Shown: positions 1 through 56,516, counted from the first letter of the stretch. The stretch is 56,516 nt of DNA from a virus (IMGVR_UViG_3300037803_000024:1-56516); one strand, 5' to 3'. Notes: generated from the letters alone by a model not told the origin. Translations and numbers: made by a program.

Positions 1-127
1 GCTTTTCAAGCCCAACCTGCCGCAACTCGCCGGAAACGATGTCTTCCGTGTCCGTGGCGTCCAGCGGCCCGATGCGCCCCACGGTCTCCGTGTCCGTGTT
101 CCCGCTCGCCACCATCGCACCGCCTGC
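1..127. repeat. Terminal direct repeat (assembly overlap indicating a circular or circularly permuted genome)
   Basis: 1-127 is identical to 56390-56516, and an ORF reads through the junction. Confidence 0.95.
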
Positions 128-229
128 GTTGGACGTTGCCGCGCCCGGTCGGTGAATCGTCACCGTATCCAGCATTTCGCCTTCGGTGAGCGCCTGAAGC
201 TTGGGCAGTACGCCGGTAAAGATGCTCAC
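1..229 (-). CDS. Head-closure/head-tail joining protein, 5' part (spans the junction; continues to 56238)
   Basis: GTG at 229 gives MSIFTGVLPKLQALTEGEMLDTVTIHRPG..., in frame with ORF 56238..56504; lies between the adaptor and gp10-like genes. Confidence 0.65.
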   Translation of the reverse strand, partial: MSIFTGVLPKLQALTEGEMLDTVTIHRPGAATSNAGGAMVASGNTDTETVGRIGPLDATDTEDIVSGELRQVGLEK

Positions 230-230
230 C

Positions 231-641
231 CTAGAAGCTCCTGACGATCTGCTGTGCGAAGGAGGCGCGCGGCGGCGTGTCGGCCTCCACGGTCACCGCT
301 GTAGCGCCCTCCACCGCATCCGTGAACGCGGCCTTCCACTCCGCTACCTTCTGTGCGAAGTACTTGCGTTGATCCGCCGCGTACGCTGCCGAGATGTCGC
401 CCTTGTCGATGCTGACGGAATTGGGGTCGCTCGCCATCCGCAGCAGCACGTCACTGAAGCCGCGCCAGTACGTGTACGCCAACACTACCGCATCCGCCTG
501 CTCCTGCGTGGCCCCATCCGGCACCTTGCTCGCCCCCAGCGCTATCCATATACCTGCCGCGGTCGGCAGGTCCGGCGTGCTGAACCACGAGGCTTGCAAC
601 TCCCCGGTTGGGGCCGTTACGTCGGCGGAGGTGATCGGCAC
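231..641 (-). CDS. Probable head-tail adaptor/connector
   Basis: 136 aa; synteny downstream of the major capsid gene. Confidence 0.5.
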   Translation of the reverse strand: MPITSADVTAPTGELQASWFSTPDLPTAAGIWIALGASKVPDGATQEQADAVVLAYTYWRGFSDVLLRMASDPNSVSIDKGDISAAYAADQRKYFAQKVAEWKAAFTDAVEGATAVTVEADTPPRASFAQQIVRSF

Positions 642-644
642 AGG

Positions 645-926
645 TTACGTCCCTCTCGCTTCTATGACGGCCTGCACGTCGGGCTTGGTGTAGCCGTTCG
701 GGCTGGACGGCGACGCACCCTTGAAATCGCCCGCCGACAGCCCTGCATCCTGTGCGGCCTCGCGCGCGGCTTCGCTGGCGAAGTCAACGCCGTCAAGTGA
801 GCCCTGCCCCGAATCGCTCACCTTGCTCTCTGCTTCCTTGGCGCCGCCCTTCACGGGCTTGCCGTTGGCATCCACCAGCCTGCCCCGTACCCGGTAGCGC
901 CCGCCTGCAATCGTCTCTGCCATCAT
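645..926 (-). CDS. Small protein with an E3-binding (PSBD)-like C-terminal motif
   Basis: FASEAAREAAQDAGLSAGDFKGASPSSPNGYTKPDVQAVI resembles the ASPAARKLA..G.D...V.GTG..GRITKEDV pattern; directly after the MCP. Confidence 0.5.
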   Translation of the reverse strand: MMAETIAGGRYRVRGRLVDANGKPVKGGAKEAESKVSDSGQGSLDGVDFASEAAREAAQDAGLSAGDFKGASPSSPNGYTKPDVQAVIEARGT

Positions 927-932
927 CGCCTC

Positions 933-2030
933 TTAGTTGAAGGTGGGAGCGGTGTAAGTCCCCCCGCTTCCCGCGTTCGCCCATAGGATTGCGCCGTTGG
1001 TGCGCGTCCACGCGCCGAAGCCGAACAGCGTCTCCATGTGGCGTGCGTGCAGCGGCATCAACTCCGTCTCCGCAGCCAAGTAGAGGCCCTGAAGCTGGCG
1101 CTCCGAAGGCACGCGCATCCGCAGCGGCTTGCGGTCGTCGCTCGCGTCGAAGGCGAAGAAGTACTCGGCAGGCATCCACGGCTTCGTCCACACCTCAGCC
1201 CCGTGGAAGCGGCCGATGGCGCGGTTGTCCAGCCGCGACATGTCCAGCGTGCCGTTCGCGCGGTCGTTCGCGGTGCCGGGGATGATCCCCTGCTCCACGT
1301 AGGGCGCGAAGTCGGCCAGCGCCCGAACGGTGCTTTCCTGCGCCCGGTTGATGTAGATGCGGAGCGCGCCGCCGTGGTCGTGCTCCACCACGTCATCCAC
1401 CAGTGCCACCAGCGCCGTGTTGAGCCCGGAACCCGACGTGCTGGCGGTGGCGTCGTAGTGCGTGTGCGTGGCCCCGTCGAAAGACTCCGCGTTGCGGTTG
1501 ATGGGGATGGGGTCGCCGTCAGCGTTCAGCAGCCGCTTGACGTTCAGCGTCTCGCCCACGGCCTCCGTGGCGAAGCGTTCGATTACGTCGAAGTTGGTCG
1601 CACCGAAGAGCGCGTTCCGAACCCCGCGCCGCAGCGCGTTCACGTGCGCACGCTGTGCCAGGATCTGCTTTTCGATCATGTCCGCGACGGTGGCGCGGAT
1701 GAAGTAGTCACGCGTCCAGCCCACCGCGAACTGCTTCTTGGTGAGCCCCCACGCGACTTTGCCCTTGGCGGCGGCCTTCTGCGTGCGCACCGCGCCGAAC
1801 TCGTCCACGTCCTCCATGTCGGCATCCTGCTCGACACCGTACGTCCCCGTGCGCTCCGTGGTGGTCGCCACGAGATCGTTCAGGATGCCCTGTACCTGCG
1901 CGTTGTGCGCGTCCAGCGCGTCCCGGAGCGGCTGCACGAGGTTGTCCACCCCGAATTCGATGATGCGGCTCTCCGCCGCGTCGCGGTTGCTGAGCAGGTC
2001 CGCGATTGTGTAAGTGCCGGTGACGGCCAT
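933..2030 (-). CDS. Major capsid protein
   Basis: 365 aa, follows the scaffold and decoration genes; size and composition fit an HK97-fold MCP. Confidence 0.8.
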   Translation of the reverse strand: MAVTGTYTIADLLSNRDAAESRIIEFGVDNLVQPLRDALDAHNAQVQGILNDLVATTTERTGTYGVEQDADMEDVDEFGAVRTQKAAAKGKVAWGLTKKQFAVGWTRDYFIRATVADMIEKQILAQRAHVNALRRGVRNALFGATNFDVIERFATEAVGETLNVKRLLNADGDPIPINRNAESFDGATHTHYDATASTSGSGLNTALVALVDDVVEHDHGGALRIYINRAQESTVRALADFAPYVEQGIIPGTANDRANGTLDMSRLDNRAIGRFHGAEVWTKPWMPAEYFFAFDASDDRKPLRMRVPSERQLQGLYLAAETELMPLHARHMETLFGFGAWTRTNGAILWANAGSGGTYTAPTFN

Positions 2031-2042
2031 TTGCGGATCTCC

Positions 2043-2456
2043 TTACGCGACGAGGGCACGGACGACGATGTCCGTGGGGGAGATGATCTTGGCGATGGCA
2101 ACCTCGCCTCCAGTGGTCGCCCCGTCGTCCAGCCGCCCAGCGGTTTCTCCGAGGTAGAGCGCGGTCGGCGCGGTGAGTCCCGTACCGTAGCCGAAGCGGG
2201 TACCCGGCCCATACAGCGTCACCGGCTCGCCCTCTGCGTAGGCGACGGGCGTAAAGCCGTCCACCGCCGCCGCGGCGTCCGCAGCGGTGCCGTTGGACAT
2301 GTAGACCATCATCTTGCCGTCCACCACTTCCTTGATGTAGCAGGGCGCCACTGCGTCCAACGCCTCACCAGCGACGTAGTCACCCGAAAGCTGGGGCGCC
2401 CTCATTGCCGTGGTGGCGTCGATATGCGCCGTGCTGGCGCGGGTGATGAGAGCCAT
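2043..2456 (-). CDS. Head decoration/cement protein
   Basis: Start MALITRAS at 2456; AGEALDAVAPCYI...GEPVTLYG...LYLGETAGRL beta-rich pattern; upstream of the MCP. Confidence 0.65.
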   Translation of the reverse strand: MALITRASTAHIDATTAMRAPQLSGDYVAGEALDAVAPCYIKEVVDGKMMVYMSNGTAADAAAAVDGFTPVAYAEGEPVTLYGPGTRFGYGTGLTAPTALYLGETAGRLDDGATTGGEVAIAKIISPTDIVVRALVA

Positions 2457-2481
2457 TTCGTTTCTCTGTTTCCGGGTTGCG

Positions 2482-3177
2482 CTAGACGGAGTAGTCCACC
2501 TTGGTCCGCACCGCCTTCGCGTGATCTTCTGGCGTCCGCGTGGTGCCGCCCGCGCTCGCCATGCCGCGCTGCTCTGGCACTCCACGCCCATCGCCGCCTG
2601 CCGTGCTCCCGTTTCCGCTGGCCGAAGCCACCAGCACGGGCGCGAGGTAGGGCCACTTCTCCTTGATGATGTCCGCCACGCGCACCTGCTTGCCTTCCAC
2701 GGTGGCGAACGCTGTCTTTTGCTTGACGTTCTCCTTCTTGCCGCCGTTCAGGCGCTCCACCGTCACTTCGCCCTCGCTCAACTCCAGCGCGTCGAAGCCC
2801 GTGGTGTTCTGGAGCACGTCGGGCGCCTGCTCGTTCCACCCTTCGGTTGCGAGCGCGCTACGCAGGATGTCCTTGCGGTCGCGCTGCTTCTTCTCCGTCG
2901 CCAGCGTGTCGCGCTCTGTCTTCAGCGTCGCCACGTCTTCCGGCTTGACGCCCAGCGCCTTCCACGCCTCGTGGACCTTGGCCTCTTCCGCCGTCAGCAC
3001 TACCGATCCTTCGGGCGGCACACCCTTGGCCTTCTCTGTCAGATCGCGGACCTTGTCCCGCTCCTTCTGGTTGTCGCGTTCAAGGTCCGCGATCTTGCGC
3101 GTGACTTCGGCTGGCGTGGGCGCGATTGCACGGTATGCGGCCAATTCCGTGAATGCGCTTTCGGGCATCTCCGGCAC
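2482..3177 (-). CDS. Capsid scaffold protein
   Basis: Charged coiled coil with a low-complexity C-terminus; precedes decoration and MCP genes; start (GTG 3177 or ATG 3168) uncertain. Confidence 0.65.
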   Translation of the reverse strand: MPEMPESAFTELAAYRAIAPTPAEVTRKIADLERDNQKERDKVRDLTEKAKGVPPEGSVVLTAEEAKVHEAWKALGVKPEDVATLKTERDTLATEKKQRDRKDILRSALATEGWNEQAPDVLQNTTGFDALELSEGEVTVERLNGGKKENVKQKTAFATVEGKQVRVADIIKEKWPYLAPVLVASASGNGSTAGGDGRGVPEQRGMASAGGTTRTPEDHAKAVRTKVDYSV

Positions 3178-3324
3178 GGGTGGAACCCCTGTCTGTCTGG
3201 TGAGGCCCCGGCATCCGGGGCGCAGCGCGGCGGCATCCGTCGCGGGCGGTGGAGGGCTGCGGCCGGGAGCATCCCCCAGCCTGTTGCTACTGCGGATGGA
3301 CACCTTGCGGCAGGCTAAACGCGA

Positions 3325-3362
3325 AAAGGCCCGCGCCCTCGCGCATCGCGAAGGCAAGGGCC
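3325..3362 (-). terminator. GC-rich hairpin followed by UUUU (terminator or attenuator) in the capsid-operon leader
   Basis: Minus strand GGCCCTTGCCTTCGCG ATG CGCGAGGGCGCGGGCC TTTT. Confidence 0.4.
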
Positions 3363-3464
3363 GTCTCTGGCTAGCCGTCCTCTGGTGTCTTGTACTCTAG
3401 CCTCAAGCGTCCAGAGGAACGCGGTTCGGCGCCACCCGTCGATGGACGCCTAGAGGCCAGACAT

Positions 3465-3545
3465 AGCGCGTGGTGGGGAAGCCGAACCCCACGCACAGAC
3501 GACTCGTTTAGACTCGCCCTGCTCTGCCACTTGAGCTACACGCGC
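3465..3545 (-). tRNA. Atypical tRNA-like gene with an enlarged anticodon loop containing CUA
   Basis: Acceptor GCGCGTG/CACGCGC; TA; D-arm GCTC-AAGTGGCA-GAGC; stem GGCGA/TCGTC with 11-nt loop GTCTAAACGAG; T-arm GTGGGG-TTCGGCTT-CCCCAC; no encoded CCA. Confidence 0.65.
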
Positions 3546-3563
3546 AGTTGCCCTTAATACTTT

Positions 3564-3686
3564 TGAACGGTAGGGGTGGGGTGGCGGACTCGAACGCCTA
3601 GCCCCGCTTCGCAGCTAGGGCCGTCTCGGATTCGGAAAGCCGAGACCCCACCTGTCCCCTTCTGGCACCCCCGCCCCTACCGTTCA
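3564..3686 (-). ncRNA. Structured RNA element with a T-loop-like arm and alternative pairings
   Basis: 13-bp perfect inverted repeat TGAACGGTAGGGG (3564-3576)/CCCCTACCGTTCA (3674-3686); inner GGTGGGGT/ACCCCACC stem, CTCGG/CCGAG hairpin and GGCG-TTCGAGTC-CGCC arm. Confidence 0.5.
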
Positions 3687-3709
3687 CCTATGTACGTTTC
3701 TGCTGCTGC

Positions 3710-3738
3710 ACTATACGCGCCAACCGTTCCCGCGTCAA
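3710..3738 (-). promoter_or_regulatory. sigma70-like promoter for the structured leader and capsid operon
   Basis: TTGACG-17 nt-TATAGT on the minus strand. Confidence 0.7.
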
Positions 3739-3959
3739 GTGCCGCCTTCTCCAGCGTCGTTGCTGAGGAAGAAAGAGGAGCCGTCTAATCCGAACGAAGA
3801 GGGCTCTGGCCTCAACTCCCGTATGGCATCCGCCACGTCCAGAGCAGCCCATACCATCGCTCGAATCAGGTAGCTGGTTTCATCGCTACCGTTGCTGGCC
3901 TCTAATGACTGATCTAACGAGTGCACCGCCCATTGTCTCGCCGTTGTCGCTTCACTCAT
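3735..3959 (-). CDS. Hypothetical protein
   Basis: 74-aa ORF immediately after peptide A. Confidence 0.4.
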   Translation of the reverse strand: MSEATTARQWAVHSLDQSLEASNGSDETSYLIRAMVWAALDVADAIRELRPEPSSFGLDGSSFFLSNDAGEGGT

Positions 3960-3965
3960 GAGAAC

Positions 3966-4295
3966 CTATCCAGTGCAGGGTGAACATGGCGTGACGCCAC
4001 CGCAGTCTGACGCCGCGCAGGAAAGACAGGTGTGCCACATCGTTGGCCCGCACGTCGGCATCCCACCGCATCCCGACTTAGGGCAGGTCCCCATCCCTGC
4101 GCAGGTGGCGAACGTCGGTTCTCCGCCGCCGCCGCAGGTGTCGGGGTCGCCTGAATACTGCACACATCCACCCCAACAGGTATCCTCCAGAGCGCCGGTC
4201 GCGTGCGCTCCTACCGTGCCCGTGCCGTAGACTGCCAACGTGTTGAACAACTCCACGCGAAGGGTGTCCACGTCCAGCCTTAGCTTCGCGGCCAT
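3966..4295 (-). CDS. Cys-rich RiPP (lanthipeptide-like) precursor peptide A
   Basis: Leader KLRLDVDTLRVELF...GTVGAH; core with 12 Cys and many Thr-Cys pairs; GGAGGG RBS. Confidence 0.8.
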   Translation of the reverse strand: MAAKLRLDVDTLRVELFNTLAVYGTGTVGAHATGALEDTCWGGCVQYSGDPDTCGGGGEPTFATCAGMGTCPKSGCGGMPTCGPTMWHTCLSCAASDCGGVTPCSPCTG

Positions 4296-4330
4296 TGACC
4301 TACCCTCCGTTCAGGTGGGTATCCGGTTGC

Positions 4331-4370
4331 GGACAATCTGGAGGTTACTGTTTGTCCAACGCGCGGTCAA
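4331..4370 (-). promoter_or_regulatory. Promoter and operator for peptide A
   Basis: TTGACC-17-TAACCT (4370-4342) overlapped by inverted repeat GGACAA-N15-TTGTCC (4331-4357). Confidence 0.55.
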
Positions 4371-4665
4371 TGATCTAGGGGATCTAAGAATCTACTTCCC
4401 ATTCCTCAACGGCTGGACTCGTGGTGAACGTCGCGGCGTAATCTCGCGCAGCTATTTCAGTCGAGAATACGCCAAGAATCTGACCACCGATGCTGTCCCT
4501 ATCGTCCTCGGCTGGAGAGCCCACGATCCAGACGATCAGTTTGCGGGCGCTCATCTGCGCATCCATCCGGTGAAGGCGTCCACCACTCGCGTGCAGGCGT
4601 CCAGCACGGCACAGACAATCCGCTCCCATAGCGGCAGGCGCGGCGGTTCGAAGTCTGCTCTGAAG

Positions 4666-4881
4666 TCAGTCACGTTGCGCTCGCTTCCATACACAGGTGT
4701 CGGCGTGCATGTCAAAGGAGAACTCTCCGCAGTAAAAGCACTCTAACTCTTCTACGGCGGCGTTCCACTTCCAAGGTTCGCTACTTCGGATGAATTGCAG
4801 GGCGTCGTATCCAGTGAGCGGCCACGTGTGATCCCGCTCCGGCGTTACGGAGTGCCGATACTCGTCTGACGAGTCGTCCAT
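4666..4881 (-). CDS. Hypothetical protein (CxxC...H...C)
   Basis: Coupled to the MuF stop (TAATG overlap). Confidence 0.5.
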   Translation of the reverse strand: MDDSSDEYRHSVTPERDHTWPLTGYDALQFIRSSEPWKWNAAVEELECFYCGEFSFDMHADTCVWKRAQRD

Positions 4882-5495
4882 TATCTATACTCCCAGCCGC
4901 ATCGGCACCTACTTCTGCAATCCCGCTCCCCGATCTCCGTCTGCCCCGGATCGTTGATTGGTCCCCAGCCGCGTGCAGCGGCTTCAATGCAGCCTTGGCA
5001 CGAATCGCCGGAGTGACGGATACTGCGCCGCTCCGTGTTGCCGCGTACCAGCATCTCCGCCTTTTCGATGCGGTGGAACAGGGGTCTGCCCGCGTTCGCA
5101 TAAAGCTGTGAGCGACTGTTTACCGTGCCGTTCAGCGGCTGTTTCCCCGTCGCTACGTCGCGCATGAAGCCGCGCAGGTATTTGTACTGATCCTGCACGT
5201 AGCGCCCGACGCGCCCCAAGTCCGCTTCCGTCATCTGCGCCCATCCGCCCTTCGCCGCCGCGCCGCTGTAGACGGAGACAACCTTGACTTCGCGGCGCAT
5301 CCTGACTTCCCACGTAATCAGGTCGATGGAGCCGGAGCGCAGTTGGTTCGCCAGCACGTCCATGCGCTTGCCTGCGGCTTCCAGGGCAGCATCAAGGTAG
5401 GCACGGACGCGGGCAGGTGGCACGAAGGCGCCAGTTGGCCCACGGTAGCGACCTGCGGCGCGATCCCAGCGGAAAGGAGGGCGCTTATCAGTCAC
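4881..5495 (-). CDS. Minor head/head morphogenesis protein (MuF-like)
   Basis: C-terminal SCQGC...G...IGERDCRSRCRCGWEY signature; lies between the portal and scaffold genes. Confidence 0.75.
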   Translation of the reverse strand: MTDKRPPFRWDRAAGRYRGPTGAFVPPARVRAYLDAALEAAGKRMDVLANQLRSGSIDLITWEVRMRREVKVVSVYSGAAAKGGWAQMTEADLGRVGRYVQDQYKYLRGFMRDVATGKQPLNGTVNSRSQLYANAGRPLFHRIEKAEMLVRGNTERRSIRHSGDSCQGCIEAAARGWGPINDPGQTEIGERDCRSRCRCGWEYR

Positions 5496-6582
5496 GCTTG
5501 CTCAACTCCCATCCTGACCAATCCCTGCGTTGTCCCTGCGCTTTTACAAGGTCCGAAGGGAACCAGCGTCCGTCTCGCGAGATGTTGTCTGCCATTCGTT
5601 CCATCATCAACATCGCCGTCCTGTAGGTAACCTGCAAAACTCTTTGCAACTCAAGGACCGGCACGGCATCCTTGCTTGTAAAGAGGAGCCAGAATGCGTG
5701 CGCCCACTTGTGCAAGGGAATGGGGGAGTCCTCAAATACTGAACCCGTTTTCATCGTGTACTGGTACCCACAGCCCTTGCAGCGCAAACGATAGTTCTCC
5801 TGCCTGCCGCCCGCCCGGCTCATCATTTGATACACGTCCCGCGAACCGCAGCCGATACAGACATAGCCATCGGGCCAGCGCTTTGCTTCAAAGAAATTCA
5901 CGGCCGCCGATTCGTCGCGGCACGCCAGAGGTAGGCTACCCCGCTCCGCCATTTCTTCCGGAGTCACGCATTTGGGCCAGCGTCGCCCACGAGTAATAAC
6001 CGTGAGCCCCTGCTTGCTGGTTTCCACGCGCCAGCGCCATTGATTCACTCCGCGGCCCGTGCGCAGCATCGTTCGCAGGTCGTTGCGCCACTTTTCAACG
6101 CTTGAAGCGCTAGCAGGCGGGAGTAGCGAAACTCTACCCGGTACGGCGCAAGCCAAGCGCGTTACAGCGGAGTATTTTCCGTCTCCGGAGAATACGTAGG
6201 CATCGGGCACCATCTCTGCGAGAATCTTGGTGACAGTCACTCGCTTGATGCCGGTGAAAATCGACGCCTCTTCAATAGGTACGCCGTCTACCAGAAACAT
6301 CTTGCCGATCTTCGCGCGATCCTCAAACGGGACCTGATCGGTCACGCGCAGATAGGCCGCACTCACCCCAAAGCCATCCAGCGACGCCCGCCCATCGCCG
6401 TCGAACGAGCGCGGTAGCCGATGTTCCACGGCAACGTCTGCGTCGTCAGATAGCATCAGATGGAATGTACAGAGTTCCTCACCGTCAGGAATGAGCATTC
6501 CGCATTCGGCACAGACCGACGAGTCAAGTTCATGGGAATGCTCACGCAACCACTCGTCTGCGCTGATATTAGCAAGACTCAT
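5488..6582 (-). CDS. Fusion protein ending in an IS1595-family Zn-ribbon/HTH region, with no DDE domain
   Basis: DESAAVNFFEAKRWPDGYVCIGCGS...CKGCGYQYTMKTGSVFEDSPIPLHKW...ELQRVLQVTYRTAMLM; N-terminal CAECG...CTFH; start MSLANIS at 6582. Confidence 0.7.
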   Translation of the reverse strand: MSLANISADEWLREHSHELDSSVCAECGMLIPDGEELCTFHLMLSDDADVAVEHRLPRSFDGDGRASLDGFGVSAAYLRVTDQVPFEDRAKIGKMFLVDGVPIEEASIFTGIKRVTVTKILAEMVPDAYVFSGDGKYSAVTRLACAVPGRVSLLPPASASSVEKWRNDLRTMLRTGRGVNQWRWRVETSKQGLTVITRGRRWPKCVTPEEMAERGSLPLACRDESAAVNFFEAKRWPDGYVCIGCGSRDVYQMMSRAGGRQENYRLRCKGCGYQYTMKTGSVFEDSPIPLHKWAHAFWLLFTSKDAVPVLELQRVLQVTYRTAMLMMERMADNISRDGRWFPSDLVKAQGQRRDWSGWELSKRD

Positions 6583-6788
6583 AGAGTTTCTCCCGCCTGT
6601 TTCTTGTGTCCGTGTCCAATGTGAAAGTACCCGCAGTGAGGACAGGTATACACCTCCAGTCCATCGGCTGCACCCTTGCGCTTCCGGATGCCCTCGCGCT
6701 GCGCCTTGGCCCCTGCGCGGGAGGTGTGCTGCTGCTTGCCCGTCTTGTGGCACCAGCCGACGACTGGAGACCAGCGGCGCGTTTTCAT
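6579..6788 (-). CDS. Small Zn-finger phage protein
   Basis: C..TGK...TSRAGA...VYTCPHCGYFHIG; ATGA overlaps with neighbours. Confidence 0.6.
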   Translation of the reverse strand: MKTRRWSPVVGWCHKTGKQQHTSRAGAKAQREGIRKRKGAADGLEVYTCPHCGYFHIGHGHKKQAGETL

Positions 6789-7156
6789 GCCACCCCCAAC
6801 TCCTTCGCTGGGCCCTTCTGTCTGCTGGCGTAAGACTGCGGCTGCACCTGAAAGTCAACCTCCACACCCATGAGCTCAGATGCCGCGAGAGCCAGCCCTG
6901 CGCATTCTGCGGCCCAACTCCAGCGCGCTTCACTCCAGTCTCCAGTATCGCCCTCACGTTTCCACGCCGCGGGCGACAGCCCGTAGCGCTGCGCAAATGC
7001 GCTATCCGCGAGCACGAGGCGTACATCCCAATCTCGGGGCGTGCGGTCGGGATTAGCTATAGCACTGCCGACGAGATAGACACTGCACGGGCCGTACTTG
7101 CGCTGAACACCAGACGTCCAGGTGTTGAGCGCCCCGATAGCCACGTCGTCACGCAT
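6785..7156 (-). CDS. Minimal nucleotidyltransferase (Pol-beta superfamily)
   Basis: YLVGS...RDWDVR...VDFQ gives the GS, DxD and third Asp motifs. Confidence 0.65.
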   Translation of the reverse strand: MRDDVAIGALNTWTSGVQRKYGPCSVYLVGSAIANPDRTPRDWDVRLVLADSAFAQRYGLSPAAWKREGDTGDWSEARWSWAAECAGLALAASELMGVEVDFQVQPQSYASRQKGPAKELGVA

Positions 7157-7367
7157 CCGCCAACTCTGACGCGAGAGAGGTGAGAGCGGCGGCGCGTTCA
7201 AGCGCCAGTCCACGGACGACAGCCTTCCAGCCCTTTGGAGGTGGGCGGCGGGCATCCGACGCAAGGCGCGTCTGGCTCACCGTGTTTTCCGAAACGCCAA
7301 AGGCTTCCGCCATCGTTTTGATGATCGGCGGCCCCGCCAGCACGTCCACGGCCTTGTTGTAGTCCAT
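7149..7367 (-). CDS. Small HTH regulator (Cro-like)
   Basis: TMAEAFGVSENTVSQTR; divergent from the plus-strand operon at 7466. Confidence 0.6.
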   Translation of the reverse strand: MDYNKAVDVLAGPPIIKTMAEAFGVSENTVSQTRLASDARRPPPKGWKAVVRGLALERAAALTSLASELADA

Positions 7368-7382
7368 CCTTCTCCCGCTCGC

Positions 7383-7424
7383 GTAAGATACTCTTGACAC
7401 GATCCGCCGCCCACTGTATCTTAC
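7383..7424 (+). promoter_or_regulatory. sigma70-like promoter bracketed by an operator-like inverted repeat
   Basis: TTGACA (7394)-17-TATCTT (7417); GTAAGATA (7383-7390)/TATCTTAC (7417-7424). Confidence 0.75.
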
Positions 7425-7465
7425 ATACCAGAGAGACGGAGCGCAACCCTGGCGGGGCGGAGACG

Positions 7466-8383
7466 ATGGAAGCGGTTCAGGTGGCATCGGTAACGGCAGC
7501 CCTGCACGCGGCGGGCCTGACCGCAACCCAAATCGTGCGGCGAGTGCGACAGGGCGGCTACAACGCGCGTCAGTTGAACGCATACCGCGTGGCCGTCTTC
7601 TTCACGCACTACGGAGAGGGACGGGCGGAGAAGGAAGCCGCCGCAGAGCGCGTCCTGTGCGCCGCCGGGTACGCTGTTTCGCGGCCTTTCCAGAACAGCA
7701 ACGGCGTGCTGTTCGTGACTCACTCGCGTTAACCGGATACGACCTTTGAGCGCCGAGACCACCTGTCCTACCTGCGGGCGCCCAGCCAGCAGCCCATACC
7801 GCATCTTCAACTCGTCGGGCGAGGTGGAGGAGGGGTGCGTGGACGCGGCCCACGACGGCCAGTTGCCAGCCCTCTCCGCATCCGCCCGCTGGCACAGCCG
7901 AGACGCGGCCGTGCGCATCCGGAAGGAAGCAGAGCGTATCCGCGGAACCAGAGACGCGGTGACCGATGCCTAAGCCTACCTACAAGATCGTGGAGCGCGA
8001 TAAGCGCTACTTCGTCTTCGGCTACGTCGGCGCGGGAAAGTACATGCAGTGCTCGAAAGGCTACGGGCGGCGTGCGGACGCGGTCCAGCGGATGCGCCTC
8101 AACTGCGGTTCAGAGCGTGCCGCCAAGGCGGAGTTGCAGGACTGGAACGGCGCCTCCATCAACGACTGACCACGGGAGCGAGAGAGCCATGCAAGGAATC
8201 GTGGTTGAGACGCGCGAGGTGTCGCCCAACCACTTCCGTGCGGAAGTGGTGGATGGGCCCGTGTGGGCGCTGCGACACCTATCACTGGAGACCGAAAGCC
8301 GCATCGGCGCCTACTCCACCCTGCGCGACGAGTTGCGCGCGAAGGGTGGCCCCAATCTCTCTTTTATCCACGTACCGGAGTAA
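7466..8383 (+). other. Plus-strand operon of small hypothetical genes (7466-7732, 7746-7973, 7966-8169, 8189-8383)
   Basis: Tightly packed ORFs downstream of the promoter at 7394. Confidence 0.55.
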
Positions 8384-8387
8384 GCCG

Positions 8388-8603
8388 ATGAACACCCGTG
8401 ACGTACCCGCCTGTATGCGCACCCCCGTGGACGTTGCGAGAGCGTATGAGCACGGCTACGGCTTCGGCAACGCTGGGCTCTCACGCGACACTAATCCGCA
8501 CTTCCCGCACGGCGAGACGCGACGGCTGGCGGTGGCGTGGGATGAAGGCTGGTGCGATGGCAGGAACGCTTTGGAATCCTCTATCAATGGAGCGGGCAAG
8601 TGA
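8388..8603 (+). CDS. Rmf-like small protein
   Basis: AYEHGY..G.AGLSRDTNPH...AWDEGWCDG pattern. Confidence 0.45.
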   Translation: MNTRDVPACMRTPVDVARAYEHGYGFGNAGLSRDTNPHFPHGETRRLAVAWDEGWCDGRNALESSINGAGK

Positions 8604-8860
8604 GCGAGAACGTGGGAGACACCGGCCGCCAATTGGCGGATCGCATCGACGCGCTGGCGGTGGAGATGCAGTTAATCACTGGCGCCGTCACCGCACACGT
8701 CGCGGCGTCCACTGGTTACACCGACGCCGCAGGGTTGGGCTACATGGTGAAGCAGGGCGGTGATCTGATTCTGCAACTCAGAGAGTATGCCAGACGCGTA
8801 CGAGAGGGCGACTACAAGCCCGCTACCGTGTGGCGCAAGCCCTCGGCCACGCGCGGCTAA
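8600..8860 (+). CDS. Hypothetical protein
   Basis: GTGA overlap with the previous gene. Confidence 0.45.
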   Translation: MSENVGDTGRQLADRIDALAVEMQLITGAVTAHVAASTGYTDAAGLGYMVKQGGDLILQLREYARRVREGDYKPATVWRKPSATRG

Positions 8861-9027
8861 CCGCCGTCCTCACCCTCGTATTCCGGAGCATCCAAGAGCG
8901 CCCTGCCGTCAGGTGGGGCGTCTTGCTGCCATGCTGCGGCTGCGTCTTCGCGGTCTGCTGGCGTGATCTGCGCGAGTGTGGCGGCCTGTTCGTCGGTCAG
9001 TTCGGGGGGAATCTGCTGGAGTTTCAT
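8857..9027 (-). CDS. Small acidic protein downstream of the portal (not in the ORF track)
   Basis: MKLQQIPPELTDEQAATLAQITPADREDAAAAWQQDAPPDGRALLDAPEYEGEDGG; ATGA-coupled. Confidence 0.5.
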   Translation of the reverse strand: MKLQQIPPELTDEQAATLAQITPADREDAAAAWQQDAPPDGRALLDAPEYEGEDGG

Positions 9028-9466
9028 GGAATTAGCCTTTCGCGATAGGCGGCTATCTTGGCGTCTGCTTCCGGGTCACCCATCCACCGCAGCACCAGAT
9101 CGTTAAGCGCTACGTCGCACGCGAGGCACACGCCCCGGTAGCGGTTGCCATCGGCGCATACGTTCCACTGAAAACGCGACGGCTCGCCGCAGCGGGCGCA
9201 CGGGACGCGCAGAATGCCGCGCTTCGTGTAGGGTCTTCGCCTGCCGCCTGTCATTCTTTGTCCACGGGCCATTCAATCGTCCGCACAGGCTCAAACAACA
9301 TTTCTTGGATAGACGCTTCTAGAGAAGCGGTGTCCAGACGCGCCGTGGAGAACGCCCAATACTCGCCGTCGTTCTCCACCCGAATCACCATAAGGCCATG
9401 TTTCTCACACAGAGCGCGGTAATCGGTCAGGAACGCCGCCTTGTCTCTTTCTTCGGCCTTGCTCAT
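9024..9466 (-). other. Two small hypothetical genes (9024-9254 Cys-rich; 9251-9466)
   Basis: Translationally coupled to the portal stop and to each other. Confidence 0.5.
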
Positions 9467-11292
9467 CACTGCGTCAGGTTGGGAGGGCCGTCGGTGCGCA
9501 GCGCCGCATCGGCCTGCTGCGCGGTGTAGCCCATTTCGTTCATCAGGAACCACTTCCTGTCCACGCCGCTGCCCGCTGCGCCTTCAAACATGGTCCAGCG
9601 CCGCTCCTGCGTCGCCAGCGTGCGCTCCTGTGCGATCCTGGCACGCGTGGCGGCTACGTCCTGCACCCCCAACCGCGCGGTGCCTTCCTCTGCATCCAGA
9701 AGCTCGCCCTGCACCATCTCCAACGTGACGCGTTGCGCGTCGCCTGACGGGCTTCCAGCGCTCGGATGGCTCTGGACCTGCACGGCGTAGTTGTCAGCGA
9801 AGTCCGGCGCTTCCGAGCCTGCCAGCCAATCAGCCGCAATTGTCACCCACGTGAGCCCTGCGGCGAGTGCGCCGTCCACGGCTTCGGCCACGCCCTTAAT
9901 GTCGTTGAAGAATCCCGCGCGTGCCTGCTCGTACGCCTCTCCGCTGGCCTCTGCCGTGCTGCCAGTCAATCCGCTGCGCCGATGCCCCTGACGACAGGCG
10001 TAGCGCATCATCATCGTGTGGGCGTCTGCACCTTCGATGATGTTGGCGACCGGCGATGGCTCGTGGTAATCGACGGACGGAGACGTGAGGCCGAACGTAG
10101 GATCGCCTTGCGTGTTCGCGCCGGTCTGGTAGGGGAAGCCGTTCAGGTGGCGAATCAGGTCAGGACCCAGCGCGGCGGGTGCGGGGTGGAAGTATTGGAG
10201 CACATCGCCCACCTCGCGAGTCGTTGGTACGGAGACGCCCACTGGCGCGGTCAGTTCCCACGTCCCGTCTTCCTGCGCGTTAATCTCCGTGCGCTGCCCG
10301 TAGCCATGCGACTGGATCAGTCGCGTGAGCGAGGTTGCGTCGAGGTCGAGCGCGGCTTGGATACGCACCACGGCAGGCGTCAGGATGCAGCCCACGTCGG
10401 CGCTTACGATGGGTAGCCAGCCGCCCCATGGGTAGCGCGTCTCTGCGGTAGGCGCGCCCTCTGTCAGCAGACGCAGCACGGTGATGCCGCCTTCGTTGAA
10501 CCACGTCTCCGCGCACTTCCTGTTCTGTGAATCATCGAACAGGAATACGCCCGTCTTTTCGTGTGTATCGGGGTCGATGTAGACGGCGCAGGTATTGGGC
10601 GGCGGAGCAACGACGCGGATGTGCCGGAGTGCTGCTGCGCGGTCCGGCTGTTTCGGAATCCGCTGCTCCGTGCCGACGACTTCGCCAACCTCGTTCCTGA
10701 TGGCGACTTCCTGCGTGCGGCTTGCCGGGTTGAAGAAGAAGCGCAAGCACGCCTGCCCGCTCTTGGACATGGAGCCCTGCGCCACCATGCCCTTGACGCC
10801 GGTGGGGTTCCGGATGTTGCTGCCGCCCCACAGGCCCTCGGTCGTCCACCACGCCGACAGATCGCGCTCCCACTCGTCAACCGCGCGCTGCTGTTCGTCG
10901 GATAGGCCGCGCACGCCCTTCTCGTCTGGCTCGCCCGCGGGCTCCTTTGCACCGACCGTGATGCTGGCCTCGTTCGCGCACGCGCCGTCCACGCGTTCCG
11001 TAAGGCACGTGTACATCTCCGGATTGGGCGTCAGGAGGCGCGTCAGGTCCGACTTGGCCTTGGGGGTCAACTGGCCGTTTACGTCGAAGCCAGCGCCAAT
11101 CCATGGCTTGCCGTCCTGAAGATGGTCCGCCAGAATCACGTAGGCGTAGACGCTGGCCGCGTGCGCCGGGTCAAAGCCGCCGGGGAAATTGGCCGTGGCA
11201 GCCGCCAGCGCGTGGTCATACGTCCACTCCCGCCGGTCACGTGGCGGGGTGGGGGTTGAGGCGCTGCTCGTGGTGGGCGTGGCTAGGGCCAT
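9466..11292 (-). CDS. Portal protein (divergent)
   Basis: 608 aa; the only large ORF between TerL and MuF; C-terminal SGEA...ELLDAEEGTARLG resembles portal motifs. Confidence 0.65.
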   Translation of the reverse strand: MALATPTTSSASTPTPPRDRREWTYDHALAAATANFPGGFDPAHAASVYAYVILADHLQDGKPWIGAGFDVNGQLTPKAKSDLTRLLTPNPEMYTCLTERVDGACANEASITVGAKEPAGEPDEKGVRGLSDEQQRAVDEWERDLSAWWTTEGLWGGSNIRNPTGVKGMVAQGSMSKSGQACLRFFFNPASRTQEVAIRNEVGEVVGTEQRIPKQPDRAAALRHIRVVAPPPNTCAVYIDPDTHEKTGVFLFDDSQNRKCAETWFNEGGITVLRLLTEGAPTAETRYPWGGWLPIVSADVGCILTPAVVRIQAALDLDATSLTRLIQSHGYGQRTEINAQEDGTWELTAPVGVSVPTTREVGDVLQYFHPAPAALGPDLIRHLNGFPYQTGANTQGDPTFGLTSPSVDYHEPSPVANIIEGADAHTMMMRYACRQGHRRSGLTGSTAEASGEAYEQARAGFFNDIKGVAEAVDGALAAGLTWVTIAADWLAGSEAPDFADNYAVQVQSHPSAGSPSGDAQRVTLEMVQGELLDAEEGTARLGVQDVAATRARIAQERTLATQERRWTMFEGAAGSGVDRKWFLMNEMGYTAQQADAALRTDGPPNLTQ

Positions 11293-11342
11293 GCGGCGGC
11301 GAGGATTCGAGGGAGCGGGCGAAGAAAGCCGTTCAGGTGTGA

Positions 11343-11371
11343 ACTATAGGCGCTGTCGAAGGCAGGTGCAA
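11343..11371 (-). promoter_or_regulatory. sigma70-like promoter for the portal gene
   Basis: TTGCAC-17-TATAGT. Confidence 0.65.
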
Positions 11372-11410
11372 TGGGCGAGGCGCCCGGTCAAAGACGCCTC
11401 GCCGGACAGA

Positions 11411-11635
11411 TTACATGCAAATGGGGCAGTACGTCCAACCCGAAAAGCAGGTGTCCTGACCGTAACACGTCTTGCAGCTAGCAACTTCCGTCGGAGGCGG
11501 GGCGGGACAGGCGCACCCGGTGTACTCCACCGACTCCTCGCGCCCGCGCACCGTGCCCGCCGCTTCCGGCACGTGGCGCACGGTGTCGAAGCTCTCGACG
11601 CACAGCATCTCGAGGTCCAGCTTCAGCTTGTGCAC
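11411..11635 (-). CDS. Cys-rich RiPP-like precursor peptide B
   Basis: Leader KLKLDLEMLCVESFDT...GTVRGR; core with 7 Cys. Confidence 0.8.
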   Translation of the reverse strand: MHKLKLDLEMLCVESFDTVRHVPEAAGTVRGREESVEYTGCACPAPPPTEVASCKTCYGQDTCFSGWTYCPICM

Positions 11636-11687
11636 TCGCTACCCCTTTTGGTTTAAGAGTTATAGTTGTTGCTGCGGCGCGTGTGGA

Positions 11688-11993
11688 TTAGGCGCAGCAG
11701 TACTGCTTGATGCCGGTACACGAGAAGGCGCAGACCGACGGCACCACCGGGCATGAGCAGTCCGACAACTCCAGCCGGGTGACCCCACAGTCGCCGCACG
11801 CGGTCTTGGGACACGTACCCATCCCGTCACACGTGGCCCACGTGCGATCGGCGCAGTAGTTCTGGCCGGTGTTGTCCGTGTCACATGGACCGCAGTCCGT
11901 GGCCGCGGTGGAATCGTGCCCGATCACGCCGCGTCTGCCCGCTTCGAACGTCTCGACAGTCAGGCTGTCGAGGTCCAGTTACATCTTGCGCAT
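11688..11993 (-). pseudogene. Cys-rich RiPP-like precursor peptide C with in-frame TAA at codon 5
   Basis: ATG CGC AAG ATG TAA CTG GAC CTC... = MRKM*LDLDSLTVETFEAGRRGVIGH, followed by a 13-Cys core; TAA at 11981-11979. Confidence 0.8.
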
Positions 11994-12029
11994 CAGGGTT
12001 TCTTCCCCCCTTGGTGAAGGGAAAACATT

Positions 12030-12059
12030 CCGGCCGCGGGGGGCTTTCCCCGCGGCCGG
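12030..12059 (-). terminator. 12-bp GC hairpin between peptides D and C
   Basis: CCGGCCGCGGGG/CCCCGCGGCCGG, followed by AATGTTTT on the minus strand. Confidence 0.55.
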
Positions 12060-12065
12060 GCGATG

Positions 12066-12392
12066 TCAGCAGTTGGGTCCGTTGCAGGCGGTGATGTCGC
12101 ACGAGGGGCCACCGCAGGCGGTCATGCCGCAGGTGGAGTGGTCGCACGTGTCGCGCGGGCCGTAGTTCGTGATGGCGCACCCATCCCAGCAGGTGTTCTG
12201 CTCCGGGTGCGAGCAGTAGCCTGTCATGGGGCAGAACTGCGTGTTCTCGGCGCAGTAGGCATCGCCAGACTCGGTCACCGTGCAATCAGTCGTGCTGTCG
12301 TGCCCACGCACCGTGCCCTCACGCGGCTCACCCCGACCGGCGACGAACGACTCCACCTTCAGATCGCCCAACTCCAGCCTCATCTTCCGCAT
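12066..12392 (-). CDS. Cys-rich RiPP-like precursor peptide D
   Basis: Leader MRKMRLELGDLKVESFV...GTVRGH; 12 Cys with Cx4C periodicity at the C-terminus; AAGGAGG RBS. Confidence 0.82.
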   Translation of the reverse strand: MRKMRLELGDLKVESFVAGRGEPREGTVRGHDSTTDCTVTESGDAYCAENTQFCPMTGYCSHPEQNTCWDGCAITNYGPRDTCDHSTCGMTACGGPSCDITACNGPNC

Positions 12393-12747
12393 GATCGCCT
12401 CCTTGGGCGTTTGCGGTTCTGCGCCACGCTCTCACCCGGCGCCCGGTCTCCGCAGCCTGTGCCCTGCGGCTGGCGTTCTTTCGGCGGTGATTCATCCACC
12501 AGTGGACGACCGCATCCCTGCGCTTTTTCCGGAGGCGCACCGTGCGCCCCGAACCCGGCGCACGCCCTCCGTGGGCTTCGCGATAGCGCAGCAGAGCCAC
12601 GGCATAGCCAAACACGTTGCTCGCCCTGCGGAAGGTGCGGCTTGCCTCTTGCGCTGTCGCACCAAAACCGCGCACGGCCTGTGTCATGGCGGCGATGGCG
12701 ACCCTCAGGTTTCCCCGGAGGTCGCCAACCGTTCTCGGATCGTTCAT
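12328..12747 (-). CDS. Basic hypothetical protein
   Basis: MNDPRTVG start, ATGA-coupled to the RHH gene; 3' end overlaps peptide D. Confidence 0.4.
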   Translation of the reverse strand: MNDPRTVGDLRGNLRVAIAAMTQAVRGFGATAQEASRTFRRASNVFGYAVALLRYREAHGGRAPGSGRTVRLRKKRRDAVVHWWMNHRRKNASRRAQAAETGRRVRAWRRTANAQGGDHAEDEAGVGRSEGGVVRRRSG

Positions 12748-13103
12748 CGTCCCTTCTTTCCTGTCTGGCGCTCTTTGGTGTAGGGCTGCCGTGCGGGAAC
12801 CTCCGTGGGCGTCGTCTGCACCCCCAGCGGCATGCGTGTCCAGCCTGCGGGAGTGGTGCCTGCCGGCGCGAGGATAGACGCAGCCATCGCCTGCGCGCGT
12901 AGGTGCTCTGAAACAATCCGTTCCGTAGTCACAGCGGGTTTGCTGCATGGCGTCGCGTAAGCCTCCACTGCTCTGCGGATCAGTTCAGACACCGACAGCG
13001 CGCGAGAGCCCAGCCGCAGCCCTACCTCTGCCGCTTTGCGCTCCCATGCCTGCCAGTCGCCGGGGCGCACGCTGACGGTGCGCGTCTCTCGCTTGTCGCT
13101 CAT
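12744..13103 (-). CDS. Ribbon-helix-helix DNA-binding protein
   Basis: TRTVSVRPGDWQAWERKAAEVG...LSVSELIRRAVEAY. Confidence 0.65.
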   Translation of the reverse strand: MSDKRETRTVSVRPGDWQAWERKAAEVGLRLGSRALSVSELIRRAVEAYATPCSKPAVTTERIVSEHLRAQAMAASILAPAGTTPAGWTRMPLGVQTTPTEVPARQPYTKERQTGKKGR

Positions 13104-13108
13104 GTGTG

Positions 13109-13139
13109 TACAGTAATGCACATAGGCACTGTAGCGCAA
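13109..13139 (-). promoter_or_regulatory. Promoter (possibly leaderless) with a palindromic operator
   Basis: TTGCGC-18-TACTGT ending 6 nt before the ATG; TACAGT-N13-ACTGTA inverted repeat. Confidence 0.5.
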
Positions 13140-13161
13140 GTGTGAAGTGTGACCCTTGTGC

Positions 13162-14673
13162 TTACCGCCGCACGGTGCGCGTAGTGGGGATGCCTGCCCA
13201 CGGGTTCACCGGCGTGCGGTTGCTCAGCATCAGTTCGGTGAAGAGCCACACGACAGCGTCAAGCCGGTTTGGCGACGGATCGCCAGGGGACCATGTGCAC
13301 TGCTCTCGTTCCAAGAGCGAGAAGTGCCCCGCGTGGTGCACCCTGCCGTCCTCGTAAAGCTTTTGCACGGGCTCCGCGCGAGTGAGCTTGCCACGGCTGG
13401 CGTGGATCAGCTTGACGCGGGGTGCCTTGGGCACGGTACCAATCGTGATCGCCACCATCTCGCCGCCGTTGTTGGCTTCTGCCACGAGCGCATCCGCGTT
13501 CCATTCGTTGTAGGCGTCAACGCTGGCCTGCGCCCACTTCTTCGGCCCGCCCGCCACGGTCGCGTCCCGCAAGAGCACACCGTGCACCACACCGGCGCGC
13601 TTTTCAATGCCGCCAACCATGATGCCCGCTTCATCATTTCCCTCTGTGGCGTTGGGATCGACGGCGATCACGATGCGGTAGAAGCGCCCTGTATCCTCCG
13701 GCGTCAGCGGCACTTCGCGAAACGGGTTGATGTCCCGCTCGCGCTGCCAGAGGCCGGATTCCGCCTCCGTTTCGTGCTGGGCCTCGCGCAGGAACGCGCC
13801 TCTGCCCCATTCGTTGATCTGCGCCTCGCACGTCGCGAGGTTCTGGCCTTCCCATGTGGCCGTTCCGCCCGTGATCCGCCAGCGCCGTGAGCCGTCTTCC
13901 CTGTCCTCGTGCTTCAGGGCCAGACCTAAGACGGCAGGCTCTTCGAACACCTCGCGGTCCAGCAGGAAGTCAGCCTTGCCTTCCGCAAGTTGGGTTGCTA
14001 TCGACAGATCGTGGATGCGGTTCTGAATGAACAGCACTGCGGCATCAGAGGCGCCAGCGGGCAGGATGGATTCGGTGATCGTTTCGATTTTCTTCTTGAT
14101 GACGGGCGGAGAATCGTGGCGGTCGTCCACGTCGTCAATTACAAACAGGTCGGGTCTGTCATCCCCCAGCTTCACACCGCGCGCAGCCGCATCCACCCCA
14201 AGCGCGAGCACGGAGAAACCGTTGGCGGCTCGGAGAATGTCCATGCGCCAGCCGATGGAGTTGCCGTAGCCATTGACGGCCCTGCGGATGCCCAGCGTCT
14301 CGAACCTGCTGGCGATGGCTTGGACGTGCTTGTTGGCCTGGTCCTGAGTGGCGCAGAGGTAAACGGCGAAGTTGCGGCTGCGCTTCACGCCCGCGCGCGT
14401 CACACCCAATTCTGCCGTGCTGCTCTTGGCTCCGCCACGCGGCCAGATTTCCACGTGGGCGGTGGGCTTTACGCCCGGCGTCAGCGCTTCGAACCATTCC
14501 CAAAGACGAATGTGCCGCGAGGCAAACGGTGCCTTCGCGGCCTGCGGGAATTTGCTGGTTACCCAGGTGCGCCAGTCGCCGCCGTCCTCAAATAGCCCGG
14601 AGAGCAGCGCGTCCATCTCTGCGCGCTCTTGCTCGCTCAAGTAGGGCAGCAACCCTATCAGCTCGTTCGTCAT
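13162..14673 (-). CDS. terL: Terminase large subunit
   Basis: Walker A WPRGGAKSS; Walker B FVIDDVDD; nuclease IAVDPN..D..G, EANNGG, SPNRLDA. Confidence 0.93.
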   Translation of the reverse strand: MTNELIGLLPYLSEQERAEMDALLSGLFEDGGDWRTWVTSKFPQAAKAPFASRHIRLWEWFEALTPGVKPTAHVEIWPRGGAKSSTAELGVTRAGVKRSRNFAVYLCATQDQANKHVQAIASRFETLGIRRAVNGYGNSIGWRMDILRAANGFSVLALGVDAAARGVKLGDDRPDLFVIDDVDDRHDSPPVIKKKIETITESILPAGASDAAVLFIQNRIHDLSIATQLAEGKADFLLDREVFEEPAVLGLALKHEDREDGSRRWRITGGTATWEGQNLATCEAQINEWGRGAFLREAQHETEAESGLWQRERDINPFREVPLTPEDTGRFYRIVIAVDPNATEGNDEAGIMVGGIEKRAGVVHGVLLRDATVAGGPKKWAQASVDAYNEWNADALVAEANNGGEMVAITIGTVPKAPRVKLIHASRGKLTRAEPVQKLYEDGRVHHAGHFSLLEREQCTWSPGDPSPNRLDAVVWLFTELMLSNRTPVNPWAGIPTTRTVRR

Positions 14674-15031
14674 CCGTCAGGGCTGCGGTGATGCTGGTGG
14701 GCTGCTCCCTCAAAAGGCGCATCTTGTCGATGGAGATGCCAAGCGCGACAGTGACATTGGATAGGTTCGCGTCTCCAATCTTGGCCGTAGCGCTGTCCAG
14801 CAACTTATGCGCGAGGTCTTCCAGGCGGTCCGCTAAGTCTTCCTTTTTCCCCAAGCGCATTTGCGCTACTTCCGGGTTTACGCCGCGCTTCCTGAACCAG
14901 CAGTCCAAGGTTTTCTGAGGAATGCCAAGAGCAGCGGCGGTCGCGGAGACGTTGCCTCCGTTGGCGTCCACCGCTGCTAGGGCTTCGGCCTTCTGAGAGT
15001 CCGAATATTGGCGGCGGCGTGGTGCAGACAT
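14588..15031 (-). CDS. terS: Terminase small subunit (HTH)
   Basis: YSDSQKAEAL...GNVSATAAALGIPQKTLDCW; immediately upstream of TerL. Confidence 0.7.
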   Translation of the reverse strand: MSAPRRRQYSDSQKAEALAAVDANGGNVSATAAALGIPQKTLDCWFRKRGVNPEVAQMRLGKKEDLADRLEDLAHKLLDSATAKIGDANLSNVTVALGISIDKMRLLREQPTSITAALTDDERADRVAALLERARARRDGRAALRAI

Positions 15032-16462
15032 CTACGCAGCGCGCACGGAATGGGTGGACGCCCAACGCACGGCTTCAGCAACCACCCCTTCGATGGTCGC
15101 CTTTTCGCACTCAGAGCCTACCGCGCAGTACGCCTTGCCGTCTCCAGTGATACCGCGAAAAACTCCGCATCGCCAATTGCCCGTTACCGACGGTCGTAGC
15201 AGCAGGCCGTGCTCTTCAATGGCCGAGAGGATTTCTTGTGCGTCCATGCTTTGAGAGTACCCGTCAGGAGGGAGAAAGGTCAAGGCTCACGCCGGAGCAG
15301 GCCGCAACGTGTCTGCGGAAGCCGTTGGCCGTGAACAGCCCGTCGCACTTCGGACAGGGTTGTCGTGGGCGCTTCGGTGGGCGCTTCAACTCCTGCGGCG
15401 TCAGGTGCACGAAATCGTCGTCTGGCTGGTTGATTGAGACCTCGCGCGAGCCGCAGACCGGGCACCAGCGGGAACGTGCGTGACTGTCCGGGGAGTAGGC
15501 CACCTCCACCGCGTAGCGGGTGTTGCAGCCGCCGCACCTGTAGGCTCTCATGGCTGGTGCAGCCTTTCGTCTGCGTACACCTCTGCCAAGTCGGCTTCCA
15601 GTTCACGAATCCGCCCCACCAGCGCCAGCACGACGGCAGGTTGCACGTGGCAGACCGGTCCCTTGGTGCGCGCTGCGTGGGCGGCCTCTCTCGCCAGCAG
15701 TTCGGGTGTCACCTCTACCCGCTCATAAGGAGTAGTCATGCAGCCTCGTGGGGAGTTTGCTTGGGCGGCAAAGGCATAGGCATCCAATGCGTCGGCAGGT
15801 TGCCGGTCAGGTCTTCACCTTCCTCCGTAAACCAGTACTCGCCTTCACCATCGTCGTCCAGACAAAAACGGGCGACGATGACGCCTGCGTCTTCGCGGTA
15901 GGCGAGTATGGGTAGGTCTCTTTCCGGCGCTGTCGCAAAGGGCCTCCAAGAAAGTTCTTGCAGACGCGAGAGAATGTCTGCCTCGGACGCCTTCAACGCC
16001 TCCCATTCACCCGAACTACCGCCGCAACCGCCGTCTACCCATGCGCTTGCCATCTGAGCGAAAGCCCAGAGTCTTAACCGTACCTCATCCTCTGAAATCT
16101 CTACCCGCTCGGATGCGTGGCTGGCGAGAGACTCACTCACTGTGCACCTCCGTTTTTCCGTCGAAAGGATCATCTCCCCACCTGTCGCTGGGCTTCCAGA
16201 AGGGTCTTGCGTCCATCTGCGCCTGCACGGCACGATAGAGGATTACGTCGCTTGGCGAGCCGTCTCTGGATATGGGCGCGCTTTCGGTTGCGGCGAGTAT
16301 ATCCGCGATGAGAAAGGAATCCCTGAAGACGACCGAACCCAGCCTTAGCGAGAGCGCATTGGCGTGACCGTGCACGAGGCCGGTGAAGTACGCCGCCTGT
16401 TCGATGGGGGACCGGAAGGGTGTGGGCACCCCTTCCCCGGACGTGTCTTTAAGCGCAGCCAT
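15032..16462 (-). other. Run of small hypothetical genes (15032-15283, Zn-ribbon 15264-15551, 15548-15787, 15736-16233 with DUF551-like PTHWMP end, 16133-16462)
   Basis: Coupled ORFs; CxxC pairs; PTHWMPMP motif. Confidence 0.45.
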
Positions 16463-16493
16463 CAGTCGTGCCGCTCGGATGCGTGGTCAGTAG

Positions 16494-17366
16494 TCATGCG
16501 GCAATCCTTTCCCCTTTCAGGGCGTGAGCGCTGATCCAGCGGCCAACCTGCTCTGCAACCGCAGGACACACCGCGTTCCCCAACCCCTTCATGGCACGCT
16601 CGTCCACCCAACGGGGAAGCCCATCGCGGTCTCGGTATTGTCTTCGGCTTCCACGTGGGGGAGCAGGACGGGCCAGAGACGGACCGCTCTGAACCATGTC
16701 GGACGGCGCGGACCGGGCGGGTTGCAGTTGAAGCCATCCCAATTGCTTGCGTCTGGTGTGGGCCAGAACACGCGGGAAGACGGGTTCGGGGGACAATCCT
16801 CCGTCGCGGTGCTTCCCCACCAGAAACACCCTGTCGCGGATGTGAGGGGCGCCAAAGGCAGACGCCGGAAGATGATCCCATTCAACATCGTACCCGCACG
16901 AGGCCAAGGCCCCAAGAACGGCCCCGAACCACATTCCTCCATTCCCGGCAAGGAGGTTTGAGACGTTTTCGACAAGAACGTACCTAGGCCGTAACTGGCT
17001 AATGGCTCTTGCATACTCCCTCCATGTGACGCCGCTTCGCGTGCCTTCGCCTGTGCCTGCCCTCTTCCCCGCGACCGAGACGTCCGTGCACATGAACCCG
17101 CCTGCCAGCACGTCGGGGCGAACGGCGGCCTTCCAATCAACCTGTGTTACGTCGCCGTAGTTGGTTAGGTGCGGCCAATGCTTGCGCAGAACGCGAGACG
17201 CGAATTCGTCGTTCTCGCACTGCCATACCACGCGCATCCCTGCGCGCTCCAAGCCCAAGTCCATCCCGCCGATGCCAGAAAAGAGGCTGCCAACCGTCAA
17301 CATATATCTAGGGTGGGCATCGTTCGTTGCTCCGGTTGAGAGCTCAAGCGTGCTGGCGGCTGTCAC
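16494..17366 (-). CDS. DNA (cytosine-5)-methyltransferase
   Basis: Motif I SLFSGIGG; motif IV GGFMC; motif VI ENV; motif VIII PHIRDRVF; motif X LGNAV. Confidence 0.9.
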   Translation of the reverse strand: MTAASTLELSTGATNDAHPRYMLTVGSLFSGIGGMDLGLERAGMRVVWQCENDEFASRVLRKHWPHLTNYGDVTQVDWKAAVRPDVLAGGFMCTDVSVAGKRAGTGEGTRSGVTWREYARAISQLRPRYVLVENVSNLLAGNGGMWFGAVLGALASCGYDVEWDHLPASAFGAPHIRDRVFLVGKHRDGGLSPEPVFPRVLAHTRRKQLGWLQLQPARSAPSDMVQSGPSLARPAPPRGSRRQYRDRDGLPRWVDERAMKGLGNAVCPAVAEQVGRWISAHALKGERIAA

Positions 17367-17635
17367 ACCGCCAGCACGGAAGGGGATTGAGACCGAAGGC
17401 CAGCAAGCACCCCTCGCTCCGCGCGAAGGCTCGCCAACTCACGGTTGACAGCGTTGGTCAAAAGTGAGATTTGTCGGCCGCTGATGTCGTGCTGTCCGAA
17501 GGTCTCCATCCAAAGCGGGTAGTTGACCGAGCCCGGTTGGGTGCTCTCGTCTATGTCGCGAAAGATCACCGCAGTAAAATCCTGACGCTTGAACCTAAGA
17601 GCCAGCCGAAGCACCAAGCGGCGGTAGTTGGTCAT
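17363..17635 (-). CDS. Hypothetical protein
   Basis: GTGA overlap with the methyltransferase gene. Confidence 0.45.
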   Translation of the reverse strand: MTNYRRLVLRLALRFKRQDFTAVIFRDIDESTQPGSVNYPLWMETFGQHDISGRQISLLTNAVNRELASLRAERGVLAGLRSQSPSVLAV

Positions 17636-17688
17636 CCTTCGCTCCGTTGGTCGTGAGGTGCAGGGGCGCGTCCTACCTGACAGGCAAT

Positions 17689-17964
17689 CTAAGCACCCTC
17701 TTGCGACTGCGCAAGGGTTACGTTGCCAAAGGCCAGAAAGTCAGGCAGGGAGTCGCCAAAGAATCGGGCCACACGGTCCGCTGTCGCGAGCGTCGGCGTC
17801 CACCGCAGGTTTTCGATCTGGCCCACACGCTGTCGCGTTGTGCCCAGCGGTGCAGCCATGTCCTCGTGCGTGAGCCCTGCGGCTTTTCGCTTGGCACGCA
17901 TCGCCGCCTGAAAGGCCAGCAGGGCATCAGTGGTCGCGGCAGTCACAGCCCGGCCCGCTTCCAA
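17689..17964 (-). CDS. XRE-family HTH regulator
   Basis: GLTHEDMAAPLGTTRQRVGQIENLRWTPTLATADRVARFF. Confidence 0.8.
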   Translation of the reverse strand: MEAGRAVTAATTDALLAFQAAMRAKRKAAGLTHEDMAAPLGTTRQRVGQIENLRWTPTLATADRVARFFGDSLPDFLAFGNVTLAQSQEGA

Positions 17965-18764
17965 GCGCGGTCCAGCGCCACAACGTCAATCACCTCGTGC
18001 TCTTCCACAAGAACGCGATCTACTTCCAGCCCTCCGTTGACGGTAAAGTCTACAACCAGCCCGCCGTTGGGCCAGTTGATCGGATCGGGGGCGAAGCGGT
18101 CAACGATCACGCCCTTGCTTCTCCAGCCGATGCGCCGGGTGATCGGAAACACCGGTTCTACGACGGCGCCAACGGCGAACATTTCAGGCATGGATAGGTG
18201 CTCCTTCCGCTCGCCCACAGAGCAGGCATTGCATGCAGGTTTGCGGGCCAGAGTATACGAACAGGTGCTTGTTGACGGGCTTTCCGGCGAGTTGCCATGC
18301 AGTTTCGGTGAGCATCACCGCTACCGCTGGCGTGCCGTTCGGATACCTGACCTGCGATGGCGTCAGGCGCACGATGCCGCGATCATGCAGAGCAACAAGC
18401 GCGCGCCGAATCCCCGGATGGAAGTCTGCCACTTCCGAGACGACGCCGTTGCTCGCCTGCTCCACCATCTCGCGGAGCGCCCACCGCTGCCGCTTGCCGA
18501 TGCGCGGAGCTACCATAGCATCCTCGCTACGTTGAAGCCGCCGCCGTCCACCTGCCGAGTGCTGAACCCCGGAACGTGGAATCCGTAGGTCTGTTCGTAC
18601 TGGTGCACGACGTTCTCCGCGAAGGCCCAAGAACGGACGAACACCCAACCGCTCTCGTGCAGGATCTCCACCGCTTCGGGTACGCTCATCTTGGCCGTGG
18701 CTGCGTCGATCATCGTTTCGTCTCCAGTGGTCAGGTTTGAACTCGTACCGCCCTTCTGAGATTC

Positions 18765-18793
18765 AACCTAATCACCCAACCTCAATCGCGCAA
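18765..18793 (-). promoter_or_regulatory. sigma70-like promoter
   Basis: TTGCGC-17-TAGGTT upstream of the gene starting at 18713. Confidence 0.5.
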
Positions 18794-18929
18794 GGGTTAC
18801 GTTTCTATAGGACCGATGGGAGGATGGATGCCCAAGGCTGCACAGCGGCGGTAGAAGGCGGCGTTCAGCGAGGCAAGCATGGCTTCTCCGGCGGCGTGAT
18901 CGCGCTCGGCTCGCCACTCCGTACACTGT

Positions 18930-18989
18930 GGATGCGAACCGCATATCGATTCGGTGTGCGAAGCGGTATGCGAACGACTATGCGTACCA
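18930..18989 (+). repeat. 12-bp imperfect tandem array (iteron-like; candidate replication origin)
   Basis: GGATGCGAACCG/CATATCGATTCG/GTGTGCGAAGCG/GTATGCGAACGA/CTATGCGTACCA, followed by an A-rich tract. Confidence 0.5.
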
Positions 18990-19068
18990 GAAGCTAGAGA
19001 TAAACTACTCGTCAGAGAGAAAGTGTGGTGGTTACACGTGCGCACGTGCGTATGCGCGCGAGGGCGAT

Positions 19069-19395
19069 TCACGGCTTCCCCCAGCGTGCGTCGGCGGCGC
19101 GGCGGTTGACCTGCGCCTGCGCGGTCCACTTGGCGATTTCCGCATCAGCCCGCTTGTTGTGCAGGAAGCCGTCTCCGTTCTGCGGGAAGAACTCCGCCAC
19201 CACTCGGCTCACCGCCTCTATCTCGTCTTGGCCGTGCGCCCCGGCGATCCGGCAGAGGGCGGGCAGGTCGCATGGCAGTGGTCGCATGGTTGAATAGTAG
19301 TGGTCCAGCAACGCGCTGTAGGCTCCGCGCTCCGTAAGCGAGAGGTGCCCCGTCTTCCGCGTGAAGTCGCCCATGTAGCGCTTGTAGAAGTTCAC
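19069..19395 (-). CDS. DUF1376 (YdaU-like) replication-initiator N-terminal domain protein
   Basis: MNFYKRYMGDF..KTGHLSLTERGAYSALLDHYY...LHNKRADAEI. Confidence 0.8.
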   Translation of the reverse strand: MNFYKRYMGDFTRKTGHLSLTERGAYSALLDHYYSTMRPLPCDLPALCRIAGAHGQDEIEAVSRVVAEFFPQNGDGFLHNKRADAEIAKWTAQAQVNRRAADARWGKP

Positions 19396-20354
19396 GGCGC
19401 CACCCTGGGCGCCCGAAACCGGGCTGCGCGTGAGATGATGTCTGCCAACTCCGCGTCCACCGCCCGCCGCACGTCGCCGCGCGTTTCATGCAGGCGCTTC
19501 CGCTCCATCCGTTCGGCGGTCCTCTCCATCCTCCAGTCGCAGAAGTCCGTTCCGTGGATGCCGACCGGCACGGCAATGCCCCCTCCGTGCGCGTCAGCGG
19601 CCTCCTGGGCCGCGAGGACGCCGGGGTTGGACCCAATCCTACCCTCGGTGCCGTAATCGTTGTCAGCGGCGATTGTGAGCAGACCCGCGTACGGTACGGA
19701 GACCTTGGACAGGTTGCCGGAATTGAATGCGACGACCACCCGTGTCAGCGGAGCCGCGTTGTAGATGGCGAGTCCCGTCGCAAGGCCCTCGCATAGCACC
19801 GTAATCGACGCCTGCGGCCTTTCGATGGTGTAGGAGGCACCGGAGGCAGGGGCGCCGGGCCAGAAGCGTTTAACGCCGTCTGGCGCGATTCTCTGCACGC
19901 TCATCAGGTTCCGGTCCCGAAACATCGGCACCACCAGCCAGCCGTCGCGGTCTACACGCAGGCCGTAGCAGCCCGAAGCATCCAGCCCGTGCGCCTCCAG
20001 GTAGGGGTGCACGCCAATGAGCGGTTCGCACTCGCAGTGATATTCGCGCGCCGCCTGCGTCGCTCGCACCTGACGCTGGCGAGCTTCCGCATTCGCGCGG
20101 CGGAGTAGCGCAGCGTCGAAGTGAGGCGAAGGTGATTCGCCGCGTTCGGGCGTCCAGACGAGCGGCTGCGGATGGATCATGAAGTCCATTGCCCAACCGC
20201 GCCCGCCATCGGCAGCCAACTTCCAACTGCCGTTCTTCTTGCGCGGATTGGTTTCGCATGGGCAGCGGTGCCACCTGCCGTCCGCGACGACGGCGCCGCG
20301 CGGCATCAGTCCAAGCCCGCGGATGAACGCTTCAAACGCTTCGGCGGCGCTCAT
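19392..20354 (-). CDS. Toprim-domain DNA primase
   Basis: HPYLEAHG, LVVPM, CEGLATG, AADND. Confidence 0.85.
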   Translation of the reverse strand: MSAAEAFEAFIRGLGLMPRGAVVADGRWHRCPCETNPRKKNGSWKLAADGGRGWAMDFMIHPQPLVWTPERGESPSPHFDAALLRRANAEARQRQVRATQAAREYHCECEPLIGVHPYLEAHGLDASGCYGLRVDRDGWLVVPMFRDRNLMSVQRIAPDGVKRFWPGAPASGASYTIERPQASITVLCEGLATGLAIYNAAPLTRVVVAFNSGNLSKVSVPYAGLLTIAADNDYGTEGRIGSNPGVLAAQEAADAHGGGIAVPVGIHGTDFCDWRMERTAERMERKRLHETRGDVRRAVDAELADIISRAARFRAPRVAP

Positions 20355-21805
20355 CGCTTCTTGCTCCGCGCGTAGGCAATGGCCTCAGAGCGTATCCAGC
20401 GCAGCAGCGCGGGTGAGGGCGGCTTCGGCACCTCGCGCAGGTTGCTCGGGAAGGTGCCGAAGCGCGCCTTGAACTTGGCCGCCGCATAGCCGGGTTTGTA
20501 TCCCCGCTCGCGCACGATCCAGAGCAGTTGCGAGTATATGTCCTGCCGCTGGTCCGGCGTGGCGCTGGCGCCGCCTGCCAACTCGCGCAGTTCGCCCGCC
20601 ACGTGCGATACGCCGGAGCGTCGCGGGTAGACGTAGCCGCAGTGAGGACAAGAGGGCCTTGGGTCGTGCACCCGGTAGCACTTGGGGCACTTTATCGGCT
20701 TCTTCCCATCCTCTTTCGCCTTCTTCTTCTCCTTCGGCCTGCCGTCATCCAGTTCGGTTGCCCCGTGCTCGAAGAAGTTGTTCATCTGGTTCCAGAACCG
20801 CAGCACGTTGCCGCTGTGGTCCAAGAGCGTGCAAACCTCCTTGCCGGGGTGAGAGCGAAGGCCGCGGCCGAACATCTGGATGAACTCCGTCAGGCTCTTG
20901 CGGAGCGGGCGGGCCATCACGATCACTTCCACGTCTGACACGTCAAAGCCCTTGGCGAGCGCGGAGACGGAAATCAGCCCGCGGATGTAGCTGTGCGGCT
21001 TCCGGAATTCCTCCACCATGCGCGCGCGTTCATCGTCGCCCGTGCGGTAGGTGTAGAGCGCGCACTGCACCCCGGCTGCGAGGAACTGACGCTGCATCTC
21101 CTCGCAGTGCGCGACCGTGCACCCGAAGGCGATGAATTTCTTCTCGCCCCCGTGTTTCAGGTACTCCGCCACGCAGTCCCCGACGATAGGCATAGAGCGC
21201 TTCGCCGCCTCATCTTCAGTCCACTCCCCCGCGATGACCTTCGCGCCAGTCATGTCCGGTTCGCTGGCTGCGAAAATCCGGTACGCCGCCAACCAGCCTT
21301 GTGTGATGAGCGCGTTTGTGGTCGTGACGGAGACGATTTTCTCGTAGTGCCTGCCCAGCCCCTTCGTGAACGGCGTGGCGGTCAGGCCGATGGTAACGCA
21401 GTTTCGCGCGCCGATCCGGCGCGTGACCGCCGCGTTCAGGCCATGCGCTTCGTCCACGATTATCAGGTGCGCATCGGGCCACGAGCGGCGCGCGAGGGTC
21501 TGCGCGCTGGCGACCTGAATGCGCTCCCACGGCCTGTGCCTCCAGTGATCCGCCTGAATGACGCCGTGCGGTATGCCGTACGCATCCAGCATGGCACTTG
21601 TCTGGTCTACCAAGGGAATGCGGTCGCAAACGAAGACTGCGCGTTTGGAACCCTTGTTGTAGCACTCGTCCAGCAGGTAGGAGGCGAGGACGGTCTTTCC
21701 CGAGCCGGTGGGCGCGCTGAGAATCTGATTGCGCACGCCCTGCCGGATGTTCTCGCGTAGTGCCTCTATCGATTCGTTCTGAAACGGGCGTAACTGGATG
21801 TCCAC
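20351..21805 (-). CDS. SF2 DEAH helicase with C-terminal Zn ribbon
   Basis: APTGSGKT, DEAH, TAT, QMFGRGLR, CPKC...CPHCG. Confidence 0.92.
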   Translation of the reverse strand: MDIQLRPFQNESIEALRENIRQGVRNQILSAPTGSGKTVLASYLLDECYNKGSKRAVFVCDRIPLVDQTSAMLDAYGIPHGVIQADHWRHRPWERIQVASAQTLARRSWPDAHLIIVDEAHGLNAAVTRRIGARNCVTIGLTATPFTKGLGRHYEKIVSVTTTNALITQGWLAAYRIFAASEPDMTGAKVIAGEWTEDEAAKRSMPIVGDCVAEYLKHGGEKKFIAFGCTVAHCEEMQRQFLAAGVQCALYTYRTGDDERARMVEEFRKPHSYIRGLISVSALAKGFDVSDVEVIVMARPLRKSLTEFIQMFGRGLRSHPGKEVCTLLDHSGNVLRFWNQMNNFFEHGATELDDGRPKEKKKAKEDGKKPIKCPKCYRVHDPRPSCPHCGYVYPRRSGVSHVAGELRELAGGASATPDQRQDIYSQLLWIVRERGYKPGYAAAKFKARFGTFPSNLREVPKPPSPALLRWIRSEAIAYARSKKR

Positions 21806-21844
21806 GGATTTCCTCTCTCGCGGCTCCCGGCCGCTGCGGGCGGT

Positions 21845-22939
21845 TCAGTTCTTCAGGGCTTCGATGGCGGGGATGATGTCGGCGTTCTGAAGCACGTCGA
21901 GGGCGGTCCTGACCCTCTTCAGCACGGACCCGTAACGCTCCGCCTGCTGTCTCGCCTCGCGCCCCGTGGTCATCTCCTGCTGCAACCGCCCGTTCAACTG
22001 CGCGAACTTCGCCTGAAGGGCGATGATCTCCCGGTCCTTGTCCGTGCGGTTGAGGGAGTCGATGACACTGTTCAACTGGTCGATTTCCGCGTGAGCCCGC
22101 TCCAGTTCCGCTGCCACGTCAGGCGCGTCGTCGGGTGCCGGTCCCGGGGTGCGCTCGCGCTCCACGCGCTCCACGGCCTTGCGCGTGGCCCTGCCGTTGC
22201 CGTTGCTGCCGGAGAGCTTCACCGCGGCGTCCACGATCTCCGTGGCCGCGTCGCCATGCTTCTTGACGATGCGCACGGCCTCCGTCGCCGCTACCTGCCC
22301 CTGCTGGACGCGCTGGCGCACCGCTTCTGGCAACTCCAGCACATCCATCAATCCGTTGATCGTGCCCACGGTCCACCCGGATTCGGTGGCAATTTGCTCC
22401 GGCGACCAACCGAGATTGAGCAGCCGCTTGACGGTCTGCGCCTTCTCCATCCGGGTAAGCGGCTTGCCGGAGTTGCGCACCAGCAGCGAGAGCACGCGGT
22501 CCGCGTCGTTAGACCCCTGCGGCTCCGTGCGCACCGGCACGGTCATTACCGGCGCGTTCAGATTGTTGATGGCGTACCACGCGCCGCGCAGGCGGCTTTC
22601 GCCATCGGACAGCCAGAGCTTTCCGCCCTCCCAATAGACGGTGAGCGGCTGCTGGACGCCGCGTGCGGCGATGGAGTGCGCGAGGTCAAGGACGTGCTCC
22701 TGATTCTCCAGCAGGGAGAAGTCGCGCGTGTTCCAGCCCGGTTTGATGTGGATGTCGAACGGGGAGACGGAGAAGGTGTCGGTGCGCCCATGCATCAGGC
22801 TCTTGACGCCGTGCAGGCCAGCATTCTTGGCCTTCTTGCGCTCCGCTTCCTCCGTCACGCGGCGGGCGGCTTCGCTGGCGGGCTGGCGTGCGGCGTCCAC
22901 GTCCAGCGGGAACGAGGGTAGAACGGCAGCGTCTGTCAT
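21845..22939 (-). CDS. ParB-like N-terminal domain protein with HTH and coiled coil
   Basis: GWNTR...LAHSIAARGVQQPLTV...LSDGESRLR...GWSPEQIATESG. Confidence 0.75.
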   Translation of the reverse strand: MTDAAVLPSFPLDVDAARQPASEAARRVTEEAERKKAKNAGLHGVKSLMHGRTDTFSVSPFDIHIKPGWNTRDFSLLENQEHVLDLAHSIAARGVQQPLTVYWEGGKLWLSDGESRLRGAWYAINNLNAPVMTVPVRTEPQGSNDADRVLSLLVRNSGKPLTRMEKAQTVKRLLNLGWSPEQIATESGWTVGTINGLMDVLELPEAVRQRVQQGQVAATEAVRIVKKHGDAATEIVDAAVKLSGSNGNGRATRKAVERVERERTPGPAPDDAPDVAAELERAHAEIDQLNSVIDSLNRTDKDREIIALQAKFAQLNGRLQQEMTTGREARQQAERYGSVLKRVRTALDVLQNADIIPAIEALKN

Positions 22940-23158
22940 GGCGGGCTTTCTGGAGAAAAGGAAAGCGCCCCCGTGCGGTACACACTTGGAGAAACCCTTC
23001 TCCCCCGCCGAGAAGAGGGGAGTCGGCAAGCGTGACGACACGGGGGCGCAGAGGTCCCTCGGAAGTCTCTCGGCTTATTTCAATCGGCGTTTCTCACGCG
23101 CCGGTCGCGGTACTTGGCGACACTTCAACCTATCCTGCGCCAGACCCCAGCGCAAGCC

Positions 23159-23959
23159 TCACCTAAGCGCGGTTGCGCGCGGGTCAAGGTCCAGCGCAAC
23201 GTCCTCTCGCAGACTCGCCAGCGTGAAGTTGAGATAGGCTCGCTCCCTGCCGTTTACCAGCCATTCTCGTTCACAGTCTTTGAGCGTGGCGCCAGGAAGG
23301 GCCGTGTACAGCCCGTCGAGCGAACCGTGAGCCGACACCAGCTCTGCCGCGCGCCTGTCCGTGAAGCCGTAGAAACGCACTCCACCCCGCGTCTGCCGCT
23401 CCGCGCCTAACCGGGGTATATCATCCCCCTTGTCGCCCGCGATGGCCTTCAGGGACGTAATCTGATGCGGCCAGACACCCATGCGCGCGTGCGTCTCGGT
23501 TGAGCCTAGAGCCGCTTCGCCCCCATTCTCCGGCCAGAGGATCGTTGCTCGGTCCGCGCACTGGAGCAGGTCGGAATCGCGCGTCAGGAGCATTGCCCGC
23601 GTGCCCTTGGCCGCGCAGCGGGCGGTAAGCGTCGCCAGCACGTCGTCCGCTTCAAAACCGGCTACCCCCGCGTGGCAGATACCCACGTCGTCCAGCAGCG
23701 GCACGAGTGCGTCCGTCATCTCCGCCGTGGAAGGCCCGTGCGATACTCTGGATGCCTTGTACACCGGGTCCATCAGCCGTCGCCACGTGGGCTCGGGACG
23801 GTCCAGCGCGACCACGAGGTGAGTGGGGCGCCAGCGGAGCAGCGCCTTGCGGATCATCCCCAGCGCGACCGCGGCGGCCCCTGCGGCATCGGCGCATTGT
23901 GCCCCGTGATACGCCCGGTGCAGCGTGTTGGACCCGTCTACGGCCAGCAGGAGATTCAT
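23159..23959 (-). CDS. 5'-3' exonuclease (PolA N-terminal/FEN family)
   Basis: VDGSN..HRAYH, YKASR, FEADDV, TRDSDLLQ, GDKGDDIP. Confidence 0.88.
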   Translation of the reverse strand: MNLLLAVDGSNTLHRAYHGAQCADAAGAAAVALGMIRKALLRWRPTHLVVALDRPEPTWRRLMDPVYKASRVSHGPSTAEMTDALVPLLDDVGICHAGVAGFEADDVLATLTARCAAKGTRAMLLTRDSDLLQCADRATILWPENGGEAALGSTETHARMGVWPHQITSLKAIAGDKGDDIPRLGAERQTRGGVRFYGFTDRRAAELVSAHGSLDGLYTALPGATLKDCEREWLVNGRERAYLNFTLASLREDVALDLDPRATALR

Positions 23960-24490
23960 AGCCGAGCCTGCCCGTTCAGGAGATAGGTTTCGGCTTTGAT
24001 CTGCTCAAGCTTGATCTTGAGATATTCGCGCCGAAGCTTCCACGCCTCAAGCTTGTCGAAGAGCTTGCCCAACTCCTTTTTCAGTTCCCGCGCCCTGCGC
24101 CGTTCGGCCTTGGTATCGTCAACGAAGGTCCGGTAGCGTAAGGCGGCGTGGGCGATGTCCTCTGCCCTGCCGTCCGTCAATTCGATTTTGACCTGATTCC
24201 CCTTCGCATCGGTCTTGTAGTCCGGCTTCTGACTGTAGGCGTCCCTCGCCTCTTGCTTCAGTTCAGATAGCAACAGGCTACGCTCTACATCCCACAGGGA
24301 AGGCGAGCGTCCGCGCGAGATGTAGCGGTCCTCTATCGCCCGCTTCTCCGCCAGCAACGGGCCGACCTTCTGGCGCATCTCCCAATACTTCTTGGGCGCC
24401 TCTTCCAGTTCACGCAGCATCCCGTCTACGTCGTATCCCGTTTCGTGGGATACAAGCGCCGTAACGCGGCCCGGCACGTCGGGATTCATG
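23956..24490 (-). CDS. Coiled-coil hypothetical protein
   Basis: MNPDVPG start; ATGA-coupled to the exonuclease gene. Confidence 0.5.
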
Positions 24491-25465
24491 AGTAGCCCTC
24501 CACCTCTGCCGCCCTCGACAGCGCGCACAGCGGACAGCAAAGCTCTCCGTCCGCCACTACTTCCCAACCTTGGGCGACGGCCTGCTCTACTCCCCGCTCA
24601 CCTGTCTCCACCTCAATCAGGGCAGTGCAGTAAGCACAGTCAGTAAGGACCGTGGCGGAGTCGTCGGGGGTAGAAATGCCGGAACGCGCTGGAGCGAAAA
24701 TTCTGCGGCAATCGCACACAGGATCTTCGCACAGACCCACGACTCTGAAAGGACGGCTAGACATCGGCGTAGTGCAGCACTCCTTCCTCTGCCAGACAGC
24801 GAAGGCACGGTGCGCCGGAGTTGCGGTCCTCCATCGGCTGGCTGTGTCGCAGCGATGCGCACCAGGATATACCGCCGATGGCGCGCGGGTCGTCGCGGGC
24901 AACGAACATCGCGCATTCCTGATCCTGCGCTGTCGGCACGATTAACGCGTCCAGAAGGCGCTTGGTGGTAGGTCCGTGGTTACCCTTGAAGTTGACACCT
25001 TCGCCGTACTGATCGTCGTTGTACATCAAGTGGAGCATCCACACGGCGCACTGTTTCTCGCTCTCTGGATCGGCACGGTGGATGCACCGCTCGCACCACA
25101 CTTCCTCAAACCCCACCCCTGCGGTGCCATTCGAGAATGAGCCCACCGTTGTTAACCCTCCTCCGGAGTGCGGTCAAGCCAGAGCGTGAGGCGGTCCCGT
25201 AGAGCCGTCACCTGTTCGCGATCCAGCAGCAGGTCTACCGCTGGATCACCGTCGTCCGCGGCGGAAGTGCTGAGGCGAAGGAAGTCCACGAGACCGCCGT
25301 CCGTGCCGCAGTGTGCGGGGATGCCAGCGATTTCCAGCCAGCCGCGGCGCGGGTCGTTTTTCGTCGGGAGTTCGTGCGATGCCCAGTATGCGTACGGCGC
25401 CCCAAGGCGTCCGGCGTCATCATCCCATTCGTCGCCGTCCAAGCAGAATAGCGTTGCGTACAGGC

Positions 25466-25903
25466 TCATTTGCTCACCTTTAGCTTGGGTGCGGCACTTT
25501 GCCCACGCGAGCGAGTGGCCTTGTCCACGTAATCCGGGTGCTTGTTCTTCATGTGGGCGGCCAGTTGCTTGAACGAGCGGTTGCAGCAGGGGCACGTACC
25601 CGCGGAGACGCGGTTCAGCTTCTTCTCCACGGCTTTGCGCGCCTCTCGCTCCACCATCTCGTTCTGCTCTGCCGATGCACGCAGGCGACGTTCGCGCAGC
25701 ACGGTATCCCGCAGCTCGCGAATCTGACGCTCCTTGTCCGTCTCCCCGCTGAAGATGAGCGAGTGTCCGTTCGGACAGACGAAACCCTTGTGATCCTCGC
25801 GTCTCGCCTTCTCCTACAGCGCGGGGACGGCGAAGGTGAGGCCACAGGAGCAGCAGTCGATGGTTTCAAAATCGACTTGCCGACTGACTTTCATCGCTGG
25901 CAT
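25466..25903 (-). pseudogene. Zn-binding protein gene interrupted by an in-frame TAG
   Basis: MPAMKVSRQVDFETIDCCSCGLTFAVPAL*EKARREDHKGFVCPNGH...CPCCNRSF...H...H; TAG at 25816-25814. Confidence 0.7.
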
Positions 25904-26480
25904 CGCTTCGCCTTGGGCTTGGGTGCTTCCTTCCCTACTCGTGACCACGCTACGTCTCCGAACATCTCGTAGTGCGGTCTGCACCAGCCGTCTATCTGCG
26001 CAGGTCTGTCACAGGCTCCGCACTGGCCCTTGCCGGTCAGGACGACGGTGTTCAGGTGAGGCTTGCGAGGCATTTCAGGACTCACCGGGGGCGGGAGCGC
26101 ACATCGCTTCCCCAGAGGCCGCTATGACCGCCTCGCCGTAGTCTCCTTCCCACGTGGCAGCGTAAGCGGACACCGCGTCCGCGCAGAGGTGGCGCTGGTC
26201 TCTGGCGTGCTCCTTGAACGCCGTTTCCGTGCGAGAGACGAATGCACGCCGGGTTGAATCACGCAGTCGTATCCCCGCCGCGTTCGCTGCCTCTTCCGCT
26301 CGCTCTCTTGCGCTTTTCATGGCTTACGCATCCTCTGGTGAGGCGTCGGGATCGCTGCGGTGCAGGGCTCCGTACGCCCGGTCGCGCATCCCGTTGGGGA
26401 GGTGACGCAGGTCGTCCACGATGTCCGTCAACTCGTTTCTCGCGATGGAGAGCAGGCCACGCAGGCGGTCGCACTCGGCT

Positions 26481-26756
26481 TCAAGCGCGGTGATCCTGCG
26501 CGAGGTGCCGCGCTCTTTCTTTGTCCCCGGCATCGAGCTTTGGCTCCCTAAGCAGGTCGTGAGGGTCGCGGCACAACTCCGCGCAATCGACGTGCAGCCT
26601 GTCCGCGAACTCCTGAATGCGCTTCTCGGAAAGGCCGTACTTCCCGGTAAGCACATGGCTCACGTAGTGGCGAGGCCAGCCTAGATCATCGTAGGTCAGG
26701 CCCTTGGCTTCCAAGAAGAAGCGGATGTTGGCGCGGATGCGGGCGGAGAGGTTCAT
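26481..26756 (-). CDS. XRE-like HTH protein
   Basis: IRANIRFFLEAKGLTYDDLGWPRHYVSHVLTGK...IQEFADRLHV. Confidence 0.6.
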   Translation of the reverse strand: MNLSARIRANIRFFLEAKGLTYDDLGWPRHYVSHVLTGKYGLSEKRIQEFADRLHVDCAELCRDPHDLLREPKLDAGDKERARHLAQDHRA

Positions 26757-27010
26757 GCGTACGTGTCCTCTTGCGCACGCCGACGAGCTTCGCTGCCCGC
26801 GCAGTCACGGAGGACGCCCATGTGCGTCTCGAAGGACTCCGTCGCCTCTCGCTTCGTGCGGTACATCTGAGGCGCGGAGAGCGAGCGGTAATCCCACGTC
26901 CAGCGCCCCGCCACCTTTTTCAACGGGTAGCCGTTCGATCCCCACATCGAAACGTGAGTCATGAGAGCGCGGTCATCGTCGCTCAGGGGGCGGTCGTAGG
27001 TGCGCATCAT
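26753..27010 (-). CDS. Hypothetical protein
   Basis: First gene after the promoter at 27059-27087. Confidence 0.5.
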   Translation of the reverse strand: MMRTYDRPLSDDDRALMTHVSMWGSNGYPLKKVAGRWTWDYRSLSAPQMYRTKREATESFETHMGVLRDCAGSEARRRAQEDTYA

Positions 27011-27058
27011 AGGTCCCGGCTCCGTGGGTCAGCTATCGTCTCAACTTCCACTAGGTAC

Positions 27059-27087
27059 AGTATAGCATCATTCCTGTTGGTGCGCAA
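27059..27087 (-). promoter_or_regulatory. sigma70-like promoter
   Basis: TTGCGC-17-TATACT. Confidence 0.65.
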
Positions 27088-27613
27088 CACCTATCTGCGC
27101 ACCGCTATCGAAGTGCACCCGCCACATGCCATCCCGCCGGGAGTAGATGCGCCAGCGGAGCCACGGCCTAGCCGCCGCGTGCAACTTCATCCGGAGCACT
27201 GTCGCCTCGTGGACTTTCCAAGCTTTCACCTCGAAGGGCACGGGCGTCCCGTCAGGCGTCCAGCCGATCCAGTCCGGAGTACAGCGCGAGCCGGAGTCGT
27301 AGACGAAGAACGTCAGCCCTTCGTAGTCGTAGCGCGCCAACTCGCCGCGTGCCACCATAGGGTCCAGCACTTCTCTGGCGAAGCGCATCTCCGTCTGATT
27401 GGGAACGCCGCGCCGCGTACGTACCCCTCTCATTGCGCTGCTGGCCCGCTGTGCCCCGTTCGCGGCCTCTGGCGTGTCCCTGTGGCCCTGACGGTCCAGC
27501 GCGCGTTGTAGGGCCGCCTGAACGTCAGGAGCTGCATTGGTGGGCATCGCCAGCGCGGCAAGGATGCGTTCGCGGGGCCACGTGCCCAAGTCAGTCGTGC
27601 GGGCGCCGTTCAT
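27068..27613 (-). CDS. PD-(D/E)XK nuclease (DUF1064-like)
   Basis: NQTEMRFA...YEGLTF...TPDW...FEVKAW. Confidence 0.7.
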   Translation of the reverse strand: MNGARTTDLGTWPRERILAALAMPTNAAPDVQAALQRALDRQGHRDTPEAANGAQRASSAMRGVRTRRGVPNQTEMRFAREVLDPMVARGELARYDYEGLTFFVYDSGSRCTPDWIGWTPDGTPVPFEVKAWKVHEATVLRMKLHAAARPWLRWRIYSRRDGMWRVHFDSGAQIGVAHQQE

Positions 27614-28036
27614 GGCAGTGCGCGCAGTTCGGTGAGCATCATGGATACGTCTGCGTCGTACAGGTAGACAGGGGAAGTTTCCTCCATCCCGTAATCGGTG
27701 CAGACGCAGTATACCCAGCACGGGTACGCGGTGGGCGCCTCGTTGCGCCACCGATCCTTGTATGTGTCGAAGCCATCCATGCTGGTCGCCCAGCGCCGAT
27801 AGGCTCGCTCGTTCTTCAGCAGTTTCATCGTCCCGCCTTTCTGGCGACCCTTGCCCGTTCGGTGTCGAGAAACTCCGCGTACTCGTAGCTCAGAATCGCG
27901 CTCAGAGGCGCGTCAGGTGCAGGTCTGGCCTTCCGCCTTCCCCTGCGCACCGCGAAACCTAGCAGGCCAGCCAGCAGAGCTAGCAGCAACGAGGATGCGG
28001 TGTGCCGGAAGCGGCGGCGATGCGTGAGGGGAGTGC

Positions 28037-28714
28037 TCATGTGGGCGCCCCTCCTTCGACGGAAGTATCATCTTCCCAAGTCCATTGATCGTCAAGCAGC
28101 GCAGCGAGAGCACGGATGCGGTCGTGCGTCCAGTGCAGTCCCGCCTTATGCGCGGGAATCCAGCCCGGCTCCGCACTCAGAAACTCAAACGCGGCGTGGA
28201 GGTTTCCCCGTGCCTCGCAAACCCTGAATGCCGCCGTGGAACCGGACGGGAAATGCGGGTCTGGAATCACCTTGGGTACGCGTTTCTTCAGGGGATAGTG
28301 GCGAGCCGCGTCACCCCTCACTCGCTGTAGCCATTCGCTGTATACGCTTCCCGTGTCCCTGTGGCGGCTAAAGTCGTGCTCGTGCGCCGCCGCCTCGTAC
28401 GCCTCGCGTCGGATGCGCTGCTCCCGGTTGTGCTCTTCCCAATCCCGTTCTTCGTTCATCACAACCACGGGTTCCCATGTGGCAGCAGAGGGCAGCGCTC
28501 CTAGCCGCTGGCCCGGCGCGGCTAAAGGTGGACGCGGGAGCTCCTCCAGTGCGGCGCAAGCGAGGTCGTGTGTCCGCTGCGCCTCTCCCTTCGTAAGGAA
28601 GGGCCAATCGCCGATATTGAAGTGCCAGACGTGCATGGCGAGCGCGTGTGCTTCGTCCGCAGTCAGCGGGCCTGTGTTCTCGTCTGAAGTTGTCTCTAAC
28701 ACGTCGCACCTCAC
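28037..28714 (-). CDS. Hypothetical protein
   Basis: 225-aa ORF coupled to the recombinase gene. Confidence 0.5.
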   Translation of the reverse strand: MRCDVLETTSDENTGPLTADEAHALAMHVWHFNIGDWPFLTKGEAQRTHDLACAALEELPRPPLAAPGQRLGALPSAATWEPVVVMNEERDWEEHNREQRIRREAYEAAAHEHDFSRHRDTGSVYSEWLQRVRGDAARHYPLKKRVPKVIPDPHFPSGSTAAFRVCEARGNLHAAFEFLSAEPGWIPAHKAGLHWTHDRIRALAALLDDQWTWEDDTSVEGGAPT

Positions 28715-29349
28715 GCTCGGTTCAGGGGTTGAAGCTCCTCTCCGGTGGAATCAGCCACGGCGCGAGCGAAGGTCAGGGCGGCGGCAGGATCGCGCTTCAG
28801 GGTTGACCACGCTTTCTTCGTGGCGGGCTTCAGCGGTCGCGACTCTCCGTCCAACGCCAGCATCACATCGTCTGCACAACGGGCGGCGGTTTCGCGGATG
28901 TAGTCGAGCGCGCTGCGGTGCGCTTCCTGTTCGCGGTATCTGCTGTACGCGCCCGTCTTGTCGTACAGGTTCAGCCCCATCCCGAACAGCGCCAACGTGC
29001 GCTTTAGCGCCTGTGCGAAAGAATTGGTTTCGGCGCTGCCGAAGTCGCGCACCTTGCCGTCATCGTCGGCATTGCCGTGCTCCTCATCCTCGCTGCCGAA
29101 GTTCACCCGCGTGATGCCGAAGATCGTCACTGGCAGACCCATGATGAGCTTGCCGCCGACTTCCTTCAGGATGGGTTCCCCCATGCTCCAGCCCGGCCCA
29201 ACGAGGTCGTTCAGGCGCATGACGTAAATATGCCAGCCGACGAACGAAACGCTGCTGCCGCCCTTCGTCTTTCGCTGGACAAACTCCGCGGGGAAGGGCT
29301 CAGCCAACGCGGCCTCCAACTTCGGGCACCAATCGCTGAAGCAAGCCAC
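28711..29349 (-). CDS. Rad52/Sak-family single-strand annealing protein
   Basis: YVMRLNDLVGPGWS...SAETNSFAQALKRTLALFGMGLNLYD. Confidence 0.8.
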   Translation of the reverse strand: MACFSDWCPKLEAALAEPFPAEFVQRKTKGGSSVSFVGWHIYVMRLNDLVGPGWSMGEPILKEVGGKLIMGLPVTIFGITRVNFGSEDEEHGNADDDGKVRDFGSAETNSFAQALKRTLALFGMGLNLYDKTGAYSRYREQEAHRSALDYIRETAARCADDVMLALDGESRPLKPATKKAWSTLKRDPAAALTFARAVADSTGEELQPLNRA

Positions 29350-29353
29350 GTAG

Positions 29354-29932
29354 CTAACTCACGTCCAAAGGGTCAACGTAGAACCGCTCTTCTGCCTCAA
29401 CCAACTTGCAACCCGGCGGGACGTAGTCAGGGATGATGCGCCGCGCCTCTTTCCACTCCTTCACTACCACGGCGTGCGGCAAACTCTCCTCTGTCTTCAG
29501 CAGGTGCGCTAGCCCGTGTTCCTTCGCCCATGCCACCACGGCGGCCGGGTCTTCCACGGCGATGCGCTCCGGCGTGCTGCGCCAGCCGATTGTGCCCCGC
29601 GGTAGTTCCCTGCTCTTCTTGCTGCCATACCTGGGGACGAACGGGGCGACGGCCTCCAGCATCGTGAGCAGCCACGTTTCCCGGCGGCGCGGAGAGCCGT
29701 TCACGCGCTCTAGCCACCTTTCGGCGTTCCGCACCTCCATGTCGTACGCTCGGCGGTTGGCCGCCATCTCGTCGCGTACGTCCTTCAGCGCTGCCAGCAG
29801 GCGATTGCACTCCTGCTCTGCTTCGGTGGGAGCGGCTTCGTCGGGCGGATGGACGAAGGCTAGTTCGTAGCGGGTCGCCAATTCATTTTCTTCCTCTGGC
29901 GAGAGCACGGGGAGATTGGATTTGGCGCTCAC
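29354..29932 (-). CDS. Mu Gam-like / host-nuclease inhibitor
   Basis: KKSRELPRGTIGWRSTP...; adjacent to the recombinase. Confidence 0.65.
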   Translation of the reverse strand: MSAKSNLPVLSPEEENELATRYELAFVHPPDEAAPTEAEQECNRLLAALKDVRDEMAANRRAYDMEVRNAERWLERVNGSPRRRETWLLTMLEAVAPFVPRYGSKKSRELPRGTIGWRSTPERIAVEDPAAVVAWAKEHGLAHLLKTEESLPHAVVVKEWKEARRIIPDYVPPGCKLVEAEERFYVDPLDVS

Positions 29933-30573
29933 GATGCACCGCCTCGCGCGAGAGCGGCGAACAGCCTACCGGCGATCTGCGTCTCTGGTATCTCCGGCAA
30001 CGACGGGATTTCCGGTGCGCCCAACGTGGCCCTTCCATTCGCCACCGTCACCGTGCCCACACACCCCGAAGACTCCCAATCGCCGCCGCAGTGGACCCTA
30101 AGCGTGGCGCCGGGGGCGGCGGGCAGCACGTAAAGTTCGCACGCGTCGCGCACGTCCTCTGGCGAGAAGTCGCGCTCGTGCAGGTTGCCGACTGCGTTGA
30201 CGACTTCGGCGGGCCACTCGCCTAGACCGCAGAGCCCTTCGCCAATCGTCAAGCAGTGCCACTCCGGCCACTCTTCCGAAGCGCCGGGCGCATCGGCAAG
30301 CGCAGCGCGCAACGGCCCAACCTCACCGGCTGGAATCTGCCCGACGATCCAAACGCGTCTCCAGTTGCCCATCGCTCCCTCACCACGTCACGGGTTGAAC
30401 CGGCGCACGCCCCTCGCGCAGCCGCTTAGCTTCCTCGCGCTTCTTCCACCAGCCATCGGCCAGCAGTCCACCGGCAAGGGCCGCCAGCACGAAGCCCAGC
30501 ATCTTCCAGAACATCGGGTCTTTCCAGAGCATGGGGATGGAGTCTCCGGTTGAGTGGAGAAGGCGAAAGACGG

Positions 30574-30891
30574 TCAAGAAGAGCCGGTGGCTTTCTGCAC
30601 GGCGTCCAGCGCTACGGCTTCCACCATTGGGTCCAACCAGTCGCGTTTCGCCGGAAGGGCGCCTAGCAATTGAGAGAGTGCGTACAGCAACTCCGGGGCG
30701 GCGGCAATCAAACGGGCATTGGCAGTGCGCTCCGGTGCGCCCGGCTCCTCAATCTCCACAAATCCGTCCGTCGGAATGAAGAGGCTGGTGAGCGATGCGA
30801 TAGCCACGCCCTTGCGCATCGGGTGCATCACCAAGCATGGTCCCTGTGCATCACCCAACAGGCGCCACGGCCCCGGCGTGTGCTTGCCCAT
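30574..30891 (-). CDS. Conserved phage protein (HTPGPW...ANARLIAAAPEL family)
   Basis: Both signature motifs present. Confidence 0.7.
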   Translation of the reverse strand: MGKHTPGPWRLLGDAQGPCLVMHPMRKGVAIASLTSLFIPTDGFVEIEEPGAPERTANARLIAAAPELLYALSQLLGALPAKRDWLDPMVEAVALDAVQKATGSS

Positions 30892-31315
30892 CTTAGTCCC
30901 CGTCGTTCAGGTAAGTGGCCTCTCCACCGTCTCCGTGCACCAACCCAGCTATTCATAGTCTTCGTAAAAGCGGGAGCCCTAGTCAGAACGCAGCGGCCCG
31001 ACGATCCCCGCTTCCACGTCCTCACACCTGTCGCCGTTGTCGTAAGCCTCGTCGTCGCACTGGCAGGGCCAGCAGTCGCAATCAGGGCAGTAGTGGATGG
31101 GCGGCATCATTCGCTTGTCTCCTGTGCGGCGGTGACTGACGGTGCTTCAGGTACAACCAACGTGAGGATCAGCGCATTGAGCCGCACCGCTTCGCTCTCC
31201 GACAGGTTGTAAGGGAGCACCAGTTGGGCGTTGAAGCCATACATCTGGACGGTGTAAGCGAGGCCGCGACGCGAGTGCTTGTCGTACCATGCGTCTCCGC
31301 CCGGATGCCGCTCCC

Positions 31316-31570
31316 TCATCCTTCGTTCTCCGTGCTGGCGGACTTGGCGTACCACTTCCGCAGACGACGGAGCGTGGGGGAGTAGGGGACAGAGCCAAGC
31401 AGGAAGATGCGCAGTCCACGCGGACTCATCCCTATCTCCAGAGCGGCGGCGTTGACGCTGGACGCATCCACCTCCCCCCGCACGGCGGACCGAAGCGTTT
31501 CAAGGTCACTTGGCGGTTCAGGGAGACGGCGGGTGACGGTGATTTCTCTCGGCACGCTGACCTCTGGCAA
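31316..31570 (-). CDS. Small HTH-like protein
   Basis: LRSAVRGEVDASSVNAAALEIGMSPRGLRIFLLGSVPYSPTLRRLRKWY. Confidence 0.6.
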   Translation of the reverse strand: MPEVSVPREITVTRRLPEPPSDLETLRSAVRGEVDASSVNAAALEIGMSPRGLRIFLLGSVPYSPTLRRLRKWYAKSASTENEG

Positions 31571-31616
31571 AAGAAAGCCTGCGCCCCGCTGTCACGCGGA
31601 GCGCAGGCGCGGCGGA

Positions 31617-31760
31617 TTAGTACGTGAACGTCCCGTCCCCGATCCCCGCCTTGATCTGCGCCTGATCGTCGGCGGTGAGCTGCTTCCACTCCTTGGTGAA
31701 TTCGGCGGCGCGCTCGTAGCCGAAGAAGTGCATGATGTCGGAAAGGCTGGCGTTCGGCAT
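31617..31760 (-). CDS. 47-aa hypothetical protein (not in the ORF track)
   Basis: MPNASLSDIMHFFGYERAAEFTKEWKQLTADDQAQIKAGIGDGTFTY; follows a promoter. Confidence 0.55.
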   Translation of the reverse strand: MPNASLSDIMHFFGYERAAEFTKEWKQLTADDQAQIKAGIGDGTFTY

Positions 31761-31819
31761 GGTGGGTCCCCCTGCGGTTGGCGGGTTATCGCGGCGCGCA
31801 TTCGTCGCCGTCGCATCTT

Positions 31820-31848
31820 ATCTTAATGACTGCGTCCCGTTACGTCAA
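31820..31848 (-). promoter_or_regulatory. sigma70-like promoter
   Basis: TTGACG-17-TAAGAT. Confidence 0.65.
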
Positions 31849-32327
31849 GGATGTTGTGAAAGTGCCCGCCCACCGCCCCACGGCTTCGCACCCTGCGGAT
31901 AACCTGCGTTCATCCACTCGCGCACAGCATGGGTAACGTCACTCCAGTCCAGCCCGTACTTCCGCCGGAATTTGCTCAGAGGCATCGTCTCCGACTCCGC
32001 GTGATGCACGGCGCAGAGCGGTCCAGCGTCGCGGTCAAGCCCTCCCTGTGACACCTTGGGATCGTGATGGGGGTGGGAAGGCGGCTGGGCCCCGCAAATC
32101 ACGCAGGGAAGCATCCTGCACGCCTCGCACTGCTCGCCGTCCACGTCCTCTGGCCTGCCGTGGTGCGTCATGGGCGTGCGGCTGGCCTTCAGCGTCGAAT
32201 ACGTCTTCAGCGTCGATCCGGGCGTGCTCCTTCCTTCGGCCTTGTCCCGCTTCGCTCGTGGCTTGGGGATGGCACCGGGTGCGTCTGCAACCGCCGAGTA
32301 ATCAATCCCGCTGCGCTCACGTGGCAT
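31845..32327 (-). CDS. DUF968/HNH-like Zn-binding recombination protein
   Basis: LPCVICG...HPHH...PLCAVHH...FRRKYG. Confidence 0.6.
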   Translation of the reverse strand: MPRERSGIDYSAVADAPGAIPKPRAKRDKAEGRSTPGSTLKTYSTLKASRTPMTHHGRPEDVDGEQCEACRMLPCVICGAQPPSHPHHDPKVSQGGLDRDAGPLCAVHHAESETMPLSKFRRKYGLDWSDVTHAVREWMNAGYPQGAKPWGGGRALSQHP

Positions 32328-33963
32328 CGGTAGGCTCTTGCATCGGGGTCCAGCCCATCTTTCGCTCGCTGGCCGTGGGCACGTTCGCCAGTTCGTTCGC
32401 CAGTTTGAGCAATTGCAGGCGCGAGCCGTTGATGATGCACGTGGGCGCGTTCATCCCAAGGAAGCGCAGCATGGTCTATCTGTAAGCGCAGGTACTTGGA
32501 GATATGATCAGCATCGGGGGCGGCGTTGTCTCGTACATCCGCTTGCCGAGCCTCCCAATACCGCTGTTCTTCCAACTCATCCTGTACCTTGGCTTCGTCG
32601 GTCTGCTGCCACGCGAATTCTTCCGCCGCCGCCTTCTGCGCCAACTCCCAAACGGCGCGTTGCTCTGTACCCGCCTTCCACGGGCACACGTATTCATCAT
32701 TGTACCACGCGATTTCTGCGGCATCCCACACGCTGTGCAGAAAATGCTCTGGCGCATCAGCCATTGTTCCCTCACTCTCCAGTAGCGGGTGTAGCAGGTA
32801 GAGCATCCAGCGCTTCGCACCATTTCAACGCCCTGTTCCCACGCAGTGCGTCGATCCACGCCTCTGGCAATCACAACGCGTCGCCCTCCCGTCGTCGCCC
32901 ACACATTCGCCACGGCGAGAGCCTTGTACTCCACGCATGTGGCGTCAGGATACCGCTCGCGTACCTTCCGCTCTGCCGCTGTCATCGCTCTCTCGCCCGA
33001 TAGGCTCTGGCACTTGCAGTCACCGCATCCAGCGCAGCGACGAATTCGGGTGCCATGACACATTCCCTACAGCCCGTGACGCTGGCGCCGTTCTCAAGAT
33101 GCACCCGCTCGAATTTACGCCTGTGGCGGTTGCACCAGCGGCCCAGCGCCTTCGCCTCGCGTACGTTCATGGCTCCGGCCAAGGCTCAAGTTGACCTTCG
33201 TGACACGGGCATTCGCACGGCTCCATCGACTTGTCGGGCCAGCGACCTGTTGCCCTATGGTGGCGAAGTTCCGCGCACTCGTACGCGTCGTCAGAGGAAC
33301 ACGCGCAGTCTCGGTTGTTCACGGCTTCTCTCCCTCTGTAGAACGAAGGACAGCAAGGACGGCGCGTGCGAACGCTCCGCAGGTGTAGTCCGTCACGCGA
33401 TCCGGCAGCGCGTCGCTGAATAAGAACCATCGCCTATCCGGGTTTTCGGCGGCAAGCCAGTCGCGCCGCGCCGCGGGCAAATACACCTCGCGTGCTCTCT
33501 CCAACACTTGCAGGTCTGCGTCAGCAGAGAGGAAGGGATTCCATTCCTGACCTGCGCGCGGGGACGGACCCGCTGGGAAAATCATGCACGTCTGTCGGTC
33601 CGGGCACGCCAGTCGTGTGCGGAAGTACGTCGTCTGCGGTTGCACCGAGCCGGGAACGTGCTTATCCCAGCCCATGAAGTCGCGGGCAAGCCGCTCCACG
33701 TCCTCTGCCGTGTATTCAGGCTCGCTCTGGCGTTGGTCCTGACGTTGGCTAAGCATTCTACGGCTCCGTGGTAACGGTGCAGCGCACTACCTTCATCCCG
33801 TACGTGCAACGGCAGTAATCAAAACTTTCTCCCCAGCCTGACGTTTCAAAGTTGCGGATCGCTTCCGAATGGAGACGCGCAACCGAATCCAGCATCGGAT
33901 AGCCTCCCTCGTTGACGACTACCCATCCCTTGGCCGTGCGAGAGGGAATGATGGGCTTCTCGT

Positions 33964-34233
33964 TCATCGTGGAGCCCTAGCGAAGACGTGCCACACGAAT
34001 CGGCCGCCGCTCGTCTGAACGCTGCCAACGTAATCGAAGCCTTCCCCGGGAGCAGAGTTGCCAGTACCGACAATGCGCACTTCCCACATTTCTGGCGTGT
34101 TCGTGTTCTCCACCAGAGCCCACAAGGTAACCACGCCTTTCTGTTCCTGAACCGTCAGAATGCGAGCGCCGAACGGTATGGCTACGCCCTGCACGTCGTC
34201 TATCCGCAGCGGATACTTGTAGATCGTTTTCAT
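33964..34233 (-). CDS. Conserved phage hypothetical protein
   Basis: MKTIYKYPL...GTG...YVGSVQ...FVWHVF. Confidence 0.65.
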   Translation of the reverse strand: MKTIYKYPLRIDDVQGVAIPFGARILTVQEQKGVVTLWALVENTNTPEMWEVRIVGTGNSAPGEGFDYVGSVQTSGGRFVWHVFARAPR

Positions 34234-34443
34234 GGCGTGGTCTTCGAGACGATGTGCTCGCTCTCCACCTCGCGCCAGCGCTCCTGCTCTATCTCTCGCT
34301 CTGCCGCTTTCAGGTGGCGACAGACGTTGCAGTCGAAGCGCGGCGTGCTGTAGTGATGCCCCGTGCGCGCCTGATGCTCTTCCGCAATCGCGATCAGCAA
34401 ATCCATGCTCATCATTCGCTCCCGTGGTTAGCCTGCTTCCTGC

Positions 34444-34721
34444 TTAGATCACCCCTTCGTCGCGAAGAGCTTTGTAGTAGCGGTCGATCGCGCGCAGGTC
34501 GCGGCGGTGCGCTTGGGCCCAACCGACTGCCCATTCCCTTCCCGGCCGCGAATCGGGCGAATATGGGTTGGCGTCACCGCCCATGCGGTACGCGTCTCGC
34601 CCTTCTTCGCGGTAGTCCGGTGTCTCGACGCGTTCCGCTTCCACAGCCTCTCGCCCAATCATCAGGATTGCACACTGGGGCACGTCGGCTTGCCGCATCC
34701 GTAGCAGTAGTAGTCACTCAT
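34444..34721 (-). pseudogene. Frameshifted gene (CxxC N-terminus, Rmf-like C-terminus)
   Basis: MSDYYCYGCGKPTCP joins QCAILMIG...EGRDAY..NPY..EWAVGW if one C is added to the C4 run at 34677-34680. Confidence 0.5.
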
Positions 34722-35341
34722 CCTCTGTCTCTTCCATCCGGAGTTTCAGGAGGCAGAGCCATGCGGAAATTGCGAGCGGTGCGTTGCCGTGAGTGGGCCA
34801 CGTCTCCGGATCTTCTCCCGCGACTTCCGCGACGAGACGGCGAATTCCATCCAAGTCCTCACGCGCCCTGCGCAGCGGGTGCTTGGGGCAGGAGGAGATG
34901 TGCTCCGTTAGTGCCGCCTGCATCGTTGGTTGTCCCTCTCCGGGACCGTAGCGGTGGCCGCAGTACACGCAGTTGATGTACATGCCTGACTGAAGATCAT
35001 TCACCCAAGCCGTGAGCCGCGCGCACTCCGCTTTCGTCCGCTCTAGTTCTGCGGCCAATTCGTACTTCCCCATCTTCACGTCTTCGCTCCTGTGGCTTGT
35101 GCTGCGCTTCCTGCTCTCCCTTATCAGCCACTCACGAAGGGCTGTCCTCACGGAGAACCCACCCCATCACGCCGCATCCGCTCACGAACGGCCTCGCGTG
35201 CCCATTCGGCTGGAGTCTGCTCAAAGCCCACATGGCGCGCGATTGCATCAGCCTCATCGGTGTGCAGCGAAATTTTGATTGCCCGCGTGAATCTCACCCC
35301 CTCCTTGGGCTTCCACGAGGTGCGGGTGGCGCGCTGGGGAC

Positions 35342-36001
35342 TCATACTCCCGCCGCTGTTGCGCGGCGCTGCTGATTTTCCGCCCACTTGCCCTGTTCGT
35401 CGTAATCGAAGGTCTTCTTGAAGAGCGTTCCCGAAGGCCCGTGTCGCATGACGATGCCTTCCGGGTTGGTGAATCCCGGCGCGAAAGCGGACCCGTTCTC
35501 GCGGAGCGCGGCAAGCGCCTTCTCCGCTTCGGCGCCGGGGTTGTCTGCGTAGCCTTCAAACAGGACCGGCACGACGCGCAGGCGCGGCGGCAGTTCCGCG
35601 TCAGTCCAGCGATGGGTATTGAAGAGGACGAATACCTTTTCGTCCAAGTTGTAGTGTCGCTTGTTGACGCCCTTGCCAACCCACTCCCCGAAGTGACGCC
35701 CCGCGCCGAGCGTGGCGAACAGCATTTCGGCGTTGTCCGCCACGAAACGAGCGAATCCGTGGTTATCGCCCTGCTTTGTAGTAGTCAGGAGTTGAGAGCG
35801 CGAACCCGCAAGGATGGAAAGGCGGTCATCCCACGCCTCTGCGCCATCACGAGTCGAAGCGAGAACGAAGCCGTTCACCCACGCATCGTTCGTCACGTCC
35901 GCGTTGCGGACAATGAGAATCTGGGCATTGGTGCCGTCCAACTTCTCCGTAATCGTCCACCCGTGGCTGAACCGGGTGAGAGAGGGGAACTTCTCGAACA
36001 T
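35342..36001 (-). CDS. RNA ligase (Rnl2-like nucleotidyltransferase domain)
   Basis: Motif I EKLDGTN; FGEWVG; EGIV; FKK. Confidence 0.8.
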   Translation of the reverse strand: MFEKFPSLTRFSHGWTITEKLDGTNAQILIVRNADVTNDAWVNGFVLASTRDGAEAWDDRLSILAGSRSQLLTTTKQGDNHGFARFVADNAEMLFATLGAGRHFGEWVGKGVNKRHYNLDEKVFVLFNTHRWTDAELPPRLRVVPVLFEGYADNPGAEAEKALAALRENGSAFAPGFTNPEGIVMRHGPSGTLFKKTFDYDEQGKWAENQQRRATAAGV

Positions 36002-36052
36002 GGGGAATGCGCTCCGGCTCGTCGTGTGTAAGGCGTAGGTACCTGCGCACCC

Positions 36053-36081
36053 ATCTTAGCGGTCTCAGCGCGACTGCGCAA
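36053..36081 (-). promoter_or_regulatory. sigma70-like promoter for the RNA ligase operon
   Basis: TTGCGC-17-TAAGAT. Confidence 0.6.
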
Positions 36082-38466
36082 GTACCTTTGCAATCCCCCC
36101 TTCAAATGGCGCCGTTTCTGCTGTACCTTTTCACCGCCATGAACGCGCTCCCGCAGGTCAACCCGCGCCGCTACGCGCGCACCGCACATAAGCTCGCCGC
36201 CCGCAGCGCCATGGCGAAGCGCTGGGAGATTGTGTCCCTCAACCTTGCAAGGGAGATGGAACGCCTCTGGATGGCTCCGGATGAGGCGTGGCGTCGGTGG
36301 ATGGATTCTGAGCGGGCCTGACGACGCAGGCGGGCCTCAATACCTCCGGCGTTTCCCCGAAATGGAGGCAAGCCCCCTTGTACGTGTGGAACGTCTCCCC
36401 GCAGTGAAAACAGGTCCATCCGTTCGCAGGTGAAAGATAGGTTTCTGCAAGCGACGTCAGACCACGCACGTGAGCTTCTATGTCAGCACGCTGCTCTTGA
36501 GTTAGCCCTAACAGGGAAAGCGACGGCTCTTGTCGGGCAGTGAGCGCAGCAAGGATGCGTCCCGCCACGGCTATCATCAGTCTGCCGTTGGGTGACGCTG
36601 GGTCGAAGTCGCGCGTCTCTGGCCTTGTTCTGTATCCGAAGTCAGGCGCAAGCGCCTCGTATTCGCTGTGGAACAGTCTGGCTAGCTCTTCGGGTGTCAC
36701 GGCTGTTCCTCCTGTGGGTGTACGAATTCCATCAGCGACCACTCTGGCGCGTCAGCGTAGCGCTGCACGGTCGCCCTGTATCCCTTACGGCTCGCCATCA
36801 GGAGCAGCATTTCGTCATTGCTGCTGTGGAAGTAGCCGCTGATCGTCGGCTGTCCGGCCTCCATCTTCACCCACAGGGAGCAGGCTTCCCAGCCGTTGAC
36901 GAAGGATGAGGAGCCGTCCAGAAACGGCAGCACCAGGGAGAGCGAGCCGTCGCAGTCTGGCGGACACTCCGCGGCTTCGCCCTTCCACGCTTCTCCGTCG
37001 TCAGGTCGCCACGTCACCTTGGTCCTCCCGATTGAGAATCCCCACCATTTCGTCTACAGTCGGCAATCCCTCGTCACTCTCGCCCTGCTCTACCGTTGCG
37101 TTGTGCAGGCGCTTCCTGCCGCAGCAAGGGCATTCCGTGATTTCGCCAGCCACAGGCCGGGAAAGCGGAAAAGAGGGATGCAGTCGGCTCATGTCGATCC
37201 AACTGGCGTCGAAGTCGCTCATTGCCTGTCTCCGTGGCTGTCCCTGAACTCCCTGATCTGACTCCGGATGTGCTCCACGTCAGCGAAGGGAAAGGCGGTG
37301 TGCTCCCACAGGATGCGGTCGGCCAAATATTCGTGCACGACGGGCATCCGCATCTCCTGACGCACTACGTCCAGCCACGTGAGGCAAGCGGGGAGCGTAT
37401 TCATGTGAGACTCCAAACTGTGCTAATCCTCGTGTCTGTATCGCACATGGCGCGCGACCCCGCAGGCCTCCCGTGCTCCGCTCGCGCAGAGGGAGGCGTG
37501 ATAATTACCAGTTCCGCTCTGACTCCGAATCCCGGCAGGCCCATCGTCGCGCAGCGCACGGAGCACGCTGCCGAGTGGCCCGCTTCCGTGTGGTTCGGAT
37601 CGGCTGGACAGCCGCGGCAGCAGTAGCGGTCCTTCGCCAGACGCACGCGCCCGCAGGCACAGCCAGTCGTGGGGATAATCCCGCCTGCGGCGTTTCTAAG
37701 CGGCTGCATCGGCGTCCTCCACCTTGGGGATACGGGAGAGCACGGCGCAGGCTTCGTTCCACCCGCAATCGCATCGGTTGCCGTCGCCGTATGCGTATGA
37801 CGCGCACTTACCCAAGTGACGGGCTAACTGTCGCAGGGCCTCCACAAGCTGCGCGTACGTCGGCGCTCCCTCCCTCTGGTGGAGCTTCGACCGCGTACGT
37901 GTCAGGCGCCACGACGTGATAGGGTCCGCCGTCCAATCCTGGCACCTCGTGACACCCAACTGCCGACAGCGGATCGCCGCATGCCGCGCACGTCTCTTCA
38001 GTCAAATCCAGCGGAGCAGCGCAGGAGAGGAGCAAGAGCAGGCGGGCTTCCAAATCCTCAACCTCAGCGTCGATTTGGTTCATCTCTACCGGACCAGCCT
38101 CGTTGTAACTCTCCCAAAGCGTCCCGTACTCGCGCAGTATCTCCCGCACTTCCTCCACGGCCTGCGCTGGTGGAGCAGCAATCAGCGGCGTGACGGTAAA
38201 GCCCTCCGTAGCCCTGTAGGCTTCAGCGGCCTTCTCGTCTAAAGTCACCGTTCTTGCCGGAGTGTGGCCCTGCACCAGCCATGCAATTACGCCTGCGCTC
38301 ACCGGACCGCCTTCCGGATGGGCGGCCTTGGTAGCGGCCATCGTCAGGATTTCAGCAGCCGCCTCCTCGGCGGCGATGCGGTACATGTCCGGCGACACCG
38401 CCCAGCCGTTCGTGTAGCCGACGTGCTTCTCTATCACGTCGGCTATCTGTGACTTCAGCGGGTCGC

Positions 38467-38910
38467 TCATTGGGCACCAGAGGGGAGGGTGTGCGGCGGC
38501 GTTTGGAGTTGTTGAAGGCTGCGACGCGCCCTATTCGCGTAGGACGCCGACATGGAACCCGGATTGGTCAGGTGGTCTCGGATGTCAGCGAGTTTAACCA
38601 AGCGGGCAAGGTCGTTCTTCGCCACCGCCAAAATGTACGTTGCGTAATCCCACGGCGGACGGCGCGTCAGCACGTCCACCGCAAAGACGATGTGGTCCGG
38701 CACGCCTTTTTCCCGCAACCGTTCAACTGACCAATCTTCGCAGTCCTCTACCACGTCGTGCAGCAGCGCCACAATGCGCGCCTCACCCTCGCACGCCAGT
38801 GCTACGCGCATCACATGGAAGATGTAGGGCTCGCCCTGCTTGTCCTTCTGGCCTCTGTGGGCGTCGAAGGCAATCTCGATGGCGAGGTGGAGCAGGTCCC
38901 CGTAGTTCAT
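38467..38910 (-). CDS. HD-domain phosphohydrolase (RelA/SpoT-HD-like)
   Basis: AHRGQKDKQGEPYIFH...ALLHDVVED...VKLAD. Confidence 0.85.
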   Translation of the reverse strand: MNYGDLLHLAIEIAFDAHRGQKDKQGEPYIFHVMRVALACEGEARIVALLHDVVEDCEDWSVERLREKGVPDHIVFAVDVLTRRPPWDYATYILAVAKNDLARLVKLADIRDHLTNPGSMSASYANRARRSLQQLQTPPHTLPSGAQ

Positions 38911-39890
38911 GGCTTCTCGCTCCCGGCAAGGCTCTCCCGCAGGCGCTCCATGATGTCGATTACCGGACGGCGAGTGGCGCGGCCGATGAATCGGAGGCCG
39001 GGCGTTTTCTCGGCGGGCATGTAGAGCAGCACCGAATCCGAGATGCCTTCGACGCGGAGCACATGCACCCTGTCTCCGTGCCGGGCAGAGCCCCGCGCCC
39101 TGCTCTCCAACTCCCATTCAGCCCCGAAGGCTCTCACCCCGCCGTTCCTGACGACTCTCTGGATCATAGGTCCGCCTCTGTGATGCAAGTGGCTACATGG
39201 CTTCCACCAGTCACGTCCATGCTCACAAGGGTGGAGTTGTTCGGCGACCATGCCCGCGAAAGGACACGTATCCGACTCGACCTCCGTAACGAAAGCCCTG
39301 CGGCGCAGCGAGTTGACCGGTGGCCTGCGGCGCCACGCGCGGAGAGCTAGCGTGCGAGCCCGGCGCTTGGACGTGGCGAATACCGGCATCCAATCCCGTC
39401 CGTACTCTGGCGGGTCAAGATCGTCGCCGCTGTAGGTCTGGTATTCTGGCGACGAGACGCCGTACCAACGTGGCCGCGCGTTCATGGCCTCGCGCCTTCT
39501 TCGTCAGGGAACAGGCGGCGGATTTCATCCATGCGCCGGTCTAGGTGCGCTATGCGTAAGTCGTTGCAGCGGTCGCACCATATAGGGTTGCGGTGGCCTG
39601 CCGTCTCGGCACAGACGCCTTCCAGAACTCCAAAGCCTGCGCATCTGCGGTTGACACGGAGCGGACGCGTCATGGCGTGCTCCCGTTGCTCCGCCCCGCC
39701 ACGTCGCCCAAGTAGGCGTTCAGCCGGTCACGAAGTTCTCGCGCTGCGACCTCGCCTAGCAGGATTTCGCTGGAGGCGCTGTTCGGCGGCACGATCCCGA
39801 AGAAACCGTGCGCGTCTGCGCGAGCATCAATGCGCGTCCGCCATTCGTCTCCGCAGGCGTCCAGATGCACGCTCTCGCCTACGATATCGC

Positions 39891-40133
39891 TCATACCTCT
39901 ACTCCGTTCAGCAGGTCCAGCGCGGTAACGCCCATGCTCGCCGCCAGCGCGCGCAACGTATCCAGGTCGGGCGTACGCTTGCCACGCTCCGCTGCGGAGA
40001 TCGTGGACTGCGCAACGCCAGACTTCTTCGCTAGCTCGCGCTGGCTCAATCCGGCATCGCGGCGGAACCCGGTGATCCGCCCCCCAAGTGTCAGCACGCC
40101 CATTCTCCCGTTGACGGTGTTGCCGCGCTCCAT
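39891..40133 (-). CDS. XRE-family HTH repressor
   Basis: GLSQRELAKKSGVAQSTISAAERGKRTPDLDTLRALA. Confidence 0.85.
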   Translation of the reverse strand: MERGNTVNGRMGVLTLGGRITGFRRDAGLSQRELAKKSGVAQSTISAAERGKRTPDLDTLRALAASMGVTALDLLNGVEV

Positions 40134-40145
40134 TCGCGCACCTGT

Positions 40146-40211
40146 ACTATACGGCATCGCACGGACGCTGTCAACGATCCCCTTGCGTGACAGCGCCGAC
40201 GCTATTATCAT
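40146..40211. promoter_or_regulatory. Back-to-back promoters with a shared inverted repeat
   Basis: Minus: TTGACA-17-TATAGT (40174-40146); plus: TTGCGT-17-TATCAT (40183-40211); CGCTGTCA (40166-40173)/TGACAGCG (40188-40195). Confidence 0.75.
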
Positions 40212-40280
40212 CATCCACAGGCAGGCGAGACAGCGCACCTCCAGCACAGAGAGACGACGATGGGGCCAGGACGTTTGCCA

Positions 40281-41825
40281 ATGGGTACCCGCCTGCTCCA
40301 CAGCGATGGGCGCATGGGAACCGTGGTCCGGCGCATCGCTTCAACCGACCGCGCGTGGACGGTAATGCTTGACGGCGGCGGGCGCCGGGTGCACTGGTGG
40401 GCTTCTGAAGTTACAGAGTTGAAGGTCGCCCCTTCAAAGAAGAGCGCGCACGAGTAGGCTCACCCTCTGAACCAAGGAGACAGGATCATGAACGATACGA
40501 CGCGGTGCCACGTCTGCGGGCAGGCCGTGGCGGTTGACAAGGACGGTCTCATTCACGCGCACGACGCGCCCGGTGCCACCACGAGCACGAACCCAAAGAT
40601 GGCTACCGATGCCAAGCAGGAGACGCAGACGTGGTGGAGGGCGGACACGCTCGGCGCTCCGCGAATCGAGCCTTTAGAGGTGGTGCGTGTGACCACCTCT
40701 ACCGTATCCTATCTGGAACGCGGGGAGAAGCGCCCGCGCCGTGCCAACAGAGTCACGAATTGGGATCGCTGGTTCCCTAGTGAAGCGCAGGCCGTGGCCT
40801 TCCAGCGCGAGCGGCTTCGCGCCGCAGTAAAGCGCCTGCGCGCCACCCTCGTACATGCTGAATCCACTCTCGCAGCCTTCAACGAAGCGCATCCCCTTCC
40901 CGCTACCGGAGAAACCAGTCAATGAGCGAGTCGCTTGAGCGGGTAATGCTCAACAGCCCGTACGGCTACGCCACCATTCTTGACGAAGATGGTTTCTATC
41001 GCATCTCCAATGGTGCCACGGGAACGGTCGTCGGTGGAGAATGGAACGGGGTACTGCGCGTCTCGTTCGACTATCCCGACGACGGCACGTATGACCTGCC
41101 GTCACATTGGCTTACTGTCCTTCCCGCTACGGAGGAACACGATGATTAGGATGAAGCGGCAGTTGACCGAACAACAGCTTCGTCAACTGGAGGCGCAGGA
41201 GTGGCGCTGCGCCTATCCGTGCTTGGACGGCGAGAACGCCGCGCCCATCATGCCGGGTCAGGCTCTCGCGCTCGCGTACGACGGGCACGGCATCGTCCAC
41301 CTGCGGTGCGCGTGGATCGGCATTGCTCCGCAACGAGAGGAAGGGTAAAGCGATGCGCACGGAGCGCGGCAGCGGAGCGGTGGTAGGGTGCTATTCGGTG
41401 CACCTGTACTGCCAGCACCCACGCCATCACGAAGAACAGTACGCATGGCCGCCGAACGACGCCGTAAGTAAGTCCCCGATGGAGTTCGCCGGGCGCTCTG
41501 AGACTGATTGCTTGCGCGAGGCGCGGAAATACGGTTGGTGGATTGGTCGCAAATACGAGGACTGGTCCCGCGCCGTGCTCTGTCCTTACCACGCTAGAGA
41601 GGTGCCACGATGAAGCCGCGCTGCTATTCCTGCGGCCTGCCCTATACGGAGTTCGGCGGCGACCTGCGCCTACCAGACTCGGTGTGGGAGCGGATCAATC
41701 CGTCCCCACACAAGGGCGGCGGCCTGCTCTGCGCGAGGTGCACCATGCACGCGCTCGCCTACGTGGACACCTCATACTTCCCCGAAGGCATTCCCGCTGT
41801 GCTGTTTCCCGTGAAGCCGGAATGA
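40281..41825 (+). other. Plus-strand operon of small hypothetical genes (40281-40457, 40488-40925, 40922-41149, 41142-41348, 41353-41613, 41610-41825), several Zn-binding
   Basis: Coupled ORFs with RBSs between the promoter and a hairpin. Confidence 0.55.
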
Positions 41826-41833
41826 AAGGCGAT

Positions 41834-41863
41834 AGCGGCCCCGTCTCGGAAGGCGGGGCCGCT
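41834..41863. terminator. Hairpin between convergent operons
   Basis: AGCGGCCCCGTC-TCGGAA-GGCGGGGCCGCT. Confidence 0.6.
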
Positions 41864-41996
41864 CCGGTGCGCCGTACTTGTGGGCTGACGCGTCTGCCTG
41901 TTCCGGTGTAGCGGCGGGCGGTTGGACCGTGGATGTAGGGACCGGCGCACGCGTTCAGTATCGCGTGGGCGCGTCGGGAAGCGCAAGAGGCGTCCG

Positions 41997-42653
41997 CTAC
42001 ATCTCCGCCAACTGAAAGTGCATCCCGTCCTTCCGCTCCTCGAAGTCGCCGCCCCAAATGAAACCGTGCTTCTTGAAGATGGCGACGATGCGCTGATCCA
42101 TCTTGGGCGGCTTCCCCAACGGGTTCTCCGCGACGTTGAAGTCCACGGCAATTCCCCACGCGTGAGTTGAGAAGCCGGTACGCCCCCGCACCTTGCGGCA
42201 GTTGAAGCACCCGCCGAAGTCCTTCATCAGCGGCCAGAGCTCGGCCGCGTGCACCTCATTGAACGCCGCCTGCATCGGACCAGCGGCGAGACGGTGACAG
42301 GCGAACACGCGGACCTGCGCGCCATCCCAGGAAGTCGGCAGCGGCGCCGGGAGATTCACCCGCCCCGCCTCGCACTCCTTGCCGCATGGCGGACCGTAGA
42401 GCGCTCGCACCTCCTGCTCACCGTGCGGCACCCTGAATTTGGCCGTGGATGCGTCTGGCTGCGCATCAGGGGCGTTTTCCACGTAGGAGCCGTGTACCCA
42501 GCCCTCCACGCCGCTCGCGAGCCTCACGTAGCGCCACGGGCCGTCCGTCACCTGCTCCACGATTACGCCCTTTGCCAGTTGCCCGACGAGCGGAGCCTTG
42601 GCGCTGGGTGCGGAGCGCAGGTTGAGCACCGTTGCCGTCACGCGCAGTTTCAT
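41997..42653 (-). CDS. Endolysin: SH3 cell-wall-binding domain plus M15 peptidase
   Basis: LNLRSAPS...EGWVHGSYV; FNCRKVRG...STHAWGIAVD...WGGDF...DGMHFQ. Confidence 0.88.
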   Translation of the reverse strand: MKLRVTATVLNLRSAPSAKAPLVGQLAKGVIVEQVTDGPWRYVRLASGVEGWVHGSYVENAPDAQPDASTAKFRVPHGEQEVRALYGPPCGKECEAGRVNLPAPLPTSWDGAQVRVFACHRLAAGPMQAAFNEVHAAELWPLMKDFGGCFNCRKVRGRTGFSTHAWGIAVDFNVAENPLGKPPKMDQRIVAIFKKHGFIWGGDFEERKDGMHFQLAEM

Positions 42654-42937
42654 GCTCCGCTCTCCCTCTGCTTGCTGGCTGTGCGCTGCCGTCTGGTGAT
42701 GTGGGCAGCCGCGGCGATGCTGTCCGCGTGCAGGCCAGCGTCTCGGATCTTGGCGACGGACACAGTGAACATGCGCGAGATGGAGGCTTGGAGGACGGGC
42801 ACCACGAACGCCAACAGCGCTCCCCACGCGCCCGCCTTCTCCGTGTCGAGCACGTGGTAACTCACCAGCAGCGCCAGAACGGCGCCGACTGCGGTTCCGG
42901 TCATCAGCGCAGGTTCGTAACTCAGTTTCGGCGCCAC
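42650..42937 (-). CDS. Holin (two TM segments)
   Basis: Two hydrophobic segments and a basic C-terminus; coupled to the endolysin. Confidence 0.7.
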   Translation of the reverse strand: MAPKLSYEPALMTGTAVGAVLALLVSYHVLDTEKAGAWGALLAFVVPVLQASISRMFTVSVAKIRDAGLHADSIAAAAHITRRQRTASKQRESGA

Positions 42938-43013
42938 GTTTCATCCTCCTTTTTCGCTGGGGTGTCGCCCCCCCCAAAGATAGCAGTTGCGATCCCCTGC
43001 CGATACGTACCCC

Positions 43014-43042
43014 TTGACGTACCATTGGCACGCGACTAAATT
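43014..43042 (+). promoter_or_regulatory. sigma70-like promoter for the 43057 gene
   Basis: TTGACG-17-TAAATT. Confidence 0.55.
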
Positions 43043-43056
43043 GGAAGGCGTGGGGG

Positions 43057-43431
43057 ATGGAGACGGCAACCCGACCTTGGAGACGAACGATGCGCGGACT
43101 GATTGAGCACCACTTGGGCATGCGGATCGACGGCCGAATCTGTCGCTTCGAGCAGGGCGGGATGACGGAAGAGGAGTTCGCCGTCTACACTAAGCACGGC
43201 CTACCGAAGGGATGGGTTGCGTGGCACGCCGGAACGGTGAACGCGGAAGCACTCCGCAAGGTGCCGGTCGCAACACTGGACGACGGTCGCCCCGTGCCGC
43301 GACACATGATCCTCGCCGGTTTGCGGGAAGCCGCACAACTCGCCACCGCGCGGCGGCCACGCATCTCCCATGACGACGCGTACGGCGAGTTCTGTGAGAT
43401 GAACGACAGCGAACGCTTCGGGGCGGAATGA
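43057..43431 (+). CDS. Hypothetical protein (counter-oriented moron)
   Basis: 124 aa with its own promoter. Confidence 0.5.
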   Translation: METATRPWRRTMRGLIEHHLGMRIDGRICRFEQGGMTEEEFAVYTKHGLPKGWVAWHAGTVNAEALRKVPVATLDDGRPVPRHMILAGLREAAQLATARRPRISHDDAYGEFCEMNDSERFGAE

Positions 43432-43698
43432 CCGCCACTGAATTCGCGGCGTGGATGGAGGCGCGCGGCCTGGACGACAGGGCCGCCGCCCCCTTGCTCG
43501 CCGCCTCGCGTCCCGAAGTAACTCGGTGGCGCAACGGCACCCGCCCCGTTCCCCGGCGTGTGGCTCGCATTGTGGAACTGCTGGATGCATCGTCGCCCGC
43601 CTAGTGCGATTCTTGCGACGGTACAGGTCCGCGCGCTATTCTACCGGCGCGCGTTTTCCCCAAGCATCCCCCCACCTCACAGCACGGAGCAGACCAAC

Positions 43699-43890
43699 AT
43701 GGGCGACAAGGACCGTGACATCATCGACCCGCCCCGCTCGCCACGAGTGCCCAGCGATCCCGGCAGGCCGGTGACCACGCAGGATGAGCCCGCGCCTCCT
43801 GCGCCGGGGCCGGGCACTGGCTCCGGTGGAGGGACGGGCGGCGGGGGCAGTGGGGGCGGCGGCACGGGCGGGGGTGGAGGCGGCGGCTGA
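43699..43890 (+). CDS. 63-aa Pro-rich peptide with a poly-Gly tail
   Basis: MGDKDRDIIDPPRSPRVPSDPGRP...GSGGGTGGGGSGGGGTGGGGGGG; GGAG RBS; upstream TTGCGA-18-TATTCT (43613-43642). Confidence 0.55.
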   Translation: MGDKDRDIIDPPRSPRVPSDPGRPVTTQDEPAPPAPGPGTGSGGGTGGGGSGGGGTGGGGGGG

Positions 43891-43932
43891 TTCCCTCCAC
43901 TAACTACAACAAGGCGAGCGTCCGGGCTTCAG

Positions 43933-44730
43933 TCAGGTCCGGGCGCTTTCTCGTTCCGCGAGCGCGGCTTCTCGCAACGCCCTCGCCTGCTCCACTGGCA
44001 CGGGTTCGTCCCGTTCCACGCCGATCCGCTCTGCGGCGTTAGCCAGTTGGAGCACACGCGCGAAGTCGCCCATCTTCAGCGCAGCCTCACCAGCGAACGC
44101 CAGCGTGAGCGCCGCCGCTTCGCCGTTCGGCAGTGCGGCTAGGTAGGTATCCAGCGCCTCCGATGCGGACAGGTACCGTTGCCGCCAGTGCAGCGCAGCG
44201 GCGCACTGCATCTGGTTCGCCGCTGCGGCCAAATGATAGCGGAGCGTGCGCATGGAGGCTGGCACGCACCGCCACTGCTCAAGGCACGCCCGCGCTTTGT
44301 CCTTGTCTTTGGGATCGCGCTCGAATGCATCCGAGGCCATGTCCGCGAGGACGCCGGTGATGCACGAGTCGCGCGGGTTCACGTCGTGGTAGAGCCTGAA
44401 CGCCGTGCCCGCCATCTCCCTGAACTGCTGGCGGTCGCCGCACTCCCGTGTAGCCAGCGCTAGATCGTGGTAGGCGCCTCCCAGGTGCGGAGTCAGTCCG
44501 TGCATCAGCACCACGTCAAGGGCGTGCCTGTAGTGCGCCACGGCCTCTCTGGGCTCGCCCCTGCCAATGTACATGCGGCCGGGCACCTCTGCGGCCCTGT
44601 ACGCGATTTCAGCGTTGTGCTCGAAGCCCGCTTGGCGCCCTGCGGTTTCGGACAAGCTGAGGCACGCCTGAACATCACCGATGCCGCAGGCGAAGCGGGC
44701 GCGGTCCAGCGTTTCTGCGGCGGTGTTCAC
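43933..44730 (-). CDS. TPR-like helical-repeat protein
   Basis: GRMYIGRGEPREAVAHYRHAL...AYHDLA...AGEAALKMGDFARVLQLA. Confidence 0.65.
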   Translation of the reverse strand: MNTAAETLDRARFACGIGDVQACLSLSETAGRQAGFEHNAEIAYRAAEVPGRMYIGRGEPREAVAHYRHALDVVLMHGLTPHLGGAYHDLALATRECGDRQQFREMAGTAFRLYHDVNPRDSCITGVLADMASDAFERDPKDKDKARACLEQWRCVPASMRTLRYHLAAAANQMQCAAALHWRQRYLSASEALDTYLAALPNGEAAALTLAFAGEAALKMGDFARVLQLANAAERIGVERDEPVPVEQARALREAALAERESART

Positions 44731-45176
44731 GCGCGGAGTGGTTCCAGTGCCTTCTTCAGGTCGTCGTACACGTCCAGCCGGGTCTCAATGCGCGCCAGCC
44801 GCTCGCCGATGCTGCGGTCTTCGGCGAGCCGTTCGCGCTCGTGCTTCTCCAGCATCTCCATCACCCGGTCCATCCGTGCGTCGTGCCTCCCAAACTGCTC
44901 CGCGAGCGAGGTCTGTGTCAAGTGCACCCGCTCCACCACGCGGTCCGTGGCTTCGATTCTGGCGGCGTTGGTCGTGACGGACTGCCCCAAGGCACCCATC
45001 CGCTCACCCTGTTCCTTGAACCGCCGCTCCGCTTCTGCCCTGTCTCTCTCTGCCTGCTCCTGCAATGGACGGCGGATGAACTTGGCGACGAAGGCGACGG
45101 CGGCAGCCACCGCAAGCGTGAACTGCACCACCAGCGAGAGCCAGCCGCTCAGAGTGTCGGGAAGAAATGGCGGCAT
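44727..45176 (-). CDS. Membrane-anchored coiled-coil protein (holin- or lysis-associated?)
   Basis: N-terminal TM segment followed by a coiled coil. Confidence 0.5.
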   Translation of the reverse strand: MPPFLPDTLSGWLSLVVQFTLAVAAAVAFVAKFIRRPLQEQAERDRAEAERRFKEQGERMGALGQSVTTNAARIEATDRVVERVHLTQTSLAEQFGRHDARMDRVMEMLEKHERERLAEDRSIGERLARIETRLDVYDDLKKALEPLRA

Positions 45177-45239
45177 TTTGTGGTGCCAAGTGGAAGGCGA
45201 GAAGCGTGCGCCGACGTGAAGACGGGCGCCCTTGTCTGC

Positions 45240-45719
45240 TTACGACTTAAACGCGGCGTACAGGGCTCCGGCAATCCCTACCAGCACGCCGATGGCGCCC
45301 AGCGCCGAAACCAGCAGCGCACCGGCTGGGGAAAAGCCGGTGCCTCGCGCATCGCTGCGCTCTACCTGCTTGGATAGTGCGGCGATTTCCGCGCCGCGTC
45401 CCCGGTCCTGTACGTTCATGGTCTCCGCGATGGCCGCGATCTGCTCCTTGAAGGCGGCTTCCTGCTTGGTGACGGCTTCCTTCGCGGCTGTGAACGCCGT
45501 GGTCACGTTGCGCTCTGAGGCGGCAAACTTGGCGTCTGTCAATTCCTTCTGCGCCGCCAACTGTGCCTCTACGGACTGGATCTTGTTCTCCAGCAGCACT
45601 TGCAGATGGTCGATCTCGCGCAGCAGTTGGGCCGTCGTCAGCGTAGACGGGTCAGGTCTGGGGATATTGGGTGCGACTGCCCGCCCCTGCTCTCCGTACT
45701 GCTCTGCCGAATCTGGCAT
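45240..45719 (-). CDS. Coiled-coil protein with a C-terminal TM segment
   Basis: Heptad region, then ALLVSALGAIGVLVGIAGALYAAF. Confidence 0.5.
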   Translation of the reverse strand: MPDSAEQYGEQGRAVAPNIPRPDPSTLTTAQLLREIDHLQVLLENKIQSVEAQLAAQKELTDAKFAASERNVTTAFTAAKEAVTKQEAAFKEQIAAIAETMNVQDRGRGAEIAALSKQVERSDARGTGFSPAGALLVSALGAIGVLVGIAGALYAAFKS

Positions 45720-45724
45720 GGGCC

Positions 45725-46033
45725 CTAACAGCCGATGTCGGGCAGTACCCTCGCCCGAATGCTGTCCTCCGTCTTGCGCGCGGTGCAGAAGATCGTGCGG
45801 GCGCGTTCCCACTCGCGCCTGTCCTCGTTGTACTTGGCCTCCAGAGCTTCCTGCCGCACTTCCACGGCCGTCAGGCGCACGGAATTGCCCCGCACGTCCT
45901 GACGCACCTGAAGCACGGAAGTGATGATCGCCACCAACGGCCCGAGCAGGCCGATGACCATAAGGATGCTCTTCAGGTCGAACGAAACCAAGAACTTGCC
46001 ACCGCCCACGGCGCGGCCCGTTTCGTCTGCCAT
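45725..46033 (-). CDS. TM plus coiled-coil protein
   Basis: ILMVIGLLGPLVAIITSVL followed by a coiled coil. Confidence 0.5.
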   Translation of the reverse strand: MADETGRAVGGGKFLVSFDLKSILMVIGLLGPLVAIITSVLQVRQDVRGNSVRLTAVEVRQEALEAKYNEDRREWERARTIFCTARKTEDSIRARVLPDIGC

Positions 46034-46039
46034 TTGCTT

Positions 46040-46267
46040 CTATCCCCGTTCGCCCGATGGTTGCGGCGCCCCGCCCGACACTCCCGCGCTGCCGCTCGCC
46101 GGTTCAGCCACGCCCGCGACGATTCCCGCCTCGACCTCATGGCGAAGCTTCACCAGCGTGGCTAGATTCGCCAAGTGCATGTCGCTGGCATCCTTGGGAA
46201 GAGATGCCGCAGTGACGTGGATACACTTGAGGATCGTGGCCTGCTGCTCCTTGCTGTCGAAAAGCAT
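46040..46267 (-). CDS. Small protein after the tail fibre (possible chaperone)
   Basis: Position only. Confidence 0.4.
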   Translation of the reverse strand: MLFDSKEQQATILKCIHVTAASLPKDASDMHLANLATLVKLRHEVEAGIVAGVAEPASGSAGVSGGAPQPSGERG

Positions 46268-46285
46268 TCTGCTGCTCCGGCTGGT

Positions 46286-47662
46286 TCAGGTTGCGTAGTA
46301 AGGTATCTTGCGGGACGTACCGGCGATATTCACCACGAGAAACCCTACCGGGTTGGCTGGGAGCGTGTTGGCACCAGCCGTAGCGGTGGTCGCCGTCGTT
46401 GGCGCGGTCAGCGTCAGATTGGTCCCTATCGTGAGCGCCCCTGACAACGCCACTGCGCCGGTAGAGCGTGTTATCGTTATGGCCGTGAACAGGGCGGCGC
46501 CAGCATCGTCGCGAACTTGCACCTCCACATTCGAGCCAGCGTTGGAGCCGGATTCCGCAGTGCTGTTCACTCGCACAACCATGCGGTTGGAGCCTGAAGT
46601 ACGAAACACCACGTCCCGGTTGGTTCCGGCAGCACCGTCAATAACCAGAGCAGCCACGGTCGGTGCGTTGGACCACGCCGGTGCGGTTGTATTGTGCGTC
46701 AGGATGGACGCCGACGCAGGCTTCGCGAGATTGGAGAACGCATCTGCGCCCGTGCTGTACAGCATCCCGCCCGCCGTGCTGGTGACGCCCGCCAATGCGG
46801 TCAGCGTCGCGTCGAGTGGCTGCGCGCCGATGGTGGAGAGCACAGTAGCTGCGTCTGCATCATCCAGGAACGAGCGGGCGAAGACGCTGAGATCAAACAG
46901 CGCCGCCGCGCCAGAGCCCGTGAAGTAGATACCCTTGTTGGCGGCCGATGTGAGACCGGCGATGGCGGTAAGTTCCGCGTCCAACGGTTGCGCGAGGGCG
47001 CCCACGGCAGACGCGAAATCGCTGATCGTCGCCGCCAACTGCATCCCGGTGTGATGGGAGCGGGCGAGCAAATACGCCGAGTCCTGACTGGCGGCCCCAA
47101 GATAATGCGCCGTCAGGTTGTCCACGCGGTCAGTCCCCACGACAACGAAAGGAACCGTAGATGACTGGAAAGAGGCGGCAGCGTTGAAAATCTGCGACAG
47201 CGCCCACGAGCCGGATGAATCCAGCCGCCCCAGCCCGGATGCGTGGTAGCCATCTACCTTGTCCGCATCCAGGTTGGTGCACAGCAGCGCAGATGCCGGG
47301 ATATTGGTGAGTGGCGCGTGGGCAGAGAGCAGGGACGCGAAGTTGATTCCAAGCGCCCCCGGCAACACTGCGCTCCCTGCTATCAGGTTGCCATCGGAGG
47401 AGATGGAGCCTACCGTGCTGATGCCTCCGGAGAGGTCCAGCGAGCCGGTAACGTGAGACCCATCAAGAAACCCCGTCGCGTTCTCCAGCGCGAGATAGTA
47501 CGCGGCAGGGAAGCCGCCGACACCCGCACCAGAGCCAGCGGACGCGTCCAGCCACGCCTTCGCGTCTGGCAGAGGGCCAAAGTCCAGCCCCGCGCCGCAG
47601 ACGATCTCGCCATCGAAGACGATGCGCTTGGTGCCGTCCGTGTTTACGAGTGTAGCCGTCAT
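46286..47662 (-). CDS. Tail fibre / receptor-binding protein
   Basis: NLDADKVDG, ARSHHTGMQLAATISDF, repeated AQPLDA.LTA.AG, C-terminal RKIPYY. Confidence 0.8.
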   Translation of the reverse strand: MTATLVNTDGTKRIVFDGEIVCGAGLDFGPLPDAKAWLDASAGSGAGVGGFPAAYYLALENATGFLDGSHVTGSLDLSGGISTVGSISSDGNLIAGSAVLPGALGINFASLLSAHAPLTNIPASALLCTNLDADKVDGYHASGLGRLDSSGSWALSQIFNAAASFQSSTVPFVVVGTDRVDNLTAHYLGAASQDSAYLLARSHHTGMQLAATISDFASAVGALAQPLDAELTAIAGLTSAANKGIYFTGSGAAALFDLSVFARSFLDDADAATVLSTIGAQPLDATLTALAGVTSTAGGMLYSTGADAFSNLAKPASASILTHNTTAPAWSNAPTVAALVIDGAAGTNRDVVFRTSGSNRMVVRVNSTAESGSNAGSNVEVQVRDDAGAALFTAITITRSTGAVALSGALTIGTNLTLTAPTTATTATAGANTLPANPVGFLVVNIAGTSRKIPYYAT

Positions 47663-50600
47663 GGCAGGCTTCCGGGCAGGAATACCTCGTTGGACAGGGG
47701 GGACCATGGCCCTTCAAGGCCCGGTCCGGCGGTGTAGCGGGCGTGCATCGTCACGTGCGAGCCAATGGCGTACTCCCGTTCGTCGGTGGACGTGGCGGCG
47801 GGCTGTGACACGAGGCCGCCGGGATCGGTCACACCGTCGATAAAATATTCCAGTTCCAGCGCGTCGGTGGTGTTGGTATTGAGCCACGTGGCGACCACCG
47901 ACTGATTGTCACCATCCACCGCACCCCTTTCGAGGAATGGGGTGCGCGGAGCCGAGTTCGGCACTTCGCCACTGCCCGGCCCTACGCCCACGATGGCGAT
48001 GGTGGCTTCTTCCTTGGCGAACCTGTCTCCGGCGTAGCCTCGCACATGCACGTAATGTACACCGTTCTGCACGCTCCAAGAAGCGATGCGGTTGGGCCTG
48101 CGGTACTCGCCCTGCGAGAACGTGTCGTCGGGAATCCCGGCGGTCACGGGAGAGGCGCCCACGTTATCCCATGCGCGCCACGACTCCACCTGATCGTTGT
48201 AGTCCACTTCCACGTTCAGCGTGCCGATGGGATCATGCGTCAGGGTGATGGAGAAGATAGAGGGACGCCTGCCGATGCCCGCCACGTCCACGCCCCTGCG
48301 GCGCCATTCCTGCCAGTGGCCCTTGGGCTTGTCCGTGCACTGCCAGCGCGTCACGGCGACACCCGGCGCGTCTCCGGAGTGCGACGCGGAGAACACCGCT
48401 GCCAGCAAGGGTTCATCCCACAGGATTTCGTTCTCACCCCATTCCACCATCACATCTATGGCCGCGAACGGAGCGAACTTGGTCTCCACCTCCACCGGGA
48501 ACGGCGCGCTGCTCACGTCCGCGTAGGCGGCAGCCACCATCGCGTCCAACTCCGGCTGCGTGTCGCACGCGCTCGCCTGATCTTCGTCAAACTGGAGGAA
48601 GAGCGGGCCGTAAAGGTCCACCAGCGGGTCCGTGGGCACGTCCACCTCTTCTGGCAGTTGCGAGACAAGGATTTCGCCCGTCTCGCTGTCCACGCATCGC
48701 CCACGCACGATGGTGCGCAGGTTCTCGCCGCTGGTGGAGAGGCGATTGACTTCAAGGTACGTTTCAGGCCCGACGCGGTATTCTGCGGTGTCGGCGGCGC
48801 GGTCTGGTTCGATTACGGTGATCTGAGATTCGGTTGGCCCATCCACCTGACGGATGCTCTTGCCGCCCCATTGGAGCGCAACCTGTTGCAGTCCCTCCCA
48901 CACCTTCACGTCCTTGGGTATCCACTCCGTGACGGCGAAGCGCGCGCCCGTGGTCGCATCCACGAGCACGTACTGGCCCGCACCCATGTGGGCGTCAACG
49001 TACGCCTGCATCACGTCGAACGCGTCGGGGGGATCGTCCGGGTCTCCGTAGCGGGTTTCCGTGCGCATCTGCGTGTCCGCCAGCTTCCCGGCATAATCAC
49101 GCGCGGGCACGGTGATGTCGCCCGTCTTGCGCGGCCAGTCGATGTCATCCGTGACGCCGCGCCAGTGAAAGCCAGCTAGCCAATCGGCGGCCGTGGGTTG
49201 CCTGCTCACCTTCGCCACGCTGCCGCTCGCCACGTCGTTGGTGAGCGGCGATACGGTGAGCGTCGTTGCTCCGGCCGCCGTCTCCTCCATCACCATGGCC
49301 TTCGCGAACGGGAAGTGCAGCACGGAGCCTGCGCCAACGTCGCTGTTCAGCGGTTTTACGGTCAACGACTCGTCGCCGTAATCTGCCGGTGAGGCCAGCG
49401 TCACGCGCGAATCGACACGCAGGTTGCAGGCGCGGAACTCCACCTCGCGATTCCAGTCGAGCGCCGGGGCAAACACCTCTCCATTTTGGTTCAGTGCTGA
49501 ACCAGTTACCAGCGGGGCCAGCGAAACCCCGCCAACCTGGCGGTGCAGGCTGAACGAAGCGGAGCCGATGGGCGTATCCACGTCCGCCGGTGTAACCCGC
49601 CACGATTTAATCCAGTTCTGCCCGCCGAAGTCCCGGTACGACTGCATCACTGTGCCATCACCTTCGGGGCGCTCGATCAGCAAATCGACTTCGGTGACGA
49701 ACTCACGCGATTCCCACAGGTTGAGGGTCTGGAATGGATCGGACGGCACCCATGCGCTCGTCAACCCAAACGCGTCCTCATCCTGCACCTCAAGTTGCAG
49801 GTCAGGATCAAGCACAGGCCGCCCGCCGTCGCCTTCCGCTCCTTCCGGCAAGCTCACCACGTAGAACGCACCAGAGAGCGCTACGGGCGTCGCTGCCACC
49901 ACGAGGGTGTCCGTGGATATCCTGCGCACCCTCGCGCGCCTGAACGCGTGTGAGGCCCCTTGGGGATGCGAATACGCGGCCGCCCAGCCTATCACCGTCG
50001 TGCGCCGGATGTCGGATACGGAGACAGGCTCGGGATCGGCGGGCGGGAGCAGTGGAGCAGGCGCTGAATCTCCAGCCGTGCCGATGGAGAAGTGCGTAGG
50101 CTGGACGCGGTTGGCGGTGTAGCACTCCACCAGCGGATAGACGCCGGTGCCACTCCACGTCGGCTCGAACGTCGTTTGGTCTACCTGCCAAGCGCCCGGA
50201 ACGCTATCGCCCTCCAGCCACGCCTTCCCGCGCACGCGCAGGCTCGCCCCGGCGCCCTCCATCCTGCACAGGAAGTTGAGGAGCGCGCCAGCGCCAGGAT
50301 CGGAGCCCGCGAAGGCGTAGGTTGAGCCCAGCTCCGAATACGAGCCGTTGGCGGCGCGCGAAACGATGATGTTGGTGCGGGTGATGGTCAGGCCCAGCGC
50401 GGTCTTCGCCACTGTGGGAGCGCTTGACCACGCCAGCCACAGGCCGCCGCCTACAGCCGGAATCCAGCCCTGAAGCCAGAACTCCACGGCGCCGCCCATC
50501 GCTGACCACGCACCCGCCCCCGTGAACGCCAGCGCGTTCCACTCACCCTGCGTCTGGAGTTGCAGGCTGCGGCCCAGCGGAGCGCCAACGTCGGTGGCGA

Positions 50601-50706
50601 CCTCCCACACTGGATCGCTGTAGCCGTCTGAATGCCAGACCTCTACCGTGGCGGGCGGATGCGTTCCGAGCGGCGCGGTGCCCAGCGGGTAGCGGTATTG
50701 GGCCAC
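47659..50706 (-). CDS. Large tail tip / hub protein
   Basis: 1015 aa after the distal tail gene; FN3-like C-terminus ending GPWSPLSNEV. Confidence 0.65.
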   Translation of the reverse strand: MAQYRYPLGTAPLGTHPPATVEVWHSDGYSDPVWEVATDVGAPLGRSLQLQTQGEWNALAFTGAGAWSAMGGAVEFWLQGWIPAVGGGLWLAWSSAPTVAKTALGLTITRTNIIVSRAANGSYSELGSTYAFAGSDPGAGALLNFLCRMEGAGASLRVRGKAWLEGDSVPGAWQVDQTTFEPTWSGTGVYPLVECYTANRVQPTHFSIGTAGDSAPAPLLPPADPEPVSVSDIRRTTVIGWAAAYSHPQGASHAFRRARVRRISTDTLVVAATPVALSGAFYVVSLPEGAEGDGGRPVLDPDLQLEVQDEDAFGLTSAWVPSDPFQTLNLWESREFVTEVDLLIERPEGDGTVMQSYRDFGGQNWIKSWRVTPADVDTPIGSASFSLHRQVGGVSLAPLVTGSALNQNGEVFAPALDWNREVEFRACNLRVDSRVTLASPADYGDESLTVKPLNSDVGAGSVLHFPFAKAMVMEETAAGATTLTVSPLTNDVASGSVAKVSRQPTAADWLAGFHWRGVTDDIDWPRKTGDITVPARDYAGKLADTQMRTETRYGDPDDPPDAFDVMQAYVDAHMGAGQYVLVDATTGARFAVTEWIPKDVKVWEGLQQVALQWGGKSIRQVDGPTESQITVIEPDRAADTAEYRVGPETYLEVNRLSTSGENLRTIVRGRCVDSETGEILVSQLPEEVDVPTDPLVDLYGPLFLQFDEDQASACDTQPELDAMVAAAYADVSSAPFPVEVETKFAPFAAIDVMVEWGENEILWDEPLLAAVFSASHSGDAPGVAVTRWQCTDKPKGHWQEWRRRGVDVAGIGRRPSIFSITLTHDPIGTLNVEVDYNDQVESWRAWDNVGASPVTAGIPDDTFSQGEYRRPNRIASWSVQNGVHYVHVRGYAGDRFAKEEATIAIVGVGPGSGEVPNSAPRTPFLERGAVDGDNQSVVATWLNTNTTDALELEYFIDGVTDPGGLVSQPAATSTDEREYAIGSHVTMHARYTAGPGLEGPWSPLSNEVFLPGSLP

Positions 50707-50707
50707 G

Positions 50708-51067
50708 TCACGCCTCCCTGAACGTCAGCGTGGGCGCCACGTTGACCGCCGTGTAATCGGTAGGTCCACTCTGCACGTCTGGACCCTCCGGTGCCGTCTC
50801 CACCGTCACGATGCAGAGCACCTCTTCACCGTTCAGCACCAAGCCGGAGCACAGCACCGCGCCAGCGTCCACCACGGCGCGCAGGCTCGCCTCTTCTGCG
50901 GGGGTGATCCAGTCGCACGTTCCATCCCACACCCTTCGAGGCGAGTCGCGACCGTCAGCCAGACGATTGTTGAACGACGCGGACACATCACCGCGATACT
51001 CGTTGGCGCGGCGCTGGAAGGACGTGAGCCTTAATCCGATACCGCCTACGCTGATTGAATCAGCCAT
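50708..51067 (-). CDS. Distal tail protein
   Basis: Directly downstream of the tape measure gene. Confidence 0.5.
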   Translation of the reverse strand: MADSISVGGIGLRLTSFQRRANEYRGDVSASFNNRLADGRDSPRRVWDGTCDWITPAEEASLRAVVDAGAVLCSGLVLNGEEVLCIVTVETAPEGPDVQSGPTDYTAVNVAPTLTFREA

Positions 51068-51070
51068 GGT

Positions 51071-53722
51071 CTATCCCAACTGCGCGGCCAAGGTGCGCAT
51101 ACTGGGCGTGAATCGTGCCCTGCGCCGAATTTCAATGATCAAACGGTCCGTGAACTCAACTATGTCCTCTCCCGGCGCTGCGTGAATGTGGATTTCACCA
51201 ATGCGCGGCGCGAAGGCTGAGGACGCCTGCACACTCCCGCTCCTCACGCTCTCCGTGGGCACGTTCATGGGCGCAGTGGCTTCGAAGCGGTACTTTGCGA
51301 TCTTGAAGCCCTGCACCGCGTTGATTACTGATTCCGACAGGCGGTTGAGGTTCTCCGTCGTCTTGTTCAGCGCGTCGTCAAAACTCAGCCCTTGGAGTTC
51401 CTTGCGCTTCTTCTTGATTTCGTCGGCTGCGTCAAAGAAGGAGTCCGCGCTGCCACGCAGGCTGTTGCCGAGCTTAACCAGCCCGTTACCCGGATTCCCG
51501 AACGGGTCGAGGAAGTTGATGACCTTGCCGATGGCGCGCACGAACCAGCCGATGCCTTTCAGCAGCGTGCCAATCACGCGGTCGAAGGCTTCCATCACGT
51601 AGGACAGCACGATTGCCAGCGCCTTCAAAATCGGATAGAGCAACCGCAGAATCGGCACGAGGGCAACCCCAACGATTTCACCGAATATTCTCAGAGGCGA
51701 CACAAGCGCGTCGATCGCCGGGCCTAGCACCGAAAAGGCTCCGTCGAGTACCGTCATTCCGGTAGCGAATGCCGCCCCCAAACCTGCGGCTTGAGCGGTA
51801 GTAAGGTCGCCCTCCTTCTTCAGCGCGCTTGCGAGGCGAATAGTATCACCCAAGAAGCGAGAGGCGCCGCTCGCTACTTGCGCAAGCCCTTCCGCTAGGG
51901 AGCGCCCTAACTGCAACGACGCCTCTCGCACAAAGCCCAGCGCACGGCCCAAGGCGTTTAGTTGAATTTCCACGGTCCGAATCGGCCCGCTGGCTAGCCG
52001 GTTCGCGTCGCGTGCGGGCAATTCGCCCACCGTAGACACGATCTGGCCCACATTGCGCGCCGGGCCGCCGCCAAGCGGAGACGCGGGCAGGAGGCCGATG
52101 CGGGCCTTCATCTGGAAATCCTGCGCTAGTGCCTTCAATTCTACCCGTGCGTCCCGCAGTTGCGCACGCAGCACGTCGATGCCCCATGTCAACTGTGGCG
52201 GCGGAGTGCGACCCGCCCGCTGGAACGCCTTCAACCCATCCTGTAGCGTATCCAGCTCGTTGCCCAGCTGATCCACGAGCCGGACCTGCTCTTGCATGTT
52301 GTCGGGGAGCAGGTTGAGCGATGGCACGTTGAAGCGCTGGAGCACCGCCAGTTCGCGCAGGCGGTCGGTGAGACGGTCCAGCAGCCCCGCCATCTTGTCC
52401 GCGCCGCCGGGCGGCACCAGCGGACGCGAGGCGCCTGCGGCCGCAGCTCGCGCGTTTTCCTCTACGGTGATGGCGGTAAGTTCTGCGGCCTTCGCCTCGA
52501 TCATCGCATTGAGGTTGCGGACCGTAGCCATCTGCTGCGTGGTGGCGTCGCTGACAGGTCCTCCGCCGCGCGTCACTTCGCCGATGTGCGCTTGCAGGGC
52601 ATTGCGGGCGCGCATCATGGCGCCGACGCTGGCGGTGGTAGCCTGGAAACGCGCGTCCAGTGTGGCCTTGTCCATGCCCGACAGCGCGGCCCTGAAGTCT
52701 GCCGCAGCCTGCACGGCGGCGGCAGCCGCGTCCAGCGCTTCCAGCTTGGTACGTGCGAAGGCCGCAGCCAGCAACCCCAGCGCGAGCAGGATGCCGCCCG
52801 TCGCGATGGTGCCCGCGAGCCCGGCGACCCCCAGCGCGGCCGAGAGTGATACGACCGCCGTAATCATCTGGCCGATGGCGAAGATGAGCGGTCCAACGAC
52901 GGCCAGCACCGCGCCGAAGGCCAGCGCGCTCTTGATCGTTTCAGGGTTGAGCTTGCGCGCGCCCTCCAGCAGGTTCGCCAGCCCCTCAATCAGCGGCACC
53001 ACGGCAGGAAGCAGTTGCTCACCAATCGCCACCTTGGCCTTGAACAGCGAATCGGAGAGGTTTTCGAACGAATTCTTCACGCCGCCACTCACCTTGGGCA
53101 GCTTATCCAGTTGATCGGTGAGGCGCGTGAGGAACTGATCGGTGGTCAGTCCAAGCTTCTGAATCTGCTCCGGGTCCACGGTGCCGAACGCCTGACGCAG
53201 CGCATTGCCCACGGCCGGTGCGGCGTCGATGATGGGGCGCAGGTCCGAACCCAGCACGCGGCCCTTCGCCGCCAACTGTCCAAGCTGCGTGGTGATCGTG
53301 TCGAGTTGCTGCTTCCCGCCGCCGGTGAGCGCGATGGCGTTGCCGAAACTGCGCAGCGCGCGTTCGGTGAGTTGCACACTGAGGCCAGCCGCCTGCAAGC
53401 GGATACTACCCTGAATCGCTTCCTTGAAGCCCAGCCCCGGCAGTCGCGCCACGTCCTCCAGCCGCGTCAGCTGCTCTTCCGCCGCCTTGCTGGACCCGGC
53501 GATGGCGGTGAGGCCGCGGCGCAGGCTGTCCATGTCGGCGGCGGCGCTTGTTACCGCCACTCCGATACCCACCAGCGGCAGCGTGAGCCCCACGGACATG
53601 GCGGTGCCTGCGCTCTTGACGCCCGCAGCGAAGCGCTGGACAGCGGCGGTGCCTTTGTCCAGTTCCTTGTACAGGTTCGCCAGATTGGCGTTCGCTTCGA
53701 CTACAAGCTTGGCAATCGCCAT
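51071..53722 (-). CDS. Tape measure protein
   Basis: 883 aa, Ala/Gly/Leu-rich; GLTLPLVGIG and the AGSSKAAEEQL...FGNAIA...QLGQLAAKGRV tape-measure domain. Confidence 0.9.
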   Translation of the reverse strand: MAIAKLVVEANANLANLYKELDKGTAAVQRFAAGVKSAGTAMSVGLTLPLVGIGVAVTSAAADMDSLRRGLTAIAGSSKAAEEQLTRLEDVARLPGLGFKEAIQGSIRLQAAGLSVQLTERALRSFGNAIALTGGGKQQLDTITTQLGQLAAKGRVLGSDLRPIIDAAPAVGNALRQAFGTVDPEQIQKLGLTTDQFLTRLTDQLDKLPKVSGGVKNSFENLSDSLFKAKVAIGEQLLPAVVPLIEGLANLLEGARKLNPETIKSALAFGAVLAVVGPLIFAIGQMITAVVSLSAALGVAGLAGTIATGGILLALGLLAAAFARTKLEALDAAAAAVQAAADFRAALSGMDKATLDARFQATTASVGAMMRARNALQAHIGEVTRGGGPVSDATTQQMATVRNLNAMIEAKAAELTAITVEENARAAAAGASRPLVPPGGADKMAGLLDRLTDRLRELAVLQRFNVPSLNLLPDNMQEQVRLVDQLGNELDTLQDGLKAFQRAGRTPPPQLTWGIDVLRAQLRDARVELKALAQDFQMKARIGLLPASPLGGGPARNVGQIVSTVGELPARDANRLASGPIRTVEIQLNALGRALGFVREASLQLGRSLAEGLAQVASGASRFLGDTIRLASALKKEGDLTTAQAAGLGAAFATGMTVLDGAFSVLGPAIDALVSPLRIFGEIVGVALVPILRLLYPILKALAIVLSYVMEAFDRVIGTLLKGIGWFVRAIGKVINFLDPFGNPGNGLVKLGNSLRGSADSFFDAADEIKKKRKELQGLSFDDALNKTTENLNRLSESVINAVQGFKIAKYRFEATAPMNVPTESVRSGSVQASSAFAPRIGEIHIHAAPGEDIVEFTDRLIIEIRRRARFTPSMRTLAAQLG

Positions 53723-53772
53723 GCGCTACACAGCCTCCAGACGTTCAAGGGGCGGCGGTGGACCGCCTCCGA

Positions 53773-53937
53773 TCAGCTAAGTCCACCGACGCCCCAAAAC
53801 ACAGCGGGATACTTCTTCGCTACGCGGGCAAAGCGCTCCAATTCGATTTGCGAGAGCCGCTCGCCTAGCTCTCCGGGGAGGATACCAAAGCGGGCACAGA
53901 GACAGTCGAAGAAGTCCTGCCCGCTATCGGAGGGTTT
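53773..53937 (-). CDS. Tail assembly chaperone -1 frameshift extension (gpGT-like)
   Basis: Slippery A AAC CCT (53937-53931) leads into KPSDSGQDFFDCLCARFG... Confidence 0.65.
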   Translation of the reverse strand, partial: KPSDSGQDFFDCLCARFGILPGELGERLSQIELERFARVAKKYPAVFWGVGGLS

Positions 53938-54257
53938 TCGGCAGCCGCAATCCCCATCAGTTCGTTGTGGGCGTTGACCACGGCGGTCATGTCGTCGATG
54001 TGCCACGTCGCGATTTCGTCCCGGTCCGGCAGGAGGTTCCAGTTGTAGAGCGGAACGCCCGGGTTGTCGGGGTCCTCCACGGCGTAGGCGACCATCGCAG
54101 AGCCACGGTCCTGTTCCGCGGCGGCGTTGGCGCGCTGCATGTCGCCGCTCATCAGCGTGCGCACGGTCACTTTCACGCCGGTCTGCGGCAGGGTGATAAC
54201 CTTGCGCTTGACCAGCGCCTTGCTCTTCTCGTTGAGCGTCTCGCGTAGCGATGCCAT
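53865..54257 (-). CDS. Tail assembly chaperone (gpG-like)
   Basis: Between the tail tube and tape measure genes; contains the slippery site. Confidence 0.75.
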   Translation of the reverse strand: MASLRETLNEKSKALVKRKVITLPQTGVKVTVRTLMSGDMQRANAAAEQDRGSAMVAYAVEDPDNPGVPLYNWNLLPDRDEIATWHIDDMTAVVNAHNELMGIAAAENPPIAGRTSSTVSVPALVSSPES

Positions 54258-54261
54258 GGGA

Positions 54262-54690
54262 TCAGGCCAGAGTCACGGTGGTGGGGGCGTCGTCCACACC
54301 TTCGAAGGAGAAGGAACGGCTGATGATTTCCGTGGTGGCGTCCAGTGGCAGGTTGTGCGCGGTGATGTTCACCTCGCCCTGTTCCACCTTGGCGCTAGTG
54401 GCCGTGCCTTCAGGGCAGAACTGGAGGAACACGGTTGTGCCGTTGCGCTTGGCGGTTTTGAGCACTTCCTGACCCGACGTGTCGCCGCTGTCGAACAGCA
54501 CGGTGATGTCGCCGCCCCATGTGTTGTCGCCGGGGCGGCGCACGGACCCGCCGAGGTAGCGCACCTTGGACGCCCCTTCCTGCCCCTCATTGCTGTTGGC
54601 CGCCGTCACCTTGCCGATGGAGGTGTAGGTGCCGCTCACCGTAGTGGAGACGCGCACGCGTGCGTTGACGGGGTCGAACGGGAACGCCAT
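54262..54690 (-). CDS. Major tail tube protein
   Basis: 142 aa; GGDITVLFDSGDTSGQEVLK...FSFEG pattern; synteny. Confidence 0.75.
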   Translation of the reverse strand: MAFPFDPVNARVRVSTTVSGTYTSIGKVTAANSNEGQEGASKVRYLGGSVRRPGDNTWGGDITVLFDSGDTSGQEVLKTAKRNGTTVFLQFCPEGTATSAKVEQGEVNITAHNLPLDATTEIISRSFSFEGVDDAPTTVTLA

Positions 54691-54715
54691 GGGTGTATCC
54701 TCGCGTCGAGTGGGG

Positions 54716-54946
54716 TTAGTCGTTGCGGGCGGCGTCCTGTACGCGCTCCACGATCTCCGTTTTGGTGCCTTCGGTCGCGACGCCCACTGCCGCCGCGCGC
54801 TCCACCAGTTCGTCCTTGCCCAGCGTAGCGGCCTCGCGCGCCAGCCGCCCGCGCTCGTTGGTCAGGTTGGGCATGGTGAACGTCTCGAACACCATGGGTT
54901 CGGCGTTGGACGTGATTTCCTTCGGCTTGGCGGTATCCTTCGGCAT
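54716..54946 (-). CDS. Small SAP/HeH-like domain protein
   Basis: KDELVERAAAVGVATEGTKTEIVERV. Confidence 0.55.
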   Translation of the reverse strand: MPKDTAKPKEITSNAEPMVFETFTMPNLTNERGRLAREAATLGKDELVERAAAVGVATEGTKTEIVERVQDAARND

Positions 54947-55121
54947 TTCGCTTCTCCCTCGCGTCAGTCGTTGCCTAGGGTGCGTGGTGCGGGCGGTGGC
55001 GCGTCTTGCGGCTGCGAGGCGGGGAGCGTCGCCAGCAGGGCATCAGCGCCCATTACCACGGCCATGGCCTGTGCCCGTAGCGCCGTGGCCTGTTGGCGGA
55101 GTGCAGCAAGGGCTTCGTCCG

Positions 55122-55373
55122 TCATGCCGCTCCGCTATCTGCGGCGGTCTCCTGTACCGAATCCACCTCAAACGACTCCACCGCGGTTATCAGATCCGCC
55201 ACGTCGATGCCGAAGGTCAGCGTCGCCTCAAAGCCGTCCGTCTCTGCATCACACCTGAAGAAGACCCCGCGCACATGGTGAACCTTGGTGCCGTTCACCT
55301 CGACTCGGTACACGCCGCCGCCCATTTCCATCAGGCCCTGCCGCGCGTAGATGGTAAGCCGACGTTCTGCCAT
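55122..55373 (-). CDS. Hypothetical protein
   Basis: MAERRLTI start; ATGA-coupled to a 53-aa ORF at 54964-55125. Confidence 0.45.
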   Translation of the reverse strand: MAERRLTIYARQGLMEMGGGVYRVEVNGTKVHHVRGVFFRCDAETDGFEATLTFGIDVADLITAVESFEVDSVQETAADSGAA

Positions 55374-55447
55374 GATCGCACCTGTCGTTGGGGTCTGGTC
55401 TGGGAGACACGAACTCCCCTCCAAAGAAACGCTTCCGCTGGTTCATT

Positions 55448-55849
55448 TTACGTCTCCAGTGCAAGCACCCGGAACCTCATTGGTGCGTGCCGCTTGTTCG
55501 GTTCCTCCAGCACGGTTTCGAAGTCCAGCCGTAGCGCCGTGGACACGTGGCCCGTGATTGCCAGAGGGGCGCGAAGCGCCGTCTTGACCGCCGCCGCTAC
55601 CGCCGAGACACCTTCGTTTCCCGCAAGATCGCTGTCGAACGCGTGCACGGTGATCGTGTGGCCGAAGCCCCGCGTCCCCATGGCACCGCCTTCCTCAACT
55701 CCGGTGAGGCTGTCCACGGTGATCCACGGCGTTGCCGTGCTTGCCGGTGCCGCTGTGTCGTAGACCTTCTCCCCCACCAGCGCCGCAACGCCGCTGTCTC
55801 CCTTCAGGCGCGTGACTACGGCCACCTGTAGCAGATAGATGGCGCTCAC
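55448..55849 (-). CDS. Tail terminator (DUF3168-like)
   Basis: LQVAVVTRLKGDSGVAALVGEKVYD..P...PWITV...RHAPMRFR. Confidence 0.8.
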   Translation of the reverse strand: MSAIYLLQVAVVTRLKGDSGVAALVGEKVYDTAAPASTATPWITVDSLTGVEEGGAMGTRGFGHTITVHAFDSDLAGNEGVSAVAAAVKTALRAPLAITGHVSTALRLDFETVLEEPNKRHAPMRFRVLALET

Positions 55850-56241
55850 GCCCTGACGCTCTCCACGCCACGCCTGATGGCGTCGCCCACGGCCCTCGTC
55901 ACGCGCTCCCGATGCGCCTCGTGCACCCGGAACAGGAAGTCGTTGGCACTCTGCGTGGACGATCCCAGGATCACAGGGTAGAAGTAGGGATACAGTCCCG
56001 CATCTGCCCAATCGGTTTCGTCGTATCCCACGGTGAACGTCAGACCTTCCGGCGAGAACTCCAGCCGCGTGTGCGCCGCGAGAAAGCCCGTGCGCTTGGG
56101 CGCTTCCTGCACCGTGTCCTCGTGCTGATTCTTGCCTTCGCGCTGCATTGCCGCCCGGATGTTCCTGCCGATCTCCGCCTTGGCGACGTGCACGTTGGCG
56201 ATCAGCCCAGACACGCCGCGCACCTCCAGCCCACCGCTCAT
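55846..56241 (-). CDS. HK97 gp10-like neck protein
   Basis: VRGVSGL...APKRTGFLAAH...GSSTQSANDFL. Confidence 0.7.
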   Translation of the reverse strand: MSGGLEVRGVSGLIANVHVAKAEIGRNIRAAMQREGKNQHEDTVQEAPKRTGFLAAHTRLEFSPEGLTFTVGYDETDWADAGLYPYFYPVILGSSTQSANDFLFRVHEAHRERVTRAVGDAIRRGVESVRA

Positions 56242-56516
56242 ACGCTCCTCACGAATGCCTTGCGGTGGACGGCGAACGTGCTCTTGGGTGCCACGCCTTC
56301 GACGGTGTAGTTGACCGTTGTGCCGTGCCGCGCGCTTACGACTGACACCGTGTCCGTCCCCCGGATGTCCGTGCCCAGCGGCAGCGTGAGCTTTTCAAGC
56401 CCAACCTGCCGCAACTCGCCGGAAACGATGTCTTCCGTGTCCGTGGCGTCCAGCGGCCCGATGCGCCCCACGGTCTCCGTGTCCGTGTTCCCGCTCGCCA
56501 CCATCGCACCGCCTGC
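56238..56516 (-). CDS. Head-closure protein, 3' part (starts at 229)
   Basis: Continuous frame across the circular junction; LTLPLGTDIRGTDTV motif. Confidence 0.65.
   Translation of the reverse strand, partial: AGGAMVASGNTDTETVGRIGPLDATDTEDIVSGELRQVGLEKLTLPLGTDIRGTDTVSVVSARHGTTVNYTVEGVAPKSTFAVHRKAFVRSV
56390..56516. repeat. Second copy of the terminal 127-nt repeat
   Basis: Identical to 1-127. Confidence 0.95.

What the first reader, a model, noticed from the sequence alone, without database searches (positions are those of the whole stretch)
3966..12392. Phage carries four RiPP (lanthipeptide-like) precursor genes but no recognisable maturase
Seen: four short genes (3966-4295, 11411-11635, 11688-11993, 12066-12392) share a leader (KLRLDVDTLRVELF / KLKLDLEMLCVESF / KM*LDLDSLTVETF / KMRLELGDLKVESF) ending GTVGAH / GTVRGR / GVIGH / GTVRGH. 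Their cores are variable, with 12, 7, 13 and 12 Cys and many Ser/Thr. Known: a conserved leader plus a variable Cys/Ser/Thr core is RiPP precursor architecture, and the LxLxDLxVxSF leader resembles pinensin-family lanthipeptide leaders, which I recall being highly expanded in Longimicrobium-like Gemmatimonadota. Seen: I recognise no LanB/C/M/KC, radical SAM, YcaO, protease or exporter in this apparently complete genome. Inference: the phage feeds its own substrates to host maturases (making antimicrobials, signals or metal binders), or uses them as decoys that titrate a host RiPP pathway, possibly an anti-phage one.
Basis: partly seen in the sequence, partly recalled or inferred. Interest (0 to 1): 0.92.

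Follow-up and report, generated by a model that had tools for sequence, protein, structure and literature searches.

The report
Phage-borne orphan lanthipeptide precursor genes
A complete soil phage carries four small genes (one interrupted by a stop codon) that look like raw material for ring-forming lanthipeptides, yet it has none of the enzymes to finish them, while its likely host genus, Longimicrobium, has those enzymes and more than a hundred similar genes per genome.

Summary
The window is a complete 56.5-kb tailed-phage genome. Four minus-strand genes (3966-4295, 11411-11635, 11688-11993, 12066-12392) share an N-terminal leader, K-L-R-L-D-V-D-x-L-x-V-E-S-F ... G-T-V-R-G-H. Their long acidic cores hold 12, 7, 13 and 12 Cys, with Ser+Thr never fewer than Cys. 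The third gene has an in-frame TAA at codon 5.

The leader belongs to a family with 115-150 profile matches per genome in five Longimicrobium MAGs. Part of that family passes NCBIfam's pinensin-leader model NF038180; the phage copies stay below its cut-off. Those MAGs encode a class I pathway: split LanB, LanC, ABC transporter and S8 protease. One short precursor with the same leader box lies directly beside LanC.

The phage has no LanB, LanC, transporter or protease homologue. Four other viral records carry 1-4 such genes and likewise lack LanB and LanC. Three of the four belong to related phages, two of them close relatives.

One phage copy has a core as constrained as the terminase gene (pN/pS 0.10). 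At the terminase-side site, whole cores are swapped between close relatives, with one breakpoint inside the leader.

Best reading: orphan LanA substrates matured in trans by host LanBC. Modification and biological role are untested. I rate it a new variant of a known kind.

The parts
3966..4295 (-). ORF1: 109-aa precursor-like gene with leader MAAKLRLDVDTLRVELF...GTGTVGAH and a 79-aa core holding 12 Cys. It lies between a 204-aa phrog_24776 protein (4881-5495) and the genes upstream of the major head protein.
   Evidence: (E = 5e-18). The orthologue in related phage L015 is 86% identical, with core pN/pS 0.10.
11411..11635 (-). ORF2: 74-aa precursor-like gene with a GTG start, leader MHKLKLDLEMLCVESF...AAGTVRGR and a 42-aa core holding 7 Cys.
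   Evidence: (E = 1.3e-16).
11688..11993 (-). ORF3: precursor-like gene interrupted by an in-frame TAA at codon 5 (11979-11981). It is otherwise intact, with a ribosome-binding stretch upstream and a 75-aa core holding 13 Cys. It is a likely recent nonsense pseudogene or an assembly error.
   Evidence: E = 3e-9 with 1 TAA inside.
12066..12392 (-). ORF4: 108-aa precursor-like gene with leader MRKMRLELGDLKVESF...REGTVRGH and a 77-aa core holding 12 Cys. It is the only copy that touches NF038180.
   Evidence: 18.4 bits, cut-off 24; 20 bits.
12030..12059 (-). Terminator-like hairpin (12 G-C pairs followed by AATGTTTTCC) starting 7 nt after the ORF4 stop codon.
   Evidence: The total count of terminator-like sites in the scanned region is not above the shuffles (6 found against a mean of 6.2).
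11396..12351 (-). Swappable cassette running from codon 15 of the ORF4 leader to just past the ORF2 stop. Close relatives replace it with about 290-298 nt that encode a single, different core.
   Evidence: homology to L015 ends at 12351 and resumes at 11404. (a contig of run X2 skips 11396-12351, with 298 other letters between).
13162..14673 (-). Terminase large subunit, the upstream neighbour of the three-gene cluster.
   Evidence: Terminase_6C at 1.8e-12; phrog_38 at 8.7e-46.
9466..11292 (-). 608-aa protein directly downstream of the cluster. I call it a portal from position and size only; no family or solved-structure match was found.
   Evidence: no hits. It is conserved in L015 (91%) and L016 (78-79%).

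Best explanation
The four genes are phage-borne orphan class I lanthipeptide precursors (LanA-type substrates). They belong to the leader family that is massively expanded in Longimicrobium (Gemmatimonadota), the probable host genus.

Proposed mechanism, with each step marked:
1. The genes are transcribed with the late structural genes, because they share strand and module and each has its own ribosome-binding stretch. This is inferred.
2. The N-terminal box L-x-L-D-x-x-x-L-x-V-E-S-F docks the peptide onto the host's split LanB. This is inferred from the same box in a LanC-adjacent host precursor, plus a weak complex prediction.
3. Host LanB dehydrates Ser and Thr, and host LanC closes thioether rings onto the 7-13 Cys. 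This is inferred and not shown.
4. The highly cross-linked, acidic 42-79-residue products leave the cell by host LanT/LanP or simply at lysis, and act outside the producing cell. This is speculative.

What the sequences do show is selection on the products. The ORF1 core is as constrained as the terminase gene. The cluster next to the terminase gene is a cassette site where whole cores are exchanged, with one breakpoint inside the conserved leader-coding DNA.
For: Family and host:
- The A2 profile gives 115, 140, 150, 128 and 124 matches at E <= 0.01 in five Longimicrobium MAGs, with only 150 of 240-328 candidates scored per genome.
- All 11 confirmed genome-contig loci for the pattern M[RK]KLRLDVD are Longimicrobium sp. 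records, out of 15 pattern matches.
- Only 2 of 121 genomes sampled across the phylum match at E <= 1e-5.
- 31 of the 33 nucleotide matches between phage bases 1-20000 and those five MAGs fall on the leader-coding parts of ORF1, ORF2 and ORF4.

RiPP identity:
- NF038180 leader_pinensin matches 12 of 38 family members at E <= 0.01, best 1.1e-6.
- It matches 25-31 places per host genome, many above its 24-bit cut-off and overlapping A2 matches.

Host machinery:
- All 5 MAGs have LanC, and all 5 have LanB-N.
- Locus L012 encodes LanB-N (1080 aa), a separate Lant_dehydr_C protein (411 aa), LanC, an ABC exporter and an S8 protease.
- A family precursor lies 4.8 kb downstream on the same strand.
- In L014 a short precursor with the box LNLDALRVESF lies directly downstream of LanC.
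- A split LanB is the pinensin arrangement, according to passages read in PMC7268733.

Chemistry is permitted: Ser+Thr is at least equal to Cys in all four cores.

No phage maturase was found.

Recurrence: 13 matches in 5 viral records. The three complete genomes hold 4, 4 and 2. None of the 5 has LanC or LanB-N. In L015, L016 and L053 the genes sit at the same junction between the terminase gene and the 608-aa gene.

Selection, window against L015:
- ORF1 core: 20.5 synonymous and 6.5 nonsynonymous differences, pN/pS 0.10.
- ORF1 leader: pN/pS 0.29.
- For comparison, TerL 0.11, the 608-aa protein 0.19, and the major head protein 0.01.

Complex prediction: Longimicrobium LanB residues 1-960 with ORF4 residues 1-38 scored ipSAE 0.51 (median of 3 runs), and the best of 3 controls scored 0.00. 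The tool's verdict was 'weak support'.
- The runs agree in at least 41% of contacts, and the partner's pLDDT is at least 50.
- The pass mark was reached by 58 of 80 solved complexes and 2 of 110 mismatched pairs.
- At 0.60 or under it was reached by only 7 of the 80 solved complexes and by both mismatches.
- A LanB-leader complex has been solved (recalled: NisB with NisA), so the pass may only reflect that likeness.
Against: - No modification, expression or binding has been measured.
- None of the four phage leaders reaches the NF038180 cut-off. Three give no hit at all.
- Two leaders depart from the family's GTVRGH tail: ORF1 has GTVGAH and ORF3 has GVIGH.
- One copy carries a nonsense codon, and the L015 orthologue of ORF1 carries a 1-nt deletion. 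Both fit relaxed selection on some copies.
- The host is assigned only by gene family and by nucleotide similarity in the leaders. No CRISPR spacer or prophage link was found. Only 1 of 71 genomes of the host family has even a distant TerL match, 44% over 156 residues.
- No tyrosine or serine recombinase was found in any of 4 viral records. The phage may therefore be lytic, which leaves little time for host enzymes to process the peptides, and gives no lysogen to benefit.
- The LanB used in the complex prediction is a stand-in from a MAG, not from the true host.
Confidence: 0.65

Rival explanations
1. Decoy substrates. The phage peptides bind host LanB/LanC through the shared leader and block maturation of the host's own lanthipeptides, some of which might be anti-phage. 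The products themselves would have no function.
For: - The phage has no maturase and shares the leader box.
- The host family is very large and of unknown role.
- Lanthipeptides with anti-phage action are reported from actinomycetes. I saw the abstract of bioRxiv 10.1101/2024.06.26.600839 in listings and passages of the review PMC12360287.
- The genes lie among late genes, where large amounts could be made.
Against: - A decoy needs only its leader. Yet the ORF1 core has 0 nonsynonymous against 8 synonymous differences before the indel, and pN/pS 0.10 overall, whereas the leader is less constrained at 0.29.
- Phage cores are long (median 75 aa, n = 11) and keep Ser+Thr at or above Cys.
- The reported anti-phage lanthipeptides belong to a different phylum, and nothing ties the Longimicrobium family to defence.
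Confidence: 0.12
2. Hitchhikers. With hundreds of near-identical leader sequences in the host chromosome, the phage repeatedly picks up precursor genes by recombination. They are neutral cargo on the way to decay.
For: - ORF3 carries a nonsense codon, and the L015 orthologue of ORF1 carries a frameshift.
- Copy number and content at the terminase-side site differ between phages that are 87-91% alike.
- A swap breakpoint lies inside the leader-coding DNA, which is 71-92% identical to host copies.
Against: - The genes occupy the same junction in the window phage and in three of the four other viral records. That includes L053, whose TerL segments are only about 60-67% identical.
- All three complete genomes carry 2-4 copies.
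- The ORF1 core is under purifying selection equal to TerL.
- The ORF1 core has no close counterpart in five host genomes. The best match is 36-50% identity including the leader, against 86% in L015 and 79% and 69-70% in metagenome proteins P0004 and P0005.
Confidence: 0.13
3. Unmodified Cys-rich peptides (disulfide-rich or metal-binding) that only resemble RiPP precursors.
For: - Cores contain 15-17% Cys.
- No modification has been shown.
- The weak Pfam and NCBIfam side hits are to Cys-rich or metal-related families: SPRING1 and UreE in 1 of 38 members.
Against: - The conserved N-terminal extension matches a curated lanthipeptide leader model in many family members.
- A family member lies beside LanC.
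- Ser+Thr tracks Cys in the cores.
- The side hits are all below their cut-offs.
Confidence: 0.06

Closest known systems
Pinensin-family class I lanthipeptide precursors (NCBIfam NF038180; pinensins of Chitinophaga pinensis)
   Same: - The leader box is related: NF038180 hits ORF4 and many family members.
- The core is rich in Cys, Ser and Thr.
- The host pathway has a split LanB plus LanC, the arrangement that PMC7268733 describes for pinensin.
   Different: - The phage copies score below the model's cut-off.
- The cores are 42-79 residues with 7-13 Cys. I recall pinensins as roughly 22-residue peptides; that figure comes from memory, not from a call.
- The genes sit in a phage with no biosynthetic neighbours.
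- The family is confined to a Gemmatimonadota lineage rather than Bacteroidota.
Prochlorosins (many ProcA precursors served in trans by one ProcM in marine cyanobacteria; recalled, not read here)
   Same: - A few enzymes serve very many dispersed precursors that share a conserved leader and have hypervariable cores. Here there are more than 100 precursors against one LanB-N and 1-4 LanC per genome.
- Precursors work away from the enzyme genes.
   Different: - The pathway is class I (LanB plus LanC), not class II (LanM).
- The leader is not of the Nif11/NHLP type; no such model hit the four ORFs.
- Here some precursors are carried by a virus. My search for 'cyanophage' with 'prochlorosin' found no relevant paper.
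Phage-borne complete bacteriocin clusters, such as sublancin on prophage SPbeta
   Same: A phage carries a ribosomal peptide precursor whose product needs post-translational modification (passage read in bioRxiv 10.1101/2020.10.01.322628).
   Different: SPbeta carries the precursor together with modification enzymes, immunity and a transporter. This phage carries precursors only, and no integrase was found.

Membership tests
Pinensin-family lanthipeptide precursor (NCBIfam NF038180 leader_pinensin) | The leader scores at or above the curated 24-bit cut-off. | tested here: not met
   ORF4 scores 18.4 bits and 20.0 bits. ORF1, ORF2 and ORF3 give no hit at E <= 10. Homologues do pass: 12 of 38 match at E <= 0.01, and many host copies score 24-37 bits.
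Pinensin-family lanthipeptide precursor (NCBIfam NF038180 leader_pinensin) | A core with Cys plus enough Ser/Thr to form lanthionine rings. | tested here: met
   Cys 12, 7, 13 and 12 against Ser+Thr 16, 8, 15 and 17.
Pinensin-family lanthipeptide precursor (NCBIfam NF038180 leader_pinensin) | The gene is encoded beside class I enzymes (split LanB, LanC). | tested here: not met
   The phage has none. Host relatives do meet this feature: L014 has a precursor directly downstream of LanC, and L012 has one on the same strand as LanB-N, LanB-C, LanC, ABC and S8.
Pinensin-family lanthipeptide precursor (NCBIfam NF038180 leader_pinensin) | Dehydrated residues and thioether rings in the mature peptide. 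| not testable with these tools
   This needs mass spectrometry after co-expression.
Longimicrobium-expanded leader family (profile A2, built here) | A full-length match to the leader-plus-core profile. | tested here: met
   E = 5e-18, 1.3e-16 and 7e-18 for ORF1, ORF2 and ORF4, and 3e-9 for ORF3 read through its TAA. The first three are in the profile by construction. ORF3 and the copies in L015, L016, L041 and L053 are not, and they also match.
Prochlorosin-type precursors (Nif11/NHLP leader, class II LanM) | A Nif11- or NHLP-type leader. | tested here: not met
   No NCBIfam or Pfam leader model other than NF038180 hit any of the four ORFs at E <= 10. That such models are in those libraries is recalled, not checked.
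Phage-encoded complete RiPP or bacteriocin gene cluster | Precursor together with modification enzyme, transporter or immunity genes on the phage. | tested here: not met
   Searches found none. 39 of my 79 called genes, mostly under 130 aa, were not scanned against families.

The most novel reading that the evidence does not exclude
These phages carry a new kind of auxiliary gene: substrate-only RiPP genes. They plug phage-specific, unusually long and heavily cross-linked cores into the host's promiscuous LanBC line, so the products are released with the burst.

The conserved leader-coding DNA would double as a portable recombination arm. Through it, phage and host, with its hundreds of copies, would trade core cassettes. 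Phages would then be both users and diversifiers or vectors of the Longimicrobium lanthipeptide repertoire.
Probability: 0.3. Interest if true: 0.85.

Novelty: new variant of a known kind. Interest (0 to 1): 0.72.

Why it matters
RiPP precursors normally travel with their enzymes, or at least share a chromosome with them. A virus that carries only the substrates, and does so across several related genomes with signs of selection on the cores, would be a clear case of a phage borrowing a host natural-product pathway.

It would make three open questions testable:
- What do hyper-expanded lanthipeptide libraries do? The question is unresolved for prochlorosins as well.
- Do phages use or spread such peptides?
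- How promiscuous is a single split-LanB/LanC pair that faces hundreds of cores of up to 80 residues?

The finding also gives a host handle (Longimicrobium) for an uncultured soil phage group. In addition, it supplies a set of natural, very Cys-rich substrates for lanthipeptide engineering.

Tried and rejected
- **Alignments too variable for back-translation.** A 5-row alignment worked.
- **Metagenome scans.** The scan with the ORF1 group gave 199 pattern matches and no relative. The scan with the 608-aa protein returned only the contig already held as L016. I therefore could not learn the genomic context of the ORF1-like metagenome proteins P0004, P0005 and P0006, or of the ORF4-like P0039. 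Whether those are phage or bacterial genes stays open.
- **Viral scans.** The exact leader peptide pattern found nothing. A looser DNA motif gave 38 stretches, of which 4 held true family members.
- **The 608-aa protein.** It has no Pfam, PHROG or PDB sequence match. 'Portal' is a guess from position.
- **Close phage relatives.** INPHARED holds none; all 296 TerL matches are below 60% identity.
- **Sequencing runs.** No RNA holder was listed. The only full holder is a soil metagenome run that may be the source of this DNA, so neither expression nor the reality of the TAA in ORF3 could be checked.
- **Parts of the cluster without cover in run X2.** I do not read these as absence.
- **Family-wide search.** I set the threshold too strict (E <= 1e-15; 15 of 71 genomes matched). 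That figure understates how many genomes of the host family hold the gene family.
- **Core lengths.** Phage cores have a median of 75 aa and 11 Cys (n = 11). Host cores have a median of 26 aa and 4 Cys (n = 30). Mann-Whitney p = 8e-6 and 1.2e-5.
  - The host sample is only what lay in 12 fetched loci, and much of it is tandem arrays.
  - ORF3 and the fourth copy of G008 were dropped by the filter.
  - The L015 frameshifted copy was measured in its shifted frame.
  - Many host matches span the whole 86-position profile, so long host cores exist. I treat this comparison as a lead only.
- **Literature.** Eight searches found no paper on phage-borne precursor-only lanthipeptide genes, or on the Longimicrobium expansion. 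Subscription journals and supplements are not covered. Supplements were closed and I did not ask for them. The supplementary family tables of PMC7268733 (its 'family I 17') might list such precursors.

Full report
**What is there.** The window is a complete phage genome of 56,516 nt with a 127-nt terminal direct repeat. The collection classes it as direct terminal repeats with completeness 100. GC content is about 64%, and nearly all genes lie on the minus strand. Recognisable genes include:
- terminase large subunit (13162-14673), major head protein (933-2030), tape measure (51071-53722) and tail fibre (46286-47707);
- helicase, primase and a ParB-like protein;
- 5'-3' exonuclease, a Rad52-like protein, Mu Gam, RNA ligase, an HD-domain protein and an M15/SH3 endolysin;
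- a DNA methyltransferase.

No tRNA genes were found.

**The observation.** Three are intact. ORF3 has a ribosome-binding stretch and an ATG start, then a TAA at codon 5. The alignment shows a shared leader of about 30 residues followed by divergent cores. Cys counts are 12, 7, 13 and 12, and Ser+Thr is at least equal to Cys in each core. The cores are acidic. A profile of the family finds these four frames in the window and no other below E = 0.1.

**What family it is.**
- A protein search with the four-gene alignment returned 40 proteins. All have the same leader (consensus M-x-K-L-R-L-D-V-D-x-L-x-V-E-S-F-x-T ... A-G-T-V-R-G-H) and unrelated Cys-rich cores. Two are named as Longimicrobium proteins.
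- NCBIfam's pinensin-leader model NF038180 touches ORF4 below its cut-off (18.4 bits against 24). It matches 12 of 38 family members at E <= 0.01.
- A scan of one genome per prokaryote species with the leader peptide pattern gave 15 pattern matches, of which 11 were confirmed. All 11 are in Longimicrobium sp. MAGs.
- NF038180 gives 25-31 matches in each of four of them, many above the cut-off and lying inside profile matches.
- Across 121 genomes sampled over the phylum, only 2 match at E <= 1e-5, and both belong to the same family-level group.

**The enzymes are in the host lineage, not in the phage.**
- All five MAGs have LanC (1-4 matches each) and one LanB N-terminal domain gene.
- Locus L012 encodes, on one strand: LanB-N (1080 aa), a separate Lant_dehydr_C protein (411 aa), LanC (681 aa), an ABC exporter (727 aa) and an S8 protease (502 aa). 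A family precursor lies further downstream.
- In L014 a short precursor with the box LNLDALRVESF, but without the GTVRGH tail, lies directly downstream of LanC.
- A split LanB is the arrangement described for pinensin (passages of PMC7268733).
- The phage has none of these, and 40 scanned ORFs show no other maturase.

**It recurs in phages.**
- Two close relatives, L015 and L016, have a 608-aa protein 91% and 78% identical to the window's. L015 carries one precursor just upstream of that gene and an ORF1 orthologue downstream. L016 carries one precursor upstream.
- A motif scan of viral contigs found two further complete genomes. G009 (51.6 kb) has two precursors between its TerL and 608-aa homologues. 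G008 (54.8 kb) has four, three of them clustered a few kb from homologues of the window's lysis-region genes.
- In all, 5 viral records hold 13 copies, and none of the 5 has LanC or LanB-N.

**Signs of selection and of cassette exchange.**
- Between the window and L015 the ORF1 core shows 20.5 synonymous and 6.5 nonsynonymous differences (pN/pS 0.10). Before the indel the count is 8 synonymous and 0 nonsynonymous. The leader is looser, at 0.29.
- For comparison, TerL is 0.11, the 608-aa protein 0.19 and the major head protein 0.01.
- The L015 copy has a 1-nt deletion, yet the downstream codons still differ mostly at synonymous sites. The deletion is therefore either recent or an assembly error.
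- At the terminase-side site, homology to L015 runs through the upstream region and the first 14 codons of ORF4, then stops at 12351. It resumes at 11404, just past the ORF2 stop. Between those points the window has three genes where L015 has one different core.
- A contig from a second soil study shows the same replacement: 954 nt skipped, with 298 other letters between.
- The only nucleotide similarity between phage bases 1-20000 and the host MAGs lies almost entirely in the leader-coding stretches (31 of 33 matches, 71-92% identity).

Together these results suggest that the conserved leader DNA serves as the recombination point for core exchange.

**How it most likely works.** The best-supported reading is substrate-only lanthipeptide genes served in trans by host LanB and LanC.
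- Shown: family membership by profile, host-lineage enzymes, a shared leader box with a LanC-adjacent precursor, absence of phage enzymes, recurrence in related phages, and constraint on a core.
- Inferred: binding, modification, release and any biological effect.
- A complex prediction of Longimicrobium LanB (residues 1-960) with the ORF4 leader gave 0.51 against 0.00 for the best control. The tool rated this 'weak support'; such scores were reached by few solved complexes and by both mismatches that passed. It may also echo the solved NisB-leader complex, which I recall rather than checked.
- No tyrosine or serine recombinase was found in any of 4 viral records, and almost no TerL relatives occur in 71 genomes of the host family. 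The phage may therefore be lytic. If so, the peptides would be made late and released at lysis.

**Rivals.** The three rivals are decoys that block host enzymes, neutral hitchhikers, and unmodified Cys-rich peptides. Core conservation argues against the first two, and the leader evidence argues against the third. None is excluded.

**Novelty.** Known things are complete bacteriocin clusters on prophages (sublancin on SPbeta), in-trans precursor libraries in bacteria (prochlorosins, recalled) and host lanthipeptides that act against phages. Eight literature searches found no report of phages carrying only lanthipeptide precursors, nor of the Longimicrobium expansion. These searches do not cover subscription journals or supplements. 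I rate it a new variant of a known kind, with interest 0.72.

Noticed in passing
window 1-127 and 56390-56516: An exact 127-nt terminal direct repeat, so the window is a complete genome of 56,389 unique bases.
   Followed up: yes
window 5488-7026 (-): A long ORF inside the head-gene module. Its C-terminal part matches the IS1595-type transposase zinc ribbon (PF12760, 2.3e-7) and phrog_25593. The true start is unclear.
   Followed up: no
window 7394-8860 (+): A small block of plus-strand genes lies between the 608-aa gene and the ORF1 site, in an otherwise minus-strand genome. A promoter-like site lies at 7394-7422.
   Followed up: no
L015 17450-17900: The ORF1 orthologue in the 91%-related phage has a 1-nt deletion after ...GMGTC, but keeps a synonymous-biased substitution pattern downstream. 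This points to an assembly error or a very recent frameshift.
   Followed up: partly
L014 4905-8171 (-), L012 14902-18144 (-), L013 2409-5789 (-): The Longimicrobium LanB-N proteins carry a low-complexity insert rich in D-A-D-T-V repeats at about residues 770-850. It splits the Pfam Lant_dehydr_N match in two.
   Followed up: no
L014 1147-1665 (-): The precursor directly downstream of host LanC has the leader box (LNLDALRVESF). It lacks the GTVRGH tail and has a short core with 4 Cys, unlike the dispersed family.
   Followed up: partly
L003, L008, L009, L002 (Longimicrobium MAG loci): Host precursors often lie in tandem arrays of 5-6 genes with short cores. Many end in a shared ...P-T-D-C-P-C-T-P motif.
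   Followed up: no
G008 (record of L041), 27849-29299 (-) and 6621-6851 (+): In this complete 54.8-kb phage, three precursors lie a few kb from homologues of the window's lysis-region genes rather than at the terminase junction. A fourth lies on the other strand elsewhere.
   Followed up: partly
window 21845-23041 (-), whole genome: A ParB-like gene is present, but no tyrosine or serine recombinase was found in this phage or its complete relatives. The lifestyle (lytic or plasmid-like prophage) is unresolved.
   Followed up: partly
phage copies versus host loci L001-L012: Phage-borne cores are much longer and richer in Cys than the host cores sampled (median 75 aa and 11 Cys against 26 aa and 4 Cys). 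The host sample is small and biased.
   Followed up: partly
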